This document shows, piece after piece, positions 1 through 64,000 of a stretch of 64,000 nucleotides of DNA. Made by a program: the position numbers and the translations under genes. Position 1 is the first letter of the stretch. Each line of letters starts with the position of its first letter. The DNA comes from an uncultured Acidimicrobiia bacterium. GTDB taxonomy: Bacteria; Acidobacteriota; Vicinamibacteria; Vicinamibacterales; UBA2999. The DNA is taken from positions 264,025 to 328,024 of the forward strand of contig CAWCGQ010000002.1 of the NCBI GenBank assembly GCA_963795125.1, read 5' to 3'. The notes below the pieces were generated by a model. The model did no database searches. It was not told the DNA's origin and worked only from the letters and a program-made list of their open reading frames with translations.

Positions 1-353
1 GGGCGTCGTCCGAGTCGGACGCCTGGATGGCGGCGCGCGCCATCGCCAATTCGCCGCTCGTCAAGACCGCCGTCCACGGCGGCGATCCGAACTGGGGCCG
101 CCTGGTGGCGGCGGCCGGCCGCTCCGGCGCCGGCTTCGTCCTCGACGGCGCGCGCGTCCAGATCGGACCGCTGGTGCTGTTCGAGAACGGCCGGCCGTTC
201 GACGAACTCGCCCCGCAGGCGGCCGACTACCTGACGGGCAAGGAGCTCGCGATCGAGGTCGACCTGGGCACCGGCGGTCCGTACCGGGCCACCGTGTGGA
301 CCTGTGACCTGTCGGCCGACTACGTCAAGATCAACGCCGAATACCGGACCTAG
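1..353 (+). CDS. argJ: ArgJ (glutamate N-acetyltransferase / amino-acid acetyltransferase), C-terminal fragment; 5' end lies outside the window
   Basis: The frame of ORF 27..353 stays open to the window edge. The tail GGDPNWGRL...VWTCDLSADYVKINAEYRT matches the conserved ArgJ C-terminus, and argF follows directly. Confidence 0.85.
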   Translation, partial: ASSESDAWMAARAIANSPLVKTAVHGGDPNWGRLVAAAGRSGAGFVLDGARVQIGPLVLFENGRPFDELAPQAADYLTGKELAIEVDLGTGGPYRATVWTCDLSADYVKINAEYRT

Positions 354-380
354 GCGAACGCCGCGACTGAAATCGACAGC

Positions 381-1305
381 ATGCAGAATTTCCTCTCCAT
401 CCTCGACCTCGATCCCGATCGCATGGCGAAGCTGCTCGAGCTGGCGGCGAAGCTGAAGCGCGAGCGCGTCAAGGGCATGAAGGCGCCGACGTGGAATGCG
501 CTGAACGGCAAGCACGTCGGGCTGCTGTTCGAGAAGCCCTCGCTGCGGACGCGCGTCACCATGACGATCGGCGTGCGCGAGCTCGGCGGCGACATCGTCG
601 AGATCCCGGCCGACGTCATGCACGCCGACCGCGAGCCGATCAACGACGTCGCCCGCAACCTGGAGCGGTGGGTGGATGCGGTGGTGATCCGCACCTTCGC
701 GCAGGAGCGCCTGCACCAGATCGCCGAGATCACGCCGAAGCTGCACGTCATCAACGCGCTCAGCAACGAGGAACACCCCTGCCAGGCGCTGGCCGACATG
801 CAGACGCTGCACGAGCGGTGGAGCACGGTGGCCGGCCGACGGATCGCCTACGTCGGCGACGGCAACAACGTCTGCACCTCGCTGGTGCATGCCGCGATGA
901 TGCTCGGCGTGCACATGCACGTTGCCACGCCCAAGGGATTCGAGCTGCCCGACGAGGTCGTCGACCAGGCGGGTGAAGTGTCGCAGAAGGGCGCGGGATT
1001 GACGGAGTTCACCGATCCGAAGGCCGCGGTTCGCGACGTCGATGCGATCTACACCGATGTCTGGACGTCGATGGGCCAGGAAGTCGAGTACGCCGAGCGC
1101 AAGAAGACCTTCAGGCGTTACCAGGTCACCGAGAGCATGATGGCGCTCGCGAAACCGGGCGCGCTGTTCATGCACTGCCTCCCCGCCCATCGCGGCGAGG
1201 AAGTCAGCCGACGAAGTCATCGAGTCGCCGATTTCGGTGGTGTTCGACCAGGCGGAGAACCGCCTGCATGCGCAGAAGGCGCTGCTGGTCGACATGCTGA
1301 CGTAG
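381..1305 (+). pseudogene. argF: ornithine carbamoyltransferase, one frameshift near 1205-1210 as sequenced
   Basis: Contains the SLRTR, HPCQALAD and [11 protein letters not shown] motifs. After HRGEEV the conserved tail [31 protein letters not shown] continues in another frame to TAG 1303-1305. Confidence 0.9.
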
Positions 1306-1331
1306 GTCCGGGTCGAGGGCTCCGACCCGCG

Positions 1332-2702
1332 CTACGGCTGGTAGCGGCGTGCGCGGATCAACACCTGGATTTCGTCGTTGCGGTTGTTCTCGAAATTCAG
1401 GCGTTGACGGCCATCCGCGTCCAGGCTGATCGCCCCGGGGATCGAGCTGGCAACGACGGTCCATCCGGCAGGCAGCACCACGGCATTGCGAGGCCGGCCG
1501 AAGGCGCGGTCCCAGACCAACTCCTCGCCATCGAGCCGGTAACGGTTCGCATCGGTGTAGGTTTCGGTGATCCGGAGCCGAACCGACTGCCCCGGCTTCA
1601 CCGCCGGAAAGTTGATCACCACCACCTGCGTGGCATCGGCGACCGGTTCGCCGGCGTCAAGACCGCGCTTTTTCAGCTCGGCGCCGCTGATCGTTTCCAC
1701 CTTCAGCGCCTCACCGGTGTCGAGGAGCACGGCGGAGGGGTTGGCGACCGTGCTGCCGGCGCGGACGATGTTGAAGTAGTGCGCCACGCCCGGCCGCGAC
1801 TCCGTGTAGTCGTGATACAGGCTGAACGAATGCGTCGATGGATCGTTGGGAAAGTAGACGATCTCCCGATCCTGGTGCGCGCGATCGGAGAGCCGCGACG
1901 CCTGCGAGGCCATCGTCACCGTCGACGCCGGGCCGGCGGCCGTGGGGATGGCCGGCGTGAACGGCGCCAGCCCCGGCCTGGCCCGAATCACCAGCGGCGC
2001 CGCCGCGGCGCTGGTATTGAGGAACGTGATCATCACGCGCCCATCCGCGGTGGCCATCACCTGTGACGGCACGTTGCAGCTGATCAGGCGATAGCCGGCC
2101 GGCAACACCACGGCGTTGCGCTTGATGCCGAGCGATCGATCGAACACGATGGTGTCGCCGTCGCGGAAATAACTCTTCGCGTCCTTGTAGGTCTTGTCGA
2201 TCAGGACGCGACCCTCGCCGCCCTTCGGCACCGGCCGGGCGAGATGGACCTTGAGCCATTCGGTCTCGAGATCGGCGGTCGGGTGGCCTTCCTTCCGCGC
2301 CTGCGCGCCGCTGACCACTTCCCACTTGAGCTGCTGCCCGGTCATCATGTCGATGACGCTTTCGTCGGAGGCGATGCTGCCCTTGCGGATGGCGTTGAAG
2401 AAGAACGGGGCACCGGCGGAGGTCGCCGTCACTTCGTAAAGGATGCGAAACTGCGCGGTGTCGGGCGCCAGCAGCTCGTAGCGGGTGTAGTCGTCTTCCT
2501 GGGTTTGCCGTTGAGGCGGTTGCGCCGCCGCAGAGAGCGCGGAAAGGACAATCAGGGCCCCAGCAAGCGCGGCGGGGAAACCCAGGGCCGCAGAAGGCGC
2601 AGAAGGCGCAGAAGGCGCAGAAGGGAAACCCAGAGCCGCACAAGGCGCGGAAGCAAAAGTCGGGGCCGCGCAATTCGGCGTGACGATCGATCGGACGTTC
2701 AT
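1332..2702 (-). CDS. secreted hypothetical protein with an internally duplicated ~170-aa domain
   Basis: Start MNVRSIV at 2702; the longer ORF to 3083 would run antisense through pxpA. It has a hydrophobic signal-like N-terminus. Two homologous halves each end in RNAVVLPAGY/W...IRAR. Confidence 0.7.
   Translation of the reverse strand: MNVRSIVTPNCAAPTFASAPCAALGFPSAPSAPSAPSAALGFPAALAGALIVLSALSAAAQPPQRQTQEDDYTRYELLAPDTAQFRILYEVTATSAGAPFFFNAIRKGSIASDESVIDMMTGQQLKWEVVSGAQARKEGHPTADLETEWLKVHLARPVPKGGEGRVLIDKTYKDAKSYFRDGDTIVFDRSLGIKRNAVVLPAGYRLISCNVPSQVMATADGRVMITFLNTSAAAAPLVIRARPGLAPFTPAIPTAAGPASTVTMASQASRLSDRAHQDREIVYFPNDPSTHSFSLYHDYTESRPGVAHYFNIVRAGSTVANPSAVLLDTGEALKVETISGAELKKRGLDAGEPVADATQVVVINFPAVKPGQSVRLRITETYTDANRYRLDGEELVWDRAFGRPRNAVVLPAGWTVVASSIPGAISLDADGRQRLNFENNRNDEIQVLIRARRYQP
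2575..2648. repeat. coding tandem repeats: a 48-nt unit with two 26-nt near-identical copies, containing 9-nt gcagaaggc x4
   Basis: gggaaacccagggccgcagaaggcgc (2575-2600) matches gggaaacccagagccgcacaaggcgc (2623-2648). The 9-mer run spans 2590-2625. It encodes AALGFP-SAPSAPSAPS-AALGFP on the minus strand. Confidence 0.8.
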
Positions 2703-2750
2703 GCGCGAATCATAGCGCCGATCGGGTGAGGTAGAGTTCATCTGCAAGCG

Positions 2751-3512
2751 ATGCGCATTGACCTCAATTCCGACCTCGGCGAGTCGTTCGGTCCGTGGCC
2801 GATGGGCGCGGACGCGGCGCTGATGGACAGCATTTCGTCGGCCAACGTCGCGTGCGGCTTCCATGCGGGCGATCCCGGCACGATGCGGGTGACCGTCGCG
2901 CTGGCGCGCGAAAAAGGCGTGGCCGTCGGCGCCCACCCGGGGTTCCCGGACCTGGTCGGCTTCGGGCGGCGGGAGATCAAGGCGAGCCCTGCGGAGGTGG
3001 AGGACCTGGTGCTCTACCAGGTATCCGCGCTCGCCGGCATGGCGGCCGCGCACGGGATGAAGCTGCAGCACGTCAAGGCACACGGCGCGCTCTACAACAT
3101 GGCGTGCCGGGATCGGGCGCTGGCCGAGGCCATCGCCAGGGCGGTTGCCTCGTTCGATCGATCGTTGATTCTCTTCGGTCTGCCGAATTCCGAGTTGGTC
3201 CGCGCCGGCGAAGCGGCGGGCCTGGCGGTGGCCGCGGAAGCATTCGCCGATCGCGCCTACGACCCCGACGGCTCGCTCACGTCGCGCTCGAAGCCGGGCA
3301 GCGTCATCCAGGACACGCAGCAGGTCGTTGCGCGCGCGATCGCGATGGTGCGCGACCGTCAGGTGACGGCGGTCGATGGCTCAACCGTGGCGCTGCACGC
3401 CGACACGATCTGCCTGCATGGAGACACGCCCGGAGCCGCCGAGCATGCACGAGCGGTGAGGGCTGGACTGGAGCAGGCGGGAATAACCGTGAGGAGCCTT
3501 CGCCCTGAATGA
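2751..3512 (+). CDS. pxpA: 5-oxoprolinase subunit A (LamB/YcsF family)
   Basis: Intact 253-aa ORF. MRIDLNSDLGESFG, ANVACGFHAGDP and KAHGALYN are typical of LamB/YcsF PxpA. Confidence 0.9.
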   Translation: MRIDLNSDLGESFGPWPMGADAALMDSISSANVACGFHAGDPGTMRVTVALAREKGVAVGAHPGFPDLVGFGRREIKASPAEVEDLVLYQVSALAGMAAAHGMKLQHVKAHGALYNMACRDRALAEAIARAVASFDRSLILFGLPNSELVRAGEAAGLAVAAEAFADRAYDPDGSLTSRSKPGSVIQDTQQVVARAIAMVRDRQVTAVDGSTVALHADTICLHGDTPGAAEHARAVRAGLEQAGITVRSLRPE

Positions 3513-3516
3513 CTAA

Positions 3517-3544
3517 GGGCGGCGCTCCCGAAGGAACGCCGCCC
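3517..3544. terminator. GC-rich hairpin between the convergent pxpA and DGQHR genes
   Basis: gggcggcg (3517-3524) pairs with cgccgccc (3537-3544). Three more inner pairs close a cgaa tetraloop. No clear U-tract on either strand. Confidence 0.5.
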
Positions 3545-3774
3545 AAAAGTTGCCGCCAACCTGGCTCCCCCCAGCTACTGCAGCACTAATGCCACAGTAA
3601 ACAGACTGGCGACGGAGACTGCCAATCCAAAGTCCGTGCCGCCAGTGCCGATGCTCGATTGCGCCGGATTTCGACATTCGCCCGCGCCCGAGGCTGCACG
3701 CCACCTGCGGAATTGATCGCTGCGATCACAATTCTCGCGTGCCGGCCTGGGCAAATCGCCGCAGCGATGGGCTG

Positions 3775-4912
3775 TTAGCCGGCCGCACCCTCAGGATATT
3801 GCAGCGCCAGTCGCAGTTCCTTGGTCAGGTTATCGACCGTCGTGCCCTGCCGCTTCCACGCGCCGTCGGTCTCGAAGCGCAGCGCGCCGATGCGGCGGCC
3901 CCACGGCGAAATGACCCGGCCGATGGCGCGGAAGTCGGTGCGATCGGCGTGGTGCTGATCGATCTTCTGGATCACATCCGGCGCGACGCGGATGAACGCG
4001 CGCAGCGCGGTGGCCGACTTGATGCTGTACTTGCGGCCGTTCCATGCCGACTCGAAGATGCTGGCGATCTGCTTGAAGTAGTTGACGAAAAACTTCTTCG
4101 ACTCCTCGCGGAACTGTTCGCTCTTGCGGGCGCCGCCGAGCGCGGCCTCGTCCGCAAACAGCTTCTTGAGCTCCTGCGCGAGCGGCGCCTGGCCGACGCG
4201 GCCCTTGCCGACGCCGAGCAGCTTGATCTCGCCGTAGAGCGGCGATTCGTCGCGGTCGTTGATGCGCGCGCACCACGTCGTGCGCGGCGGCCAGCGCCTC
4301 GTCCCGATAGAGCTGGCGGCCCGACAGCGACACCAGGTGCGACGCGTTGAGGCGCGTGTGCTTGGCGTTGATGGTCACGAACATCTGGACGATGTGGTCT
4401 TCGGGAACGCGATCGAAAATGATCGCCGGCACGGTGAAGGGCTCGTCGCCGAACCGATCGATGTCGGCGTGCAGCGCCAGCAGGCGATGCTGTCCGTCGA
4501 TCGCGCGCAGGATGCCTTCGCGCTCCGGCACCTTCAGCCGGCCCACCCACGATCCGCTCTCGGTCGGCTCGAAGCTCAGCTTCTCGTCGCACGAAATGAT
4601 CACGGCGCCCGGAATCGACGGCAGGTCGCGCGCCTGGCGGCACTGTTCGTAGTACTCGACCAGCTCGTCGATCTTCTTGCGGATGATCTGGCGCTGATAC
4701 GCCTTCTCATTCGAGGCAATGCGGCGCTCGAGCAGATCCCAGTTGATCTTCGTTTGCGGGCCTTTTTTCTTGCCCCGCACGCCGGCCTGCCCTTGTTCCT
4801 GGTAGCTGAGCACTTCGAAGCGCACCAGCTTGTCGATATCGCTGGCCGTCAAAGAGGCCTGATAGAATTGCACGCCGAACTGCTGCATCCGGATAGCGGC
4901 TACGCTGATCAT
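3775..4912 (-). pseudogene. DGQHR domain protein (DndB-like, ParB/Srx superfamily), one frameshift near 4260
   Basis: The motif AIDGQHRLLAL lies in ORF 3830..4912. After ...AAHDVVRA the sequence continues in another frame (RINDRDESPLYGEIKLLG...QYPEGAAG) to the stop at 3775. Confidence 0.8.
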
Positions 4913-5046
4913 ATGAGTCCGTCCAAAGAGGTGGATTCTATCGTTTGCGGCTGCGCACGCTCAACGATTTTTGCCCGAAATCGTGAGGGTCCGGACCTAG
5001 ACCCGCCGGCAAAACGTCTCGTAAGTCTCTACATTTTAAGGACTTA

Positions 5047-7851
5047 TTGCAATGCCCAGAAAGATTGGCTCTTTTCGCATTTGTTGTCATCTTCGGCCTA
5101 ACCGCCAGCTCAGCCGTTCCAACTGCGCAGTCTGGCAAGGCTCAGGCGGGTTCCGCCCTGCCCGACGATGCGGACTTCGCGGCGTTTGTGAAGAAGGCCA
5201 CCACCAAGCCGGAGTTCCTGTCGCCGCTCGTCGATCATCTGCCCACGAAAGACCGGCGTGCCGTCGCCAAAGGATGTGCTCGGCTACCACATCGGCACCG
5301 AGAAGAAGCTGACCTACGTCGCGGATCAACAGCGCTACTTCCGCGCGCTCGAGAAGGCGCTGCCGGGACGCGTCAAGACCGAGGTCGTCGGCAGGACCGA
5401 GGAGGGCCGCGACGTGATGGTGCTCTACGTCATCGTCGGAAGCCAACCTCAAGAACCTCGAAATCAATCGGCAGAACACCAGGAAGATCGCCGACCCGCG
5501 CGGGCTGACCGAGGCGCAGGTCGCAGCAGCTGATCGCGACGACCAAGCCGCACTATCACATCAGCGCGGGGCTCCACAGCGGCGAGACCAATCCTCCTGA
5601 AGCCGTGATCGAGCTGGCCTATCGCCTCGCGGTCAGCGACGAGCCCTACATCAAGCAGATTCGCGACAACGTGATCGTCAGCATCACCGGCGCCACCGAC
5701 GTCGACGGCCGCGATCGCTACGTCGACTGGTATTACGCCTACAAGATCGATGAAGCCTACGACGGCGGCGAGAATTACGGCGGTCCGCCCTACTGGGGCA
5801 AGTACGTGTTCCACGACAACAACCGCGACATCAACTACGGCGTCGACTCATTGCGCGTGCACCTCAACTGGTATCTGCAACTGGGTGCCGCCGATCTGGC
5901 ACGACGTGCACGAGGCGCAGACGCTGCTCTACACTTTCAGCGGCCAGCCGCCGCAGAACGCCAACCTCGATCCGATCCTCTACACCGAGCTGCCGTTCTT
6001 CGCGACCTACGAAGTGAACAAGCTGACGTCGTACGGCATGCCGGGCGTGTGGCACTTCGGCTTCGTCGACATGTGGTCGCCCGGCTATCTCGGCTTCGCC
6101 GCCGCCAACCACAACGGCATGCTGCGGATGTACGAAGTCTTCAACCAGGGCGGCGCCAACACCAAGAAGGCGCGCCTCTCGGGCAGCCAGACGACGCGGC
6201 AGTGGTACCGGCCCAACCCGGCGCCGGTCGGCGAGGTCGACTGGTCGATTCGCAATTCGATCAACTACGCGCAGACCGGCCTGCTGACCGCGCTCGAGCT
6301 GACCTCGAAGTTCCCGCAGATGGTGGTCGAGAACTACTACAAGAAGATCCGCGAACGCCGTGAAGCGCGGCGCCGACAAACCGCCGCACGCGTTCGTGAT
6401 TCCCGGCGGCCAGCGCGATCAGGCGCAGGTCGATCGCGTCGCCAACCTGCTGCGCCGCCAGGCCATCGAAGTGCATCGCGCCACCGCCGAGATCAAGGTC
6501 AAGGAAGGCACCTTCCCGGCCGGCTCGTACATCGTCAAACTGAACCAGCCGTACGGCCCGCTGGCGAAGACGCTGATCGAGAAGCAGAACTATCCCGATG
6601 CCGGCGCTGACCACCTACGACGACAGCGCCTGGTCGATGGGGATGGCGAACAACATCGACATCAAGACCATCGAGGACAAGAGCATCCTCGACGCGCCGG
6701 CGGCGCTGCTGACGGCCGATGTCGTCACCGCCGGAGCGATCAGCGGCACCGGCGCGGTGACGATCGTCAGGCACAACGGCGCGCTGAACCTGATCACGCT
6801 GCGCCATCGCCTGAAGGACGTGCCGATGAAGGGCGCGAAGGCGTCGTTCAAGGTCGGCGACGTCGAGTTCCCGGCCGGTTCGCTGATCGTCGAATCGGCC
6901 GGCGATCGCGCGCGCAAGGAGATTGAGTCGCTCGGCCTGGTCGCCACCGCGGTCGCCTCGGCGCCGGACGTCGAGACCGTCAACCTCGACCTGCCGCGCA
7001 TCGCGATGTACACGACCTGGGCGAATACCGAAAAGGTCGGCTGGGTGCGCCTGGCGTTCGATCGCTGGGAGATTCCGTTCGATCTGATTCACAAGGATCA
7101 CGTGCAGGCCGGCGCGAACCTGCGCGTCGAAGTACGACGTCATCGTGATGCCGCACCAGACCAACAACGGCAAGTCGATCGTCTACGAGCAGCCGAAGCT
7201 GTCGAAGCCGCTGCCCTACAAGAAGAACGACAAGTTCAAGTCGATGGGCATGTATGCGCGAGACCGACGACGTGCGCGGCGGCATGGGCCTGGCCGGCGC
7301 GGCGGAATTCCAGAAGTTCGTCGAGGACGGCGGCGTGCTCGTCACGATGGGCGTGGCCAGCTACTTCCCCGCCGAGTTCGGCATCGCCAAGGGCGTCGAC
7401 GCGCAGAACACCGCGCCGGGCTTCTATGCGCCGGGCCCGTACGTCAACAGCGAGATTCTGATCCCGACCCATCCGACGATGTTCGGCTATGCGCAGAAGA
7501 CGCTGCCGGTGCGCTACGCCGGTGGACCGCTGCTGCAGGCAGGTCCGCCGGCCGGCTTCGAGCAGTTCGCCGGATCGTCACCGGATCGTCCGCAGGTGGT
7601 GGCGCGCTTCACCGGCGGCGAGGCCGGCGTGCTGAGCGGCCTGATGCGCAACCCCGATCAGATTCGCAACCGCCCGATGGTGGTCGACGCGCCGTCCGGC
7701 AAGGGCCGCGTGATCCTGTTCGCGAACAATCCGATCTATCGCTGGCAGACCTTCGGCGAGCACGCCATGGTGTTCAACGCGCTGCTGTTCTGGAACGACA
7801 TGCCGCCGCCGGAGACGGCGAAGCCGCCGACCAGCGCGGCACCAGCAGTAG
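5047..7851 (+). pseudogene. M14-family zinc carboxypeptidase-like secreted protein (~930 aa), at least 8 frameshifts
   Basis: Signal-like N-terminus LALFAFVVIFGLTASSAVPTAQS and an HxxE motif (GLHSGE). One continuous protein can be rebuilt across ORFs 5047, 5258, 5605, 5750, 6360, 6598, 7145 and 7254. The 3' end is uncertain. Confidence 0.7.
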
Positions 7852-8403
7852 TCAGTGCGCGGCTCGTCGAGGAACTCCCTCATCAGAGCCGCGTTCTTGT
7901 CGTTGGCCTTGAACCAGATGTCGACCAGCGGACCGATCAGCGGAATGCGCGCCGAGCATCACGTCGACCAGCACGTTCGACAGCATCTTCGACACCAGGC
8001 TCGGCGGCGGCCCGTAGCTGAAGCGCGCGCGCGATCAGCGTCAGCGACACCGCCGCGCCGGCGAAGTTGCCGAACACCGGAATCAGATCCAGCACCGCAT
8101 CGAGGCCGACCCGGCCGATGATCGGCAGCGTGACCGCGCTGTCCATGATCTTCGCCAGCCGATCGATCTGCAGGCCGAAGATGCTTTTCGCTTCGTCGAT
8201 GCCGATGCCGCGCGCCTGCGCGAAGCGCGCGATGCCGGTGAAGGCCTGGGCGGCGACCCCGCCGACGCGGCGATCGATCACCGCCGCCATCTTCTCCGCG
8301 CCCTGCGCAGGAACACCCAGCGCAGCGCGAAGTAGCCGAACAGGCCGACGACCAGGACGACGACGAACGCGGCGACAAGCCACAGGAGCAGGGTTTCAAG
8401 CAC
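7852..8403 (-). pseudogene. DUF4112-like small membrane protein, at least 3 frameshifts
   Basis: TM-like N-terminus LETLLLWLVAAFVVVLVVGLF from GTG 8403. The core LPIIGRVGLDAVLDLIPVFGNFAGAAVS...AIPLIGPLVDIWFKAN spans three frames. The 3' end is uncertain. Confidence 0.55.
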
Positions 8404-8445
8404 TACTCATCTTGGCACTGTACGCATCCCACGCACCTTCGCACC

Positions 8446-9249
8446 CTAGCTGATCCGTTTGGCGGTAATCATCAGCCTGGCGTCGGCCATGGTCAGCTGT
8501 GTCACCTTGCCGACGTCACGCGCAAAGGCGATCTTCACGGTCGGCACGCCGGTCGGGAAGAAGATCAGGTTGCCGGTGTGCATCAGGAACCGTCGAGACG
8601 GGCTGTTGGGACGGTCGAGGCCGAGGCGATCCTGCTGCACGTCGATCGTGAAGAAGTCGCGCGGGCCCGGCCCGTAGACATACTTGCCGACCAGCGCGTC
8701 GCGATCCGCGGGTGCGAGCGGTTGCGTCGCCATCGGGATGTCGGCATCACCGAGGCCCGTCAGATACTGCACGACGGCGGCGGCATCCGCGCCGCCGGCC
8801 CTGGCATGCGACATCAGGGTGATGCCGTGCGGACCGTAGGTTCTCTGGATGCCGGGCCGCGCCGCAACGAACGCCTTCACGGCGTCGAGCTGCCCCATCA
8901 TCGCCGCGGAAAACAGCGTCGGCCGCGCGCCGTGGTTCAGCAGAAAATCCGCAATCGGTTTGTTGCCGACGTGCGAGGCGGCATCGAGACAGGTCTCCCA
9001 GTCGCCGAATCCCCAGTCGATCGACGCGCCCGCCATCGCCGGCTGCTTCTCGACCAGCTCGCGAACGCGCGCGAAGTTGCCGTGCGACGCGCCGACGGCG
9101 TCTTTGACGAGGCCGGGATCCTGTTGCGGAAAGGCATCGGCGCCGGCGATCGGGTACGGCGCCGGCGGCGCCTGACCCCAGGCCCGCGTGGCGGTCGCGG
9201 AAATGCCGAGGGCGGCAAACGAGAAGAACGAGCGGCGTGAAAACGACAT
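8446..9249 (-). CDS. exported ankyrin-repeat protein
   Basis: Intact 267-aa ORF. Tat-like N-terminus MSFSRRSFFSFAALG...ATRAWGQ, followed by ANK-like repeats (LDAASHVGNKPIADFLLNHGARP; AAMMGQLDAVKAFV). Confidence 0.7.
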   Translation of the reverse strand: MSFSRRSFFSFAALGISATATRAWGQAPPAPYPIAGADAFPQQDPGLVKDAVGASHGNFARVRELVEKQPAMAGASIDWGFGDWETCLDAASHVGNKPIADFLLNHGARPTLFSAAMMGQLDAVKAFVAARPGIQRTYGPHGITLMSHARAGGADAAAVVQYLTGLGDADIPMATQPLAPADRDALVGKYVYGPGPRDFFTIDVQQDRLGLDRPNSPSRRFLMHTGNLIFFPTGVPTVKIAFARDVGKVTQLTMADARLMITAKRIS

Positions 9250-9337
9250 GCACTGACCTCCGGCACGCGTTATCGCAGGAGCGCGCCCGTTCAGGACAAG
9301 CCAGAATGAGTTCAGGATCTAACCCGAGTCAGGTCAG

Positions 9338-10247
9338 TCAGTTACCGGGACGGTTGAGGACGTGCTCGCGGACCGCGCGCTCGAATTCCTCGACCACTGC
9401 CGTCTCCAGCCCGTCCACGCCGCCGCCGGGCATCGTCAGACGGTTGGCCTTGAGGTGGGCTTCGTCGGCGAGGCGGATGAAGTGCGTGATGAAGCGCAGG
9501 CCGCTTTCGCCCTGTCTGCAGCTGACCGAGCAGAACGTAGTCGAGGCGCGGGCCGGCTTTGAGCGCGCTTCAGGTTGCGGATGTTGCGCGGCTGGCGCAG
9601 GAGGTCGCAGTTGCCGATGACGGCGATGCGATCGCGATCGAGCTTCGACGAGACGTTCGACGACGAGATCGGACAGGCCCGCCACCAGGCGATCGTGCTC
9701 GACCAGACCGGTTTCGTTGTCGAAGATCGAGACGCCGACGAGCACCGGTCTGGACGCTGCGGCACCGCCGCTGGTCGCGCCGAGGTAGCCGCATGAGTGC
9801 CGACGACCGCGACCAGCGCGACGAGGCACGCCGATGACCAGCGTCGAACCATCGAGGGCTCCGGCCGCGGCGGAACTGGTCGGCGGCTCCGGCACGGATC
9901 GGCAGCGATCGGCGACGCCGGCGACGTGGCGCCGCCGGAGAGCGGGGCGATGAACTTGAATCCGCGCTTGGGGACGGTCTGCACGAAACGCGGGTTGTCG
10001 CCACTGTCGCCGAGAGCGGTGCGAATCTGCGAGACGCAGTAGGCGAGTCCGCGATCGAAATCGACGTGCGTGTCCGCGCCCCAGACCGCATCGCGCAGCT
10101 CTTCGCGACTGACGATCTCGCCGCCCTTCGACAGCAGCAGCGCGAGCGCCTTCGCCGGCTGCGGCTCGAGCGCCACGGCGCGCCCGTTCTTGCGCAGCTC
10201 GCCGTTGTCGCTCGTCGAACTCGAAGACTGCCGAATCGGTAAATCAT
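9338..10247 (-). pseudogene. CadC/OmpR-type winged-helix transcriptional regulator with a C-terminal TolB-N-like domain, ~4 frameshifts
   Basis: The wHTH core is ALEPQPAKALALLLSKGGEIVSREELRDAVWGADTHVDFDRGLAYCVSQIRTALGD..RFVQTVPKRGFKF. The N- and C-terminal pieces sit in other frames. Confidence 0.7.
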
Positions 10248-10262
10248 GGCTCGCTACGCACC

Positions 10263-11561
10263 CTACTTAATCACCAGCAGCCGATAGTTGGCGGGATGCA
10301 GGAACTGAATTCCGGCATCGGTGAGGATGGCGTCATCCTCGATCGGCACCCGCAGCTTGGCTCCGCCCCACTCCGCAATCGGCGAATAGGCGAAGTATTC
10401 GAACGAGAACATGTGCTGCGCGTGCATGACGAACGTCGTCTGCAGCGGCTGCCAGGTGGTGAGCGACGGCCCGATGTCGTGGCCGGTGTTGCCGACCGGG
10501 ATGGAAGCCGTAGACCACGTCGGTCTTGTCGTCCTTGTTCGGCCGGTTGAATTCGATCACGCCGAAGCCGGCGGCGCGCAGTGCCGCGTCCATGGCCTTC
10601 ATGGTGTCGTCGGCGCGGACGCCGACCTTGATCGCCTTCTTCAGGACGTCGCGGACGCTGAGCGCCTTGTCGAACGCGCTCTGGATGCTCTTCGGCGGCG
10701 CGGTCTCGCCGGGCTTCAGCACGTAGGCGACGCGCTTGACGTCGGTGCCGAAGTTCATCAACTGCACGCCCCAGTCGATCATCATCACGTCGCCCGGCTG
10801 GATGATGCGCGAGCTCGAGGTCGCGACAATGCCGTTCGGGCCGGTGACGTAGACGGACGGCATGTCGAACTCGGAGCCGAGCGCGCGATCGAGCAGCCGA
10901 TCCTGCATCCACCACGCGACGTCTTCGAGCGTGGTCTTGCCGGGCGTAATCACTTCGTTCGACAGCGCCCGCTCGGTCAGCTGGATCGCGATGTTGGCGG
11001 CCTCGCCGAACGCGACGATCTCCGCCGCGACGCGGTGCGATCGAAAATCGGCGACCAGTTTTTCGGCGGAGACGAATCGCGACGCCATCGACTCGCCCAG
11101 CGTCGTCTTGAGATGCGCGAGCATCGTCACCGACAGGCCGTCGGCGGGGCCGATCTGCTCCGACATGTTGAGGCCGATGCGCTTGGGATTGCGCGCCTTG
11201 ACGTGCTCGGCGAGGGTCGAGGCCGCGGCGATGATGTCGTAGGCGCCCGACTCGGCCAGCAGGTAGCCGCTCGGGCCGAGCGCGGCCCGCTCGATGCGGT
11301 CGCCGCCGCGATCGGTGAAGACGTAGTAGCCGATGCCGGAGACGTAGCCGCGGCCGAGGTCGTTCCACAGCGGGTCGTAGTGGTTCTCTTTCACCGCGAC
11401 GATCCACATGTCGATGCCGTTGTCGCGCATCGCGCGCGGCAGGACCTGTTCGAACTTGTCGAGGCGAATCTGGCGTTGCATTTCCCAGCGGCGGCGGGCT
11501 TCCTGAGCGGAGGCTGGCAGCACCTGCAGCGGACGATGGCCATCGTGATCAACACGCGCAT
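10263..11561 (-). pseudogene. M24-family Xaa-Pro aminopeptidase/creatinase-like peptidase, 1-2 frameshifts
   Basis: ORF 10333..12105 carries the M24 body. The tail VGNTGHDIGPSLTT...DAGIQFLHPANYRLLVIK continues in another frame to the stop at 10263. An alternative start is MQRQIRL at 11481. Confidence 0.75.
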
Positions 11562-11671
11562 CAATTTCCCTGTTCAGGCGCCTGGCACCTTTACATTCCG
11601 TTGCACAGGTCGACGCGATTTCGGGCGACGATAACCGGCTGCCAAACCGTCGTTTGGCGCCCACAGACGTC

Positions 11672-13931
11672 ATGAACGTGCACATGCTACTCGTCCGCGT
11701 CGCTGGCGGCCGCATGTTTCTGTGAGCGTCGGCCGGACTGGCCGCGCGCGCAAACCCCGCCGGCCGGCGGCATTGATTACGACACCGCCCGCAGCCGAGC
11801 GGCGGCTGCCGGCGACCCGCGCACAGGGCCCGATCACGCTCGACGGCACGCTCGACGAGCCGTCGTGGGCGGCGGCGCCGCTGGCCATCAACTTCGTCCA
11901 GAACGATCCGCGCGAGGGCGAGCCGGCCACCTACGACACCGAAGTCAGGCTGCTCTACGACGATCGCGCCCTCTATATCGGCGTGTTCGCCAAGGATCCC
12001 GAACCCGGCCAGCATCATCGTCAACGAGCTGCGCAAGGACTTACAACACCGGCAGCAGCCGACGGCTTCCAGGTGGTGATCGATACCTTTCACGATCGAG
12101 CGCAACGGCTACCAGTTCGCGATCAATCCGATGCGGCGCCAAGTGGGACTCGCAGATGTCGAACGAGGGCCGCGACCAGAACTCGAACTGGGACGGCATC
12201 TGGGACGTCGGCACGCGCATCGGCGAGGACGGCTGGTACGCCGAGATCGAGATCCCGTTCAAGACGCTGAAGTTCGGACCCGAGGAGCTGCAGACCTGGG
12301 GCATCAATTTCCAGCGCCGGCTGCGCCGACGCAACGAGAACAGTTACTGGTCGCCGCTGCGCCGCATTCACCAGCTGTCGCGCGTGTCGATGGCCGGCAC
12401 CTACGAGGGCCTGCAGGGGCTGACGCCCGGCGCCAACGTCCGCGTCAAGCCGTACGCGCTCGCCAACCTCAACAAGCTCGCCGGGCGTGTCGCTCGACAA
12501 GGATTACGACGCCGGTTTCGACGTCAAGTACGGCGTGACCTCGGGCCTGACCTGGGACTTCACGGTCAACACCGACTTCTCGCAGGTCGAAGCCGACGAG
12601 CAGCAGGTCAACCTGACGCGCTTCAACCTGTTCTTCCCGGAGAAGCGCGACTTCTTCCTCGAGAACTCGGGCGTGTTCCAGTTCGGGTCGGGCAACACCG
12701 GCGGCGGGGGTGGCGGCGGCGGTGGCGGACGCCAGAACGCGTCGCAGGACATGATCTTCTTCTTCAGCCGGCAGATTGGCCTGTCGCCAACCGGCGACGC
12801 GATTCCGCTGCTGGCCGGGATCGCGCCTCACCGGCCGCGTCGGCGGCTGGTCGGTCGGCGCGCTCAACATCCAGCAGCGCGAGCAGCGCATCAGCCCGTC
12901 GACCAACTTCACGGCGCTGCGGGCGCGCCGCGACATCCTCGCCAACTCCGACGTCGGCGTGATGTTCCTGAACAAGGATCCGCAGGGCGGCGACTACAAC
13001 CGCGGCTTCGGCGCCGACGCCAACTTCCGCTTCTTCCGCGACCTGACGATGAATTTCGCCGGCGCGAAGAGCGCCACGCCGGCGTCGCGCGTGCCCGGCT
13101 CGGGCGACGACTGGTACTCGAAGAGCGGCTTCGGCTATCGCGGCAACGTGCTCGAAACCCGCGCGATGTACCAGACCATCGGCGCGCGCTTCAACGACGA
13201 GATGGGGTTCGTGCCGCGCGTCGGCGTGGACAACTTCGAGGGTTATTTCGGCACCCACCTGCGGTTCAAGAAGTTCTCGGGCTGGATGCGCGAGACCTTC
13301 CCGCATTTCCAGATCGAGAATTTCACCCGGCGCAACGGCGGCGGCCTCGAGTCGCGCTACATGGACTGGCACTGGCCGGTGACCTTCCAGAACAGCGCCT
13401 TCGTCGAGGTCGGCACCAACCCGAACGTCGAGGTGATCGACGATCGCTTCACCATCAACAGCCGGCGCGGCATCGTCGTCGAGCCCGGCCGCTACGACTT
13501 CAAGGAGCACTTCGTGCTCGCCAACAGCAACGCGGCGGCGCCGTTCTCGATGAACCTGCGCTACGGCAACGGCGAGTTCTACGACGGCTATCGCCGCAAC
13601 TACACGATCGGCGGCACCTGCCGGATGAACGAGCACATCAACGTGTCGCTGAGCGATCAGATCAACGACATCGACCTCGCAGTCGGGCTCATTCGTCACC
13701 CACCTGGTGACCGGCCGCGTCAATTACTACTTCAGCACCAAGGTGTTCGTGAACGCGCTGGTGCAGTACAACACCGACACCAACCAGTGGAGCTCGAACG
13801 TCCGGCTCGACATCATCCATCGCCCGCTCAGCGACATCTACCTGGTCTACAACGAGCGTCACGATTCGCGCAGCGGCGCGCTGATCTCGCGCGCGGTGAT
13901 CGCGAAGATGACCTACCTGTTCGCCTTCTAG
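11672..13931 (+). pseudogene. DUF5916 / carbohydrate-binding family 9-like outer-membrane protein, at least 9 frameshifts
   Basis: ITLDGTLDEPSWAAAP...FVQNDPREGEP at the N-terminus and a beta-barrel-like tail ending KMTYLFAF. The protein is rebuilt across ORFs 11722, 11865, 12131, 12487, 12776 and 13707. The start is uncertain. Confidence 0.65.
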
Positions 13932-15060
13932 CGGGGATCACTCTGAGAATCGGGGCCAGCAGGCGATACGGCCCCGTCAGCTCGACGTCCGCCATCCTGC
14001 GGTCTTTCCATTTCACGATCTGGTAGAGCAGCGCGCACAGCGCCACCGTCGCGAGCAGCGACAGCTCGAGCGGCATCGAGCGCCGCAGCGGCCGCGACAG
14101 GCCGCCGTAGGCCATCTCGACGTGAATCCAGTAGACGAACAGCGACGACTGGCCGAGCGTCGTGATCACCCGGCCGGGCACATCGGGCGCGGTGAAGAGA
14201 TCGCCGAATCGACGGCGCGCCAGGCCATGCAAGCAGATCGATGCCGCGGGCGATCGGGATCATCGCCGCGCAGATAGCCGAGGCGCATGAAGAAAAACGT
14301 CGGCGAGCTGGTCCAGAAGTTGGCGACCGGGTAGATCGACGGCTGGAATGACGCGACGTAGCCGCCGGCGATGCCGACCAGCGCCGGCGATCAGCAGGCC
14401 GCGCCTGCAAGCCGGCGCTCTTGCGCTGCGGTCTTCGCGGCGTGACACCAGCTCACCGGCAATCGCGCCGCCGAGCAGGAACGCCGCCCACGGAAACAGC
14501 GCGAAGTTGGTCCGGCCCGGCAGCGGCCGGATGTAGGACTCGATCGCATCCGGCAGCGCGGCCAGCAGCCGCCGCCTCGCGAATCAACGGCGTCGCCATC
14601 GCCGACCGCGATGGTCGCAATCGCGAACATCAGGATCCGGATCGGACGCCGCGGTCGAGGCGCTCCAGATGCAGCGCGGCCGCGATCATCGCCACGCCCA
14701 TGACGTTGAGGATGTCGACCTTGAGGAAGTTGATCCAGCGCGCCCCAGCCGAGCAGCTGCGACTGCAGGCGGAACAGGAAGGCCAGCGCGAAGATCTGCA
14801 GGCCGCGCCAGCCGGGCCATCCGAGGCCGCGGCTGCGTGACCGACCTTCGAGCGCGCGCGCCGACGCCGCCATCGCCAGCGTCAGACCCGGCCAGAAACA
14901 GGAACAACGGCGCCGCCAGACCGGCGATGAACACCGTCGTCATGTAGAGGCCGCGGCCGCGATCCTCCTGGCGGGTCCACGCATCGGTGACGTGCGCGCC
15001 GACCATGACGATCACGGCGATGCCGCGCAGCCAGTCGAGATAAACCTTGCGCCCGGGCAC
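13928..15060 (-). pseudogene. DUF1624 / acyltransferase-3-like polytopic membrane protein, many frameshifts
   Basis: N-terminus (V)PGRKVYLDWLRGIAVIVMVGAHVTDAW from GTG 15060. Hydrophobic segments are scattered over all three minus frames, e.g. LFVYWIHVEMAYGG. The boundaries are approximate. Confidence 0.5.
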
Positions 15061-15062
15061 GC

Positions 15063-15474
15063 TGGCAGGACGCGACCTCGAACGTCGTCGTCCGAAGCGT
15101 CGATGTCCTGCCGCAGCGAATGCCACACCGAGCAGTACTTGTCGCGCGAGAGATCGATCGCGCGCTGGATCGCGTGCTCGGGCACCGCGCCGCCGATCGG
15201 AAATGCAGGGTGAAGTGGACGAAGCGGCGCGGCGGATCGTCCCGGCGTTCGCCGACGAGCCGCACCTCCAGGCGCGCAGCGGATGACGGCCCTTGATGAC
15301 GATGTCGGCGACGTCGATCGCCATGCAGCCGGCCAGGGCCATCGCCAGGGCCTCCGGCGGTGAGGGCCCTGCCGTGCTGTCGCTGTCGAGGATGATTTCC
15401 GTGCGGGGGGTGGCGGCGCGGAATTTCAGGTCGCCTTGCCACGTCAGCGTGGCAGTGAGCGGCGGTTTTTTCAC
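15063..15474 (-). pseudogene. OsmC-family peroxiredoxin-like protein, 2-3 frameshifts, no clean stop
   Basis: LTWQGDLKFRA...GPSPPEALAMALAGCMAIDV, then EHAIQRAIDLSRDKYCSVWHSLRQDI in other frames. GTG start at 15474. Confidence 0.7.
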
Positions 15475-15480
15475 TGTCGA

Positions 15481-15545
15481 CTGGGGTCAGGTCCCAGTTT
15501 TCAACACTGAAAAATGCGAAGTCGAAAATCGGGACCTGACCCCAG
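15481..15545. repeat. long intergenic palindromic hairpin (15-bp GC stem plus 6-bp AT-rich inner stem) between FTR1 and OsmC
   Basis: ctggggtcaggtccc (15481-95) is the exact reverse complement of gggacctgaccccag (15531-45). The inner gttttc/gaaaat also pairs. The loop is about 21 nt. Confidence 0.75.
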
Positions 15546-15547
15546 GT

Positions 15548-16348
15548 TCAACAGCTACGCCGCGCGGCCGGGAGCTGCCGGCGCGCGACTGCGGGCCGCG
15601 GCCCGTGCCGGTGGCCATCGCGAACAACAGCCAGGCTCAGCGGACCGGCCACGAGCAGGTAGGTCAGGTACTGGCCGTATCGGCCATCCGGGCCATACGG
15701 CTCGGTGGCCCAGTGCAGCGCCTCGCTGTTCGGGCAAGATGTTCGCTTCGGTCAGTTCGTGGAACCCGTAGATCAACAGCTGCGCAACGAACACCAGCAG
15801 GAAGATCGACGTGACCTGGAAGAACAGGCCGAGGTTCACGCGATGGCCGTAGCGCGACCACAGCATGGCGACACGCGGCCGCGGCGAGCGTGCCCGCGAC
15901 CGCGCCGGCAATGATCGTGGCGGCCTGCACCTGCGTGAGCAGCGTGCCCATCAGCAGCGCCGTCTCCATGCCTTCGCGCGAGATCATCAGCAGCGTGAAC
16001 AGGAACACGCCGAGCCCAGGCCGCGGCGCCGGTCTTCGCGGTCGAGGTGCTCAGATGCCCTTCAATCTCGCTCTTGATTTTCTTCGCGGTGCGCCACATG
16101 TGGAGGTCAGCGTCGCGACCGAGACGGCCGCCGCGAGCGCGAGCACGCCTTCCCACAAGGCCTGGTTGGCGGCCTGCTGAGAACAGGTAGGCGGCACCGA
16201 TGCTCAGCAGCACCGACAGCCCGATGCCCCAGTGCACCGCGGGGATCAGTTCACGCCGCCCGCTCTTGCGCAGATACGCAAGGCTGATGGCAATGATGAG
16301 GAACGCCTCGAGGCCTTCCCGGAGCGTGATGACGAATGCCTGCAACAT
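15548..16348 (-). pseudogene. FTR1-family high-affinity iron permease, ~3 frameshifts
   Basis: Two REGxE motifs (TLREGLEAFLI and ISREGMETALL) and a hydrophobic body spread over three frames. Start ATG at 16348. Confidence 0.8.
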
Positions 16349-16373
16349 ACGAGTGACGCCGGTTCCTGCAAAA

Positions 16374-16402
16374 TGAGATTAAGTCTCAGTTCGAGATTCT
16401 CA
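16374..16402. promoter_or_regulatory. candidate operator dyads in the AT-rich divergent FTR1/blaI intergenic region
   Basis: Dyads TGAGAttaagTCTCA (16374-88) and GAGAtTCTC (16393-16401). GAGATT is repeated 18 nt apart. The cognate regulator is unknown. Confidence 0.3.
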
Positions 16403-16478
16403 GCATATGCGACCGATCTGGTCGGAGGCAAGTAATAGATATGTGTGCTAAATTTTCAGCAGGTGCAGAGTTTTTAGC

Positions 16479-16861
16479 ATGAGCCAACACCCCGACCCGC
16501 TCTCCCGCCGCGAACGGCAGATCCTCGACATCCTCTACGCGAAGGGATCGGCGACCGCCGCCGACGTCCGCGAGGCGCTGCCAGATCGCGCCGAGCTACT
16601 CCGCCGTCCGCGCGCTGCTGCGCATTCTCGAGGAGAAGGGCCACGCACGCCATGAGTCGCAGGGCACCAGGTACTCTACCTGCCGCTGGTGCCTCGCGAG
16701 AGCGCGCGCAACTCCGCGCTGACGCGCATCGTCCAAACGTTTTTCGACGGTTCCGCCGGCGCAGGCCGCCGCCGCGCTGGTGGACTCCGGATCGCTGTCG
16801 GACGACGAGCTGAGCGCGGCTCTCGGACCTGATCGAACGGGCAAAGAAAGAAGGACGTTAG
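16479..16861 (+). pseudogene. BlaI/MecI/CopY-family transcriptional repressor, 2 frameshifts
   Basis: MSQHPDPLSRRERQILDILYAKGSATAADVREALPD, then SYSAVRALLRILEEKGH, then DLIERAKKEGR in shifted frames. The TAG lies directly before the blaR1 ATG at 16862. Confidence 0.75.
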
Positions 16862-18289
16862 ATGGACCTCGAACTCGTCGCGCGAACTTCGGTCATCCTG
16901 CTTGCCGCCAGCGTATGCGTCGCGCTGATGCGCCGGGCGGCTCCATCAACGCGTCATCTGGTCTGGCACATCACCATCCTCGTCGTCTTGCTCGCTCCGT
17001 TACTTGCACCGCTCGCGCCAGGAATTGCGGTTCCAGCGGTTCCAGGGGTTCCAGCGGTTCCAACGGCGTCGGTCGGTTGGATACCAGGTTCTGTCGCGCC
17101 GCCAATCGAACTCGGAACCAGTGGAACCCAACCGAACCATGCCGTTGGAACTGCTGGAACCCTTGGAACCCTTGGAACCCTCGGTTCAGGCGCAGTGCTG
17201 TTCTGGTTCGGTTTCTGTTGGTTGCTGAGCGGCGTGAGCGTCTGGCGCGGATCACGACCGGCTCCGGAAACCTGGCTGAACGAAGCGCGGATGGTCGGGC
17301 GGCGCATTGGTCTCGATCGGCCCGTCAGCGTGCGTCAATCGTTGAAAGACGGCAGCCCATTCGTCGCGGGCTTCCTGGAATCCGTCGTGATGATGCCGCC
17401 GTCGGCCCTGTCGTGGACGGTGGAAGCCAGGCAGGCGGCGTTCGTACACGAGTTGACTCACATCAAGCGGCACGATCGACGAACCCAGGCGATGGCCCAG
17501 CTCGCGTGCGCGATCTACTGGTTCAATCCACTCGTCTGGCGTGCCGCCGCCGGTCTCGCGCGCGAGCGTGAGCGCGCGTGTGACGATGAAGTGTTGCGGT
17601 TCGGCGCAAAGCCGTCGGCGTACGCCGCGCTGCTGCTCGAACTGGCGCGCACCAACACTTCGGTGTGGACCCCGGCAACGGCGCTCAGCATGGCGCGTCC
17701 GTCGGCGATTGAAGGCCGCCTGTTGTCGATCCTCGCCGACGCGGCACGCACCCCGCATCGATCGACCCGGTGGCTCGTCGGCGGTGCGATCGTCACCGTC
17801 ACCACGGCAATTCTCGGCGCGCAAGCCGCCACCCCGGCCCCGATCGACAGGCGTCGCGAGTTGGTGCCACCGTCTGCGGTGATGGCGCTCGACGATCAAC
17901 AGCCGATCGCGTCAATTACCGGCGCGCTCGTCGAGGCTTTACACGATACCGATCGCCAGGTTCGCGAGCAGGCCGCAATGGGCCTCGCGCTCACGCCGGG
18001 TGCGGCGGTGATCGAGCCGCTGATCACCGCCTTACGGGATCCCGATGCGCAAGTGCGCGAGAAGGCGGCAATCGGCCTCGCCTTCCGGCGCGATCCGCGA
18101 ATTGTCGGGCCGCTGCTCACGGCGATCGAGGACCGCGATGGCCAGGTCCGTGAGAAAGCGGCGATTGCGCTCGGCGCGAGCGGCGACCCTCGTGCAATCG
18201 CAGCGCTGACCGCGGCGACGAAAGACCCCGATTCGCAGGTCCGGGAGAAAGCGGTCGCGGGCCTCGTGATGCTCGGGCGGCGCCAATGA
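16862..18289 (+). CDS. BlaR1-like M56 peptidase sensor fused to C-terminal HEAT repeats
   Basis: Intact 475-aa ORF. HExxH appears in FVHELTHIKRHD. The C-terminus carries repeated D.DxQVRExAAxxL modules typical of HEAT repeats. Confidence 0.85.
   Translation: MDLELVARTSVILLAASVCVALMRRAAPSTRHLVWHITILVVLLAPLLAPLAPGIAVPAVPGVPAVPTASVGWIPGSVAPPIELGTSGTQPNHAVGTAGTLGTLGTLGSGAVLFWFGFCWLLSGVSVWRGSRPAPETWLNEARMVGRRIGLDRPVSVRQSLKDGSPFVAGFLESVVMMPPSALSWTVEARQAAFVHELTHIKRHDRRTQAMAQLACAIYWFNPLVWRAAAGLARERERACDDEVLRFGAKPSAYAALLLELARTNTSVWTPATALSMARPSAIEGRLLSILADAARTPHRSTRWLVGGAIVTVTTAILGAQAATPAPIDRRRELVPPSAVMALDDQQPIASITGALVEALHDTDRQVREQAAMGLALTPGAAVIEPLITALRDPDAQVREKAAIGLAFRRDPRIVGPLLTAIEDRDGQVREKAAIALGASGDPRAIAALTAATKDPDSQVREKAVAGLVMLGRRQ
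17027..17182. repeat. 156-nt imperfect palindrome built from 9-nt tandem units, embedded in frame in blaR1
   Basis: Left arm 17027-17091 (ggttccagc-type units) is roughly the reverse complement of right arm 17115-17182 (ggaaccctt-type units). The spacer is 23 nt. The element encodes AVPAVPGVPAVP...GTLGTLGTL. Confidence 0.75.
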
Positions 18290-20702
18290 GCGGCGTTCTT
18301 TCGGATCTCAAGCACGGCCTCCGCGTCCTGCTCAGGACGCCTCTCTTCACCATCTGCACGATCGCCGCGCTGGCAATCGGCATCGGAGCGACCACGGCCC
18401 TGTTCAGCGTCGTGCACGCGCTCCTGCTGAAGCCGTTGCCCTACCGGCATGCGGACTCACTGGTCGTGATGTGGGAGCACAACCTGCCGCGCGACCGCCC
18501 GCGCAACGTGATCAGCCCGGCAAATTTCCTGGCGTGGCGGGAGCGGAGCCGATCCTTCGAGGCGATGGCCGCATTCACCCAGAATCGCGTCACGCTCACT
18601 GGAGCGGGCGAACCGCAGGAACTGGCGACGCTGATCGTGTCCGCCAACATCCTCGACGTGCTGGGCGTCGCGCCCGCGCTCGGGCGCGGGTTCCTGACCG
18701 GGGAAGATCGCGAGGGAGCGCCGCCGGTCATGCTGCTGTCTCACGCGGCGTGGCTGAGGCAGTTTGGCGGCACCGCCGGCGTGCTCGGCCGGCAGGCCAC
18801 GATCAACGGCGAGCCGGTGACGATCGTCGGCGTGATGCCGCGCCAGTTCGAGATTTTCGGATTGCCCGCCGACGCCTACCTGCCCTTCCATCTGCCACCG
18901 CAGGTGCCGTTTCGGGGCCGCAGCCTGATCGGCATCGGACGCCTGCTGGACGGGGTGACCCGCGACCAGGCGCAGGCGGAAATGGAAGGCGTGTCGGCGC
19001 AGCTGCGAACCGAGCAGCCTGATTTCAATACCGGCTGGACGGTCAACCTCGTGCCGATGCGCGAGCAGCTGGTCGGTGACGTCCGCCTCGCGGTGCTGGT
19101 GCTGTTCGGCGCCGTCGGCGCGGTGTTGCTGATCGCGTGCGGCAACATCGGCAGCCTGATGCTGACGCGCGCCGCGGGGCGGCGCCGCGAGCTCGCGATT
19201 CGATCGGCGATCGGCGCCGGCACCGGACGCCTGCTCACGCAACTGCTGGCTGAATCGTTGCTGCTGTCGATCGCCGGCGGCGTGTTCGGCATCCTGCTCG
19301 CCGCCTGGATGCTCGGCGGCCTGGCCATCTGGGCCGGGGCTCGCCTCCCGATCCCGTTGATGTCGCAGGTCGCGATCGATCCCAGCGTGCTCGCGTTCGC
19401 GGTGATCGTCACGGTGCTGACGACGCTGATCTGCGGACTCGCTCCGGCGGTGGGCGCCACCGGCGGCTCGCTCGTCACGGCGTTGCGCGACGGCGCGCCA
19501 AGCGTGTCCGGTTCGCGGCGCGGGCGACTGATCAGGCAGTCGTTCGTGATGGCGGAAATTGCGCTCGCACTCACGGTGCTCTGTGGCGCCGGGCTGCTCG
19601 GCCGCAGCCTGCTCGAGCTGCAGAGCGTCAATCCGGGCTTCACCGCGGACTCGGCGTTGACGTTGCGGGTCACGCTGCCACAGCGCTCGTATGCGGATTC
19701 GAACGCGCAGCACGCTTTCTACACCCGGGTGATCGATGGACTCCGCGCGCTTCCGCAGGTGACCTCGGTCGGCGGCGCCTCGTTCCTGCCGCTGGCCGGA
19801 GCGGGCCCAGGCACCTCCTTCTGGCGCGCCGACGCGCCGCAGCCGCCACCCGCCGAGCGCCCGGTGGTTGACGCGCGGCCGGTCACACCCGGCTACTTCA
19901 AGGCCATGGACACGCGGTTGCTGGCCGGACGCGACCTGAGCGACGGCGATACCTCGGACCAGGATCCGGTGGCGGTGATCAACGAGACCTTCGCGCGCCA
20001 GATCTATCCGGGTGACAACCCGATCGGCCGCCGCTTCATCCTGTCGCTCGGCAACGACAAGCCGCACGAGATCGTCGGCGTGGTCGGTGACGTCAAGCTG
20101 GCCTCGATCGAGGGCGAGATTCGGCCGACCGCTTACCTGTCGTCGCGCCAATACGCGTTCGGCTTGATGACCTTCGTGGTGCGCACCACCGGCGATCCGG
20201 CACGGCTCGGTCCCTCGGCGGTGGCCGTGATCCGGCAGATCGATCCGCTGCTGCCGGTCTCGGCGGTGCGGCCGCTCGAGGAAGTGTTCGCCGAATCGAT
20301 CGCGCGCCCGAGACTGACCGCCGCGGCGATGGGCGTGTTCGCGGCCACCGCACTCCTCCTCGCCGCACTTGGCGTCTACGGCATCGTCGCCTATTCGGTG
20401 TCGCAGCGGGCGCGCGAGTTCGGCATTCGCGTGGCGCTCGGCGCCCAGCCGGGACAGATCGTCGGCATGGTGGTCGGCCAGAACCTGCGGGTGGTGGCGC
20501 TCGGCCTCGGCGCTCGGCCTGCTGACCGCGATCCCGGCGACGAGGCTGTTGCGTGGATTGCTGTATCAGGTCGGACCGAACGATCCGATGACGTTCATCG
20601 CGATTGGCGCATTGCTCGCGGGCGTCGCCGCGGTCGCTTCGTACCTGCCGGCACGGCGTGGCACCGCAGGTCGATCCGGTGGTGACGCTGAAGGCCGAGT
20701 GA
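18286..20702 (+). pseudogene. ADOP-type duplicated MacB/FtsX-like permease; intact to ~20510, then 2 frameshifts near the 3' end
   Basis: The N-terminus LKHGLRVLLRTPLFTICTIAALAIGIGATTALFSVVHALLLKPLPY is typical of this family. Its ATG overlaps the blaR1 stop (ATGA). The tail ...LPARRGT/RVDPVVTLKAE ends at 20702. Confidence 0.8.
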
Positions 20703-20740
20703 GGACCGTCAGCTCGAGGTCGTGAGGAAAAGGGGTTGAA

Positions 20741-21385
20741 CTACTCGGCGTAGACGACCGTGCGGACGCTGCGGTGCGCGCGCGCGATTTCCGCGGGCAG
20801 CAGCTTGCTCAAGTAGACCTTGGACTCCGCCGAGTCCTTCGGGTGCGGCTCGTGCTTGCACGACGTTGAACTGCAGCTGCGCGAGCACGGCGCGCATGTC
20901 GTAGTAGCGGTTCTTGGTCTTGACGACCACTTCCTCGAAACCCGCGCGACATCGCCCACACTTCGGATTCCTCGGTCAGGGCGCGAAAATGCCCCTGGCC
21001 GCGCCAGTCGCGGCGCGTGCCGCCAATCCATTGATAGAGAATGCGCCGGCCGTCGAAGTTGACGGCGCCGCCGAGACGGCGCGACCAGGTCGCGCAGCTT
21101 GGTGATCGATTCATCGGCGCGGATCTCGTGGACGATCTTGTAGGACACCGGCACCAGCGCCCCGGACGGGTCGTCCGGCAGCGGCGCTTCGGCCATCAGG
21201 ATCAGCGATTCGCGATCGCGCAGCCGCGTGATGATCTCGTCGGCGGTCTTGCGGCGCGGGAACTCGCCGAAGTATTCCTCGATGTACTGGATTTCCCACG
21301 CGCCGGGTTCGAGCGCGTATTGCTTGATCAGGTACTCCACGAGTTCGACGATTATACGAGAAGCGAAAGCCGGGCGGTGAGCCAA
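20741..21385 (-). pseudogene. GNAT-family N-acetyltransferase-like protein, ~3 frameshifts
   Basis: WIGGTRRDWRGQGHFRALTEESEVWAMSRGF provides the R/QxxGxG/A acetyl-CoA motif. The pieces are spread over three frames. Confidence 0.55.
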
Positions 21386-21412
21386 CGCGGCATGGCAACG
21401 GGCGTCGCGACA

Positions 21413-23040
21413 TCAGTACTCCATGCCGATCGCATTGCCCTGGTCGTCGACGTCTAACTTCTGCGCCTGCGACACTTTACCGAGCCCGGGCATCAGCATC
21501 ATGCTGCCGGCAATCGCCACGACGAAGCCGGCGCCGGCCGACAGCGACACGTCGGTGATGTTCAACGTCCAGCCGACCGGCGCGCCCGCCTGCTTCGGAT
21601 CGTCGGTGAAGGAATACTGCGTCTTGGCGATGCACACCGGCAAACTGCCGTAGCCGAGCGCCGCGAACTTTTCGAGCCGCGATTTCGCCGCCGGCTTGAA
21701 CGACACCTTCGCCGCGCCGTAGACCTGCGTGGCAACGGTGGTGATCTTGTCGGCGAGGCTGTCATCGGGCTGGTAGATCGGCCGCACCCGCGTCGGGATC
21801 GGAAGCGCTCGGCCGCTGCGACGATCTTCGCCGCCAGCTCCGTCATGCCGTCGCCGCCCTTGGCGTAGCCCTCGCACACCGCCGCCTCGGCGCCGAGCGT
21901 GCGGCAGTAGTGGAGCACCAGTTCCAGATCGTCGTCCGGTATCGCCCGGGAATCGATTAAGCGCAATCACCGGCTGGACGCCCCAGCGCCGCAGGTTGTC
22001 GAGGTGACGCGCGAGATTCGGGAAGCCGAGGTCGACCGCGCCGTCGGGCGATCCGCCCTGGGCGCGAAGCGCCTTCAGCGTGACGATCACCGCCGCCGCG
22101 GACGGCACGTGCCCGCACATCGGCATTACCAGGTCGAAGAACTTCTCGGCGCCGAGGTCGGCGGCAAACCCGGTTTCGTTGACGACGTAGTCCGCCAGGT
22201 GCAGTCCCATGCCGCTGCGCCAGCACGCTGCTCGTGCCGTGGGCGATGTTGGCGAATGGCCCGCAGTGCACGATCGCCGGCGCGCCCTCGGTGGTCTGCA
22301 CGAGATTCGGCATCAGCGCGTCGTTCAGCAGCAGCATCATCGGCCCGACCGCTTTCAGGTCGTCGGCCGTCACCGGCCTGCCGTCGTAGCTGAAGCCGAC
22401 GACGATGCGGGACAGCCGCTGCCGGAGGTCGGCGCGGCTGTCGGCGAGCGCGAGGATCGCCATGATCTCCGACGCGGCGGTGATCACGAACCCGGTTTCG
22501 CGCGCCGGCCCGCTCTCGCGGCCGCCGAGGCCGGTGGCAATGCGGCGCAGCGCGCGATCGTTCATGTCCATGCAGCGCGGCCAGAGGATCTCCTTCGGAT
22601 CGATCCGCAGGTCGTTGCCGAAATGCAGGTGCGCGTCGAGCAGCGCCGCAAGCAGGTTGTGCGCCGAGGTGATGGCGTGAAAATCGCCGGTGAAGTGCAG
22701 GTTGATGCGATCGATCGGCTCGAGCGAGGCCCGGCCGCCGCCGGTGGCGCCGCCCTTCATGCCGAACACCGGTCCGAGCGACGGCTCGCGCAGCGCCGCG
22801 ATGGCGCTGGTGACCCAGCTTCACCAGGCCCTGCGTCAGGCCGATGGTGTTGACGGTCTTGCCCTCACCGCTCGTCGTCGGCGTGATGGCCGTGACAAGA
22901 ATCAGCTTGCCGCGCCGCTTGCGAGACCGCTCGAGCGCCTCGAGCCGGATCTTGGCGATCGCATGTCCGTAAGGTTCAATAAGATCCGGCGTCAGACCAA
23001 GGTCGGCGGCAATGTCGGCAATCGGTCGCATATGGGACAC
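21413..23040 (-). pseudogene. fhs: formate--tetrahydrofolate ligase, at least 4 frameshifts
   Basis: [47 protein letters not shown] and CIAKTQYSFTDD are all present but lie in different frames. GTG start at 23040. Confidence 0.9.
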
Positions 23041-23075
23041 GGCATTCTAGTCATTTCCGCGGCTGGCGCGCCCGG

Positions 23076-24331
23076 TTACGGGAGCAGCACGGGCCGCGCC
23101 GCCGCCTTCCACTGCGCGTCCCAGCGTTCGGGCGGGTTGCCGGCGAGCCACTCGCGCGACCTTGCCAGCGGCGAATCGGTCGCGATCGTCTCCGAGCGCA
23201 ACGGTGACCAGCAGGGTCGACAGAGTCGCCCGGGATCGCGGAACGTCACGCCGTGGCGTCCCGCCGTCATCACTTCGCCGAGCACCGGCGCGTAGTCGAA
23301 CACGGCCACCGGAACGCCGCAGCCGCGTAGGTCGGCGAGCTTCATCGGCAGATCGAGCCCCGACGACGATTGATGTAGGCAGAGACCAAGATCGGCCATG
23401 CCGATCAGCGTCGGATAGTCGGCGGGTTCGAGCCACAGCGTCGTCACCGCGATCGCCTTGAACTGTCGCCGCGTGACGCGCGCCTCGAAGGACTCGCGCA
23501 GAGCGCCGCGGCCGGTAAGGATCACGCGCCAGCGCTCGAGATGTTGCCGTCAGAGGCTGACCGCCACCCGCCTCGCGCGTCAGCTGCCGCTCCGCGCGTT
23601 CGAGCGCCTCGAGCACGAGATCGAAATCCTCATCGGGGGTCCAGCTGGTCGGGCAGACGATGATGGGGGACACGAGCGGCGTCGCCAGTGGCGTGCGGCG
23701 CGATGCGGCGCTCCAACGCCGCCGCGTCATCGGCCGACGGCCGCGTGAACGCCGCACCCGGGCGATCGTAGACGACCGCGGCCTTCACCTGGTATTCGCG
23801 CGCGAGCCAGTCGGCCAGGGCTTGTGACACGGCAAGATGCGCGTCGGCGCGCGCCGCCCAGCGCTTCTCGCTGCGCGCAATCGCCCTGACGGCGCGATGA
23901 TGGCTGCCAACCTTCACCGCCGCAATCGTCTGCGCGAGGTTGTGCCAGTCGATCACCAATCGCGCGCCGCGAAGCCGCGAACCAAGCCACGCGACAGACA
24001 GGGTCGGAATGGCAGGCGGATTCTGGACCAGTATCGTGTCCGGCTTGGGGATGCGCAGCAGAATCATCAGCAGCGCGACGCCCTGCCGCACACCGCGCAT
24101 CGCCGATCGGAAGACGAAGCGGTTAACGCCACCTTTCGCTCGATCGGCGAATCCGCGATCGGCCAGGCGATGGACGCGAATGCCCGGGTTCGATGCCACC
24201 GCGGGGATCACCTCGGCGCCGGCGAGGCCGATCAGGTCCACCTCACTGCCGGCGTCGGCCAGTGAGGTCGCGTGATACTGCATGCGCGGGCTGCGGCCCA
24301 GGTCTTCGAGTACGACAACGGCGGTTCGCAT
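23076..24331 (-). pseudogene. ALG1-like (GT33-like) beta-mannosyltransferase family glycosyltransferase, ~2 frameshifts
   Basis: The N-terminus VVVLEDLGRSPRMQYHATSLADAG..VDLIG resembles the ALG1 signature. The C-terminal GT-B half (LCLHQSSSGLDLPMKLADLRGCGVPV) is in another frame. Confidence 0.65.
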
Positions 24332-24383
24332 GTGACGGTGTGCCTGCTGCTTGACGCTTGGTCGCGCCGGACTGGCGTTACGG

Positions 24384-24410
24384 CTGACCCCGCTGGTTGG
24401 ACGGGGTCGG
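24384..24410 (-). terminator. hairpin downstream of the ABC exporter gene
   Basis: gaccccg (24386-92) pairs with cggggtc (24402-08) around a 9-nt loop. It lies about 68 nt after the ABC stop. No U-tract. Confidence 0.4.
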
Positions 24411-24475
24411 GACGCTACTTGGACTGGTAGACGCCCCAAGCGGGCGGAAGGTTCATCCGCTGCCGCTCCCCGCGG

Positions 24476-26275
24476 TCAGGGCAGCTGGCGAAACTGCGGA
24501 TCTGCCAGCAGTTCCTGGTAGCTGCCGACGCCGGCCACGCGGCCCGTCGCGCAGGTAGATCAGCCGATCGCACTGCTTCACGGTCGAGAGCGATGCGCAA
24601 TTGCGATCACCGTGCGTGTGCCAGGCGAGCCAGCGTGCCCGCCGTCGCCACGGCGGAGGTGGGCGATGGCTTCGGTGACCTCACGCTCGGTCGGCGCGTC
24701 GAGCGCGGCGGTTGCCTCGTCAAAGAACAGCACCGCGGGATCGAGATAGAGCGCCCGCGCGATGGCGACGCGCGCGCGCTGCCCGCCGGAGAGGCGAACG
24801 CCGTTCTCGCCAACGACGGTTTCGAGCCGTCGACGGCAGTCCCGCCACCACTTCGTCGAGCCGCGCCTCAGTGACCGCGGCGCCGCAGTTTCGCCTCATC
24901 GATCGCGCCGTCGGGAATGCCGAACGCGATGTTGCGCCGCAGCGAGTCATCGAGCAGGTAGACCTCCTGCGACACGTAGCCAATCTGGCGCTGCCACGCG
25001 CGCTCGCGGCCGTCGAGCGGCTCGACCATCGATCAGCACCTGGCCGGTGGTCGGCGGCAGCAGTCCCAGCAGAACGTCGACCAGGGTGCTCTTGCCGGCG
25101 CCGGTCGGGCCGACGATGCCGATCGATTCGCCGCGATGGATGGTGAACGAAACCCGATCGAGCGCCAGCGGCGGCCCGTCGTCGTAGCCGAACGACACGT
25201 CGTCGCACGACAGCGTCTGCCGCAGCATCGGCCGATCGTGATCGTAGGATCCGCGCCGGCGGCACGCGCAGGTGCCGCATGTCGTCGTCCATGCTCCGGA
25301 TCCACGGCTGCGCTTCGCGCAGGTCGGCCGATGTTCAACCTGATGCGATTGACCGACGGCACCACGCGAAAACCGGTGTAGGCGAACAGCGCGAGGACCG
25401 AGACGGTGTCGCCGCCGGAGACGTCCTGTCGCATCACCAGGAACACCACGATCAGCATGCTGACGATCAGCGTCGCCTCGACGCCGAGGCGCGCCAAGGC
25501 TCGCCGCCCACGCGCGGCGCTGTTTGGTGAGCGCCGAGCTCGCGCTTGACGTGGCGAAACCGCTCTTCGAAGAACGGCTGGCGGCCGGCGACCGTGACGT
25601 CCTTGATCGCGCCGAGGCTCTGCTGCAGCAGGTGCAGCTGCTGCTGATGCAGCGTCGCGTTCGGCCTCGCCGATCTGCTCCCACGATCGACGCGTCAGCA
25701 CGATCGGCACCAGCACGAGCGCCAGCACGATGCCGACGGTGACCAGCGTGATCGGCGGCGCCGACACCATCAGCACCGCGGCGAGCGCGACGATGGTCAC
25801 GGCTTCGGCGAGGATGTTGATCGCCGAGCCCGCCGACCAGCTCGTAGGCGATGTCCGAGGCGCGCGTCATCGGCTCGATCAGCGACGCCGAGCGGCGCCT
25901 GGCATGAAACAGGTAGTCGGACGACAGGTAGCGCGCGAGCAGGCGTTCGGCGGCGATCGCCGACGAGCGGTAGACCAGGTCCCTGCCGCAGCCACTCGGC
26001 CCAGGACGAGCAACAGCCGCGCGCAGCACGTAGAACACGCCGACCGCCAGCGCGAGCAGCGCCACCAGCGAGCGCGGCTCGGTGGGCCACATCGCCCACA
26101 ATCGCGACACCACCGGCGCGGTGCGCACCTGCTCCGGATCGACCACCAGCCGCAGCAGACCGAACACCGCCAGCGCGCCGGCGGCTTCGATCATCGCGGC
26201 CAGGCCGGCGACCGGCACCAGCGCGAACCAGCGCCAGCGCTCGCGCGCCGGCAGCCATCCGATCACCGTTCGCAC
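24476..26275 (-). pseudogene. MsbA-like ABC exporter (fused permease and ATPase), many frameshifts
   Basis: Walker A GPTGAGKST, the signature [15 protein letters not shown] and the end ...SYQELLADPQFRQLP are found in shifted frames. The N-terminal TMD is in ORF 24947..26275. Confidence 0.85.
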
Positions 26276-26329
26276 GTCACGCAGTCACGCGGGACCTGCC
26301 CCACTTGTGCTGTTCAGCTACACTACCGC

Positions 26330-27724
26330 ATGCAAGACCTCACCTCCGGCTCGCTCACCGAGCACCTGCTCAAAACGACGAGCTTCATGCTGGTCAGCAT
26401 GGTCTTCCAGACGCTCTACGTCCTGGTCGATCTGTTCTGGATGGGGCGGCTCGGCACCGACGCGATCGCGCGCGGTCGGGCTGGCCGGCAATCTGTCGTT
26501 CGTCGTGATCGCGATCACGCAGATGCTCAGCGTCGGCGCGACGACGCTGGTGTCGCATGCGTCGGGACGGAAGGATCAGGACCGCGCGATTTTCCTGTTC
26601 AACCAGTCGCAGGTGCTGTCGATGGTCGTCGGCGATGCGTGTTTTTCGCGTTGGCGATGCGCTTCCGTCATCAGTATGCGGCCGAGCCAGAGCGCGACCG
26701 AGGGCATGCGGATCGCGACCGAGCAGTATCCTGCTGTGGTTCATCCCGGCGATGGCGCTGCAGTTCGCGATGGTGGCGATGGGCGCGGCGCTGCGCGGCA
26801 CCGGCAATTTCAAGCCGGGCATGTGGGTGCAGATCGGCACCGTCGTGATCAACATGGTGCTCGCGCCGCTTCCTGATCTTCGGCTGGGGTCCGTTTCCGG
26901 AGATGGGCGTCAGCGGCGCGGCGGTGTCGACGCTTCGTGGCGATCGTCGTCGGCGTGGCGTGGATCTCGGTTTACTTCCTCGACGCCAACGCCTACCTGC
27001 GTTTTCACTTCCGGCCACTGGAAGCCGCAGCTGCGGGTGTGGTGGGAAATGTTGAAGATCGGCCTGCCGGCCGGCGCCGAGTTCGCGATGATGGGCATTT
27101 ACATGGCGGTGATCTACGCGATCACCAAGCCGTTCGGCGCGGCGGCGCAAGGCGGCTTCACGATCGGCCTGCGGATCGTGCAGTCGGCGTTCCTGCCGGT
27201 GGTGGCGCTCGGATTCGCGGTGGCGCCGGTGGCGGGACAGAACTTCGCGGCGCGCAAGGGCGATCGGGTGCGGGCGGCGTTCAAGGCGGCCGCCGGCCTG
27301 GCGGCGGGCCTGATGCTGGTGATGGCGATCGGCATTTATTTCGCCGCCGCGGCGCTGATGGGCATCTTCACGAACGATGCCGAGGTCACCCGCGGTCGGC
27401 GTCGAGTACCTGCGGATCGTGGTGCTGACGTTTGTCGCCTCTGGCATCACGTTCGTGTCGTCGAGCATGTTCCAGGCGCTCGGCAACACCATGCCGTCGC
27501 TGGTGACGTCGGCCCTGCGGCTCGTCATGAGCGTGATCCCGGCGATCTTTCTCGCACGCGTGCCGGGCTTCCACCTGACGTGGATCTGGTACCTGAGCGC
27601 GGCGGCGGTGTTCCTGCAGATGACCGCCAACCTGCTGCTGCTGCAGCGCGAGTTCCGGCTGAAGCTCGACACGCCCCGCCGCTCCCGTCGCGGTGGCGGG
27701 GGCGTAGGAATAAAACGGGACTGA
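26330..27724 (+). pseudogene. MATE-family efflux transporter, ~6 frameshifts
   Basis: A 12-TM-like hydrophobic sequence (LLKTTSFMLVSMVFQTLYVLVDLFWMGRLG ... ) is rebuilt from ORFs 25730, 26082, 26557, 26937 and 27377. Confidence 0.75.
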
Positions 27725-27757
27725 CTCAAACGCTCAGACCCCGTATAATCTCCGCAC

Positions 27758-29316
27758 GTGAAGCTCGCGGTCCCGAAAGAATGCCGCCCCGGCGAACGCC
27801 GGGTGGCGGTTACCCCTGAGAACGTCGCCCGCCTGGTCAAGATGGGCTTTGCCGTCGCCGTCGAGCACGACGCCGGCGCCGCCGCCTCATTTGGCGACGA
27901 GGATTACGTCGCGGCCGGCGCGGAGATCGTCGCCGACGCCCGCACCATCTGGCAGACCGGCGACATCCTCCTCAAGGTGCAGCCGCCGGAGATGCACCCG
28001 ACGCTCGGCGTGCACGAGGCCGAGCTGCTCCGCGAGCACGGCACGCTGATCTCCTTTCTCTATCCGGGCAAGAACACGGACTCGTCGCAGCGCCTGGCGG
28101 CGCGCAAGGCCACCGCGATCGCGGTCGATCAGATTCCGCGCATCTCGCGCGCGCAGAAGATGGACGCGCTGTCGTCGATGGCCAACATCGCCGGCTATCG
28201 CGCGGTGGTCGAAGCGGCGAGTTTCTACGGGCGCTTCTTCACCGGCCAGATGACGGCGGCCGGCCGCGTGCCGGCGGCCAAGGTGCTGGTGATCGGCGCC
28301 GGCGTGGCCGGCCTGGCGGCGATCGGCGCGGCGCGCGGCATGGGCGCGATCGTGCGCGCCTTCGACACGCGGCCGACGGTCAAAGAGCAAGTCAAGAGCA
28401 TGGGCGCCGAGTTCATCGAGCTCAACGTCGCCGAAGACGGCGAGGGCGCGGGCGGCTACGCCAAGGAGATGAGCCCGGCGTTCATCAAGGCCGAGATGGA
28501 GATGTTCGCCGCGCAGGCCAAGGACGTCGACATCATCATCACCACCGCGCTGATTCCCGAACCGGCCCGCGCCGATCCTGATCACCGAAGAGATGGTCAA
28601 GACGATGAAGAAGGGCTCGGTGATCGTCGACCTGGCCGCCGAGAACGGCGGCAACTGCGCGCTGACCGAGCCGGGCAAAGTCGTCGAGCACTACGGCGTT
28701 CACATCCTCGGCTACACCGATCTGCCGAGCCGCCTGGCGCCGACCGCCAGCCTGCTGTTCGGCAACAACCTGACGCACCTGCTCGCGGACCTGGGCGGCG
28801 CCAGCCATTTCCATCTCGATCTCGCCGACGAAGTGGTCCGCGGCGCGCTGGTGCTGCGCGACGGCGAGCTGCTGTGGCCGCCGCCGCCACGGCCGCCGGC
28901 GGCGCTGCCGCCGGATCCGAAGCTGGCGGCGGCCAAGGTCGCCCGCGCCGATCATCACCGAGAAGCCGAAGAGCGTCGCCGGACCTGGCGTTCGCCGTGC
29001 TCGGCGCGGCGGCGTTCGTCTGGCCTGGGCCTGGTCGCCCCGCCGGCGTTTCTGTCGCACCTCACGGTGTTCGCGCTCGCCTGCATCGTCGGCTGGCAGG
29101 TGGTGTGGAACGTGACGCCGGCGCTGCACACGCCGCTGATGAGCGTGACCAACGCGATCAGCGGCATCATCGTGATCGGCGGCATGCTGCAGGTCAGCGG
29201 CCCGCCGACGCTCGGCGGTCGTGATCCTCGGCGCCGCGGCGATTCTGCTCGCGACGATCAACATCGCCGGCGGCTTCCTGGTCACGCAGCGCATGCTGAA
29301 AATGTTCCGTCGATAG
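27758..29316 (+). pseudogene. pntA: NAD(P) transhydrogenase alpha subunit (dI plus membrane dII part in one gene), ~3 frameshifts
   Basis: QIPRISRAQKMDALSSMANIAGY, VLVIGAGVAGLAAIG and the TM tail [21 protein letters not shown]...[13 protein letters not shown] end at TAG 29314-16. Confidence 0.9.
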
Positions 29317-29319
29317 CGC

Positions 29320-30726
29320 ATGCCTGAGACCCTCGTCACCATCGCGTATCTCGCGGCCGGGCTGCTCTTCATCTTCAGCCTCGGCGGGCTCTCGAAGCAG
29401 GAGTCGGCGCGGCCGCGGCAACGTGCTCGGCATGCTCGGCATGCTGATCGCCGTCGCGGTCACCGCGTTCGGACCGCGCGTCGACAGTTACGCCGTGATG
29501 ACCGGCGCCCTGCTGGTCGGCGGCGCGATCGGCGCGGTGCTGGCGTCGCGGGTCGAGATGACCGCGATGCCGCAGCTGGTCGCGATCCTGCACAGCTTCG
29601 TCGGCGCGGCGGCGGTGCTGGTCGGCATCGCCACCGCGATGAATCACACGCAGGTGCTCGGCGGCGTCGAGGCGCGCATTCACGAAATCGAGATCTTCGT
29701 CGGCGTGTTCGTCGGCGCCATCACCTTTACCGGATCGGTCATCGCCTTCGGCAAGCTGCAGGGCCTGATCGGCAGCAAGCCGCTGCTGCTGCCGGGCCGG
29801 CACCTGATCAACCTGATCGCGATCCTGGCGTGCCTCTACCTCGGCTCGTGGTTCGTGTTCCACGGCAACTACTTCGCGCCGGTGTGGCCGCTGCTGGCCA
29901 TCACGGCGATCGCGTGCCTGCTCGGCATTCACCTGGTGATGGCGATCGGCGGCGCCGACATGCCGGTGGTGGTGTCGATGCTCAACAGCTACTCGGGCTG
30001 GGCGGCGGCGGCGGCGGGCTTCATGCTCGAGAACGACCTGCTGATCATCACCGGCGCGCTGGTCGGCTCGAGCGGCGCGATCCTGAGCTACATCATGTGT
30101 CACGCGATGAACCGCTCGTTCCTCAGCGTGATCCTCGGCGGCTTCGGCGCCGACGAGGGCGCGGCGCCCGGGCGGCGCCTCGGCGCAGCCGGCCGGCGAA
30201 GTGAAGGCGGTGACCGCGGAGGATACCGCCGACTTCCTGCGCGACGCCAAGCAACGTGGTGATCGTCCCCGGCTACGGCATGGCGGTGGCGCAGGCGCAG
30301 TATCCGCTCTACGAAGTCACCAAGCTGCTGCGCGAGAAGGGCGCCAACGTCCGCTTCGCGATCCACCCGGTGGCCGGCCGCCTGCCCGGGCACATGAACG
30401 TGCTGCTGGCCGAGGCCAAGGTGCCGTACGACATCGTGCTCGAGATGGAAGAGATCAACGACGACTTCAAGGACACCGACGTCGTCATCGTGATCGGCGC
30501 CAACGACATCGTCAATCCCGGCGCGCTCGACGATCCGTCCAGCCCGATTTACGGCATGCCGATCCTCGAAGTCTGGAAAGCCAAGACCTGCATCGTGATG
30601 AAGCGCGGCATGGCCAGCGGCTACGCCGGCGTCGACAATCCGCTGTTCTACAAGGACAACACCCGGATGCTGTTCGGCGATGCGAAGAAGATGATCGACG
30701 CGGTGCTGTCGGCGCTGAAGACCTAG
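29320..30726 (+). pseudogene. pntB: NAD(P) transhydrogenase beta subunit, ~3 frameshifts
   Basis: [38 protein letters not shown] and [21 protein letters not shown] lie across ORFs 29320, 29423, 30201 and 30256. Confidence 0.9.
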
Positions 30727-30766
30727 CCCGCGCCGGGCAGTCGGGAGGTCTCTGCTGGACGGGCCG

Positions 30767-31827
30767 CTAGACCGGCCCGAACGCCAGGAACGTCCGCGGA
30801 TTGTCCACCAGGATCGACTGCAGCGTCGCCTCGGGCAGGCCCGCCTTCAGCAGCATCGGCGCAAACACGGTGACCGCCTGTCCCAGTCCGCCGCCGCCGT
30901 TTTTCTTGAGGCCGCGGGCGTTCGAGAAGTCCGACGCAATCAGGATCTTCGACGCGTGGCCGGCCGCGACGATCGCCATGATCGTCGTCACCTTCTGCGC
31001 GTCGGGCACGAGCGCGATGGTGACGCGATCGAAACCGACGAACGCGCCGCGCTGCGCGATCTCGATCGGAATCTCCGCTTTCGGATCGTCGAGACAGCAG
31101 ACGTGGCCGATCGCCAGGTTGGCCGGCTTCACGCCGTTGGCGAGCAGCAGATCGAGCTGCTTGATGGCGGTGTCTTTCGGCACCGGGTTCTGCGTCGGGC
31201 GCGTGCCGGTGTAGGCGTTGTGCGTGAAGATCGGCAGCCCGGTGCGGGCGTGGGCCTTGGCGATCGCCGTGAACACCTTGCGCTCGTCGTCGGTCATCAC
31301 GCCGCCCTGCTGGCCGATCTCGCCGAAGGCGCCGAAGCGCGAGGCGGCGGCCTCCTTGGCGAGCTCGATCGGCGATCTGGTCCACCGACTTGGCGGCGAG
31401 GTCGGCGGGATAGGTGCGCTGCATGTAATAGCCGCCGCTGGCGATCACCGGCAGGCCGGACTCGGTCGAGATGCGCTTGAGCGCATCGACGCTGCGATTC
31501 ATGTCGGCGTGGCCGCCGTCGACGATCGCCGCAATGCCGTCGGCTTTGGCGGCGCGCGCCTCCTCGATCATCAGCGCCACGTCGTCGGTGAAGTGTTCGC
31601 TTGGCGCCGAGCGGAAAGCGCATCGACAGATGCTCGTGGAACAGCGACGGCCCCGACGCCAGTTCGTCCGGCGCCAGGTCCTTCAGGAGGGTGCGAATGA
31701 TCGCGCCCTTGGCAAACACCGGGCGCGCCGGCGCCTGCGCGGACAGCGTGGCTCCCGCGCGTCCGGCGACGCCGGCCGCGGCGCCGGCGCCAAGCATCGC
31801 GAGCGCTTCACGTCGTGTCAGGTTCAT
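30767..31827 (-). pseudogene. phosphotriesterase-family (PTE-like) metal hydrolase with a Tat-like signal, ~2 frameshifts
   Basis: MNLTRREALAMLGAGAAAG signal, HEHL motif (SLFHEHLSM), then IVDGGHADMNR and AIGHVCC...ASDF in other frames. Confidence 0.75.
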
Positions 31828-31857
31828 CGTCGGGCAGGGTAACATACGACACTTTCC

Positions 31858-32668
31858 ATGAATCACGTTTTCGCGGACCTGCCGCTCGCGCGGCGCCTCG
31901 AACAGACCGAGGGCCGCGGCAATGCCGCGTTTGTCGATGCGCAGGCGCGTCTCGATCCCAACTCCGGGCGCGATCTGGAAGGTCGCCGCCGGCACGTCGG
32001 TGATGTTCGCCGGCGTCGGCTCGCCGACTCACCCAGACCTTCGGGCTGGGATTGCACCAGCCGCTGAAGCGAAGACGACCTCGATGCGATCGAGCGTTTC
32101 TTCAAGACGCGCGGATCGGCGGTGAGCCACGAGGTCTGTCCGCTGGCGGGAGTCGGAGGTGTTTGCGACGCTGGCGCGGCGCGGCTATCGTGCCGGTCGA
32201 ACTGTCGAGCGTGCTCTATCAACCGATCGACGCCACCACGCAGCATTGCGGCCAACCCGCAGCTGACGGTGCGGCCGGTCGAGCCGCAGCGAAGGCGCGC
32301 TCTACGCCAGGGTGTCGGCTCAGGGATGGAGTGACCATCCCGAACTGATGCCGTATATCGAAGGCTTCGCGCGAGTTGAGCATGGCGTGCGCCACGCTGC
32401 TTCGTGGCGGAGCGCGACGGCCCGCCGATCGCGACCGCGGCGTTGTTCATGCACGAGGGCACGGCGCTGCTCGCCGGCGCCAGCACCGTCCCCGAAGGCC
32501 GGCGCCAGGGTGCGCAGAACGCGCTGCTCGACATTCGACTGCGGATGGCGGCATTAAACGGATGTAATCTGGCGATGATGGTGGCCGTCACCCGGCAGCG
32601 CCTCGCAGCGCAACGCCGAGCGGCAGGGATTCCGGATCGCCTATACACGAACCAAATGGCAACTGTAA
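31858..32668 (+). pseudogene. GNAT-family acetyltransferase-like protein, ~6 frameshifts
   Basis: The C-terminal piece ...GASTVPEGRRQGAQNALLDIRLRMAALNGCNLAMMVA...QRNAERQGFRIAYTRTKWQL fits a GNAT fold. The N-terminal pieces are fragmentary. Confidence 0.5.
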
Positions 32669-33833
32669 TTCACGCGCTCATCGTCGTGTTCGCCTGCCTC
32701 TCGCCGGCCGCCGCGCAGTCGACGCGCGTCGAAACCATCGCCGAGGAGCAGGCCGAGAAGGCCAAGGCGCTCGGCGCCGAGGGCCCGTCCGAGGCGGAGC
32801 GCATCATCCGGCGCGTGCTGCTGTCGCCGCTGCTCAACGGCGGCGAAGGTGTGTATCCGTGGTTCGGCAGCGTCTACCGCGGCACCGGCATGGCGGTCGG
32901 CGTCGGCTTCCTCACAGCGCTTCCAGAACGCGGCGTACTTCAATCTCCAGTCCGGCATCTCGATCAACAACTCGATGCTGGTGCGCGGCGGCGTTCGCGG
33001 CGCCGGAGTTGTGGCGCGGCAGGATGCAGTTCGAGACCAGCGCCCAGTGGCTCGACGCGCGCGGCGTGTCGTTCTACGGCTTCGGCCAGGATTCTTCCCG
33101 CGACCACCGCGAACGGTTCGACTACACGCCCAAGGACATTGGCGCCAGCCGCCACGATCAGGCCGATCCGATTCGTCGCGCTGACCGGCGGCTACACCTT
33201 CATGAATTTCGACACGCACCGCGACGCGCCGCGTTTCTCCGGCGTCGACGCGCCGGGCATGGACGAGGAGCTGAACTATCACGTCACGCGCGGCACCGTC
33301 GCGTTCGACTGGCGGCCGTCGCCCGTCCTACAGCACGCGCGGCGGCTACTACCGCGCCACGTTCGAGCGCAACCAGGAAGCCAAGAGCCTGCCGTATTCC
33401 TTCACCGCGCAGGAATACGAGGTCGTGCAGCTGGTGCCGCTGGTGCGCGAGCAGTTCGTGCTGGCCGCGCGCGGGCTGATGACGCTGACCACGCCCGATC
33501 GCGGCCACGAGGTGCCGGTGATGCTGTCGCCGTTTCTCGGCAGCGGCTCGCACGCTGCGGGGCTTCGCCAACCGTCGCTTCACCGATCGCAATCGCGTGC
33601 TGCTGACCGGCGAGTACCGCTGGCGGCCGTCGCGCTATCTCGACATGGCGCTGTTTCTCGACGCCGGACAGGTCGCGGCGCGACCGCCGCGATTTCGACT
33701 CTCGACGAGTTCGACGTCGCCTGGGGCATCGGCGCGCGCTTCCACGGCCCCACGTTTCAACGCCCTGCGCATCGAGGTCGCGCGCGGGCGGGAGGGCATC
33801 CGGCTGATCTTCACCGGATCGCAGCCATTCTGA
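32656..33833 (+). pseudogene. Omp85/BamA-family-like outer-membrane beta-barrel protein, ~5 frameshifts
   Basis: Signal MATVIHALIVVFACLSPAAAQ. The C-terminus ...LRGFANRRFTDRNRVLLTGEYRW...AWGIGARF...LRIEVARGREGIRLIFTGSQPF resembles a bacterial surface antigen barrel. Confidence 0.55.
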
Positions 33834-35491
33834 TGATCACCGCCTAGGCAGCCATCGTCCTGCTCGCACTGTCCGTGGTCGTCCTGTCGCTCGCTGACGC
33901 TGCGGCGCGCAGACGCGCCGCTTCTTTCCGGACGATCCGATCTGGCAGCGAGCCGATGACGCAGGACGTCAAGAACGCGGCGCGCTACGAGCCCGATCTC
34001 GCCTACCAGACGATCGAGAACCTGTTCTGGCGTCCGGGCGACAGCGTGCTCGGCCAGCGCGCCAAGAACGTCAACACCGTGGACGAAGTGCCGGACGGCC
34101 CGTACTTCGTGAACCGCGCCGGCCGCACGCCGCTGACGCCGGCGATCGTGGCGCGCGCCGCCAACACCGGCAACGGACCGGCGCCGGGCAAGTGGACGGT
34201 GGTCTCCGCGAAGAGCGACGGCGTCACGCCGGGCTTCACGATTCGCGACTCCGCGAACCAGCTGTGGTTCATCAAGTTCGATCCGCCCGGCTGGCGCGCG
34301 ATGGCGACCGGCAGCGAGATCGTCGCCGCCAAGTTGTTCTGGGCCGCCGGCTACCACACCGCCGAGTACCACATCGCGCAGCTGCGGCCGTCCGATCTGG
34401 TGATCGGCAAGGACACCCGCATCACGCCGGTGGGCGAAGCGCCGCGGGCGATGCACCAGGGCGACATCAGCTGGCTGCTCGGCGCGCGCCGATCGCGATG
34501 CCGACGGCTCGTATCGCGTCATCCTCAGCAAGGCCGCGCCGGGCCGGCCGGTCGGCCGCATCAAGTTCCACGGCACCCGCGCGGACGATCCGAACGACGT
34601 CGTCCCGCACGAACATCGCCGCGAGCTGCGCGGCTACTTCGTGTTCGCCGCCTGGCTCAATCACGTCGACGCCAAAGGCATCAACTCGCTGTCGACGCTG
34701 GTCACCGAGAACGGCCGCAGCTTCATCCGTAATTACCTGCTCGATTTCGGATCGGCGCTCGGCAGCGCCGCGATCGGGCCGCGCGAAGGCTGGGAAGGCT
34801 ACGAGGCGCTGGTCGAAGAGGCCGGCGCGATCCTCAGGCGGACGCTGTCGCTCGGCTTCAACATCCCGGTGTGGCGCACCCAGGATTACTTCGAGTCGCC
34901 GTCGATCGGCCGGCTGCCGCGCGATCACTCGAAGTGGAATCCCGAAGAGTGGTGCGCCGCACATCACCAACGCGGCGTTTCGTCACATGCGCGCCGACGA
35001 CACGTTCTGGGCCGCGACTGAAGCTGGCGTCGATCACCGACGAGATGATTCGCGCCGCGGTCGCCGAGGGCAAGTTCGGCGATCGCGAGTCGGAGGAGTT
35101 TCTCGCCAAGGCGATCTCGGATCGCCGCCTCCGCATCCTGCAGACCTTCCTGCCGAAGGTGAATCCGATCGTCGATCCGGCGCTGGATGACAAGCGGCCG
35201 GCTGTCGTTTCGAAACGCGGCCGTCGACGCCGCGGTGGCCCGGACCGGCACCGGGCTACCGGGCGCTCTGGTACACCTTCGACAACCAGACCGACAAGGC
35301 GACGCTCGTCGCCACCACCGAAGAAATCCGCAGAGTCCGATGGTCAATGCCGCCCATGCCGGCGTCGGAATACATCAAGGTGGACCTGTCGGCGGTGGGT
35401 GGGCCGGAGCCGTGGACCAGGCCGGTTTCCGCCTATTTCCGAAGAAATTCCGGGGGTTGGAGCGCTGGTCGGCTTCGAGCGGCAGCCTTGA
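33834..35491 (+). pseudogene. secreted hypothetical protein with a kinase-like catalytic-loop motif and DFG motif; ~7 frameshifts plus an in-frame TAG at 33846
   Basis: Signal-like AAIVLLALSVVVLSLA. The motifs are FAAWLNHVDAKGINSL (HxDxxxxN-like) and NYLLDFGSALGS (DFG). Both ends are uncertain. Confidence 0.5.
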
Positions 35492-35613
35492 GTGTACCCG
35501 GCAGGTAATAGTGTGGGCCGGGAGCGGCTTCCGCCGATAAAGGATCCCAAGGGTCATGAGATACTGGAACTCTGCTTTCCGGCACCCATACTGTTAAGAA
35601 AACGAGCGATTCG

Positions 35614-36451
35614 ATGTTGAAGCTTCGCATTCTCGCGACTGCCATTCTCGCGCTTGCCCTTGCCGTCCCGGCTTTTGCGCAGGCGACCCCACCGGCTCCG
35701 AACAGCGGACGAGGTGGCCGCAGTGACACCGGACGGTTCGAGCGATGGCCAGGCCGCCGCCGGCACCACCATCATCCCGCCACTGCCGGTGCCGCCGCCG
35801 ATGCCGGAAGGCAACCCGTTCAGGCTGTCGGCGGGCGATTTCAAACGTTTCTTCAGCGTCGACACCGGCAAGACCCTGGCCTACGTGTCCATGGTCGCCA
35901 TCACCGCGGCGCCGTGGGATCTTCAGGGCGTCAACAACGGCTTCAACATCCCGACCACGGTGTTTCAGTCCGGCAACCTGATCGGCAGTTTCGTGTTCCA
36001 GACCGGCGCCGGTTTCGCGACCTACGCCGCCGCCAAGTCGATCGGCAACGCGAAGGGCGCCCGCGTCGGCCGCGACATCGTCCGCGCACAGCTCCTCTCG
36101 CAGGCGATGGTGCAGGGGCTCAAGTTCACCGTCCGGCGCGAGCGTCCGGACGGCAGCAATCGCCAGTCGTTCCCATCGGGACATTCGTCGAGCGCCTTCG
36201 CGACGGCGACCGTGCTGCATCGCCATTACGGCTGGAAGATTGGCGTGCCCGCGTATGCGCTTGGCGGCTACGTTGCGCTGGCGCGCATGTCGTGGAACCG
36301 TCACCATGCGTCGGATGTGGTGATGGGCGCCGGCTTCGGCATCGCGGCGGCGCGCACCGTCACGATGACGGTCGCGAAGTCGAAGTTCAATCTCGGCGTG
36401 CAGCCGCAGGCGCGCGGCGCGTCGATCAACTTCACCAAGATCTACAAATAG
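35614..36451 (+). pseudogene. PAP2-family phosphatase, one frameshift near 35700
   Basis: Signal MLKLRILATAILALALAVPAFAQ. The three PAP2 motifs are KFTVRRERP, PSGH and ARMSWNRHHASD. Confidence 0.8.
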
Positions 36452-36461
36452 CGGACACGCC

Positions 36462-37304
36462 ATGAGGGGCATCGGCGGCGCTCTCGTCGTCTTGCTGCTG
36501 GCCGGGCCGCCGTGCCTGACGCCGGCCTACGCCCAGGCCGCCGCCGCCGCGCCTGCTCCCGAGCTGTCGGCTGAGCAGATCAAGACCTTCCTCAAACACG
36601 CCAAGGTCACTCGCACGCGCGGCACCGACAAGGGCGTGACCGCGCCGAAGCGGCTGACCCTGAGCGACGGCACGATCACGCACGACGCGGTGTTCCAGGC
36701 CATCGACGAGCGCCGCACCATCGCCACTCTTGGCGGCGGCGCCCGCGCCCAGACGATCGAGCTCAATTTCGTCGATTCCTACAAATACAACATCGCCGCC
36801 TACGAACTCGCGCGGCTGCTCGACCTCGATCAGATGATGCCGGTCTACGTCGAGCGGAGATGGAATGGCCAGCTCGGATCGATCAGCTGGTTCATGCCGA
36901 CGCTGATGGACGAGAGCGATCGGCTCAAGAAGAAGATCCAGCCGCCCAAGCCGACCGACTGGAACCACCAGATGTACCGGATGCGGGTGTTTTCGTCGCT
37001 CGTCCGCGACACCGATCGCAACCTGACCAACGTCCTGATCTCGCCCGAGTGGAAAGTGGTGATGATCGATTTCTCGCGTGCGTTCCGCCTGCAGCCGGAA
37101 CTGCAGCACCTCCAGGACCTGGGCAAGATCGATCGCCGGCTGCTCGCCAGGCTCGAGTCGCTGACGAGAGACTCGGTCCAGGAGGTGAGCAAGGACTGGC
37201 TGACCAGGAGTGAAATAGACGCGGTGATGGCGCGCCGCGACCTGCTGGTGGCGCATTTCAAGAAACTGGTCGCCGAGCTCGGCGAGGACAAAGTCCTCTA
37301 CTAG
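36462..37304 (+). CDS. secreted hypothetical protein with PI3K/PI4K-like (DRNxxN ... IDFS) motifs
   Basis: Intact 280-aa ORF. Signal ...LTPAYAQ. LVRDTDRNLTNVLISPEWKVVMIDFSRAF resembles an atypical-kinase catalytic and activation segment. Confidence 0.6.
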   Translation: MRGIGGALVVLLLAGPPCLTPAYAQAAAAAPAPELSAEQIKTFLKHAKVTRTRGTDKGVTAPKRLTLSDGTITHDAVFQAIDERRTIATLGGGARAQTIELNFVDSYKYNIAAYELARLLDLDQMMPVYVERRWNGQLGSISWFMPTLMDESDRLKKKIQPPKPTDWNHQMYRMRVFSSLVRDTDRNLTNVLISPEWKVVMIDFSRAFRLQPELQHLQDLGKIDRRLLARLESLTRDSVQEVSKDWLTRSEIDAVMARRDLLVAHFKKLVAELGEDKVLY

Positions 37305-39790
37305 CGCACCGTCGCCGGCGCCCGGCGATGACGGGTGGCGCGTTCGTAGGCGGCGGCAAGCTCGAGCAGGCGCTTGTCGTCCCACATCCTTCCAAGCAGC
37401 GAGATGCCCACCGGATAGCGGCCGCCGATGAAGCCGGCAGGCACGGTGACCTGCGGCAGACCGGTGGCCGCGCTTTCTTCGCAGGTGCCCGGCTCTGATC
37501 CATACCGCTCGGCGCCGCCTTCATGCGTGTGCGGGCGCGCCTGGTTCGCGGGATACAGCATGGCGTCGAGCTGCTGCTGCTCCATCAGGTCGACGAAGAT
37601 CTGCCGGAACGTTTCGCGGCCGGCAACGAAGCGGCGGATCGCGTCGTCGAGTGCCGCGCCGGCCGGCGTCGGCGCGAGCGCGCCCTCGAATCGACGGGCG
37701 CTCACCGGCGCCAGCTTCCCGGATGCGAGCAGATCCTGGATCGTCAGCACCTTGTCGCCGGGCTTCGCGCCGCGCGAAAGATAGGCCATCCAGCCGTCGC
37801 GCAGCGATCCGGGCGCCGCGCCGCGTGCCGCCGCATACCTGGCGTCGTAATCGGCAATCGCCACGTCGACGACGATGGCGCCGGCGGATCGGAGTTCCTT
37901 GATCACGCGCTCCATGTTGGCGGCGACCTCGCGCTCGCCGGTGAAGCCGGCAAAGCGCTGGCGGAACGCGCCGATGCGCTTGCCTGTCAGCGTCGCGGCA
38001 TCGAGACCGGACGCAAACGATCCGGAGATATGTTTCGCCGCGTCCACGGTCACCGGATCTTCAGGATCGAATCCGGTCACGAGGTCGAGCGCCATCGCCA
38101 CATCGCGCACCGATTTGCCCATCGGCCCCACGGCATCGTTGTAGGTGTTGAGCGGCATCACGCCGGCACGGCTGGTCAACCCTCGCGTAGTGCGGATCGT
38201 CGCCAGCGCGGCGAAGGAGGCGGGGTTCGACAGCGAATTGCAGGTGTCGGTGCCGAACGCGAGCGCGGCCAGACTGGCGGCGACGGCGGTGGCGCTGCCG
38301 CCGCTCGATCCCGAGGTGCTCAGCGACGGGTCGTAGGCGTTGCCGACGGTGCCGCCGACGGTGCTGATGCCGAAATCGCCGAAGGGAAACTCATCGAGAT
38401 TGGCCTTGCCGAGGACCACCGCGCCGCCTCGCTTCATGCCCGCGGCGACGCGCGAATCCAGGCGCGGGCGATGATCGACCAGCGCCAGCGATCCGCTGGT
38501 GGTGGGCAGCCCGGTGGCGTCGATGTTGTCCTTGAAGACGATCGGAACCCCGTGAAACGGGCTGCGCACCGCACCGGCGGCGCGCTCGGCATCGCGGTCC
38601 CGCGCGTCGGCGATGGCACGCGGATTAATCGACAGCACCGACCGGAACGTCGGGCCGTGGCGATCGTAGCGGGACAGCCGCGCCAGGTAGTCGCGGGTGA
38701 TGTCTTCGGAGGTGATCAGGTTGCGGGTCATCGCGTCTTGGAGTTCGGAGACAGTTTTTTCAAAGACCGTGAAGTTCGACGAGGGTTCTACGGACGTTCT
38801 ACGGCCGTTCGACGATGGGAGTGTCCAGTTCGAAATCTGTGATTGTTGAAGCGGTGTGAGACCGCGCAGATCCGGCGATTTCACGAGCGAGGCAGCGATC
38901 TCGGCCACGCGTCTGATCTCGGATCCGGCGGGAGGAATTCTGGCGTCCGGCTCTGAGTAGACAGGTGCGCCGGTCAACAGCCCGTCCTTGTAAGGAACCG
39001 GATAGCCGCCGCGTGGATCGTAGACTTCGCTCAGCCCCTTCACGACAAACGTCATCAACGCGCGCGTCTCGCCCGGACCCAGCCGCAGCGTGAACACGTA
39101 GCCAATGTGCGCGGGGTCGAATCCGGGCCAGCGGCTCTCGAACGGATCGCCGTAGATGTCGCCAACCGCCGTCAGCACTCCGGGCGTCGATCCCAGCACG
39201 TGCGCCGAGGGCCCGTGCCCCGACGGACCCAGCGCCGGATTGGCCGCGCCCGCCGCGTTCTGCATCACCACCACGTAGGCGTCCGACAGATCGATCCGCC
39301 GATCGCCGCTGGCGGTGGCGGCGATGGCGAGCTGGCCGCCGTCCTCGTAGGCGCCGGCGGCGCCGCCCCAGGCAATCTGGACGATGCGATCCTCGCTCGT
39401 GGAGTTGGTGAAGGTGTCGAGATAACGAAGATACTGCGTGTCTTTCGCGGTGGTGACCCCGCGGGCCACCACGATCCCTTCGGTCAGCACCGGCGTCACC
39501 GAGTCGAATCGTCCCGCGCCATCGTGATGCAGGCCGAAGCCCCTCAGGTAGTGATTGCGCGTGAGCACCAGGTCGTCGGCGCGGCGCACCTGCAGCTTGA
39601 GATAGCCGAAGCCATTGAACGGGTTGGCGCGCCCGCCGGTGGCAATGCCGCCGCTGTCCTGGGCCCAGGGGCTGGTGTCCTGGATATCCCAGTACTGACC
39701 GTCCGCGGATGGCACGCGCGTCACGCCCGCAAGTTGCGCCACGGTGGTCGCGGCGAACGTTGCGATCAACAGACCTTTCAAGAGTCGCAT
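37301..39790 (-). CDS. secreted amidase-signature enzyme with a ~340-aa N-terminal domain of unknown function
   Basis: Intact ORF with probable start MRLLKGLLIATFAATTVAQ at 39790. The AS-family motifs are VPIVFKDNID and SGSSGGSATAVA. Confidence 0.85.
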   Translation of the reverse strand: MRLLKGLLIATFAATTVAQLAGVTRVPSADGQYWDIQDTSPWAQDSGGIATGGRANPFNGFGYLKLQVRRADDLVLTRNHYLRGFGLHHDGAGRFDSVTPVLTEGIVVARGVTTAKDTQYLRYLDTFTNSTSEDRIVQIAWGGAAGAYEDGGQLAIAATASGDRRIDLSDAYVVVMQNAAGAANPALGPSGHGPSAHVLGSTPGVLTAVGDIYGDPFESRWPGFDPAHIGYVFTLRLGPGETRALMTFVVKGLSEVYDPRGGYPVPYKDGLLTGAPVYSEPDARIPPAGSEIRRVAEIAASLVKSPDLRGLTPLQQSQISNWTLPSSNGRRTSVEPSSNFTVFEKTVSELQDAMTRNLITSEDITRDYLARLSRYDRHGPTFRSVLSINPRAIADARDRDAERAAGAVRSPFHGVPIVFKDNIDATGLPTTSGSLALVDHRPRLDSRVAAGMKRGGAVVLGKANLDEFPFGDFGISTVGGTVGNAYDPSLSTSGSSGGSATAVAASLAALAFGTDTCNSLSNPASFAALATIRTTRGLTSRAGVMPLNTYNDAVGPMGKSVRDVAMALDLVTGFDPEDPVTVDAAKHISGSFASGLDAATLTGKRIGAFRQRFAGFTGEREVAANMERVIKELRSAGAIVVDVAIADYDARYAAARGAAPGSLRDGWMAYLSRGAKPGDKVLTIQDLLASGKLAPVSARRFEGALAPTPAGAALDDAIRRFVAGRETFRQIFVDLMEQQQLDAMLYPANQARPHTHEGGAERYGSEPGTCEESAATGLPQVTVPAGFIGGRYPVGISLLGRMWDDKRLLELAAAYERATRHRRAPATVR

Positions 39791-39811
39791 CGCGTGACTA
39801 TACTCCGCCAC

Positions 39812-42800
39812 ATGAAGAGAGCCGCCGTCCTACTCGCCCTCTGTGTCGCCGTCACGGTCTCGCTCGGCGGCCAGGATCGCCAGGCGCAGGACGACGCCGC
39901 CAAGCCGGCAGAGGGTTTCACGCTCAAGACCGCCGAGACCATCACCTTCACGACCGACGAAGTGACGTGGATGCAGGTCGACGTCTCCCCGGATGGGCGG
40001 ACGATTCTTTTCGATCTTCTCGGCGATCTCTACACCCTGCCGATCGGCGGTGGCGAGGCCACGCGCATCATCGGCGGGTTGCCATTCGAGAGCCAGCCGA
40101 CCTGGTCGCCGGACGGCAGGACCATCGCGTTTCTGACCGATCGCACCGGCGTCGAAAACCTGTGGATCGCCAACGCGGATGGGTCGAATCCACGCGCCGT
40201 CAGCAAGGACGGGCGCACCAGCGACCGGCCGCAGATCATGGTGTCGCCGGCGTGGACGCCCGACGGCAATTACATCGTCGTCTCGAAATCGCGGCCGCCA
40301 GAGCCGGGCACCTTCGGGCTGTTCATGTATCACCGCGACGGCGGCACGGGCGTGCGGGTCGGTCCGGCGCCGCCGCCGCAGCCGGCGCCCGAGGCGCAGG
40401 GACCGCCGCCCGCGCCACCGACCAACAAGATGGGCGCGGTGGTGTCGCCCGACGGCCGATTCATCTATTACACGCAGCGCACCGGCACGTTCACCTACAA
40501 CGCGCGGTTCCCGATGTGGCAGATCTATCGCCACGACACCGAAACCGGCGACGTCACGCAGATCACCAACGCCCAGGGCAGCGCGATTCGTCCGGCGATT
40601 TCTCCCGACGGCAGGTCGATGGTGTTCGGCACGCGCCACAAGGCGCAGACCGGCCTGCGTGTCCGCGACCTCGAGACCGGCGCGGAGCGATGGCTGGCCT
40701 ACCCGGTAACACGCGACGATCAGGAATCGCGCGCCAGCCGCGACACGCTGCCGCGCTACGACTTCATGCCCGACGGCAAGTCGTTGATCGTGCCCGTCGA
40801 CGGCAAGCTGCAGCGCATCGATCTTGCCAGCGGGCAGGCCACGCCGATCCCCTTCACCGCCAAAGTCGAGGCCGAGATCGCCCCGCGCGTCTACACGCCG
40901 GTGCGGGTGGACGACGGCGCGTCGGTCCGCGCCAGGCTGGTGCGCTGGCCCACGCTGTCTCCGGACGGGTCGACGCTGGTGTTCGGCGCGATGAACCGGC
41001 TGTACGTGCAGGCCTACCCTGACGGGTCGCCGCGACTGCTCACCACCGGCGAGCCGAGTGGCTCGTCACCGTCGCACGAAGGCGAGTTCATGCCGTCGTG
41101 GTCGCCGGACGGGCGCTCGATCGTGTACGTCACCTGGACGACGACCGGCGGACAGATCAAGCGAGTGGCGGCAACCGGCGGCCGGCCGGAAACCTTGACG
41201 CCCAATCACGGCTACTACCTCGACCCGACCTACTCGCCCGATGGATCCCGCATCGTCTATCTGGCCGGCGCCGCCTCCGACCAGTTGTATTCGATCCTGA
41301 TGGACACGCCGCCGGAGAACGATCTCGAGGGCGACGAGCATGCCGCGCGCGAGATTGGCGGGGTCAGCCCGCCCAACACGCTCGAGATTCGCTCGATGCC
41401 CGCGGCCGGCGGCGCCTCGACGCTGATCGCGTCGGCGCAAGGTGGACGGGGTCCGCACTTCGCGCGCAACGACGGCGCGCGCGTCTATTTCACGACCAAT
41501 CGCGGCCTGCAGTCGATCACCATGGACGGCTACGATCGACGCACGCATCTGCGCATCACCGGCACCGGGCCCGGCAACAATCCACCCGGCGCCGACGACA
41601 TCAGGCTGTCGCCCGACGGCAGCCGCGCCTTCGTCAGTATCCAGGGCCGGCACTACCTGGTCACCGCGCCGCGCGCGGGCCGCGAAACGGTGGAGGTCAA
41701 AATCCAGGGCCGCGGCGAGGCCGCCACCGTGCCGGTCAAGGCCATGTCGCTCGAAGGCGGCGACTACCTCCGCTGGAGCGGCGATGGCCGTGCCGTCACG
41801 TGGGCCTGGGGCGCGCAGTTCTTCCGCCAGCCGATCGATGGCGCCGAGCCGGCCAGGCTCGATGTCGTGGTCGAGTTGCCGCGATCGCGGCCGAGCGGGT
41901 CGGTGCTGCTGACCGGCGCGCGCATCATCACCATGCAGGGCACCGACGTGATCCCGCAGGGCGATGTGCTGGTCACCGGCAATCGCATCGCCGCCGTCGG
42001 CAGGCGCGGCTCGCTCACCGTTCCCCCGAACACGCGCACCATCAGCGTCGCCGGCAAGACCATCATGCCCGGGCTGGTCGACGCGCACTCGCACATGTGG
42101 CCGCCGCGCGGCGTGCACCAGACCGAGGTGTGGCAGTACCTCGCGAACCTCGCCTACGGCGTGACCACCACGCGCGATCCGCAGACCTCGACGCCCGATG
42201 TGTTCGCCTACGCCGACATGGTCGACAGCGGCATGATTCCCGGTCCGCGCATCTATGCGACCGGACCCGGCGTGTTCGCGGGCAGCGGCATCGACAGCCG
42301 CGAGGCCGCCTTCAATTACATCAAGCGCTACAAGGACGCCTATCGCACCAACACGCTCAAGCAGTACGTCGCCGGCGATCGCATTGTCCGCCAGTGGATC
42401 ATCGAGGCCTGCAAGGAGTACGGCATCACCGCGACGATTGAAGGCTCGCTCGATCTGAAGCTCAACCTGACGCAGATGGCGGACGGCTACTCGGGGCAGG
42501 AGCACAGCCTGCCGATCGCGCCGCTCTACAAGGATGTGACGACGTTTGTCGCCAGGACCAAAACGTTTTACACGCCGACCATCCTGGTCGCGTACGGCGC
42601 GCCGTGGTCGGAGAACTTCTGGTTCGAGACCGAGTCACCGGCCAACGACGCCAAGCTCAAGAAGTGGGTGCCGTGGGAACTGCTCGACGGCATGGTGCGT
42701 CGCCGGCCGCAGTGGTTCCTGCCGGAGGAGTACGGACATCAACTGATCGCCAAGGGGGTTGCCGACATCGTGCACGCGGGCGGCCGCGCCGGCCTCGGCA

Positions 42801-43138
42801 GTCACGGCCAGATGCAGGGCCTCGGCGCGCACTGGGAGACGTGGAACCTCGCGTCCGGCGGGCTCACGCCGCATGAAACGCTCCAGGTCGTCACGCTGTT
42901 CAGCGCCGAAGCGATCGGGCTGCAGCAGGACCTCGGCTCGCTCGAGCCGGGCAAGCTCGCCGACCTGCTGGTGCTCGATCGCAACCCGCTCGAGAGCATC
43001 CGCAACACCAACTCGATCCGCTACGTGATGAAGAACGGCGAGCTCTACGAAGGGGACACCCTCAACATGGTGTGGCCGCAAGCGAAGCCGTTGCCGAAAC
43101 AGTTCTGGTGGAACACCGAACCGAACCCGCAGCGGTAA
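39812..43138 (+). CDS. TolB-like beta-propeller repeats fused to an amidohydrolase-family domain (~1108 aa)
   Basis: Signal MKRAAVLLALCVAVTVSLGG. Repeated SPDG(R/S) propeller motifs. The C-terminal half has PGLVDAHSHMW and a metal-dependent hydrolase-like tail. The ORF upstream of 39812 is antisense shadow. Confidence 0.85.
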   Translation: MKRAAVLLALCVAVTVSLGGQDRQAQDDAAKPAEGFTLKTAETITFTTDEVTWMQVDVSPDGRTILFDLLGDLYTLPIGGGEATRIIGGLPFESQPTWSPDGRTIAFLTDRTGVENLWIANADGSNPRAVSKDGRTSDRPQIMVSPAWTPDGNYIVVSKSRPPEPGTFGLFMYHRDGGTGVRVGPAPPPQPAPEAQGPPPAPPTNKMGAVVSPDGRFIYYTQRTGTFTYNARFPMWQIYRHDTETGDVTQITNAQGSAIRPAISPDGRSMVFGTRHKAQTGLRVRDLETGAERWLAYPVTRDDQESRASRDTLPRYDFMPDGKSLIVPVDGKLQRIDLASGQATPIPFTAKVEAEIAPRVYTPVRVDDGASVRARLVRWPTLSPDGSTLVFGAMNRLYVQAYPDGSPRLLTTGEPSGSSPSHEGEFMPSWSPDGRSIVYVTWTTTGGQIKRVAATGGRPETLTPNHGYYLDPTYSPDGSRIVYLAGAASDQLYSILMDTPPENDLEGDEHAAREIGGVSPPNTLEIRSMPAAGGASTLIASAQGGRGPHFARNDGARVYFTTNRGLQSITMDGYDRRTHLRITGTGPGNNPPGADDIRLSPDGSRAFVSIQGRHYLVTAPRAGRETVEVKIQGRGEAATVPVKAMSLEGGDYLRWSGDGRAVTWAWGAQFFRQPIDGAEPARLDVVVELPRSRPSGSVLLTGARIITMQGTDVIPQGDVLVTGNRIAAVGRRGSLTVPPNTRTISVAGKTIMPGLVDAHSHMWPPRGVHQTEVWQYLANLAYGVTTTRDPQTSTPDVFAYADMVDSGMIPGPRIYATGPGVFAGSGIDSREAAFNYIKRYKDAYRTNTLKQYVAGDRIVRQWIIEACKEYGITATIEGSLDLKLNLTQMADGYSGQEHSLPIAPLYKDVTTFVARTKTFYTPTILVAYGAPWSENFWFETESPANDAKLKKWVPWELLDGMVRRRPQWFLPEEYGHQLIAKGVADIVHAGGRAGLGSHGQMQGLGAHWETWNLASGGLTPHETLQVVTLFSAEAIGLQQDLGSLEPGKLADLLVLDRNPLESIRNTNSIRYVMKNGELYEGDTLNMVWPQAKPLPKQFWWNTEPNPQR

Positions 43139-43168
43139 GCTGTTGTCGATGATGGCTGCGGCTTACCG

Positions 43169-44566
43169 ATGAACGTCTACGTTGCGCTGCTGATCGGATA
43201 CTCGATTGCTCTTACCGCGCTCGGGCTGTGGATCGCCCGGCGGGTTCGCGGACCGGTCGACTTCTTCGTCGCCGGCCGAAAGCTCACCTGGCCATTCGTT
43301 GCCGCGACGATGCTGGCGGCGAATATTGGCGCCGGCGCGACGGTCGGAGCCACCGGCCTGGCGTATCAGCAGGGCGTCAGCGCCTGGTTCTGGAACGGGT
43401 CCGCGGGGCTCGGATCGCTGGTGCTGGCACTGGTCGTCGGACCGCGCATCTGGAAGCTGGCCGCGGAGCGCGGATACCTGACGGTCGGCGACTACCTCGA
43501 GGACCGCTACGGCCAGAGCGTGCGCGTGGTCATCGCGTCGCTGATCTGGTTCGGCGCGCTGTTCATCCTGGCCGGCCAGTTGCTGCTCGGCGCCGCGGTG
43601 TTCAGCGTCGTCGCCGGTCTGCCGAAATGGGCCGGCGTGCTGATCGGCGGCGCGGCGATGACCGGCTACTTCAGCGCCGGGGGGTTGCTGAGTTCGGTGG
43701 GCGTCAGCGCGGTGCAGCTGGTCGTGAAGTTCGCGGGCTTTGCGATCGCCATTCCCCTGTTGATGAGCGTGGCCGGCGGCTTTGCCGGGATCGCCCAGGG
43801 GCCGGACCTGCCGAGCACCTATTTCGATCCGTTGTTCTCGGCGGGCGCCGGATCCGGCTTCGCGTTCCTGTTTCTGTCCGCGCCCAACTTCATCGTCTCG
43901 CCGGGGTTGATGCAGAAAACCTACGGCGCCGAAAGCGCGCGCGCGGTCCGTCTCGGCGTCAGCGCCAACGCCATCGCCCTGCTGCTGTTCGCGTTCATGC
44001 CGGTCATGATGGGGCTGTCGGCCCGCGTCCTGTTTCCGGGAATCGAATCCCGCGACCTGGTGCTGCCGACACTGCTCCTGCACGGACTGCCGGTGTGGCT
44101 GGGGGCGCTGGCGCTCGCGGCGGTGTTCTCCGCGGAGATGGGCGCGTGCGAAGCCATCCTGTTCATGCTGTCGACCTCGCTGTCGCAGGATCTGTACAAG
44201 CGGGTGGTCAACCCGGCGGCCAGTCCCGCGCAGGTGTTGAGGGTCGCGCGCATCGCCGCCTTCGTTGGCGGCAGCGCCGGGATGTTGCTGGCGGTGTTCG
44301 TGGTCGGCGAGATCCTCGATGCGCTCACGGTGTTCTATTCGATCATCGGATGCACGCTGCTCGTGCCGGTGGTCGGCGGCCTGTTCGTGCCGCGCGCGCG
44401 GACGCGCGACGCGCTGCTGTCAATCTTCGCCGGGATGATCACCTACCTCGCCATCCGATACGGCACCGACCGCTCCGGATGGCTCAACCCCAATGCCTGG
44501 GGCTTGCTCGCGTCGGCGGCGGCGTACTTCGTATCCCTGGCGGCAGCGAGGTCGGATCGCCCGTAA
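43169..44566 (+). CDS. sodium:solute symporter family (SSF) transporter
   Basis: Intact 465-aa polytopic ORF. DFFVAGRKL and ATMLAANIGAGATVGATG are typical of the SSF N-terminus. Confidence 0.85.
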   Translation: MNVYVALLIGYSIALTALGLWIARRVRGPVDFFVAGRKLTWPFVAATMLAANIGAGATVGATGLAYQQGVSAWFWNGSAGLGSLVLALVVGPRIWKLAAERGYLTVGDYLEDRYGQSVRVVIASLIWFGALFILAGQLLLGAAVFSVVAGLPKWAGVLIGGAAMTGYFSAGGLLSSVGVSAVQLVVKFAGFAIAIPLLMSVAGGFAGIAQGPDLPSTYFDPLFSAGAGSGFAFLFLSAPNFIVSPGLMQKTYGAESARAVRLGVSANAIALLLFAFMPVMMGLSARVLFPGIESRDLVLPTLLLHGLPVWLGALALAAVFSAEMGACEAILFMLSTSLSQDLYKRVVNPAASPAQVLRVARIAAFVGGSAGMLLAVFVVGEILDALTVFYSIIGCTLLVPVVGGLFVPRARTRDALLSIFAGMITYLAIRYGTDRSGWLNPNAWGLLASAAAYFVSLAAARSDRP

Positions 44567-44924
44567 TTTCCAGGTAGCGAATCAGCCGGCTGGCGGCGCC
44601 CATCGCCCGCCTGGTCAGCTGCCTGGTCAGCATCCACTCATCGTCCGTGATCAGCATTTGAGCGTGAGCGGCGCTGAGGTGGGTCAGGATCTCTTCTTCC
44701 AATGTCCTGGCCATGCGCACCAGCTGCGCGCCCTCCCTGTGCCTTAACTGATCGACGCCTTCCGCAATGCGGCGCGGCGCCGAGCGCGCGGCATGGCTCA
44801 GCCCCTCGCAGGGTTGGTAGTGGCGCCTGAAGTCGGGCGATAACAGAAACAGGTCGACGCGCAGATTCAGCTGATGCGCCAGGCGCCAGGCAATGATCTC
44901 GCGAACGTCGTGGACGGCGGCCAT
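44484..44924 (-). CDS. four-helix-bundle protein (23S rRNA intervening-sequence protein family)
   Basis: LSHAARSAPRRIAEG... resembles the family core QLxRAAxSIxxNIAEG. The 3' end overlaps the symporter by ~83 nt, so the true stop is uncertain. Confidence 0.55.
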   Translation of the reverse strand: MAAVHDVREIIAWRLAHQLNLRVDLFLLSPDFRRHYQPCEGLSHAARSAPRRIAEGVDQLRHREGAQLVRMARTLEEEILTHLSAAHAQMLITDDEWMLTRQLTRRAMGAASRLIRYLEITGDPTSLPPGIRSTPPPTRASPRHWG

Positions 44925-45065
44925 GCCGGCAGATGCTGCAACCGGGCTGCCTGAGCCTGCCGCAACGATTCAGGCCGGATCTGCGCCGCACCCCTGTTCA
45001 GTGACGCAGAAATCGAGCGCCGCGACCCGGCATCGATCGCAATTTCTGCCATGGGCGGCGGGAGC

Positions 45066-45719
45066 CTATTTCGTGAAGAGCACCAGAAAGAGAGTGGGAC
45101 CCTTGTCGTCGGGGGGCCACTTGTCGAAGGTCCGCACGTGCGTCAATCCGGCGGCCTTCAATTCCTCGACGACCACCGCGATCGGCACCCCGTGGCCGCC
45201 GCGGTTCGCGGGCACGCCGGCAGGCAGCTTGGAGCCCGGATCGGGAGGAAAATCCAGGATCGCCAGGCGCCCGCCTGGCTTCAGCGATGCGACCACGCTG
45301 TGGTTGAACGCCTCCGCCGCGGTGACGTGATGGTAGACATCGCGCATGAAGATCGCGTCGCAGCACGCCGCGGGCAAGTTCGTCGCTGCCGCGGCACCTT
45401 CGATCACCGTCACGTTCTGCAGCCCTTCCTGCTCGATATAGTCGCGAATCGCCCGCAACTGGCGCTGGCCGATGTCGGTGGCAAACACTCGCCCGTCACC
45501 AATCCATTTGCCGAGGACCACCGTCATGGCGCCGAAACCCGCACCCACATCGGCCACGGCCATGCCCGGCTTCAGCTGCAGCACCTCGACAAGCTGCGGC
45601 ACCTCGAGTTCGGCGCTCGCGCGCTCTTGCGCCACCTGACTCGCGCCGGGTAGCTGCGCCTGAGACACGGATGGAAGCAGCAGGGCGAGGATGGCGGCAT
45701 GAAGGAAATGACGGCCCAT
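45066..45719 (-). CDS. class I SAM-dependent methyltransferase with an N-terminal signal/anchor sequence
   Basis: MGRHFLHAAILALLLPSVSQAQ, then motif I VADVGAGFG and LKPGGRLAILDF. Intact. Confidence 0.8.
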   Translation of the reverse strand: MGRHFLHAAILALLLPSVSQAQLPGASQVAQERASAELEVPQLVEVLQLKPGMAVADVGAGFGAMTVVLGKWIGDGRVFATDIGQRQLRAIRDYIEQEGLQNVTVIEGAAAATNLPAACCDAIFMRDVYHHVTAAEAFNHSVVASLKPGGRLAILDFPPDPGSKLPAGVPANRGGHGVPIAVVVEELKAAGLTHVRTFDKWPPDDKGPTLFLVLFTK

Positions 45720-45770
45720 GATGATTCGACGCTCCTGCGGTTGACGCGGTTTGACAAGCCCTGCCATGGA

Positions 45771-46328
45771 TTATCTGCGGCGGCCGCTCTCGCAGACGGC
45801 AATCAGCTGCTCCAGCCGCCGCAGCCGCGTCGCCTCCTGTTTGGCGCCATGCACCCAGAGGGTTTCCCGCTTGCGGAGATGCGGCGGGAGCCCGCAGAAG
45901 AACTTCCACGCCGTCTTGTTGGCCTTGAACTTCTTCGCAAGCGGCGGGTCGAACACCGGCTCGCCATTCTGCTCGTAGGAATAGATGCGCGACTTCGCTT
46001 CGGTGCGCTTCGCGAACGCCGCCAGGCCCGCGGGCCGCATTCGCCCGAGCCTGGTCAGTTCCTCGACGCGGGCGATGTTGATCGCGCTCCAGTTGCTGCG
46101 CGGCCGGCGCGGCGTGAACCGGTTCGAATAGGCGATGTCGCTGTGCTTCCTGCGGATGCCGTCGATCCACCCGAAGCAGAGCGCCTCGTCAACCGCCTGC
46201 TGCCACGTGATGCTCGGCCGGCCGCTGTCTTTGCGGTAAAAGCCGACGATCAACTCGTCGGCGGTCCGGTGATGGGTCCTGAGCCACGCACGAAACGCGG
46301 CCGGGGTGGCAAAGAAGACCGGCTTCAC
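45771..46328 (-). CDS. YdeI/OmpD-associated family protein
   Basis: VKPVFFATPAAFRAWLRTHH...ELIVGFYRKDSGRPSITWQQAVDEALCFGWIDG fits this family. The GTG start at 46328 follows the SDR stop. Confidence 0.7.
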   Translation of the reverse strand: MKPVFFATPAAFRAWLRTHHRTADELIVGFYRKDSGRPSITWQQAVDEALCFGWIDGIRRKHSDIAYSNRFTPRRPRSNWSAINIARVEELTRLGRMRPAGLAAFAKRTEAKSRIYSYEQNGEPVFDPPLAKKFKANKTAWKFFCGLPPHLRKRETLWVHGAKQEATRLRRLEQLIAVCESGRRR

Positions 46329-46329
46329 G

Positions 46330-47080
46330 TTATCGCCCGCCGCTGACGTCGAGAAACGCAGCCGGTGGTATACGACGCTTCGTCCGAAAGCAACCACAAC
46401 ACGGCCTGCGCCACTTCGTCGGCGGTGCCGCCCCGCTGCATCGGCACCAACCCCTTCACGCGATCGACCCGGCCCGGCTCGCCGCCGCTGGCGTGCATGC
46501 CGGTGTAGATGAATCCCGCCCGAATCGCGTTGACGCGAATGCCTTCGGCCGCCACTTCCTGCGCGAGGCCGATCGTCAGGGTGTCGACGGCGGCCTTGGA
46601 TGCGGCGTAGTCAACATATTCCCCCGGCGAGCCGAGCACCGCGGCCCTCGACGACAGGTTGACGATTGCGCCGCCGCTGCCGCCGTGTTTGGTGGACATT
46701 CGCTTGACCGCTTCGCGCGCGCAGATGAACGCGCCAACAACGTTGGTGGCGCAGAATTCGATGCAGCCGCGCCGCATCGACGGATTCAACTCGCAGTTGC
46801 GTTTCAAGGATCGCGGCGTTATTGACGAGCGCCGATCAGCCGCCCCAGCCCGGCGTCGCACGTCTCGAACAGCCGGACGACTTCCGACTCGACCGGCGAT
46901 ATCGGCCTGCACGGCGATCGCGCGTCCGCCGGCTTCGGCGATGTCGGCGACCACGGCATTCGCGGCGTCGGCATTGGATCGATAGTTCACGCACACGGCG
47001 TAGCCGCGCGCGGCCGCCAGAACGGCGGTGGCGGCGCCAATGCCGCGACCGCCACCGGTGATCATCACAACGCCGGACAT
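46330..47080 (-). pseudogene. SDR-family oxidoreductase, ~3 frameshifts
   Basis: ITGGGRGIG Rossmann motif and the YAASKAA catalytic YxxxK. The tail YTTG/..LDVSGGR ends at TAA 46330-32 in a shifted frame. Confidence 0.85.
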
Positions 47081-47903
47081 CTACTTCGCGGCCAGCGCCT
47101 TCTTGATCGCCTCGACGGTGATGTTGGCGCGGATCTCGACCAGCTTCCTGCCGTTGGCAATGCGTCGTCTCGATCGGCAGGATCGTCTGCCCGTTGATCG
47201 ACGCCTTGCCGGCGTCCTGCCGCTGCTTGCAGCCGAATCTTCTCCGGATCGACCGTGGCGATGATGCTGTTGACGCTGTAGTCGTCGTGAATCCCTTCGT
47301 CCATCGTCTTGGGGATCCCGAGCGACGGCCAGGCGCCGTCGGCGGCCGTCCAGCTGTCGTAGTACTCCTTGATGTAGTGGATGGTCGGTCCCGCTGCCGG
47401 CCCACGCCGCCGACAGCTTGGTGGCCACGCGATCGAGGCCGCGCTGGTTGCCGCCGCTGTCGCCGATCAGGATGATGTGCTTGAAGCCGTTGGCCTTGAG
47501 GCTCTCGGCCTGGTCCTCGATCAGCGCGTCGTAGGTGGAGTCGCGCACCTGGATCGTTCCGGGCGTGGTCGAGAAGTTGCCGGGCTCGAACGGAATCGCC
47601 GGCGCGATCAGCGCGTTGCCGAGCTTGCGCGCGATCGCTTCGGCGGTGGCGCGCAGCACGAACACGTGCTTGCCGGTCGGCACATAGGGCCCGTTCTGCT
47701 CGGTGCTGCCGGCCACGATCAACGCGGTGGTCTTCCCGGCCTTCATCGCGTCGCGGATCTCCATCCAGGTCAGTTCTTCGATCCACACCTTGTCGGCGGC
47801 GGCGATCGGCCGCGGCGTGGTGAGGTCGAAGGCGCGGCGCTGCGCGGAGACGGGGGACGCACAGAGCAACAGCAGAGACGGTGGCGGTCGTGAAACGCAT
47901 CAT
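47081..47903 (-). pseudogene. creatininase-family amidohydrolase with a signal-like N-terminus, ~4 frameshifts
   Basis: The creatininase-like core is TALIVAGSTEQNGPYVPTGKH...IILIGDSGGN. The remaining pieces lie in other frames. Confidence 0.65.
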
Positions 47904-47921
47904 CGAGGTCCTCGAGATAAA

Positions 47922-49215
47922 TCAGGGAACGGTAATCTTCAGCTCGGCGGCGTAGAGGGCGGTGCGATCGTTGTCGCGTGCCGCCCATCGCGCCATCACC
48001 ACCGGATCCTTCGGCGGCGAGGCCGCTGAACACCTGCTTGCCGTTGACGGTCACGACCACCGGCTTGCGAAGTCGATCGCATCCGGCGACAGCAGCAGCG
48101 TGAACGCCGCGACGTCGCGGACCATGGCGTCGAAGGTGTTGCCGTTGCGCCGGATATCGACGCGGCCGGAGCGCTGCGGTGTGACGGAAGAATCCGAGAT
48201 CGGTCAGCTCGCTCGACCGCGACGCATCGGCGCGCAGCTCGTTGATCACCAGCCAGCGATTGCGGTTGAATCGATCGACCCGCTCGGTTTCCCATGACAG
48301 CGCCGCCGGGTGCGCCGCGCGCGGATGGTCGCGCACGAACTGCTCGAACGGCGCCCGTTCGGTCGGCCACCACGCGGTGTTGTGCACGGCGCCGGCCTGC
48401 GGACGGAACATCACGTTGACGCCCATCCGCTTCAGCCAGGCGATGTGCGGCTCGACCTGCGCCACCGGGTAGAGCTGATCGTGCTCGCCGTTGACGACAT
48501 ACAGCGGCGCGTCGACCAGGTTGTTGCCGTGCATCTCGCCGTCGGCGCCATTGCCGGGATTGCGAAGCACGGCGAGGCTGCCGTTGAGCGGCAGGTAGGA
48601 CGACCACGGGTTCGGCTCCTTGAGCGCCATGTAGTAGACGCCGGTGCCACCATCGGAAATGCCGGTGAGGTAGATCCTGCGTTTCGTCGATGTTGTACTT
48701 GCGCTTCAACGCATCGACGGCGCGCAGGATGTTGTCGATCTGCTCTTCGTCCCACCACTGCGCGGCGGCCCAGCCGCTCGGATGCAGATAGATTTGCTTC
48801 TCGCCCTCGATGCGATTCGGCGCGCGCCCGGCGGCCGGTGCCGTCCCGGCGGCTGCGCGTTCGGCGACGGACGGCCGACACCGCCGTGCAGCTGCACGCG
48901 CAGCATCAGCGGTCTGCGCCGGATCGTAGTCGGCGGGCACCTCGACGACGTTGTTGAAGAACGGACCCGACTTGGATTTCCATCGCAGCGAGTACTCGCC
49001 GCGCTTCTCTTCGAGGTAGCGTGCGCCCCTGCTCGAGCCGTTCGAGCACGTCGTCCGGGTCGAAGCGACGCGAACTGTTCGGCCATCGCCTCGGCATCGG
49101 CCGGCGCTCTCGGCGGCGAAAAACCTGTCGAACAGCGCCTCGCGCCGGCTTCTGGTTGACGACGCGTCGTGGCGAGCATGACGGCGGCGGTCAGGGCAAG
49201 CGCGAACAGCTTCAC
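47922..49215 (-). pseudogene. secreted alpha/beta-hydrolase (esterase/peptidase-like), ~8 frameshifts
   Basis: Signal KLFALALTAAVMLA. The nucleophile elbow is RIYLTGISDGGTG (GxSxG). The later segment is YVVNGEHDQLYP...HNTAWW. The protein is rebuilt from at least 6 ORF pieces. Confidence 0.6.
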
Positions 49216-49803
49216 GCGTGAGAATAGCGCAGAATTCCGCCAGCACCATGGCGGTGGCGCCCCACACTTTCTCGCCGTCGAGATCGAAGTACGGCACGTC
49301 CACGTCGATCGACCGCCCGTTCACCACGCGCGCGTGGATCTCGCGCTTGAGCGACGGCCGGCTCGGACAGCCGCGACACCGGCGCTTCGATGATGCGCGC
49401 CACCTCCCACTCGGCGCGCTGGAAGGCCGGCCGCATCGAGGTGAAGCCGACCACCGGATGCAGCAGGAAGCCGCTCACCGGGATGTGCAGCGGCGTCAGG
49501 CGCCCGAGCACTTCGACGACGCCGCGGATCGACGCCGATCTCTTCCTGCGCTTCGCGAAGCGCCGCGGCCTCGATGGTCTCGCCCGGCTCGACGCGGCCG
49601 CCGGGCAGCGACACCTGTCCGGTGTGATTGCGAAGGCCGGAACCGCGAACCGTCAGCGCCAGATGCAGCGTGTCGTCATGCGGCTGGCCCGCCGTAGCTT
49701 CCGTGAAGGCGGGATAGACCAGCAGCAGCGCCGCGCCGTCGTGCGCGCCGTCGGGCAACTTCAACGGATCCCAGCCGATTCGCGGCGCCGGCGCCATGCG
49801 CAA
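49212..49803 (-). pseudogene. NUDIX hydrolase (CoA pyrophosphatase-like), ~3 frameshifts
   Basis: The Nudix box is GGRVEPGETIEAAALREAQEEIG. The downstream pieces LGRLTPLHIPVSGFLLHPVV and VPYFDLDGEKVWGATAMVLAEF lie in other frames. Confidence 0.8.
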
Positions 49804-49885
49804 CTGCGCCTCGAGGCCGGGTAGGGGCCCGAGCAGGCCCCGCGCGAATTCGCTCGAAGGCCGCGGTAGGCACAGGATCCTGGGG

Positions 49886-51283
49886 CTACTTCTTCAAGGG
49901 CGTGCTCTGCCGCACCGGCGACACGTAGGAGCTGACCAGGCTCTCCTGACCGTCGGCGCCGATCGCCGAGACGCCGAAGGCGAAGTCATCGATCGACACG
50001 TTCTTCAGTCCAAACTGCGTCACGTTGCCGATCGTCTGGCTGTGCTGCCAGTCATTGGTCCAGGTATCGCGCCAGTAGATCCGATAGGCGACCGCGCCCG
50101 GCGCCGCGTTCCAGCGCAGGCTCGCGTCGTAGCCGGACGGATCGCGCGACGAGCATGTTGCGCGCCGCGCTCGTTGGTGACCTTCGGCGCCGGCGGCGCG
50201 AGCGCCAGCGAGGCCACGCCGGCGGCATTGACGCGCGCGTTCTGCGCCAGGTAGCCGAAGTCGACGCCGTCGATCCGGTCGTTGGCGCCGTGCTGCCGCT
50301 CGAAGTTCTCGTTGGCCTCGCGGAAGACGATGGCCGGGAAACCATTCTGCGTGAACGACGACTGGTCGCTGCCGCGGCCGAACCGATCCTCCCGCGCCAT
50401 CAGGCGGATGCGATGCGACGGCACGTAGAGCGCCGCCGACTTGCTGGATGTAGCGCGCCAGCGCCCGCGCCGGCGAGTCTTCCGGGCCAATCGCATAGAC
50501 GCGGACCGTTTCCGCATCGACAATGCCATTGCCGCCGCGCGAGTTGCCGACGATGTCGTTGTTGAAGACGGCTTCGACGGCCACGCCGTTGGTCTTGAGG
50601 TCCATCGCGTGGACGGCGGACCCGATCAGCCCCTGCTCTTCTCCGGCCCAGCAAATGAACACCAGCGTCGCGTCGAACTCGAGGCCGCTCTCCGCGAACA
50701 CCCGCGCCAGCTCCATCGTCAGCACGGTGCCGCTGCCGTCGTCGTTGGCGCCGTTGGCCTCGACGTTGTGATCGAAGTCCGGGCGCGTCTGGCGATCGCC
50801 GCCGGCGGTGGCGCCCGGTGCGGCGGCATTCGATTGGTTCTGCCCGCCGATATTGAGCGAGTCGTAGTGGCCGCTGATGTAGATGCGGCGCGGCGATCTG
50901 CCCGGGCAGGATCGCCATCACGTTGCGCAGATCGACCTGGCGGGTGATGCGACCCTGCGGCGGAATGATGTGGGTGTCGAAGCTGACCTTGAGCTTCTCG
51001 CTCGAGCGGCGCATCTCCTCGAGGATCCAGTTGCGCGCCGCGCCGATGCCGCGCGTCGGCGACTCCTGATCCGACAAGCGTGTTGCGGGTGCCGAAGCTC
51101 ACCAGCTTCGTCAGCAATTCCTGCAGGCGCTGCTCGGAGACGGCGCGCGACGATCTTTTCGATCCGCGGATCGGCATCCGGCCGCGGCGCGCTCTGCGCG
51201 GCGGCGAGCGTGGGCGTTCCAACCAACAACGTGAACACCACCACCGCAAGCCCGCCCAGTAGAAGAGTGCTGCGCATTTCCAC
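49886..51283 (-). pseudogene. M28-family metallopeptidase with a C-terminal FN3-like domain, ~6 frameshifts
   Basis: Signal MRSTLLLGGLAVVVF. GANDDGSGTV...FICWAGEEQGLIGS is M28 zinc-ligand context. The tail is YRIYWRDTWTNDWQ. Confidence 0.7.
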
Positions 51284-51396
51284 CTCGCTGCCGATTCTAG
51301 TTCGGCTCGTGACTGTCGCGAAGCCTCTTCGCCTGCATGTTGAGACCGGGTGTCAGGTTTGGACGGGGCCCGAATCGCCGGTAAGCTCGGGGCTCG

Positions 51397-52572
51397 TTGA
51401 CTGCAAGAGTTTCAGCCCGATTTCAAATCCTGCTGTGGGGCGCAGCCGTCTGTTACGTCGCCGCGATCGGCGTGGCGACGCTCGGCGCCGCTCAGGCGCC
51501 GGCGCAACCGCCGCGTGGCGCGGCGGTGCCTGCGGACGCCACCGGCGAGCAGATCTTTGCCGCCGCCTGCGCCGCCTGCCACGGGTCCGACGGCACCGGT
51601 TTGCCTCGGAGCGTGGTTGGCTTCGAAATCGCCAACGGGCACGAACTCCCCGACTTCACCGATTGCGCCACCAGCACGGTCGAGCCGCTCGCGGATTGGC
51701 TGGCGGTGGTCCACGAGGGCGGTCCGGTGCGCGCGCTCGACCGCCACATGCCGGCGTTCGGCGACGCGCTGACGGTCGAGCAGATCGAGCGGACCCTCAA
51801 GTATCTGTGGTCGTTTTGCGACGACGGCAACTGGCCGCGCGGCGAGCTCAATTTCCCCCGGGCGTTCTTCACGGAGAAGGCGTTTCCGGAAAACGAAACG
51901 GTGCTGACCACCGGCGTGACGGCGAGCGGGCCCAAGAGCATCACCAACGAGATCGTCTACGAGCGTCGGCTGGGCGCGCGCGGCCAGTACGAGATCGCGG
52001 TGCCGTTCGACATGCGGCAGGGTGAGGCCGGCGGTTCGTGGAGCCGGGGGCTGGGCGACATCGAGATCGCGGTCCGGCGAACGTTCTATCACGACGTGAC
52101 GCGAGGCAGCATCTTCGCCGCCGGAGGCGCGGTGGTGCTGCCAACCGGGAAAGAAGCGCTCGGCCTCGGCAACGGCTACACCATCGTCGAACCGTTCGCG
52201 ATGTTCGGCCAGGCGCTGGGCGCCGCGGGTTTCGTGCAGCTCCACACCGGCATCGAGATTCCCACCGATCGCCGCCGCGGCGAGAATGAATCGTTCGCGC
52301 GAGCGGCGGTCGGCTACTCCTTCGCGCAGGATCGCACGTTCGGCCGCGCCTGGACGCCGATGGTCGAAGTGCTGATGGCCAAGCCGCAACGCGGCCCCGC
52401 CGAGTGGGACGTGGTCCCGCAAGTGCAGGTTTCCCTCAGTAAGCTGCAGCACGTGCTGCTCAGCGTCGGCGCGCGCTTTCCGGTCAACGAGCGTGACGGA
52501 CGCAAGCCGCAAGTGCTCACCTATGTCCTGTGGGACTGGTTCGACGGCGGCTTCCTGCAGTTCTGGAAATGA
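51397..52572 (+). CDS. monoheme c-type cytochrome fused to a barrel-like (MetA/phenol-degradation-transporter-like) domain
   Basis: Intact 391-aa ORF with a TTG start and a signal. One CxxCH (CAACH) with a downstream HMPAF. The C-terminal ~270 aa has an alternating beta-strand character and ends FLQFWK. Confidence 0.7.
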   Translation: MTARVSARFQILLWGAAVCYVAAIGVATLGAAQAPAQPPRGAAVPADATGEQIFAAACAACHGSDGTGLPRSVVGFEIANGHELPDFTDCATSTVEPLADWLAVVHEGGPVRALDRHMPAFGDALTVEQIERTLKYLWSFCDDGNWPRGELNFPRAFFTEKAFPENETVLTTGVTASGPKSITNEIVYERRLGARGQYEIAVPFDMRQGEAGGSWSRGLGDIEIAVRRTFYHDVTRGSIFAAGGAVVLPTGKEALGLGNGYTIVEPFAMFGQALGAAGFVQLHTGIEIPTDRRRGENESFARAAVGYSFAQDRTFGRAWTPMVEVLMAKPQRGPAEWDVVPQVQVSLSKLQHVLLSVGARFPVNERDGRKPQVLTYVLWDWFDGGFLQFWK

Positions 52573-52576
52573 ACCC

Positions 52577-54235
52577 ATGCGCCTGACCACTGGACCGAGC
52601 CGGCTGATCGCGCTTGCCGCGATGGCGTGGACGATCGCCATGCTCGCCGCGGCGCCGCGCGCCGCCGACCAAGCGCCGCCGGCCGCAACCGCGAACCCGC
52701 ATCGCGATCTCTCGCTCTTCACCCATTCGGACAACTGCGTGGCCTGCCACAACAACCTCTCGGCCGCGAACGGCGAGGACGTCTCGATCGGCGTGATGTG
52801 GCGCTCGACGATGATGGCGAATTCGGCGCGCGATCCGTACTGGCAGGCGTCGGTGCGCCGCGAGGCAATCGACCATCCGAGCCACGCCGCCACCATCGAG
52901 GACGAGTGCGCGTCGTGCCACATGCCGATGCCGCAGCGCATCGCGCGCGCGGCGGGCGCGAAGGGCGAGGTGTTTTCGCACCTGCCGATCGCGAAAGATC
53001 AATCCGATCTGCAGCGGCTGGCCGGCGACGGCGTGTCGTGCACCGTGTGCCATCAGATCGCGCCGGACACGCTCGGCACCCCGGCCAGCTTCAACGCCAA
53101 CTTCGTGATCAAGCCGACGCCGGCCGACGGTAACCGCGTGATCTTCGGACCGTACGAGATCGACGCCGGCCGCCGCACCATCATGCGATCGGTCACCGGA
53201 TTCCAGCAGGAAGCGGCGCCGCACATCAAGCAGTCGGAGCTGTGCGCGTCGTGTCACACCCTGATCACCAAGACGCTGGGACCGGGCGGCGAGGTGATCG
53301 GCGAGCTGCACGAGCAGATGAACTACCAGGAATGGCAGCACAGCGACTATCCCAAAGAGGAGCGCAGCTGCCAGTCGTGCCACATGCCGGCGGTGGCCGG
53401 CCCGATCCGGATGTCGTCAGTGCTCGGCGAGCAACGCGACAGCCTGGCGCGCCATACGTTCGTCGGCGGCAACGCGCATATGCTGCGGCTGCTCAACCGT
53501 TTCCGTAGCGAGCTCGGCGTCACCGCACCCGCCGCGGAACTCGAGGCCACCGCGCGCGCGACCGAGCGCCAGCTGCAGCAGGACACGGCGACGATCAGCC
53601 TGACCGCCCCGGCGCTCGAGGCCGGGCGCCTGGCCTTCGAGGTGCGCGTCACCAACCTGACCGGGCACAAGTTCCCGACCGGCTACCCGTCACGCCGCAC
53701 CTGGCTGCACGTGACGGTGCGCGATGCGCGCGGCGGCCTGGCCTTCGAATCCGGCGCCATCACCGATGCCGGCCTGATCCGCGGCAACGACAACGATGCC
53801 GATGCCACCAAATACGAGCCGCACTACGAGGAAGTCTCATCCGCCGACGAGGTGCAGATCTACGAGACGGTCCTCGGCGATCGCTCGAGCGCGGTGACCA
53901 CCGGCCTGCTGAGCGCGACGCAGTATTTGAAGGACAACCGCCTGCTGCCGCGCGGTTTCGACAAGGCCACGGCGCTGCCGGAGATTGGCGTGTTCGGCGC
54001 GGCTCGCACCGACCCGGATTTCGCGAGCGCCGGCGATCGCGTGCGCTACCGCATACCGGTGTCGGGCGAGGGCCCCTTCCGCGTCCAGGTCGAACTGCGG
54101 TATCAATCGATCGGCTTCCGGTGGGCCGCGAATCTCGAAACCGTCAACGCGCCAGAGCCGGCGAAGTTCGTCGCGTATTACAAAGCCACCGCCGCGGGCT
54201 CGTCCGTCGTCGTCGCATCCGCAACCTCCCAATAG
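52577..54235 (+). CDS. pentaheme c-type cytochrome with a C-terminal non-heme domain
   Basis: Intact. The start MRLTTGPSRLIALAAMAW lies 4 nt after the upstream stop. It has five CxxCH motifs (CVACH, CASCH, CTVCH, CASCH, CQSCH), then a HKFPTGYPSRR-containing domain. Confidence 0.8.
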   Translation: MRLTTGPSRLIALAAMAWTIAMLAAAPRAADQAPPAATANPHRDLSLFTHSDNCVACHNNLSAANGEDVSIGVMWRSTMMANSARDPYWQASVRREAIDHPSHAATIEDECASCHMPMPQRIARAAGAKGEVFSHLPIAKDQSDLQRLAGDGVSCTVCHQIAPDTLGTPASFNANFVIKPTPADGNRVIFGPYEIDAGRRTIMRSVTGFQQEAAPHIKQSELCASCHTLITKTLGPGGEVIGELHEQMNYQEWQHSDYPKEERSCQSCHMPAVAGPIRMSSVLGEQRDSLARHTFVGGNAHMLRLLNRFRSELGVTAPAAELEATARATERQLQQDTATISLTAPALEAGRLAFEVRVTNLTGHKFPTGYPSRRTWLHVTVRDARGGLAFESGAITDAGLIRGNDNDADATKYEPHYEEVSSADEVQIYETVLGDRSSAVTTGLLSATQYLKDNRLLPRGFDKATALPEIGVFGAARTDPDFASAGDRVRYRIPVSGEGPFRVQVELRYQSIGFRWAANLETVNAPEPAKFVAYYKATAAGSSVVVASATSQ

Positions 54236-54277
54236 ACGGAGCACGCACCGTACGCACCTTAGTACCTTTCGTCTCCG

Positions 54278-54970
54278 ACCGTGAATCGCAACATCCACGG
54301 CGTCGCCCGGCGACTGGATCGTCAGGCCATCCGCCCGCGCATCACGGACGAACCGGGCATCCACCTTGTGGATGCGCAGGCGGACGAGCTGATCCTCTGA
54401 GACGGTCACGAAGCCGACGTCCTTCATCGACTTGATGAACTCGGGCGTCACCTTGTGGATGCGGAACTTGACGAGGTCGTCCACGCCCATCCCGCCGAAG
54501 CCGAGCGCCTTCAGCCGATCGATCTCCTCGGGCGACACCTTGTGAATCCGCATCTTCACCAGATCTTCCGCGGCGACGTTGCGATAGCCGCGCGTGTCGA
54601 GCGCCCCGATGAATTCGGGCGTCACCTTGTGGATGCGGAAGCGGATTAGTTCCTCCACCGACTGACCGCGAATGCCCTGATCCTGCAGCGCCTTGATGTT
54701 CGCGGGCGTCGCGCCGTGAATGCCCATGCGCACCAGATCGTCGACGGCGATGTTCCGGTAGCCGACGCCGGCGAGGTCGCGGACAAATTCGGGAGTGACC
54801 TTGTGGATACGCATGCGGATCAGATCGTCGAGCGGGAGGTTCGGATAGCCCGCCTGCGTCAGCCCGCGCACGTGCGCGATGGTGACGTCGATTACCGCGA
54901 GCCGGACGATGTCGTCGGCGGTGAGGCTGCGGTAGCCGGCATTGGCCATGTTGGTGACGAAGGCCTGATC
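54278..54970. repeat. 87-nt coding tandem repeats (about 7-8 copies)
   Basis: caccttgtggatgcg-type cores recur every ~85-90 nt. The protein shows 29-aa units from FVTNMANAGYRSLTA to DAVDVAIHG. Confidence 0.75.
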
Positions 54971-55231
54971 CGGCGCGAATGTGTAGGTGCCGCTGCCGCG
55001 ACCCTGATCGAACGACCCGGAGAAGCGGAAGGTGCCGGCTTCGCGCGTCCAGGTGAACTGAACATTGTCGGCGAGGCTGGAGAAAGCGGCCGCGGGGAGC
55101 CCCGCCAGGTCGCGAAGGCGCACGCCGAAGCCCCACCGGCTGTCGCCGGCGCCGGTCCGCAAGTTGAACTGCACGCGCGGCTCACCGTCATCGTCACGCC
55201 ACGTGCCGCGGGTGTCGGCCGTCCATTCCCC

Positions 55232-55315
55232 CCGGGCCGCAGACTGGAGCGCCAGGGCCGCAGAAGGCGCAGACGCAGGCTGGAGCACCAGGGCCGGAGA
55301 CGGCGCAGACCGCTC
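55232..55315. repeat. 36-nt coding tandem repeat (2 copies plus a partial) sharing a 22-nt core with 2582-2603
   Basis: Units at 55244-55279 and 55280-55315. ccagggccgcagaaggcgcaga at 55252-55273 is identical to 2582-2603. It encodes SAPSPALVLQ/PASAPSAALALQ. Confidence 0.7.
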
Positions 55316-55480
55316 TAACGCCGCACCCAGCGCGTTCGAAATCGTCGCCACTGACAGTAGGGCGACGGAAAGAAGGGCGGTTTTACGCATCTCGGTGACC
55401 TCAAAGCATTGGATGGGTTGACCCGGACCGAGGGTTGGATTCGAAAGGCCGCTGGCTGCCAGGCGCTACAATTCCTGGAG

Positions 55481-58141
55481 ATGGGGCTGGCGGCGGGCTC
55501 GAGATTTGGCGGCTTCGAGATTCAGGACCTGCTGGGTGCCGGAGGGATGGGGGAGGTCTATCGAGCCCGGGACATGAAGCTCGGTCGCGATGTTGCCCTC
55601 AAGGTGATCTCCTCCAGACTTACCGGCGATCGCGAGCGGCTCGATCGCTTCGAGCGCGAAGCGCGCGCACTTGCCTCGCTCAACCATCCTGGCATTGCTG
55701 CCATTTACGGAATCGAAGAGGCGGATGGGGTGCGCGCGCTCGTCCTCGAATTCGTCGAGGGTGAGACGCTCGAGCAACGATTGCGCCAGCAGGGCCGGCT
55801 TCCGGTGGCTGCGGCCTTACGCATCGCGCGGCAGATCGCCGATGCCCTTAATGCCGCGCATGATCGAGGTTTCGTCCATCGGGATCTGAAGCCCTCCAAC
55901 ATCGCGTTGTCGCCGAACGGGGATGTCAAGGTCCTGGATTTCGGTCTGGCCAAGACGTTGTTCGATTCCGCGAGCCCGGATGCAGCGGCGACCGTCACAG
56001 CAACCGAGGCGGGCATGATTCTCGGCACCGCCGCGTACATGAGTCCCGAACAGGCCCGTGGGCAGATCGTCGACAAGCGGACCGACGTGTGGAGCTTTGG
56101 CTGCGTTCTCTACGAGATGGTGACGGGACGAGCACCATTTCGCGGGTCGACGTGGTCCGACATCGTGTCGCAGACGCTCACCGCCGAACCGGACTGGTCG
56201 GCCGTGTCATCTGCGGTACCGCCGGGCGCAGTGCTCATCCTGAAACGCTGCCTCGAGAAGGACGCGAATCGTCGGCTTCGCGGGCTCGGCGACATCGAAC
56301 TGGCACTCGACGCGCCGGCGCCGCCGACCGGGGGGCGGGCCCTGCTGTGGATTGCCCTCGCGGCGGCCGCTGGCATCGGTGCCGGCGCAGCCGGGGTGCT
56401 CGCCTTGACCGGCGTTCGTGACCAACCCGCAGCAACGGCAGCGGCGCCGATCCAGTTCGAGATCCCGCTCTCGATCCAACCGGGAGAGTCGGGAGCGTTC
56501 GCTGTTTCACCTGATGGCAAGCGGCTCGCCTTCATCGGCACGGGCGCTGACAGCGTCCTTCGGATGTGGGAGCGGTCGTTCGATGCGATCGAGACGCGCC
56601 CCATCGCCGGCACCGAAGGCGAGGTTGCGGGGAATTCCTCGATCTTCTGGGCGCCGGACAGCGAGACGATCGGGTTCTACGCAAACGGCTCGGTCAAGAA
56701 GATCGGCCGGAGTGGTGGAGTGCCCCAGGTCGTGTGCAATGTGCCGGGTATCGCTGTTGGCGGCGCCTGGAATGAGCGAGGCGACGTCGTGGTCGGCAGT
56801 CCCGCAGGGCTGATGCGATGCGCCGCGGACGGCGGGACACCTTTGCCATTGACGAGCGTGCGGGAGACGAGCAGCCCAACGGTCCACTTCTTTCCGACAT
56901 TCTTGCCCAACGGACAGCACCTGCTGTACCTGCAAGTGTCGCGGAGCGATCCGTCAGCAAATGGCCTCTACGTCGCCGACCTCAACCTCGCGCCCGCGCA
57001 ACAGAATCCGACTCGCGTGCTCGACACCGGATTCGGAGCCGAATACGTGGCCGGCGCCGGTAACGCCGGCAAGATTGTCTTCGTTCGGAGTGGCGCGCTC
57101 TGGGCGGTACCGTTTCTTAGCGATCGAATGGTGGTCAACGGAGCCGCCGTTCAGATTGCCGAGTCGATAGGCACATTCCGTGACTCCGCCTTCTTCCGCG
57201 CCAACGCCAGCACGCTCATCTATCGCAGTGCGGTTCCTGACTACCGGCTGACACTGCGCAGCCGAAGCGGGGACGGATTGGGCGTGGCGGGCGCGCCGGG
57301 GCAATTCCTCGGTGTGGCGCTGTCTCCGGATGAGACCCGGGTGGCGGTCTCTCGCGAAAACCGCTTGAATCGATCCGAGCAGGATCTATGGCTGATTGAT
57401 CTGCGGCGCGACACCACGACACGGTTCACCGCTGATGCGATGCCCGAATCGATTCCCACCTGGTCGGCGAGTGGCGACGCTTTGATTTATGCGGCCGGCC
57501 ACGACGCCGCGTCGATCCTGCGGAAGAGGTTGGACGGCGGCGCCAGCGAGATCCTACTCGATGGGACCAGCGACGAGGTTCGTGTGAATCCCCTCCTCAC
57601 CACCCTGAGCGCGACCGGTGATGGGCGTTTCCTGATCTTCTCGGTGGATACACGCACGGTGAATCGTTCCGATCTCTGGTCGATGGCGCTGCAAGCCGGA
57701 GCGAAACCCGCGCCGCTCGTACAGCAAGACGCCGATCAGACGCAGGCGTCGGTGTCGCGCGATGGTGAGTGGCTGGCGTATGTATCAAACGAAGCCGGCG
57801 CCAACGAAGTGTTCGTGCGGCGCATGACGAGCGATGGAGCCGGCGGCATTCGCGCCGCGGCATCGACCACGCTGGTCTCGCTTCGCGGCGGCCATGCCCC
57901 GCGGTGGCGAGCCGACGGCCTGGAATTGTTCTATCTGTCGCCGGCCGGCCAGGTCATGGCGGCGCAGGTCTCTCCCACCACGATCGGTGCGCCACGTGAA
58001 TTGTTCCAGGCGCCAGGCGCGCTCCCGTCATGGGATGTGTCACGCGACGGCCAGCGCTTTCTCCTCGCCATGCCCAATCGCACGTCCGAGCCGCCGCCTT
58101 TTTCGGTGGTAGTGAACTGGCAGTCCGCGCTGCCGCGCTGA
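55481..58141 (+). CDS. Ser/Thr protein kinase with a TM segment and a C-terminal TolB-like beta-propeller
   Basis: Intact. GAGGMGEVY...VALK, HRDLKPSNI, DFGLAK and the SPEQ motif are present. A TM segment (LLWIALAAAAGIGAGAAGVLAL) is followed by repeated SPDG/SRDG propeller motifs. Confidence 0.9.
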   Translation: MGLAAGSRFGGFEIQDLLGAGGMGEVYRARDMKLGRDVALKVISSRLTGDRERLDRFEREARALASLNHPGIAAIYGIEEADGVRALVLEFVEGETLEQRLRQQGRLPVAAALRIARQIADALNAAHDRGFVHRDLKPSNIALSPNGDVKVLDFGLAKTLFDSASPDAAATVTATEAGMILGTAAYMSPEQARGQIVDKRTDVWSFGCVLYEMVTGRAPFRGSTWSDIVSQTLTAEPDWSAVSSAVPPGAVLILKRCLEKDANRRLRGLGDIELALDAPAPPTGGRALLWIALAAAAGIGAGAAGVLALTGVRDQPAATAAAPIQFEIPLSIQPGESGAFAVSPDGKRLAFIGTGADSVLRMWERSFDAIETRPIAGTEGEVAGNSSIFWAPDSETIGFYANGSVKKIGRSGGVPQVVCNVPGIAVGGAWNERGDVVVGSPAGLMRCAADGGTPLPLTSVRETSSPTVHFFPTFLPNGQHLLYLQVSRSDPSANGLYVADLNLAPAQQNPTRVLDTGFGAEYVAGAGNAGKIVFVRSGALWAVPFLSDRMVVNGAAVQIAESIGTFRDSAFFRANASTLIYRSAVPDYRLTLRSRSGDGLGVAGAPGQFLGVALSPDETRVAVSRENRLNRSEQDLWLIDLRRDTTTRFTADAMPESIPTWSASGDALIYAAGHDAASILRKRLDGGASEILLDGTSDEVRVNPLLTTLSATGDGRFLIFSVDTRTVNRSDLWSMALQAGAKPAPLVQQDADQTQASVSRDGEWLAYVSNEAGANEVFVRRMTSDGAGGIRAAASTTLVSLRGGHAPRWRADGLELFYLSPAGQVMAAQVSPTTIGAPRELFQAPGALPSWDVSRDGQRFLLAMPNRTSEPPPFSVVVNWQSALPR

Positions 58142-58145
58142 CGGA

Positions 58146-59011
58146 CTACTTCAGTATCTCTTCGAACAACTTCAGCGCCCGGGCATCCTTCGACTGGCCG
58201 AGCCAGAACATCGCCTGCTTGCGGACCGCCGGGTTCTTGTTGGTGCGGGCCTGCTGAATCAGCAGCGGCACGCCCTCGTCTTTCGGCAGCTGGCTGAGCG
58301 CGAACACCGCCTTCTTCTTCACTTCGGTGTCCGGGATCGTTCTCGATCGCGGCGGTGATGGTGCCGACGGCCTTCTGGCCGGCGCGCTGCGCGAGCCAGA
58401 ACAGGGCGTTGCCCTTGACGCGCGCTCGTCGCGCCGTCGCGCGCCAGGGTCAGCAGCTCGTTCAGCGGCGGATCGCCCTTGGTCAGCGCGAGCACCGTAA
58501 CCGCGGACTCGTTCATCTTCTTCGATGCGGTCGGGCGCCATGAAGGTCTTCATGTAGTCGACGCTGTCGCTCGACGCGGCACGTTGTTGAACCAGTGCAC
58601 CGCCTTGCCGCCGGCATCGAGCGGGCAGTTCGCCGAGTAGGTGCGAATGCGCGTGATCTGCTTCGTCTTCGACGCGCAACATCACGAAGAAGAAGTCCGC
58701 GGGCTCGAGCCGGATCGGATCGGTTGACTGCGTCATCATGCGGCCGTCGTTCCAGTAGTCGCACATGCTGCGGTCGCCGTCGATGATCGGCTGCGTGTAG
58801 CCGATCCAGGCCGGCTCGGCCGAGCGTCGCGGCCAGCGCCGCGATGTCCTTGCGCGATGCTGGTGGTCGCGTGGGCTTCGATGCGGCCGTTCGACAGCCG
58901 GGGCGTTTGCGCCCAGGCCGCCGTCGCAAGGGCGAGGAAGGCCACCGCGAGCAGCGGAGGCCTCCAGCCCGCCGATCCCCGGTCCCCGTCCCCGATCCCG
59001 TCGCCGCTCAC
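58146..59011 (-). pseudogene. secreted HEAT-repeat protein, ~5 frameshifts
   Basis: The GTG start overlaps the upstream stop (GTGA). Signal PLLAVAFLALATAAWAQ. The tail is DTEVKKKAVFALSQLPKDEGVPLLIQQARTNKNPAVRKQAMFWLGQS. Confidence 0.6.
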
Positions 59012-60606
59012 TTGTTCAAGATCTCCATCAAGTAGTCCATCGCGACCTTCGACTTGGTCATCAGTTCGACAGCTTCGACACCATGTCGCGCTTCAGCGCC
59101 GGGTCGGTTTCCTTGCGGGCGATCGCGACCAGCGAGTCGGCGTTGTTCTGCACGAACAAGGCGTTAATCACGTAGCGCTTGATGTCGGCTTCCTTCTCCT
59201 TGGCGTAGATGCCGGCCAGCGCGTCGCCGGTCTTGGCGCGGCCCATCGTGCCGAGGTGCTGCACGGCGCGGCGGCGCAGCTCGGGGTTCTGCTCGGTGTT
59301 GGCGATCTCGATCAAGCGCGTCGCCTCGCCGCTGACGAACAGCGACTGCATGATCTGGCGCTTGACCTCGACGGCGGTCTCCTTCTGATACATCTGCCAC
59401 AGCTCTTCACGCGCGCCCATCGGACCGAGCTGGCGGACCGCCTCGATGCGCAACTCCGGGGTCTTCTCCGTCATCGCCAGGTTGAGCATGCGCGCCTTGT
59501 CGCCGGAGACCATGAACGAGCGGAGAATCTGGCGCTTGACGTCGACGTCGCTCGAGCTCGCGTAGATCTCGGCGAGGATGGCGCGGTTCTCGGTCGAGCC
59601 GTGCACGCCGAGATACTGAATCGCGCGGCGCTGCACGTCGGGATTGCGCGGCGCCCTTCGCCGCCGCCGTCATCACCTGGCGCGCGCGCGGCGAGTTGCT
59701 CTGCGCGAGCACGAACAACGCGCGCGCCTTCAACTGCGGCGACGCGGTGCCTGACAGGATCTTCTCGAGCATCGGCACCGCCTGCTCCGGATCCGAGTGC
59801 TGCAGACCCTGGATGGCGAGCAGCTTCAGCTCTTCATCCGATTCGGCTTCGGGGCGCGGCGCCTGGCCGGCGTTCTGGCGCACCTGCAGCTCGAGCGCTC
59901 TGGCGTCGCTGATCCAGCGGCTCTGCGGGAAGCGCTTGATCAGACTCCTGCACCGCGGCCAGCGCGTCGGCCTGCTGGTTCAACTTGTCGAGCGCGTAGG
60001 CCTTCCAGTACAGCGCCGCGTCGACGCGATTCGAGTTCTCGGCCTCGATCACGCGGCGTGAACGAGTCCGCGGCGCGCGCCCAGGCGCGGCGCTCCAGGC
60101 TTTCCTGGCCGCGCTGATAGTTCTCGTCGATGCGCTGACGACGCTCGGACTCGCGCTGCTTGGCCTCTTCGGCGCGCTGGCGTTCTTCGTCGGCGCGTTG
60201 TCTGGTGTCGTCCTCACGCGACCGCTGCTCACCGCCGAACGCCAAGCCGCTGCGGCCCGCCCGACGGCAGTCGAGCGCGCCGCGCGCCAGCACGGCGCTG
60301 CGGCTGGCAGCTTGGCCAGGACGGCGCCAAGGTCAGGCAGATCGCGGCAGGTCAGGCAGCATCGGGCAGGTCCGGCAGCATCGGCAGGTCGAACATCGGC
60401 AGTCACCGGCAGATCGAACATCGGCATCGGCGGCATTCGGCGCGATCATCGGCACCGGCGGCACCATCGGCGTCGGCATCACCGGCGCAATCATCGGCGT
60501 CGGTGGAACCGGCGGCACCGGCAGAACCTGTGCCGACACCATCGCCGGCATCGAGAGGACGCGCGCCATCATCAACGCGCGTCCGGTTTAGCTTCACAAC
60601 ACTCAT
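59008..60606 (-). pseudogene. Met/Pro-rich, charged coiled region plus HEAT-repeat protein, ~5 frameshifts
   Basis: N-terminal PMxxP low-complexity stretch, then an E/R/Q-rich segment, then HEAT modules (NPDVQRRAIQYLG, TPELRIEAVRQLG, NPELRRRAVQHLG). The probable end ...MDYLMEILNK is in a shifted frame. Confidence 0.55.
60331..60553. repeat. low-complexity quasi-repeat (catcggc / caggtc units) encoding the Met/Pro-rich region
   Basis: catcggca, catcggcg and ggcaggtc motifs recur irregularly. There is no repeat-spacer architecture. Confidence 0.6.
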
Positions 60607-60812
60607 CTTCGTTCTCCTCGAGCGGACCGTAAGCCCGCCCCCGCGTTCATTCGCCCGCTGCGACTCGGTGCCTTCTGCCGGCTTACGACGTCGGCATTCG
60701 CCGCGGGAGTCGATCGCCAGCCTCGCGATCGGTTCTGGTTCGTTGACGCATCTCCGAAGCGATCACGCGAAGCCTGAACAACAGGTCCTCCGTCGTGATG
60801 CGCGATTGCAAG

Positions 60813-61503
60813 TCAGTCAGATTCGTTAGACGAGGCATTGGCCGGCGCGTTAGCAATCTCCAGCAACACGCGCTCGAGATCCTCGAGCACCGAGACGATC
60901 GCGCCGTCGCCGGACTGCTCCGCCGACTGGCGAATCAGGCGATTGACGGCGACCAGGTCGGAGGCGCGCGCCTGCTCGCCGGCGAGCACGTCGGAATGAT
61001 CGGTCTCCGCGTTGACCAGCTCGACCAGCATCATCTGCGTGCGATCGAGGTGATCGCCGACCTCCGCCTGCAGCACGCGGCCCGGCTCGCCGTCGGCGAC
61101 CACCGCCTGGGTCGGCGGCATGACCGCCGGATCTCCACCGGAGACACGGCCGGCCACAAACGCCGCGACCACCAGGGCCGCGACGCCGCCACCGAGCGCC
61201 CACTGCGGAAACCAGAACAGGGAGCGCGTCCATCCACCTTCGCCAGGGCACCGTGGACACGCCCATCGCGATTGGCATCGAGTCGGGGCTCGAGGCGCGC
61301 CCACGCGGTGCGCTCGAATCCCGGCGGCGCTTCGACCGGCGCCGCCGAGTCGACCAGCGTCATCACGCGGACCAGTTGTTCCCTGGCGTCCTGGCACTCG
61401 CGCGCACGCCGCGAGATGCGCGTCGATGCGCGCGGCATCGAGCGGGCTCGCTCTCGCCGTAGTACTGCAGGATCAGTTCGTCTTCCGACAGATGGTTGCT
61501 CAT
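60813..61503 (-). pseudogene. anti-sigma factor (zf-HC2-like N-terminus, one TM), ~2 frameshifts
   Basis: Its ATG overlaps the sigma-factor stop (ATGA). It reads [17 protein letters not shown]...HLAACASCQDAREQL, then a TM segment ALGGGVAALVVAAFVAG. Confidence 0.65.
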
Positions 61504-62069
61504 GACTGAACGAATGGCTCCAGCGCGTTGCGCATCTTCTTGACCGCGCGAAAAATGCTGTGCTTGGTCGCGCTGGTCTTCATCCCGAGTTTCTCGCCGA
61601 CCTCGTCGATCGACATGCCTTCGACGTGGCGCAGCGTGAACGCCGCGCGCTCGAGCGCGGTCAGCAGGCCGAGCGCCTGGTTCACGCGATCCGAGATCTG
61701 CGTGCTCGCCGCGACGCGCTCCGGCGTCGGCTGCGCCTCGGCGCCGCGCTCGCTGAGCGGGCCCTGCTCGAGATCGATCGGGTCGTGCGCATCCTCGCGA
61801 TGCCGGCGGGCGCGAATCAGGTCGATCGAACAGTTCACCGTGATCCTGTGCAGCCAGGTGCGGAAATCCGCCCGGGCCTCGAAACGGCTCAATTGCTTGT
61901 GCGCCTTGAGCCACGCCTCCTGCACCACGTCCTCGGCGTCCTGCGCGTTGCCGGTCATCCGGTGCGCGAGCGAGAAGACGTAGCGGGAATGCTGTTCGAC
62001 GAGCGCTCGAAATGCGTCGCGGTCGCCGTCGCGGGCCCTGGCGACAACCGACAGGTCGCGCTCTTCCAT
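61500..62069 (-). CDS. ECF-type sigma-70 family RNA polymerase sigma factor
   Basis: Intact 189-aa ORF. Region 2 is [15 protein letters not shown]...[18 protein letters not shown]. Region 4 is [42 protein letters not shown]. Confidence 0.9.
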
Positions 62070-62079
62070 TCCTGCAGCT

Positions 62080-62108
62080 TTGACGGACGCGGGCGGATTC
62101 GGTTGGCG
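62080..62108 (-). promoter_or_regulatory. candidate ECF-type autoregulated promoter
   Basis: Minus strand reads ccAACC-N16-CGTCaa about 12 nt upstream of the sigma ATG. This is a loose match to GGAAC-N16/17-CGTC and is weak. Confidence 0.25.
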
Positions 62109-62193
62109 GAGACGAGTACGTAGGTGCTGCGGGAAGTGCGGGTTAAGGAGATCTAATCCTTTAGAATCAATACTTTACGGATATCATCGGCGC

Positions 62194-62696
62194 ATGGACC
62201 CACGATTTCCCGACCGGAAAATTTGTCGTTCGATCCGCAGCCCGACTCCCGAGAAGCGGCGCGAGTGTATCGCCGCCATCGGCAGCTTCCCGTCCGAGCT
62301 CACGGCCGCGATGGCCGGCGCCGGGCTCGACACGCCCTACCGCGACGGCGGCTGGACGGCCCGCCAGGTGGTGCACCACGTGGCCGACAGCCACATGAAC
62401 GCCTTCATCCGTTTTCGCCTCGCGCTCACCGAAGACAAGCCGACGATCAAGCCCTACAACGAGGCCGAGCCTGGGCCAAGCTCGCCGACATGCAGCTCGA
62501 TCCGGCGGTGTCGATCCAGATCCTCGACGGCCTGCATCAACGCTGGCACGCGATGCTGCTCGCGATGAGCGACGCGGATTTTTCGCGCGAGGCCGTCCAC
62601 CCCGATCACGGTGCGAAGACCATCGACTGGTTCCTGCAGCTGTATGCGTGGCACGGGCGCCATCACATCGGCCACATCAGGCTGACGGCGGCGTAG
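62194..62696 (+). pseudogene. DinB/YfiT-family metal-dependent hydrolase, ~2 frameshifts
   Basis: [35 protein letters not shown] and [10 protein letters not shown] supply the His triad. The N-terminal pieces are shifted. Confidence 0.7.
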
Positions 62697-63045
62697 CCCG
62701 CCGTCGGATGCCGCACGTTGACGGCCTTCACCATCAGGAACACCACCCACGCCAGGATCAGGAACTGCAGGATGTGGCTCACGAACGAGCCATAGGCAAT
62801 GACGGTGGCGCCGGCGGCCTTGGCGTCGGCCAGCGACGCATACGGCGCGGCGGCCTTGAGCCCCTGGCGGAGACGACGAACTGGTTGGTGAAATCGGTGC
62901 CGCCGGTCAGCAGGCCCACCACCGGCATGATGATGTCGTTGACCAGCGAGTCGACGATTTTCTGAAACGCGGCGCCGATGATCACGCCGACCGCGAGATC
63001 CATGACGTTGCCCCTGGCGATGAACTCGCGAAATTCGTTCAGCAT
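62663..63045 (-). pseudogene. mscL: large-conductance mechanosensitive channel, at least 1 frameshift
   Basis: [46 protein letters not shown] is canonical MscL. TM2 ([19 protein letters not shown]) is in another frame. The 3' end is uncertain. Confidence 0.8.
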
Positions 63046-63061
63046 GATTCGGCTCCCGCGT

Positions 63062-63087
63062 GATTGTAGCGTCACGGGGCTACAATC
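63062..63087. promoter_or_regulatory. perfect 9-bp inverted repeat placing a TACAAT hexamer on each strand between mscL and yhbY
   Basis: gattgtagc (63062-70) and gctacaatc (63079-87) flank an 8-nt spacer. TACAAT on the plus strand ends 6 nt before the yhbY ATG. The minus-strand copy lies 17 nt before the mscL ATG, with GGGAG between them. Confidence 0.35.
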
Positions 63088-63092
63088 GTTCG

Positions 63093-63385
63093 ATGGCTGC
63101 TCCCGCTGACCGCGCGCGAACGATCCCACCTGAAGGCCCGCGCCCACGCGCTCGAGCCGAGCGTGCAGGTCGGCCACGGCGGGCTGACCGACGGGGTGGC
63201 GGCCGAGATCGATCGCGCGCTCAAGGCGCGCGAGCTGATCAAGGTGAAGATCCTCGCCCGATCGCCGCGCGCGCGAGACCATCTGCGAGGCGATCTGCGC
63301 GCGCACCGATTCGGCGATCGTCCAGCACGTCGGCAAGGTGATGGTGCTGTGGCGTCCGAAGCCTGACGAGCCGCCTGCCGCTTAG
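63093..63385 (+). pseudogene. yhbY: YhbY-like CRM-domain RNA-binding protein, ~2 frameshifts
   Basis: [41 protein letters not shown], then [26 protein letters not shown] in a shifted frame. TAG at 63383-85. Confidence 0.7.
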
Positions 63386-64000
63386 AGCCGGAACAGATAA
63401 CTGATCTTCAGGAAGAACCCGTCGCCCGCGCGGCGCAGCCTGGCCGCGCGCGGATCCTCCTCGAGGTTCGCCAGCGTGTTGCCGTAGCCGGCAAACACCA
63501 CGGTGCCCGGCGTCGGCTGATACGAGAACAGCCAGTCGGCGCGAAACGACTTGGTGTACGGCCTCGACCGCACGATCGTACTGACCGGTGGCGCGGTTGC
63601 AGGATGTAGATCGGCAGGTTGGTGCGCGAATCGTCGCGCAGATCGTCCTGCCAGTCGCTGTTGTACTCGCCGACCACGCGCACGAAGATCGGCCGCGAGA
63701 TCTGGTACTCGGCCTTCACGCGCGGGATGCGGCGGATGCCGACCATCGAATCATCCGATGCGGCGGCGGAACGACTGCAGCTGGTAGCGCGCATCGACCC
63801 GCAGCTTGTCGGTCGGCTTCCAGGCGGCGCCGACGTTCAGAAAGACGATGTCGGCCGACGACCACTCGTAGAAGTTCTCGTCCTTGCCCCACAACACGAA
63901 CGCGTCCAGCTTCGACGCCGCCGCGCTGCGGCGTGGTCGCCGACACCACGTAGTCGACGTTCGGCAGCCGCGGTCCTTCCGGGAACGGAATGAACTCGAG
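63382..64000 (-). pseudogene. outer-membrane beta-barrel-like protein, C-terminal part (5' end outside the window), ~3 frameshifts
   Basis: The tail ...FRADWLFSYQPTPGTVVFAGYGN...GDGFFLKISYLFRL is beta-barrel-like. Upstream pieces (RVKAEYQISRPIFVRVVGEYNSDW) are in other frames. Confidence 0.45.

Follow-up and report, generated by a model that had tools for sequence, protein, structure and literature searches.

Palindromic repeats lying in frame within bacterial genes have been described in Rickettsia, whose palindromic elements (RPEs; Ogata et al. 2000, summarised in a MITE review, PMC10969869) occur both in coding genes and between genes and are present in dozens of copies per genome. Intragenic in-frame copies are also known for the bacterial MITEs ERIC, BOX and QMITE1 and for the Anabaena MITEs (PMC10969869), while a passage of another paper (PMC3733652) describes REPs as extragenic sequences of 20-40 nt with a GTAG/CGTC tag. 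The present study concerns a palindrome in a blaR1 gene that an earlier note had picked out in the window (the whole 64-kb stretch of DNA analysed). The preferred reading, to which we assign a probability of roughly 0.5, is that the element is an in-frame copy, resident since ancient times, that belongs to a dispersed nonamer-array palindrome family and most likely acts as an mRNA hairpin. The family has the layout (N GGTTCCA N)n in the 5' arm and (N TGGAACC N)n in the 3' arm; the mobility and function ascribed to it below are ones that we infer from sequence comparisons.

The host gene and its neighbours

The element lies in a forward-strand ORF (16862-18289) that encodes a 475-residue BlaR1-like M56 metalloprotease with C-terminal HEAT repeats, as judged from the ORF and from the domains of its homologues, which contain PF05569 (Peptidase_M56) and HEAT families and carry the source names M56 metallopeptidase or BlaR1. 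The gene combines a Peptidase_M56 domain and its HExxH site (HELTH, nt 17447-17461, downstream of the element) with a multi-pass membrane N-terminus and an adjacent blaI-type gene, all of which are features of the BlaR1/M56 group; since the C-terminal domain consists of HEAT repeats and no penicillin-binding sensor, the protein is termed BlaR1-like and not a beta-lactam sensor. The blaI-like repressor gene (16479-16861, forward strand, recognised from ORF fragments) ends in a stop codon that adjoins the blaR1 ATG. The copy in the window is broken by several frameshifts, intact 126-residue orthologues matching it in three different frames, and blaI lies directly upstream of blaR1 in seven orthologue loci.

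Two membrane-spanning segments, both on the forward strand, enclose the element. The coding region of transmembrane helix 2 (residues ~34-52, 16961-17017) is immediately 5' of it and is hydrophobic, with AlphaFold helices at residues 28-43 and 45-51, and the coding region of transmembrane helix 3 (residues ~109-128, 17186-17245) is immediately 3' of it, with an AlphaFold helix at residues 98-129 and a conserved WFxFCWLLSG motif. The TM2-TM3 loop that the element encodes is probably periplasmic. As a warning for annotators, the source genome's gene call for the host protein (P0018) begins at Met144, downstream of the element.

Hairpin and nonamer arrays at the locus

Inverted-repeat search, TRF and folding all recovered the imperfect palindrome with nonamer-built arms that had been reported earlier. 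The left array (17027-17066, forward strand) consists of (GCG GTT CCA) x4.4 and is read A/G-V-P, TRF giving a period of 9 and 4.4 copies of GCGGTTCCA in line with direct-repeat search and translation. The right array (17145-17181, forward strand) contains three units of (T GGA ACC CT) and one degenerate unit, read G-T-L; here TRF gave a period of 9 and 3.0 copies of TGGAACCCT at 17155-17181, with the degenerate fourth unit beginning at 17145. The computed arms (17029-17086 and 17122-17179), which are paired in the MFE structure, are each 58 nt long, 84% complementary and 35 nt apart. The earlier note had given arms of about 65 nt with about 80% complementarity around a 23-nt spacer; its palindrome stands with these revised dimensions, and the difference in arm length comes only from the choice of arm end, since the MFE fold pairs part of the spacer. 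This apical region (17087-17121) is partly paired (GGTTCTG.../...CGGAACC) in both the RNA and the DNA MFE structures.

The stability of the fold is far from what base composition would give. The RNA fold of 17020-17190 has an MFE of -113.7 kcal/mol, compared to -62.2 +/- 4.5 kcal/mol for dinucleotide shuffles (z = -11.4), and none of 200 shuffles was as stable, which disposes of the possibility raised earlier that the complementarity is no better than that of shuffled sequence. The corresponding DNA fold gave z = -8.4, and the blaR1 loop compared with synonymous-codon permutations that leave the protein unchanged gave z = -6.8. Loops recoded with gene-wide codon usage fold about equally well because of their GC-rich codons and the complementarity built into VP and GT codons; recoding is therefore an uninformative control, and synonymous permutation and wobble covariation were used in its place.

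The whole element (17027-17182) measures 156 nt, or 52 codons, and is in frame, so that the ORF stays open across it and is translated as ...AVPAVPGVPAVPTASVGW...HAVGTAGTLGTLGTL... between hydrophobic segments, with HELTH further downstream, an arrangement that the translation bears out as first described. No further copy was found in the 64 kb, and the blaR1 element showed neither terminal repeats nor target duplications. A search of the window against Rfam 15 with an E-value threshold found nothing beyond sub-threshold matches to miRNA precursors, and one of nine related loci at the gathering threshold found no match; on these searches the blaR1 element belongs to no curated family. An intrinsic terminator was ruled out, as there is no U tract after the stem and no terminator-like site in 16300-18400.

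Conservation among blaR1 orthologues

Both VPxVP and GTxGT are present in the TM2-TM3 loop of 97 of the 119 full-length BlaR1/M56-HEAT homologues (64-74% identity), whose source names are Vicinamibacterales, and all but 2-3 of the 24 orthologue loops examined as nucleotide sequence form the same long hairpin. The reading frame is preserved through the element in 24 orthologue loci and in XseA. These observations overturn the idea that the palindrome is an insertion peculiar to this copy of blaR1: orthologues at 61-76% identity carry both the loop and its palindromy, and not, as had been allowed for, a loop of similar length lacking it. More distant homologues without a hairpin also have loops of similar length, so the 52 codons are not demonstrable as an insertion, and the blaR1 element is neither a private nor a recent insertion. 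Third-position identity between orthologues (0.61-0.66) is slightly above a background of 0.51 that is itself uniform because of GC bias.

Conservation is accompanied by stepwise change. Array units in blaR1 are gained or lost in 9-nt steps, the loci L001 and L025 being exactly two 9-nt units apart, and the hairpin has decayed in three loci (L020, L028 and L022) in which the gene is kept intact. Slipped-strand expansion can add or remove 9-nt units, and quasi-palindrome correction by intrastrand template switching can keep two arms alike. It is conceivable, though on balance rather unlikely, that the element is selfish or neutral repeat DNA, maintained by slippage within each arm and template switching between arms, tolerated by a disordered loop and forming a hairpin without function. 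The steps of 9 nt and the decayed hairpins agree with such an origin, but retention at one site in so large a share of the homologues, down to a protein identity of 64%, would be unexpected from local mutation alone.

Covariation, codon usage and the encoded peptide

As would be expected of a structured RNA, 8 of the 22 consensus pairs that RNAalifold found across 14 orthologues have changes on both sides, and paired switches occur in separate clades. In this alignment the Val3:Gly3 position changes from UA to GC in all three outer helices, while the Pro3:x3 position changes from AU to UA. In a neighbour-joining tree built from the protease domain, the silent switch from GTT/GGA to GTG/GGC falls in two separate clades (L001/L025 beside L003, and L018/L019/L026), and that from CCA/..T to CCT/..A falls in another, where L021 has a state unlike that of its sisters L016/L031. 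Through such paired silent changes the two arms have stayed complementary throughout the orthologue clade. The codons involved are also unusual for these genes. Array units have T at Val3 in 78% of cases, A at Pro3 in 76% and A at Gly3 in 74%, whereas GTT, CCA and GGA are rare in the rest of the same genes (8%, 10% and 18%, respectively). In the variable 'x' codon, position 3 is conserved and positions 1-2 are close to random, which is the reverse of what protein-level selection would produce. The encoded loop is predicted to be disordered, residues 52-107 having pLDDT values below 50 and no secondary structure in the AlphaFold model. Together, the silent covariation, the rare codons and the disordered loop show that selection or homogenisation acts on the nucleic acid and not on the peptide.

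These data bear most heavily on the proposal that (V-P-x)n and (G-T-x)n were selected as an extended, flexible periplasmic linker, of which the palindrome would be a by-product, the codons for Val-Pro (GTN CCN) and those for Gly-Thr (GGN ACN) being reverse complements of each other. In the protein alignment of orthologues V, P, G and T are indeed almost unvarying, GT repeats precede TM3 without a VP arm in two distant paralogues (L027 and L040), and VP-only arrays whose x residues are charged prevail in XseA, where they look like proline-rich spacers. However, a linker explains neither the wobble-position covariation between arms nor the use of rare codons nor the third-position conservation of a free x codon; the loop is predicted to be disordered, and the same nucleotides recur in other frames (GSx, LEP, WN) and between genes. 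As a sole explanation it is largely refuted by the synonymous covariation, and we regard it as very improbable.

Some of these observations bear on neutral repeat DNA as well. Predicted disorder of the peptide suits that explanation, and so does the lack of a strand-specific G.U signature: arm mismatches comprise 47 G.U and 52 A.C, a flat distribution that gives the sense RNA no preference over either DNA or the antisense RNA strand, and the eighth pair of each helix, which is mostly G.U, is confounded with amino-acid preferences. Concerted evolution of the arms through template switching could, moreover, mimic selection for pairing. On the other hand, local mutation alone would not be expected to make rare codons persist against the codon bias of the genome, nor to make paired switches recur in separate clades. 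Conservation of the arms also covers the hexamer sequence, beyond pairing alone, and an argument from pure stability predicts neither the hexamer nor its polarity.

Dispersed relatives

The suggestion in the earlier note of a nucleotide-level palindromic element comparable to those of Rickettsia gains support from a wider family in other genes, other frames and intergenic DNA, and its concern that no other copies might exist anywhere can be set aside. The element is 80-82% identical to an intergenic hairpin (L119) and to hairpins in XseA linkers (L320/L321), and 77-82% identical to orthologous blaR1 copies, although the repeated arrays inflate both figures. Arrays were located in the XseA N-terminal linker, in the region upstream of uvrA, in a PQQ-like signal-peptide n-region and in the linker of a CadC-like regulator; translated in three reading frames, they yield VPx, GSx, GTx or LEP/WN depending on the protein. 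Array sources include Acidobacteriota, Binatia, Syntrophobacterales and other 'delta' lineages, Bacteroidota and Chloroflexota, along with one Bathyarchaeia archaeon and viral contigs. Related MAGs hold at least three pattern loci each (L119/L130/L162 in SMAG_U2079 and L136/L140/L168 in VAR_78). Among the first 120 genome-collection pattern matches listed, tblastn identified no blaR1 orthologues, a result with no bearing on the number of species that carry the blaR1 copy. The nonamer-array palindrome family was not found described in the open-access literature on these hexamers or on in-frame palindromic elements.

In XseA linkers the array varies from absent to about 10 units long, with presence/absence and length polymorphism among orthologues at 77-90% identity. 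This extreme variability is again what neutral repeat DNA would produce; no clean empty site in XseA was found. Since 33 XseA copies are VP-only and 11 have both arms, hairpin formation is not obligatory for the family. Non-exhaustive searches revealed no transposase-bearing relative between array pairs and, on inspection of flanks, no target-site duplications beside related copies. What is unexpected from local mutation alone is that one hexamer should recur with near-constant arm polarity in unrelated phyla: about 28 loci have the GTTCCA array 5' of the TGGAAC array, compared with 1-2 in the reverse order, and in 2.3 Mb (a sample biased towards genomes chosen by motif) only GTTCCA-type hexamers form palindromic period-9 arrays.

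The same regularities would follow if GTTCCA, repeated every 9 bp and convergent, were a binding array recognised in double-stranded DNA by a sequence-specific factor, for example of the ribbon-helix-helix, AbrB-like or ParB-like type, the arms co-varying because both must match the protein and not because they pair with each other; we consider this improbable. Conservation of the hexamer with variation in the 2-3 nt spacers, the fixed polarity, the restriction of such arrays to this hexamer type and the existence of single-arm arrays all accord with binding. BLAST of the element against GenBank phages found nothing, and against PLSDB plasmids it found one match, a single-armed (CTTGGAACC)x11 array on a Pseudomonas plasmid, immediately 5' of genes for a CopG-family protein and a relaxase. 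Nevertheless, no candidate binding protein is linked to the array loci, and a period of 9 bp does not hold sites on a single face of the helix. Within one gene family the hexamer changes to GTGCCN or GTTCCT and the partner arm follows, so that protein specificity would have had to change repeatedly, and in the best-preserved copies, such as that in the window, the spacers pair too. Possible resemblances to a parS half-site, to the TGGNA motifs of AbrB, to the T-loop of tRNA and to promoters of the sigma-54 or ECF type were also considered.

Placement of the intergenic copies offers a further clue. Hairpins of this kind occur shortly behind stop codons in several phyla. Eight copies for which flanking ORFs were read (L079, L124, L128, L133, two in L152, L220 and L264) lie roughly 5-60 nt 3' of a stop codon, and RNA 3' hairpins usually sit shortly after stop codons. 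By analogy, these relatives could act as REP-like RNA 3' barriers.

Proposed mechanism and significance

Under the preferred reading of an anciently resident mRNA hairpin, the element would be transcribed as a stem-loop in the blaI-blaR1 transcript, a near-continuous helix of about 60 bp with approximately one or two mismatched positions per 9 nt. The stem-loop may slow or limit blaR1 translation once TM1-TM2 have emerged; alternatively, or additionally, it may serve as a processing site or 3' barrier. In both cases the sensor would be held at a low level compared with the repressor transcribed alongside it, and the encoded peptide would merely be tolerated as a linker. The family would have spread or been regenerated by some route, its arrays then being remodelled by replication slippage and inter-arm template switching. 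Low output is plausibly wanted in both host genes, as sensor versus repressor and as XseA versus XseB, and the blaR1 and xseA elements offer a tractable system in which to distinguish selfish passengers from expression-tuning devices.

If correct, this would be a clear bacterial case of a long nucleic-acid structure dictating the amino acids of a conserved loop over long evolutionary time, in which Val-Pro and Gly-Thr repeats owe their existence to the reverse complementarity of their codons and not vice versa. It would also extend in-frame palindromic elements from Rickettsia to the abundant, GC-rich Acidobacteriota of soil. A broader and more doubtful proposal is that (GTTCCA-N3)n...(N3-TGGAAC)n constitutes a cross-phylum hairpin class of fixed polarity, a previously undescribed functional nucleic-acid module, which might serve either as a signal for RNA processing or stability or as an array bound by some widespread protein. 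Such a module would function just as well in a 3' UTR as in coding sequence, where it would force the peptide VPx...GTx.

Comparison with known systems

Several described systems share some of these properties. The position of the intergenic relatives past stop codons recalls REP/BIME and terminator-like hairpins such as SPRITE. REPs act as RNA 3' barriers in the malEFG operon and are linked to RAYT transposases. The blaR1 element, however, at ~150 nt, is too long for a REP/BIME and is intragenic, coding and array-built, and it begins with GGTTCC. An integron attC site was also considered and discarded, since attC cores have the opposite polarity. Like MITEs, the nonamer elements are short, non-autonomous palindromic repeats able to fuse in frame with host ORFs, but MITEs are flanked by target-site duplications and end in inverted repeats that match a parent IS, and neither feature was seen here. 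PARCELs are likewise coding tandem repeats with DNA dyad symmetry, sporadically distributed and often in membrane-targeted proteins; they are, however, 25-residue amphipathic domains found by protein HMM, whereas the nonamer unit is three codons long, its peptide is predicted to be disordered and its conserved entity is a nucleotide hexamer. Template switching and slippage are mutational processes, not elements, and leave the hexamer recurrence, polarity and rare codons unexplained.

The closest likeness is to RPEs. Both are palindromic repeats of ~100-150 nt that occur in frame in unrelated coding genes and between genes and add a tolerated peptide segment; the blaR1 element has the long stem-loop and the length divisible by three, and its family has the unrelated genic and intergenic copies. 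Unlike RPEs, it is made of 9-nt tandem units, is present as one copy in 64 kb and resides in a GC-rich Acidobacteriota lineage. Whereas an RPE-like insertion would be absent from orthologues, the blaR1 copy is carried by them, conserved over a deep clade with compensatory silent changes. Because the nonamer family also occurs in other genes, other frames and intergenic DNA, the analogy holds in the sense that the blaR1 element works like an RPE.

The hairpin within blaR1

The element at window positions 17027-17182 has the architecture that the earlier note had described, with complementary arms, 9-nt arrays and a length of 156 nt that keeps the frame of a 475-aa ORF (16862-18289), HELTH lying downstream. 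A repeat search placed the arms at 17029-17086 and 17122-17179 (58 nt each, 84% complementary, spacing 35 nt), and Tandem Repeats Finder identified 4.4 copies of GCGGTTCCA on the left (17027-17066) and 3.0 copies of TGGAACCCT plus a degenerate fourth unit on the right (17155-17181). The translation, AVPAVPGVPAVPT...GTAGTLGTLGTL, is flanked by two hydrophobic segments. As RNA, 17020-17190 is predicted to form one long hairpin of -113.7 kcal/mol, compared to -62.2 +/- 4.5 kcal/mol for dinucleotide shuffles (z = -11.4), and folding with DNA parameters gave z = -8.4; the palindromy is thus well beyond chance composition. Permuting synonymous codons within the loop, with the protein held constant, gave a hairpin z of -6.8. 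A terminator was rejected as a reading, there being no terminator-like site around the element (16300-18400), and neither the window nor nine related loci matched an Rfam family.

The ORF encodes a BlaR1-like M56 metalloprotease with C-terminal HEAT repeats, whose homologues bear PF05569 and HEAT families and, where their source is named, come mostly from Vicinamibacterales (Acidobacteriota). An AlphaFold model based on a 24-sequence alignment (mean pLDDT 66.6) has predicted helices at residues 3-25, 28-51 and 98-129, and residues 52-107 all fall below a pLDDT of 50, without secondary structure. By the positive-inside rule, the loop would be periplasmic and the protease domain cytoplasmic. Directly upstream lies a blaI-type repressor gene whose stop codon abuts the blaR1 ATG; seven orthologue loci carry it intact (126 aa). 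The window copy (16479-16861) is spread over three reading frames with at least three frameshifts, reflecting either a pseudogene or assembly indel errors. The 332-aa database protein P0018, 100% identical to the window ORF at 70% query coverage, seems to represent this protein as called in the source genome. Its length would put the start at Met144 (window 17291), 3' of the hairpin; the gene-calling program apparently passed over the element.

Other period-9 repeats occur in the window. The motif (CGCAGAAGG)n is found at 2578-2650 and 55238-55310 with a common flank, CAGGGCCGCAGAAGGCGCAGA; both loci translate as Pro-Ser-Ala-rich repeats on the minus strand, and the copy at 55238-55310 is preceded by an apparent signal peptide. 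A long imperfect low-complexity tract at 60330-60523 (period 9; Tandem Repeats Finder periods 9 to 45) encodes Pro/Met-rich repeats on the minus strand in an ORF that seems disrupted.

Conservation and nucleotide-level constraint

The 120 best homologues share 64-74% identity with the query over 95-100% of its length, P0018 being the sole exception, and nearly all are 450-498 aa long. The loop is conserved in the protein alignment as VPxVPxVP ... GTQQN.A.GTxGTxGT. Among the 119 full-length homologues, 97 contained both VPxVP and GTxGT, 15 only the VP motif, 6 only the GT motif, and 1 neither. Conserved peptides distant from the loop retrieved 78 metagenome loci, and all but two or three of the 24 from which loop DNA was taken folded into the same long hairpin, with (G GTT CCA nn)x3-7 on the left and (T GGA ACC nn)x3-7 on the right. 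Units are gained or lost in 9-nt steps, and orthologues L001 and L025 are exactly two units apart. Degenerate loops of comparable length that lack a hairpin were present at L020 and L028 (63-66% identity) and L022 (56%), and paralogues at 37-44% identity have similar loop lengths with at most a GT array before TM3. Since orthologues share the hairpin and hairpin-less homologues have loops of similar length, the 52 codons cannot be demonstrated to be an insertion, as the earlier note had proposed; the element is older than the divergence of the blaR1 orthologue clade.

Val-Pro codons (GTN CCN) are the reverse complement of Gly-Thr codons (GGN ACN) with a one-base offset, so that wobble positions pair with wobble positions in the stem: Val3 faces Gly3, Pro3 faces position 3 of the preceding right-arm x codon, and left x3 faces Thr3. 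In 107 left and 101 right array units, Val3 was T in 78%, Pro3 was A in 76% and Gly3 was A in 74%, compared to backgrounds outside the arrays of the same genes of 8% GTT among Val, 10% CCA among Pro and 18% GGA among Gly codons. The variable x codon is conserved at position 3 and near random at positions 1 and 2, the opposite of protein-level selection. Most orthologues use GTTCCA/TGGAAC, with GTGCCN/NGGCAC in L001/L025 and L018/L019/L026 and GTTCCT/AGGAAC in L021. RNAalifold of 14 orthologues yielded three helices of 7-8 bp, separated from their neighbours by one or two mismatched positions, so that the stem approximates a duplex of about 60 bp with one defect per 9 nt. Double-sided changes affected 8 of 22 pairs: at Val3:Gly3, UA is replaced by GC in each of the three helices, and at Pro3:x3, AU is replaced by UA. 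When mapped on a neighbour-joining tree built from the protease domain, the G:C state falls at two separate places and L021 differs from its sisters L016/L031, which implies at least three independent paired switches. These patterns place the constraint on nucleotides.

Arm-arm mismatches, counted without an energy model, comprised 47 of G.U type and 52 of A.C type, so that sense RNA is not singled out. The eighth pair in each helix is mostly G.U, but preferences for particular amino acids at the x residues confound this pattern.

Related arrays in XseA and other proteins

Hairpins of the same kind lie in the N-terminal linker of Vicinamibacterales XseA at L082 (4583-4689), L320 (466-609) and L321 (631-753), the latter two reading (AAGGTTCCA)x4-5 ... 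(CTGGAACCC)x3-4 at the DNA level. The linker in L322 has a VP-only array of a GTGCCT variant, and that in L323 has no array. The 120 XseA orthologues compared (P0121-P0240, 76-90% identity) run from MSRLPFDDE through a hypervariable linker to TVSELNA; the linker varies from zero to some 10 VPx units, frequently accompanied by GSKG, LEP or GTx segments. Of the 72 with a canonical start, 11 had both arms, forming a full VPx...GTx hairpin from the same GTTCCA/TGGAAC nonamers, 33 had VP only, 3 GT only and 25 no array. At L322 630-710, (AAGGTGCCT)x8 is self-complementary as RNA but not as DNA because GGUGCC self-pairs through two G.U pairs, which suggests that a one-armed array of this variant is able to fold.

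Single-arm arrays also encode VPx at L130 (n-region of a signal peptide), GSx at L098 (linker of a CadC-like regulator) and GTx at L163 (a large protein of outer-membrane type); two others (L094, L190) lie just 3' of stop codons. Identity of the window element is 80-82% with an intergenic hairpin (L119) and with the XseA hairpins, and 77-82% with orthologous blaR1 copies, values that the repeated arrays inflate; alignment scores were 52-76 for real pairs and about 7 for shuffled controls. That the same rare-codon hexamer recurs at loci independent of each other, and is read in different frames, speaks for a shared nucleotide source and against separate expansions at the protein level. A linker selected at the protein level is refuted as the sole cause by the wobble covariation and by the diversity of frames in which arrays are read.

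It is also possible that the arrays are only selfish or neutral DNA, homogenised via slippage and template switching. The polymorphism in XseA and the occasional decay of hairpins would be expected on this explanation, but deep retention despite rare codons and repeated paired switches argue against it.

The nonamer motif across genomes

Genome and viral collections were searched for the exact pattern GTTCCA-N3 x3, and the counts, which refer to the matches listed (120 genome loci), are lower bounds. Many matches were collagen-like or other ordinary coding repeats. The full layout, GTTCCA arrays followed by TGGAAC arrays within 300 nt, occurred in at least about 28 of the 120 genome loci listed and in a few viral ones, and the reverse order in one or two cases among the matches listed; because the layout is identical on both strands, this bias represents a real polarity. 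Taxa among the matches listed include Vicinamibacterales, other Acidobacteriota, Binatia, Syntrophobacterales and other 'delta' MAGs, Bacteroidota, Chloroflexota and a Bathyarchaeia archaeon, some genomes contributing more than one locus. In several copies each of the six frames is interrupted by stop codons, and all eight whose flanking ORFs were read lie 5-60 nt 3' of a stop codon. None of the 120 genome loci listed contained a blaR1 orthologue, and no other hexamer or period formed palindromic arrays in the 2.3 Mb examined, a sample biased towards the motif. The further copies contemplated in the earlier note thus exist as related hairpins and arrays in other genes and intergenic DNA, but a second copy is absent from the 64-kb window.

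Binatia hairpins (L096 2210-2332 and 6434-6544; L142 1228-1344; L150 3564-3708) combine GTTCAA/TTGAAC or GTTCCA/TGGAAC arrays with a common GC-rich inner stem, CCTCCCCCGCG...CGCGGGGGAGG, which indicates a lineage-specific dispersed repeat family. Two uncultured deltaproteobacterial MAGs contain repeat-dense regions (L079 4386-7901; L080 443-6034), the latter with eight GTTCCA-type arrays in 8 kb, all in one orientation; their flanks are conserved (e.g., GGATACC-GTTCCAATAGTTCCA), and long ORFs between the arrays are few. The Bathyarchaeia MAG has a TGTTCCA/TGGAACA nonamer hairpin (L097 3568-3680) in frame (VPPVPTVP...GTPGTGGT) within an 869-aa ORF; its unit presumably resembles a parS half-site, TGTTCCAC. 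On Pseudomonas viciae plasmid p11K1 (L319 2505-2595; NZ_CP035089 4556-4644), a one-armed (CTTGGAACC)x11 array, with the unit of the window's right arm, immediately precedes two genes, one for a CopG-family ribbon-helix-helix protein and one for a TraI/MobA relaxase; the array probably lies in an oriT or operator region.

An array bound by protein at the DNA level is another potential explanation. The conserved hexamer, fixed arm polarity, existence of single arms and plasmid array beside the CopG/relaxase gene pair favour such binding, and the switching of the hexamer inside one gene family argues against it.

Interpretation and comparison with known elements

The best-supported reading is that the blaR1 element belongs to a dispersed family of nonamer-array palindromes, is an ancient in-frame resident of the gene and has kept its hairpin. 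It is less likely, though possible, that the cross-phylum hairpin class constitutes a new kind of functional module. The element may act as an mRNA stem-loop that slows or limits blaR1 translation once TM1-TM2 have emerged; alternatively or additionally, the stem-loop could be a 3' barrier or processing site shielding the upstream blaI segment. Either route would keep the sensor in short supply compared with the repressor. XseA is needed in smaller amounts than XseB, and an array at codons ~14-60 of the subunit wanted at the lower level would fit this scarcity idea.

The searched open-access literature yielded no description of the element. A MITE was rejected, with no terminal repeats or target duplications seen, as was a REP, for which size, location and tag all mismatch. 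Among known elements, the nearest counterpart is the Rickettsia palindromic element, a palindromic repeat lying in frame within unrelated genes (PMC10969869), and the blaR1 element behaves like one. The likeness drawn in the earlier note therefore holds for an in-frame palindromic repeat in unrelated genes, but not for a clean insertion site, which is not demonstrable here. In contrast to the Rickettsia elements, the blaR1 element is composed of nonamer arrays, resides in another lineage and is conserved across orthologues with compensatory change.

Follow-up and report, generated by a model that had tools for sequence, protein, structure and literature searches.

An exported kinase-like protein paired with a POTRA-less Omp85 barrel in a conserved Vicinamibacterales operon, possibly for extracytoplasmic phosphoryl transfer

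The window analysed here, a stretch of DNA of 64 kb in all from a soil acidobacterium, carries five co-directional genes on the plus strand between positions 31858 and 37304, named below acT, Omp85, g2, PAP2 and g4. The last four had been described in a first-pass annotation as a cluster of co-directional envelope genes, and they do lie where it placed them, with all four of the motif features it had attributed to them; however, a fifth gene, acT, is found upstream and shares 16 nt with the start of Omp85. Delimited by frameshift-aware alignment to its counterpart in L002, acT (31858-32671, +) encodes a GNAT-like acyltransferase (intact ortholog against Pfam Acetyltransf_1: E 1.7e-4, 22.3 bits, cutoff 20.7), predicted to be cytoplasmic from the absence of a hydrophobic N-terminus and of a signal peptide in its hydropathy profile; in the clade, 15 of 19 loci have it immediately 5' of Omp85. 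The Omp85 stop overlaps the g2 start as ATGA, and these two genes are translationally coupled; of the span 33834-35491 first assigned to g2, the end holds and the start is at 33833. A gap of 10 nt separates PAP2 from g4.

The first four of these genes are broken in the window. Relative to the intact ortholog L002, which served as reference for the frameshift-aware alignment, we counted 10 indels in acT, 8 in Omp85, 10 in g2, 1 in PAP2 (near 35698) and 0 in g4, whose reading frame is intact, nearly all of the total of ~29 being +1 insertions; in g2, codon 5 is in addition an in-frame TAG. Because frame switches are spread over the whole 64-kb window, and pntA is broken as well, we take these breaks for assembly noise and not for pseudogenisation. 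Syntenic copies with intact genes exist in other genomes.

Omp85 (32656-33833, +) encodes a predicted 16-strand barrel, as the first-pass annotation had recognised. Its ortholog in L002, to which the window copy aligns at full length after frameshift repair, matches PF01103 above threshold (32.1 bits, cutoff 24) and NF047779 (E 2e-15). The lid-lock, defined as (L/M)RG(W/Y/F) on loop 6 and FxDxG on beta13 (PMC11358297), is represented by LRGF (33555-33566) and FLDAG (33654-33668), and the C-terminus (...SQPF, 33830) fits a C-terminal aromatic beta-signal. On the strength of PF01103, lid-lock and beta-signal, the protein is assigned to the Omp85 superfamily. The signal peptide, MATVIHALIVVFACLSPAAAQ|S, is followed by a short stretch that looks helical by eye, leaving only ~65 residues between signal peptide and barrel, and a profile search with the intact ortholog gave no match to a POTRA or ShlB-type domain at E<=5. 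A TpsB of two-partner secretion was thus discarded as an identification, since it would have two periplasmic POTRA domains. The barrel is of the 'noNterm' kind, proteins whose function is unknown (PMC11358297).

The hydropathy profiles of Omp85, g2, PAP2 and g4 each rise to one peak, at the N-terminus, after which comes a site of the AxA/AQA type. These features, which are a heuristic indication of export, are retained in orthologs, in line with the export signals originally proposed for all four.

The second gene of the coupled pair, g2 (33833-35491, +), encodes a predicted Sec-exported protein of ~545 aa. A conserved motif follows its signal peptide (FFPDDPIW at 33922; conserved as FFPDDPIW / RFAN..P). 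Beyond it come a Gly-rich loop (SAKSDGVTPGF, 34205), a beta3 Lys in WFIKFD (34265), an alphaC Glu in TGSEIVAAK (34307), the family signature DDPNDVVPHEHRRELRG (34584), a catalytic loop HVDAKGIN (34662-34685) and LLDFGSALG (34737-34763, DFG at 34743), so that the kinase motif set (Gly-rich loop, Lys, Glu, HxDxKxxN, DFG) is complete, in canonical order and spacing; an RR helix at 35120 and an FN3-like beta-sandwich form the C-terminal part. Among 52 family members, K145 is conserved in 41, D147 in 51, E/D159 in 42, D276 in 42, N281 in 45 and D301 in 50, a minority lacking D276 or H274. Identity within the clade is 82-91%, and the family as a whole comprises 3088 clusters at 50% identity, all of which bear 'hypothetical' names only and none of which has a Pfam domain. 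Homologs in Myxococcota are often lipoproteins, and in one representative Omp85 and g2 read as a single fused protein.

PAP2 (35614-36451, +) encodes an exported phosphatase that matches PF01569 at 46.8 bits (cutoff 27.2), which bears out the earlier assignment. Its signal peptide (...AVPAFA|QA) is followed by a Pro/Ala-rich linker of ~60 aa and by all three catalytic motifs KxxxxxxRP, PSGH and SRxxxxxHxxxD, present as KFTVRRERP (36122), PSGH (36173) and ARMSWNRHHASD (36281), the third reading (A)RMSWNRHHASD. The analogy with LpxT and undecaprenyl-PP that had been drawn for this enzyme is weak: past the signal peptide, Kyte-Doolittle maxima over 19 residues reach 1.0-1.44, below the 1.6 that this hydropathy heuristic takes for a transmembrane segment, and the best PDB matches, themselves weak (E 0.07-0.5), include LpxE but come for the most part from soluble class A acid phosphatases. 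The protein is thus probably soluble, unlike LpxT.

The last gene, g4 (36462-37304, +), encodes a minimal kinase-like protein of 280 aa, with a signal peptide (...TPAYA|QA) and the motifs DTDRNLTN (37008), MIDFSRAFR (37062) and an RRD helix (37230). In its family D185, N187, N190 and D203 are kept, the beta3 position is Q, S or K (Gln in the window copy, HDAVFQAID, 36681) and the alphaC Glu is variable. The kinase-type motif pairs noted previously stand in both proteins, but g4, which keeps the Asp/Asn of the catalytic loop and the DF Asp, lacks the conserved Lys/Glu pair and may be something other than a conventional kinase. No Pfam family covers g4. An hhalign comparison with g2 recovered two collinear segments, one (E 0.017) covering the catalytic loop with DFG and the other (E 0.0012) the RRD helix at the C-terminus, and g4 is a distant paralog of g2. 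Invariant Arg residues are numerous in both families.

Against the kinase models of Pfam, g2 and g4 stay below threshold throughout, and PDB sequence-profile searches gave no match. Below threshold, HipA_2 matches 9/52 and HipA_C 4/52 members of the g2 family, at the start of the N-lobe in the members examined, with a best score of 18.1 bits (cutoff 27) for the HipA families PF20613/PF07804; hhalign against E. coli HipA gave nothing significant. Similarly, 11/26 g4 members match PI3_PI4_kinase sub-threshold (PF00454, 12.6-16 bits, cutoff 27.1), others match ABC1, IPK or HipA_2, and there are weak NCBIfam matches to TIGR03843 (E 4e-4) and KdkA (E 2e-3). Both AlphaFold models are of low confidence (one at pLDDT 55 and one at 61, with <50 in the catalytic segment of g2), and their Foldseek kinase matches have TM-scores of 0.2-0.4: Fam20C (E 0.025) and then AmiN and APH kinases for g2, Fam20A/C (E 4e-4, probability 1.0) and then CtkA for g4. 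Motifs, sub-threshold profiles and Foldseek all point to the protein-kinase-like fold for g2 and g4, and no other fold recurred, as the first-pass annotation had anticipated.

The gene order is conserved, as that annotation would have it, so that none of the three points on which it had asked to be tested (fold, export signals, gene order) came out against it. About 20 genome loci have all five genes in this arrangement, a recurrence which indicates more than chance; in the clade with g2 above 60% identity, Omp85 is present in 21/21 loci, PAP2 in 30/30 and g4 in 26/27. The four genes do not form one equal unit, however. In a set of 64 metagenome loci in which g2 identity falls as low as 40%, 63 have the Omp85 gene directly 5' of g2, whereas 3' of g2 we found PAP2 in 15/52 loci and g4 in 5/39, essentially in this clade only. 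By these neighbourhood counts Omp85 and g2 are the conserved core, PAP2 and g4 being additions of this Vicinamibacterales clade, and the Omp85-g2 pair is an undescribed, widespread two-gene module. One locus has a separate, second arrangement with PAP2 5' of Omp85 (L084). In some lineages Omp85-g2-PAP2 is deleted and acT-g4 is kept (L012, L027 and L046, and likewise L048 with a g2 remnant left), so the module is dispensable; the link of g4 to the core may be partly inherited synteny. No conserved immunity-like gene was found at Omp85-g2 loci. A membrane Ser/Thr kinase gene was also noted in this comparison of loci.

The periplasm is generally held to be free of ATP, and we know of essentially no description of ATP-dependent phosphorylation there. 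In other lineages, ATP/ADP-transporter-family (TLC, PF03219) genes scoring 36-70 bits (Pfam cutoff 21) adjoin the Omp85-g2 core in 16 loci. In ten loci, Myxococcota included, TLC lies within 40 nt of Omp85 or g2 (~200 nt in L104), upstream, downstream or divergent with respect to the core, and one locus reads TLC-Metallophos-Omp85-g2 with PhoD nearby (L132). TLC carriers also neighbour g4 homologs in Terriglobia, and TLC-HEAT fusions adjoin distant g4 homologs in L026, L028, L029, L031 and L032. There is no TLC gene in the 64-kb window, nor within ~8 kb of the cluster in 32 clade loci. The non-ATP donor put forward in the first-pass annotation has no direct support and is less favoured because the core is operonic with TLC/NTT genes in sister lineages, a linkage that would favour a periplasmic ATP supply. 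What NTTs do in free-living bacteria is still unsettled, and those characterised are importers (PMC5381601); the literature searched made no link between NTT/TLC proteins and either Omp85 or exported kinase-like proteins.

We tentatively propose, as a reading that is quite possible, that this conserved Vicinamibacterales operon, built on the Omp85-g2 core, serves extracytoplasmic phosphoryl transfer. The g2 protein would be docked to, or displayed by, the Omp85 barrel and would use a nucleotide to phosphorylate a substrate (protein, glycan or lipid) in the envelope or at the surface, with PAP2 as an opposing or recycling phosphatase and g4 as a regulatory or non-canonical partner, as Fam20A is beside Fam20C. 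The nucleotide would most likely be ATP, brought through the inner membrane by a carrier of the TLC/NTT family; this genome would either encode such a carrier elsewhere than in the 64-kb window or lack it. That diderm bacteria have in this system a counterpart of the eukaryotic secretory-pathway kinases, with an exported Fam20/HipA-like g2 on a POTRA-less barrel, ATP fed into the periplasm by an NTT/TLC ATP/ADP antiporter, PAP2 in opposition and, in Vicinamibacterales, a degenerate, Fam20A-like g4 as modulator, is a proposition we regard as rather unlikely.

Phosphoryl transfer at the cell's own envelope is not the only use to which such a pair could be put. A two-partner-like secretion, in which Omp85 would export g2 (perhaps also g4 and PAP2) as an effector using the ATP of a target cell, in the manner of CtkA/HipA toxins, would account for a near-obligate and translationally coupled Omp85-g2 pairing, for the conserved motif directly after the g2 signal peptide and for CtkA among the structural matches, and every characterised Omp85/TpsB assembles or translocates proteins (PMC11358297). 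It is nevertheless rather unlikely, as the barrel has no POTRA domains, no resemblance to a TPS domain was noticed, many g2 homologs are lipoproteins and therefore retained on the cell, a conserved immunity-like gene is absent, and the operonic TLC transporters and the membrane Ser/Thr kinase are left unexplained. We consider less likely still that the locus serves nucleotide or phosphate scavenging, with capture at the outer membrane, processing by PAP2 (elsewhere Metallophos/PhoD), nucleotide import by TLC and kinase-like proteins that bind or convert nucleotides. The L132 arrangement, the association with PAP2, the many invariant Arg of the g2 and g4 families and the import direction of characterised NTTs (PMC5381601) agree with it, but most loci lack phosphatases and the conserved Asp/Asn/DFG set argues for transfer chemistry and not for binding alone. 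It would also call for solute capture, and we know of no Omp85 barrel that acts as a solute channel.

The remaining alternatives take catalysis away from g2. In the model of the first-pass annotation, PAP2 would be a phosphotransferase using a non-ATP donor (undecaprenyl-PP, PPi), and the kinase-fold proteins would bind or position a lipid or glycan substrate. PAP2 is indeed exported with intact catalytic motifs, PPi can serve class A acid phosphatases as a phosphate donor, no TLC gene lies nearby in this clade and g4 lacks the ATP-positioning Lys/Glu pair. But PAP2 occurs in just 15 of the 52 Omp85-g2 loci and is therefore not the core catalyst, by hydropathy it shows no transmembrane-grade helices of the kind found in LpxT/PgpB, g2 has a complete nucleotide-binding and catalytic motif set, and nucleotide carriers are encoded at sister loci, all of which makes this model decidedly unlikely; on the whole, the earlier interpretation is partly supported. 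Finally, g2 and g4 could be pseudoenzymes, non-catalytic partners or plugs of the Omp85 barrel, like LptE in LptD, with PAP2 incidental. The lipoprotein forms and C-terminal beta-sandwich of g2, the degenerate N-lobe of g4 and the lack of D276 or H274 in a minority of the g2 family are compatible with such a role, but the very high within-clade conservation (82-91% identity), the retention of catalytic residues in most of the 52 diverse members and the TLC linkage render it very improbable.

Whatever its substrate, g2 represents a large exported kinase-like family with an intact catalytic signature, almost always paired with Omp85 and repeatedly operonic with ATP/ADP-transporter-family genes. 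If the reading as a counterpart of the secretory-pathway kinases holds, components of the envelope or of the surface would be phosphorylated with ATP, under regulation and outside the cytoplasm, and the NTT and NTT-HEAT genes of free-living bacteria would gain a role. If the coupling is real, noNterm Omp85 barrels, free-living NTTs and exported kinase-like proteins would be joined in one testable system, and envelope phosphorylation would become open to study in abundant soil phyla (Acidobacteriota, Myxococcota).

Parts of this system have parallels in several known ones. The barrel resembles Omp85/TpsB proteins of type Vb secretion in PF01103, lid-lock, beta-signal and an operonic partner gene, and differs from TpsB in having no POTRA domains and a partner in which no TPS domain was noticed. 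PAP2 shares PF01569, the three motifs and export with PhoN/PhoC, LpxE, LpxT and PgpB; however, the transmembrane helix bundle of LpxT, LpxE and PgpB (~six helices for the LpxT/PgpB type) is not evident by the hydropathy heuristic, and the Pro/Ala-rich N-terminal linker is unusual with respect to all of these. As in the NTT systems of Major et al. (2017), related loci encode PF03219 proteins, as well as NTT-HEAT followed by a cNMP-binding gene, whereas the window has no TLC gene. With HipA-like and PI3/PI4-kinase-like kinases there are recurrent profile matches, all below curated cut-offs (HipA_2 and HipA_C for g2; PI3_PI4_kinase, TIGR03843 and KdkA for g4), and g4 has the same DxxN-type catalytic loop followed by IDF; the secreted H. 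pylori CtkA is a structural match to the g4 model. HipA itself, however, is a toxin of the cytoplasm and is accompanied by an antitoxin, while g2 and g4 are exported and barrel-paired. The Fam20 kinases, described as distantly related to HipA (PMC6829671), are likewise signal-sequence kinase-fold proteins acting outside the cytosol, and head the Foldseek matches of the g4 model and, among kinases, those of the g2 model, both models being of low confidence. They differ in belonging to the eukaryotic Golgi (Fam20A/B/C), in having no detectable sequence similarity to g2 or g4 and in lacking Omp85 and PAP2 partners. Fam20 kinases rely on ATP brought into their compartment by an antiporter, and the pairing of Fam20C with the pseudokinase Fam20A parallels that of a complete g2 encoded beside a degenerate g4.

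The cluster comprises five co-directional genes at positions 31858-37304 (+) of the window, with a GC content of about 67%: acT, encoding a GNAT-like protein without a signal peptide (31858-32671, +); Omp85, encoding a barrel without POTRA (32656-33833, +); g2, an exported kinase-like protein of about 545 aa (33833-35491, +); PAP2, an exported phosphatase (35614-36451, +); and g4, a smaller exported kinase-like protein of 280 aa (36462-37304, +). The 3' end of acT overlaps the start of Omp85 by 16 nt, the Omp85 stop and the g2 start share ATGA, and 10 nt separate PAP2 from g4; promoter and terminator scans did no better than on shuffled sequence. The motifs quoted in the first-pass annotation of this region were all found in the window where it had placed them. 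Directly 3' of the cluster lies a convergent 836-aa amidase-family gene (37301-39811, -), and beyond it a large Tricorn/PD40-amidohydrolase gene (39107-43138, +); both are syntenic in related genomes and have no evident tie to the cluster.

Aligned protein to DNA, with frameshifts allowed, against the intact syntenic copy in locus L002, acT shows 10 indels, Omp85 8, g2 10 and PAP2 1, nearly all of them single-base (+1) insertions, and after frame repair the amino-acid sequences of these four genes are otherwise well conserved. The upstream gene pntA is likewise broken, and GC3 frame switches occur along the entire 64 kb. Because the indels are +1 insertions, the proteins are conserved once reframed and the breaks run across the whole window, the frame breaks in the cluster are long-read assembly errors, and a pseudogene reading was discarded. 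The pattern suggests an unpolished, unevenly corrected long-read assembly as their source. Frame switches fall within obvious genes, such as pntA (27758-29327) and a PTE-like gene (30723-31995, -), clean stretches are few (about 18.3-20.5, 35.0-39.8, 41.2-44.6 and 50.9-54.2 kb), and no homopolymer association of the insertions in the studied genes is apparent by eye. Codon 5 of g2 is an in-frame TAG (33845-33847) within the signal peptide (MITA*AAIVLL...), probably a base error, different in kind from the insertions elsewhere.

Export was called from hydropathy and pattern rules. Omp85, g2, PAP2 and g4 each show a single hydrophobic peak at the N-terminus with an AxA/AQA-type cleavage site after it, and acT has no such signal; orthologs of the exported genes keep their signal peptides, and in about half of the Myxococcota-type g2 homologs a lipobox replaces the signal-peptide site. 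The export signals initially proposed for four genes are thus borne out by these rules and by conservation in orthologs. An intact Omp85 ortholog passes PF01103 (32.1 bits versus a Pfam cutoff of 24), and the Omp85 of the window carries the lid-lock motifs LRGF and FLDAG (as defined in PMC11358297) and a C-terminal ...SQPF. Since no POTRA domain is detectable in it and the barrel is preceded by no more than about 65 residues, it is a member of the 'noNterm' Omp85 proteins, a group with a poorly understood function (PMC11358297). PAP2 passes PF01569 (46.8 bits versus a cutoff of 27.2) with all three catalytic motifs, and its signal peptide is followed by a Pro/Ala-rich linker and then by no segment at transmembrane-grade hydropathy. 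Its best PDB matches are weak and mostly to soluble class A acid phosphatases, with LpxE also among the matches; given this and the low hydropathy, the analogy with LpxT drawn in the first-pass annotation is weak.

No Pfam family was found for g2 or g4 among several hundred listed homologs of either, every one of which is annotated 'hypothetical', and the g2 family alone comprises 3088 clusters at 50% identity. In an alignment of 52 g2 members (29-63% identity to the reference), a Gly-rich loop is kept, together with K145 (41/52), D147 (51/52), E/D159, a catalytic loop H274-x-D276-x4-N281 (D in 42/52, N in 45/52), D301-F-G (D in 50/52) and an invariant signature, DDPNDxxPHxxRRxxR. Sub-threshold Pfam matches were to HipA_2 in nine members and HipA_C in four, located at the start of the N-lobe in the members examined. 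Among 26 diverse g4 members, 11 matched PI3_PI4_kinase below threshold and others ABC1, IPK, HipA_2 or TCAD9, and the g4 of the window gave weak matches to TIGR03843 and Kdo kinase; D185, N187, N190 and D203 never vary, Q, S or K occupies the beta3 position, and the alphaC Glu is variable.

The AlphaFold models of the two proteins are poor (pLDDT 55 and 61). With these models, Foldseek ranked Fam20A/Fam20C first for g4 (E 4e-4, probability 1.0) and CtkA next; for g2 the top matches include Fam20C together with amicoumacin and aminoglycoside kinases, and its C-terminal sandwich has FN3-like matches. Sequence and structure signals agree, because Fam20 kinases have been described as distant HipA relatives (PMC6829671). 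PDB sequence-profile searches with the g2 and g4 alignments gave nothing meaningful. Alignment of the two families to each other by hhalign was uninformative with shallow alignments (Neff 1.6); diverse alignments gave two collinear matches, one over the catalytic loop and DFG (E 0.017) and one over a C-terminal 'RRD' helix (E 0.0012), from which it follows that g2 and g4 are distant paralogs. The kinase-like fold originally suggested for both is therefore backed by motifs, sub-threshold matches and Foldseek on poor models; we claim such a shared fold as a prediction, and membership of no named family. HipA membership is likewise not claimed, as a comparison with E. coli HipA by hhalign showed no signal. 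Long g2 homologs contain no extra domains, with the sole exception of one apparent Omp85-g2 fusion, and some Acidobacteriota genomes carry tandem duplicates of distant g4 homologs (L027:7896-9552, L031:7851-9580).

The first-pass annotation had treated Omp85, g2, PAP2 and g4 as one cluster. In the 46 genome loci with g4 relatives, acT-Omp85-g2-PAP2-g4 recurs as the gene order wherever g4 identity is about 58% or higher, and more distant g4 homologs are solitary. In 80 metagenome loci with g2 relatives (40-86% identity), Omp85 lies immediately 5' of g2 in 63/64, PAP2 follows g2 in 15/52 and g4 does so in 5/39, so that the four genes do not form one equal unit. When neighbours were split by g2 identity to the protein P0121, with TLC (PF03219, the ATP/ADP-transporter family) counted anywhere in the locus, loci above 60% had Omp85 in 21/21, PAP2 in 30/30, g4 in 26/27 and TLC in 0/32; those at 47-60% had 12/12, 6/16, 0/10 and 8/21, and those at or below 47% had 27/28, 2/31, 0/26 and 8/52, respectively. 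One locus (L084) has PAP2 5' of Omp85, an independent arrangement. From these counts and this arrangement, the evolutionary core is Omp85 plus g2, to which PAP2 is added as a recurrent accessory, and acT and g4 are specific to the clade.

In four loci (L012, L027, L046, L048) acT and g4 are adjacent without the middle three genes. A functional link between the two was considered; a deletion scar is more likely, since L048 keeps a g2 remnant in this context. A g2 fragment also persists at L019:7398-7796. The module is dispensable and has been deleted repeatedly, as some lineages have lost Omp85-g2-PAP2 yet keep acT and g4. Recurrent neighbours are limited to Omp85, PAP2, g4, TLC, a membrane Ser/Thr kinase and a TonB-receptor-like gene. 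The last, of about 820 aa and resembling a TonB-dependent receptor or a carboxypeptidase-regulatory-domain outer-membrane protein, lies directly 3' of g2/PAP2 in L062, L065, L075, L079 and L082, with a convergent copy in L068.

TLC genes accompany distant g2 homologs: they occur in 16 Omp85-g2 loci (L132 and L133 being one contig from two sources), and in 10 of these the TLC gene is operonic, separated by ≤40 nt (about 200 nt in L104), with variable placement: 5' of Omp85, 3' of g2, or divergent. A Kofleriaceae genome has the order Omp85-g2-TLC-Pkinase-TLC/HEAT; another locus has TLC-Metallophos-Omp85-g2-Omp85-g2, and PhoD, TLC-HEAT and a cNMP-binding gene lie close to it. Every short TLC gene tested, and likewise both TLC-HEAT fusions with a Pfam match, scored 36-70 bits against a Pfam gathering score of 21, and one more TLC-HEAT-like protein (L131) was recognised by jackhmmer only; in five loci a TLC-HEAT fusion also adjoins a distant g4 homolog. 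For free-living bacteria, no function is known of either NTTs or NTT-HEAT(-cNBD) fusions (PMC5381601). In L132, an NTT-HEAT fusion (9664-12405, -) is followed by a cNMP-binding gene (8664-9674, -), the arrangement described for free-living bacteria (PMC5381601), and adjoins a tandemly duplicated Omp85-g2 pair, with a Metallophos gene and PhoD nearby. A Ser/Thr protein kinase gene recurs in or beside TLC-Omp85-g2 clusters in two gene orders, between TLC-HEAT and TLC in L060, L068 and L112, and also at L131:9906-10847 and L064:7395-9092; the L068 kinase has a hydrophobic N-terminal region and, by eye, canonical kinase motifs, and precomputed Pfam annotation of the L131 gene includes Pkinase matches.

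An ATP/ADP exchanger in an ATP-making cell would be expected to carry ATP outward, which would answer the objection that ATP is not normally available in the periplasm more directly than the non-ATP donor originally proposed, although no TLC gene lies in the window or near any clade member (0/32 loci with g2 >60% identical). In the mechanism we propose, g2 would be exported and then docked to, or displayed by, its cognate barrel, and would phosphorylate a substrate in the envelope or at the surface as a nucleotide-dependent kinase; PAP2 would reverse or recycle the phosphate, g4, as a degenerate paralog, would have a regulatory or non-canonical part, and an NTT-type carrier with its gene elsewhere in the genome would deliver ATP. 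Taken as a whole, this combination of exported, barrel-bound kinase, PAP2, g4 and carrier-supplied ATP is tentative, and we give it somewhat less than an even chance.

Several less probable rivals compete with it. The near-constant pairing of g2 with a barrel could reflect TPS-like secretion of a kinase effector, or g2 could be a non-catalytic accessory of the barrel, a reading to be set against the conserved catalytic residues. PAP2 could act as a phosphotransferase, as first proposed, against which stand its low hydropathy after the signal peptide and its absence from most loci; and the module could scavenge nucleotides or phosphate.

Literature on exported HipA-like or periplasmic kinases yielded no description of the g2 and g4 families, and the Omp85-kinase pairing and its link to NTT genes are not described in the literature searched. 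The components of the cluster belong to known superfamilies, and both kinase-like families are unannotated.

Follow-up and report, generated by a model that had tools for sequence, protein, structure and literature searches.

A cytochrome c fused to a predicted 12-strand outer-membrane barrel and its pentaheme partner in an uncultured bacterium

Background

Can a cytochrome with one heme, joined to a β-barrel in the same polypeptide, exchange electrons at the outer membrane, and with what? This question is raised by two adjacent genes, here called A and B, in a 64,000-nucleotide stretch of DNA from an uncultured bacterium (GCA_963795125.1 CAWCGQ010000002.1:264025-328024; the window). The original prediction, made from the sequence, described A as a monoheme cytochrome c fused to a barrel-like domain and B as a pentaheme cytochrome. 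It considered the fusion to be a different architecture for transmembrane electron transfer or, alternatively, a redox-linked uptake channel.

Fused cytochrome-porins, established or proposed, already include Cyc2 and Cyc572 (PMC8406198; PMC10654088), and the claim of a different architecture is therefore incorrect. Cyc2 is a fused monoheme cytochrome-porin, and Fe2+ is thought to have to enter its pore; it has been expressed in E. coli carrying pEC86 with ccm genes (PMC8406198).

Results

Two full-length genes separated by four nucleotides

Gene A (51397..52572, plus strand) is an ORF of 391 aa which starts with TTG and ends with ...FLQFWK, followed by a TGA stop codon (52570-52572). It is separated by the 4-nt spacer ACCC (52573..52576, plus strand) from the ATG, at 52577, of gene B (52577..54235, plus strand), an ORF of 552 aa. 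Both were full length in comparison with their homologues, which agrees with the two intact genes 4 nt apart that had been predicted. B is identical to the database protein P0121. The database copy of A (P0001) has 366 aa, with a later start at which the signal peptide is lost; we preferred the longer start because homologues of 391 aa support it. The putative signal peptide of A (aa 1-33; 51397..51495, plus strand) was read from the sequence, with a hydrophobic core and AQA at aa 32-34. Inspection of this sequence revealed no lipobox, and a hydrophobic N-terminus was present in 19/19 diverse homologues. Among the candidates scored, 5613 full-length homologues of A were found at E ≤ 0.001.

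A class-I cytochrome c domain in A

Pfam profile matches placed a class-I cytochrome c domain at aa 47-141 of A (51535..51819, plus strand), with 38.7 bits for PF13442 (Cytochrome_CBB3; cut-off 27) and 28.1 bits for PF00034 (Cytochrom_C; cut-off 21.3). The domain holds the sole CxxCH of A, the heme-binding motif CAACH (aa 58-62; 51568..51582, plus strand), and further downstream HMPAF (aa 117-121; 51745..51759, plus strand). Its Met118 is presumably the distal heme ligand, as we take from what is known of class-I cytochromes c. The predicted succession of signal, single CAACH, downstream HMPAF and FLQFWK end was therefore confirmed by the ORF and the motif positions. A was assigned to the class-I cytochromes c by profile scores above gathering, CxxCH and distal Met, with heme attachment predicted from the sequence.

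Exactly one CxxCH was present in 51/51 aligned homologues (0.001 expected by chance in the shuffled sequence of A), and C58, C61, H62, M118 and P119 were invariant across the superfamily. C90 and C141 were likewise invariant and likely form a disulfide. When the profile of A was searched by sequence against solved structures, only cytochrome domains matched (c6, CcoP and QcrC), with no match for the barrel.

A conserved linker and a predicted 12-strand barrel

The part of A beyond the cytochrome domain had been described as about 270 aa with barrel character; the barrel character held, while the length proved to be 250 aa, made up of a linker (142-166), a barrel (167-379) and a tail (380-391). 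The Pro-rich, 25-residue linker DDGNWPRGELNFPRAFFTEKAFPEN (51820..51894, plus strand) is the most conserved segment of A, with a mean conservation of 0.91 versus 0.81-0.82 in both domains, and its G149, N152, K161, A162 and P164 are invariant at an overall identity of 33-44%. It is non-helical, with low to moderate pLDDT, in the AF2 model. By analogy with the COG4313 channel, we propose that it may plug the barrel.

The barrel domain (51895..52533, plus strand) was delimited by AF2 strands, Foldseek, strand faces and PF13557 matches in homologues. AF2 modelled 12 strands with block-mean pLDDT mostly of 75-95, and pLDDT fell below 50 at aa 74-119 and 143-151, in the cytochrome domain and the linker. 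Hence, the plug position and the heme-to-pore distance lie in low-confidence regions of the model, and barrel closure and pore size are taken only from the fold matches. The best Foldseek matches were all outer-membrane barrels, namely FapF (E 2.6e-9), the COG4313 channel 4RL8 (E 2.6e-6), NanC and KdgM (TM-score 0.77-0.78 relative to the target); general porins were also among the top-50 matches, with a TM-score of merely 0.22-0.29 relative to the query.

Strands 3, 4, 7, 10 and 11 showed clear face alternation, with a conservation of 0.63-0.88 on the hydrophobic face and a higher one, 0.79-0.99, on the polar face. Such a pattern is expected of a barrel that sits in a membrane and has a polar lumen, and differs from that of a soluble barrel; the model, the fold matches and the strand faces all favour the barrel that had been suspected. 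Fourteen acidic and 6 basic residues fall on the inferred lumen face, and E167, E189, E199 and E324 do not vary within a superfamily of only 33-44% identity.

The Phenol_MetA_deg profile (PF13557) had no match at E ≤ 1 in A of the window. It gave weak matches in 7/51 close homologues (best E 5.5e-4) and, over the barrel region, 25.5-35.8 bits in 8 homologues from distant branches, above the gathering score of 22; it is from these eight that the expectation of a Phenol_MetA_deg-like barrel gained support. Altogether, it is well supported that A is an outer-membrane protein which combines a 12-strand barrel of the COG4313/Phenol_MetA_deg kind with an N-terminal His/Met class-I cytochrome c carrying one heme. 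By the usual topology of such barrels, the N-terminal end with the heme should be periplasmic.

COG4313/Phenol_MetA_deg channels (Pput2725, PDB 4RL8) and FapF share with A the 12-strand fold and a conserved segment ahead of strand 1; in the channels and in FapF, this segment blocks the lumen. On the other hand, the inferred lumen of A is strongly acidic, in which it differs from the COG4313/Phenol_MetA_deg channels. In a literature search, no published link was found between these barrels and a fused cytochrome. Nor was a description of the A-B architecture found in the literature on Vicinamibacter, COG4313, Phenol_MetA_deg and cytochrome-barrel fusions.

The very conserved lumen of A could equally belong to a rigid, closed and plugged barrel. 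In that case the barrel would be just an anchor with no traffic through it, keeping a carrier cytochrome c at the periplasmic side of the outer membrane, in a purely periplasmic chain with B. The invariant linker and the polar lumen would suit a tightly packed, sealed plug, the best fold matches (FapF and the COG4313 channel) are themselves plugged barrels, and the heme domain belongs to the ordinary class-I carriers. Nevertheless, a lipid anchor or one helix could do the tethering at far lower cost than a barrel of about 225 residues, and acidic residues are conserved at all assigned lumen levels, which is more than an anchor requires. Moreover, the obligate fusion over at least 4 phyla suggests that both parts work jointly. 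We regard the anchor as possible, yet doubtful.

The order of signal, passenger, linker and C-terminal 12-strand barrel is also that of type Va autotransporters, and the NalP translocator was among the fold matches (E 6e-4), as if the cytochrome were exported through its own barrel to be shown on the cell surface while the linker stayed behind in the pore. Such display appears most improbable. FapF and the COG4313 barrels were far better fold matches than NalP, and no Pfam autotransporter profile matched any of the 51 members at E ≤ 1. In addition, the linker is Pro-rich and non-helical in the model, a holo-cytochrome folded in the periplasm would be a poor passenger, and a heme at the surface would be out of reach for a periplasmic B.

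Gene B encodes a pentaheme cytochrome

B is a c-type cytochrome with five hemes, which is secreted and has an Ig-like domain at its C-terminus. A putative signal peptide was read at aa 1-30 (52577..52666, plus strand). Its sequence has no lipobox cysteine, and 10/10 cysteines lie within CxxCH motifs. In the pentaheme region (52736..53383, plus strand), these motifs are at nt 52736, 52907, 53039, 53243 and 53369 (aa 54, 111, 155, 223 and 265). Exactly five CxxCH were found in 50/50 homologues, with 15/15 motif Cys and His positions invariant among these 50, and the number expected by chance in the shuffled sequence is 0.005. A further 283 aa follow the last motif, in accordance with the signal, five CxxCH and non-heme C-terminus of about 280 aa that had been predicted.

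In the AF2 secondary structure, the non-heme C-terminal domain (53468..54235, plus strand) consists of helices followed by a β-sandwich with a conserved insertion. It aligns with the C-terminal domain of Thermochromatium tepidum c552, where the motif HKFPTGYPSRR of B (aa 364-374; 53666..53698, plus strand) has the counterpart HAMPTGAPFRN; H364, K365, P367, G369, P371, R373 and R374 are invariant. The T. tepidum pentaheme c552 (5ZE8) was also the sole significant match of B in a fold search of the PDB (E 6.9e-7), with an AF2 model of modest confidence (mean pLDDT 64). By sequence, the match to 5ZE8 was weak (E 0.012 overall and 0.11 for the aligned stretch) and came through the H-x-x-P-T-G motif. 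Both proteins have in common the five-heme domain, the Ig-like domain and H-x-x-P-T-G-x-P-x-R; they differ in that their sequences share 15% identity, B exceeds c552 by about 120 residues, and the large insertion (TTGLL...YLKDNRLLPRGF) is in B and not in c552.

Against the NCBIfam model of ExtKL (NF040886), B scored 39.2 bits (E 3.2e-10), below the 250-bit cut-off, and so does not qualify as an equivalog. There were also sub-threshold or borderline Pfam/NCBIfam matches to domain II/IV of MtrC/MtrF. ExtKL, GSU2801 and T. tepidum c552 form a pentaheme family (PMC11976967), and its marks, namely five CxxCH, a C-terminal Ig-like domain and a 5ZE8-like fold, were all detected in B. It is well supported that B is a soluble, Sec-exported pentaheme cytochrome of the ExtKL/T. 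tepidum c552 kind.

Conservation of the pair

B was located directly 3′ of A, on the same strand, in 78/78 informative loci (those with room for B), mostly from Vicinamibacterales; the predicted neighbourhood of the pair is thus conserved, and a two-gene operon of A and B is well supported. All-versus-all clustering of the ORFs from 81 loci yielded only A, an antisense shadow of A, and B in at least 80 loci; no third conserved neighbour gene was detected in these loci, the next clusters being present in at most 18. The neighbours in the window encode an amidohydrolase/PD40 protein, a symporter, a methyltransferase, a creatininase, a NUDIX protein, an M28 peptidase, a Ser/Thr kinase and an ECF sigma factor, with no redox gene among them. 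A promoter scan revealed no promoter-like site around the pair, and a terminator scan gave one match, on the minus strand inside A, fewer than shuffles give.

The fused family covers at least 540 species-level genomes, with labelled members from at least 4 phyla. No B accompanied the fused protein in KSB1, Ignavibacteriales and Bacteroidota, and neither B nor any multiheme ORF was identified within 6-8 kb of A-like genes in KSB1, Bacteroidia and other branches. In these sequences, the pairing with the pentaheme protein is specific to one clade, with the fused protein standing alone in other phyla.

A cytochrome, an outer-membrane barrel and a multiheme partner in one operon, together with the borderline matches of B to ExtKL and to MtrC/MtrF domain II/IV, might point to a conduit like MtrAB or Pcc, in which the fused protein would pass electrons over the outer membrane, towards extracellular minerals or from them. 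The span of the membrane, however, far exceeds the range of single-step electron tunnelling, and A carries just one heme; with a 12-strand barrel next to it, a single heme cannot take electrons from one side to the other. Known conduits have 21-26 strands (PMC8406198; PMC6148476), and a 12-strand barrel is too small for the cytochrome domain of about 95 aa. MtrCAB, PioAB and Pcc resemble A-B in encoding an outer-membrane barrel and c-type cytochromes together, but their 20-26-strand porins sheathe a deca- or octaheme wire and are joined by a surface cytochrome, which are absent in A-B; here there are 12 strands in A, five hemes in B and no third conserved gene. No conserved gene for an extracellular cytochrome or lipoprotein was found nearby, B itself being without a lipobox. 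We consider a conduit very unlikely. The transmembrane electron transfer first envisaged for the fusion is geometrically weak, with one heme, a domain too large for the lumen and no membrane-spanning heme chain, and the redox-linked channel offered as its alternative fits the anatomy better.

Next to the gene of the outer-membrane barrel ExtI lies that of ExtKL, a pentaheme cytochrome of the periplasm (PMC6148476). The ExtHIJKL cluster of Geobacter sulfurreducens is like A-B in that a pentaheme cytochrome of the broad family of B lies beside a barrel gene (PMC6148476; PMC11976967). Unlike A, ExtI is a barrel of 21 strands that lacks a heme domain; the cluster also has a rhodanese lipoprotein and ExtJ, unlike A-B, and B has no in-frame TGA, in which it differs from ExtKL.

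Comparison of A with Cyc2

A shares with Cyc2 and Cyc572 a signal peptide, one N-terminal CxxCH and a C-terminal outer-membrane barrel in one polypeptide, and the gene is often stand-alone in both types. The CxxCH of A (CAACH, aa 58) is part of a complete class-I domain (about 95 aa) that has both a Met ligand and a pair of conserved Cys, whereas Cyc2 has a short heme peptide. The Cyc2 signature AxPxFAR[Q/K][T/Y] is located 5 aa upstream of CxxCH (PMC8406198). We searched for it with the regular expression PxFAR[QK][TY] and found it in 0/51 members of the A family, the window copy reading GEQIFAAACAACH; the PxL motif of Cyc2, 4 aa downstream of CxxCH, was likewise found in 0/51. The Cyc2 barrel has 16 strands and is OprO/OprP- or PhoE-like, while that of A has 12 in the AF2 model and is of the COG4313/FapF type. 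Unlike Cyc2, A also belongs to a clade with an obligate pentaheme partner. There is no homology between the two. A is not a Cyc2, because the signature motifs are absent, the strands are 12 and not 16, and the cytochrome domain is complete.

Discussion

A periplasmic heme at the mouth of a narrow acidic channel may trade electrons with a small diffusing substrate, with B wiring this heme to the periplasm. We favour this reading with a probability of roughly 0.45. In it, the linker of A would fill the lumen, as the N-terminal segment of the COG4313 channel does, and would keep the heme domain at the periplasmic entrance to a narrow channel, the lining of which is predicted to be net acidic. A small substrate with redox activity could then diffuse through or along the barrel and exchange electrons with the heme. 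Electrons would not tunnel across the membrane. B would dock on the heme domain and link it to the periplasmic electron pool. Our best guess for the substrate is a metal cation, e.g. Fe(II) or Mn(II), the alternative being a small quinone- or phenol-like molecule. As the fused protein is found alone in other phyla, it may be the autonomous core, to which B would have been added as a wire in a clade of Acidobacteriota and Gemmatimonadota. A might work in principle like Cyc2 and yet have been built independently from different parts; for Cyc2 and Cyc572, too, the proposed logic is that the substrate travels to a heme located in a small pore or right at it, and that no heme wire crosses the membrane (PMC8406198; PMC10654088).

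The direction of the electron flow could differ from that of Cyc2. His/Met class-I hemes usually have a high potential. A title cited in PMC11976967 calls the nearest relative of B with a solved structure low-potential, and the two together would favour a flow from B to A, the opposite of that in a Cyc2-like oxidase.

The barrel family itself suggests another substrate. COG4313 channels are reportedly implicated in the uptake of hydrophobic molecules, and a 2015 structure paper is said to consider them carriers of such molecules and not of cations. Perhaps a phenolic, quinone or humic fragment enters through the COG4313/Phenol_MetA_deg-type barrel and is oxidised or reduced at its periplasmic exit, with A and B carrying the electrons. 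This reading, the redox-linked uptake channel of the original prediction, seems unlikely, as the inferred lumen of A is strongly charged and not hydrophobic, a His/Met heme offers no catalytic site for organic substrates, and no conserved dehydrogenase or oxygenase lies beside A-B.

With the small diffusing substrate as the preferred reading, a wider proposal can be made, which is tentative and to which we give less than an even chance. A and its relatives would be a second, independently evolved fused class, whose members, with a class-I cytochrome c carried by a Phenol_MetA_deg-type 12-strand barrel, would act as a 'redox gate' through which Fe(II), Mn(II) or some other small redox substrate from outside is oxidised or reduced at the cell surface; in Vicinamibacterales, they are always wired by B. 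Cyc2, the one established family of fused cytochrome-barrels, is used as the marker gene for neutrophilic iron oxidation. Vicinamibacterales are a very abundant soil order and, with related Acidobacteriota, are common in soil metagenomes; to our knowledge, the respiratory and metal-related abilities of these groups are largely unknown. If the proposal is true, soil redox cycling would have in A-B a marker gene that has so far gone unrecognised. The second family would be non-homologous to Cyc2, strictly conserved, and annotated merely as 'cytochrome c' or 'hypothetical protein', and it would widen the gene set for soil bacteria that exchange electrons with metals, humic substances and other external redox compounds. 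The system is small, with two genes and six hemes, and it links the poorly understood ExtKL/c552 pentaheme family genetically to an outer-membrane barrel, the second such case and a very clean one.

An exhaustive search with the barrel domain also returned apparent stand-alone barrels of 260-290 aa. These were rejected, since they begin at the Met of HMPAF and are truncated gene calls. Matches of 560-750 aa in the barrel search were rejected as a new architecture as well, being frameshifted read-throughs of A into B. The C-terminal tail DWFDGGFLQFWK of A, with the stop codon (52534..52572, plus strand), has low pLDDT in the AF2 model and is conserved, with D380, W381, F382, D383, G384, G385, F389 and W390 invariant within the clade; a distant clade of homologues ends with ...EYADGGLWW.

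Conservation of the two-gene module

Gene A (51397–52572, plus strand; TTG start, 391 aa), which encodes a monoheme cytochrome c fused to a predicted outer-membrane barrel, and gene B (52577–54235, plus strand; 552 aa), which encodes a pentaheme c-type cytochrome, are both intact, co-directional and separated by a spacer of 4 nt (ACCC). A has a single CxxCH (CAACH, aa 58–62), with HMPAF at aa 117–121, and ends in FLQFWK. The five CxxCH motifs of B, at aa 54, 111, 155, 223 and 265, hold all ten of its cysteines, and the heme-free tail after the last motif (283 residues) includes HKFPTGYPSRR. Shuffled sequences gave an expectation of 0.001 such motifs in A and 0.005 in B, and the counts were kept among homologues, with one motif in 51/51 aligned A homologues and five in 50/50 B homologues. 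The original prediction of two intact genes with this spacing and motif content was thus confirmed by the ORFs and motif counts.

At least 540 genomes were found to encode a relative of A in a scan of one genome per species. By label, the best 80 loci belonged to Vicinamibacterales or other Acidobacteriota (72) and to Gemmatimonadota (3, of which 2 were Longimicrobiales), while 5 had other or uninformative labels. Together with two further loci, they made up a neighbourhood set of 82, in 78 of which B was located directly downstream of A on the same strand (tblastn). The remaining 4 loci stop within 260 bp of A, so B is present in 78/78 informative loci, or in 77 distinct places, as L001 and L004 cover one and the same contig stretch. 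The assumption that the two genes are conserved as neighbours therefore held, and the two intact genes form a genuine module that is strictly conserved. No further conserved neighbour was found when all ORFs of the A–B loci were clustered, the next best ORF family being present in 18/81 loci. In public annotation, A is named 'cytochrome c' or 'mono/diheme cytochrome c family protein' and B is mostly a 'hypothetical protein'.

When the barrel domain alone was searched exhaustively with HMMER, 717 representative clusters were returned. Apparent barrel-only proteins began at the Met of HMPAF and were rejected as truncated gene calls, and the long matches were frameshifted A–B read-throughs. No unfused barrel was found among the 22 stronger matches whose sequences were examined; within this scope, the cytochrome–barrel fusion is obligate. 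In candidate division KSB1, Ignavibacteriales and Bacteroidota, a distant branch of A (33–38% identity) retains all parts of the architecture, from the signal peptide through cytochrome and linker to the barrel, and has neither B nor any ORF with at least three CxxCH motifs within 6–8 kb. Since the architecture is kept there without B, the fused A is an autonomous unit; pairing with B is specific to one clade, that of Acidobacteriota and Gemmatimonadota, in which B was added. The neighbours of A in the distant branch differ, and include a patatin-Omp85 protein, thioredoxin with DsbD, ferredoxin with an FNR-like reductase, or nothing notable. Lone A-like genes were seen in a Bacteroidia locus (L085, 8001–11401), followed by a thioredoxin-like protein and DsbD, and in a locus of another branch (L088, 6001–8188), where a 2Fe-2S ferredoxin and an FNR-like reductase come next; in loci that lack B, such proteins may be alternative partners for electron or thiol-redox exchange.

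The barrel, cytochrome domain and linker of A

No Pfam match was obtained over the 250 residues after the cytochrome domain in the window copy of A. Its AlphaFold2 model, built with 51 homologues, had a mean pLDDT of 70.6, with means of mostly 75–95 for the strand blocks, and low confidence for the cytochrome domain and linker. Twelve antiparallel strands were recognized at aa 167–379 (our grouping of DSSP segments), and the strongest PDB matches (Foldseek) were 12-strand outer-membrane barrels, namely FapF (E 2.6e-9), the COG4313 channel of Pseudomonas putida (4RL8; E 2.6e-6), NanC (E 6.2e-6) and KdgM (TM-score 0.77–0.78 relative to the target). Two further, independent lines of evidence point the same way. 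In the clearest strands (3, 4, 7, 10 and 11), the hydrophobic face is the more variable (conservation 0.63–0.88) and the opposite face is polar and more conserved (0.79–0.99), a pattern characteristic of membrane barrels with a polar lumen; a soluble barrel would show the reverse. In addition, PF13557 (Phenol_MetA_deg) matched weakly in 7/51 close homologues, and at 25.5–35.8 bits (cut-off 22) over the barrel region of eight distant ones. As barrel folds, strand faces and PF13557 scores of the homologues concur, the earlier guess of a Phenol_MetA_deg-like barrel at the C-terminus is supported.

Residues 47–139 of A belong to class-I cytochrome c families, with Cytochrome_CBB3 (38.7 bits) and Cytochrom_C (28.1 bits) both above the Pfam cut-offs. 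When the A family profile was compared with solved structures, cytochromes c6, CcoP and QcrC were the sole matches, confined to the cytochrome domain. In a 19-sequence alignment (33–44% identity to A), the heme site (C58, C61, H62, M118 and P119) is invariant across the superfamily, as are C90 and C141, which probably form a disulfide, and E167, E189, E199 and E324 on the inferred lumen side. The inferred lumen-facing residues, counted from the strand-face sets, comprise 14 acidic and 6 basic ones. The linker DDGNWPRGELNFPRAFFTEKAFPEN (aa 142–166) is the most conserved segment of A (mean 0.91 vs 0.81–0.82 for both domains), with G149, N152, K161, A162 and P164 invariant in the same alignment. 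In the COG4313 channel, the segment preceding strand 1 reportedly occludes the lumen, according to a structure paper of 2015. By analogy, the linker of A may plug the barrel and pin the heme domain to the periplasmic mouth.

A true trans-membrane electron conduit, which was the preferred reading of the original prediction, is very unlikely, because a 12-strand barrel has a lumen too narrow to take in the class-I cytochrome domain (~95 residues), and a single periplasmic-side heme cannot pass electrons across a membrane ~25–30 Å thick. Barrel dimensions and electron-tunnelling distances are well established. Feature tests also rejected A as an Mtr- or Pcc-type conduit and as an autotransporter; an autotransporter-like display of the cytochrome domain is the least probable reading of all.

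Comparison with known fused cytochrome-porins

Cyc2 and Cyc572 are known fused cytochrome-porins (PMC8406198; PMC10654088), so the fusion architecture as such is not new, contrary to the original prediction. A was nevertheless ruled out as a Cyc2: the Cyc2-defining motifs PxFAR[QK][TY] and PxL are absent in 51/51 A family members, its barrel has 12 strands and is of a different family, whereas that of Cyc2 has 16, and its heme domain, unlike that of Cyc2, is a full class-I domain. In the literature, we found neither the A–B pair nor any COG4313 / Phenol_MetA_deg barrel with a fused cytochrome described. Judging from sequence, A joins a cytochrome to a predicted outer-membrane barrel in a fusion that arose independently, from different parts, and has a pentaheme protein as its dedicated partner. 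The lineage in which the pair is widespread is common in soil metagenomes. The pair offers a small, cleanly defined system that is testable by expression, and could serve as a new marker for redox chemistry at the surface of soil Acidobacteriota.

Identity of B

B has a Sec-type signal peptide without a lipobox. Only two Pfam models reached their cut-offs, MtrC/MtrF domain II/IV (33.6 bits; cut-off 30) and Cytochrome_C7 (30.4; 24.8), and the best NCBIfam match, ExtKL (E 3.2e-10), was at 39 bits far below its cut-off of 250. A weak sequence match in PDB to Thermochromatium tepidum cytochrome c552 (5ZE8; E 0.012) runs through H-x-x-P-T-G-x-P-x-R of the C-terminal domain, and 5ZE8 was also the sole significant PDB fold match (E 6.9e-7) of the AlphaFold2 model of B (mean pLDDT 64). 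ExtKL, GSU2801, the cable-bacteria pentaheme cytochromes and c552, the function of which is described as unknown, form one family with an Ig-like domain (2025 paper, PMC11976967). ExtKL has been described as a pentaheme cytochrome of the periplasm whose gene neighbours that of ExtI, an outer-membrane protein of 21 strands (PMC6148476), which gives a precedent for partnership between a B-family cytochrome and an outer-membrane barrel.

Proposed mechanism

Our best explanation, to which we assign a probability of roughly 45%, is that A is a 'redox gate', at which a small substrate would enter a narrow, acidic and plugged channel, diffuse through it or along it, and exchange electrons with the heme held at its inner mouth; B would connect this heme to the periplasmic electron pool. 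The anatomy of A fits such a gate. The same logic has been proposed for Cyc2, in which Fe2+ would need to enter the pore (PMC8406198). Given the net acidic lumen, the substrate may be Fe(II), Mn(II) or a similar cation; the family of the barrel would instead suggest a hydrophobic redox molecule, and to this extent speaks for a channel for hydrophobic substrates, which we consider unlikely. That the barrel serves A as an anchor only is less likely than the gate, but the most probable of the alternatives. As for the direction of flow through the gate, His/Met hemes are usually high-potential. Since c552, to which B is closest among solved structures, is called low-potential in a title cited in PMC11976967, electron flow from B to A, that is, reduction of an incoming oxidant, would be favoured.

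Neighbouring genes

The M28 peptidase gene (49886–51283, minus strand) is split between two reading frames, with Pfam positions 40–123 in ORF 49886..50725 and 133–191 in ORF 50020..50529, and this frameshift reflects either a pseudogene or an assembly indel. In the NUDIX hydrolase ORF (49321–49803, minus strand), only the first half of the domain was matched (profile positions 17–62 of 134); what remains of it apparently lies in a different frame, which would make a second possible indel near the M28 gene. A secreted protein (53837–55390, minus strand) with no Pfam match contains the repeat type 'DDLvRmRIHKVTPEFi...GYRN' in five clear tandem copies, spaced mostly by 29 aa, and in at least one further degenerate copy. 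Its ORF has no stop until 53837 and runs ~400 nt antisense into gene B; as another frame has a stop near 54255, this overlap is more probably due to an indel than real.

A Ser/Thr protein kinase fused to PD40 beta-propeller repeats (55409–58141, plus strand; ~910 aa) adjoins the pair. A similar kinase gene is located near the pair in L001 (4886–7612), and a kinase cluster occurs in 11/81 loci, which could reflect loose synteny or a regulatory link. ORF clusters of 17–18 of the 81 loci sit just upstream of A; in the two loci examined (L008, 6945–7921; L034, 6848–7971), this region encodes a small secreted helix-hairpin-helix protein (HHH_3, ComEA-like) and a hydrophobic protein of ~165 aa with no Pfam match, neither of which is encoded in the window. 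In one Acidobacteriota genome (L001, 13123–13953), the gene after B, not conserved elsewhere, encodes a DUF2231 membrane protein with TPR repeats, which might link the A–B pair to the inner membrane.
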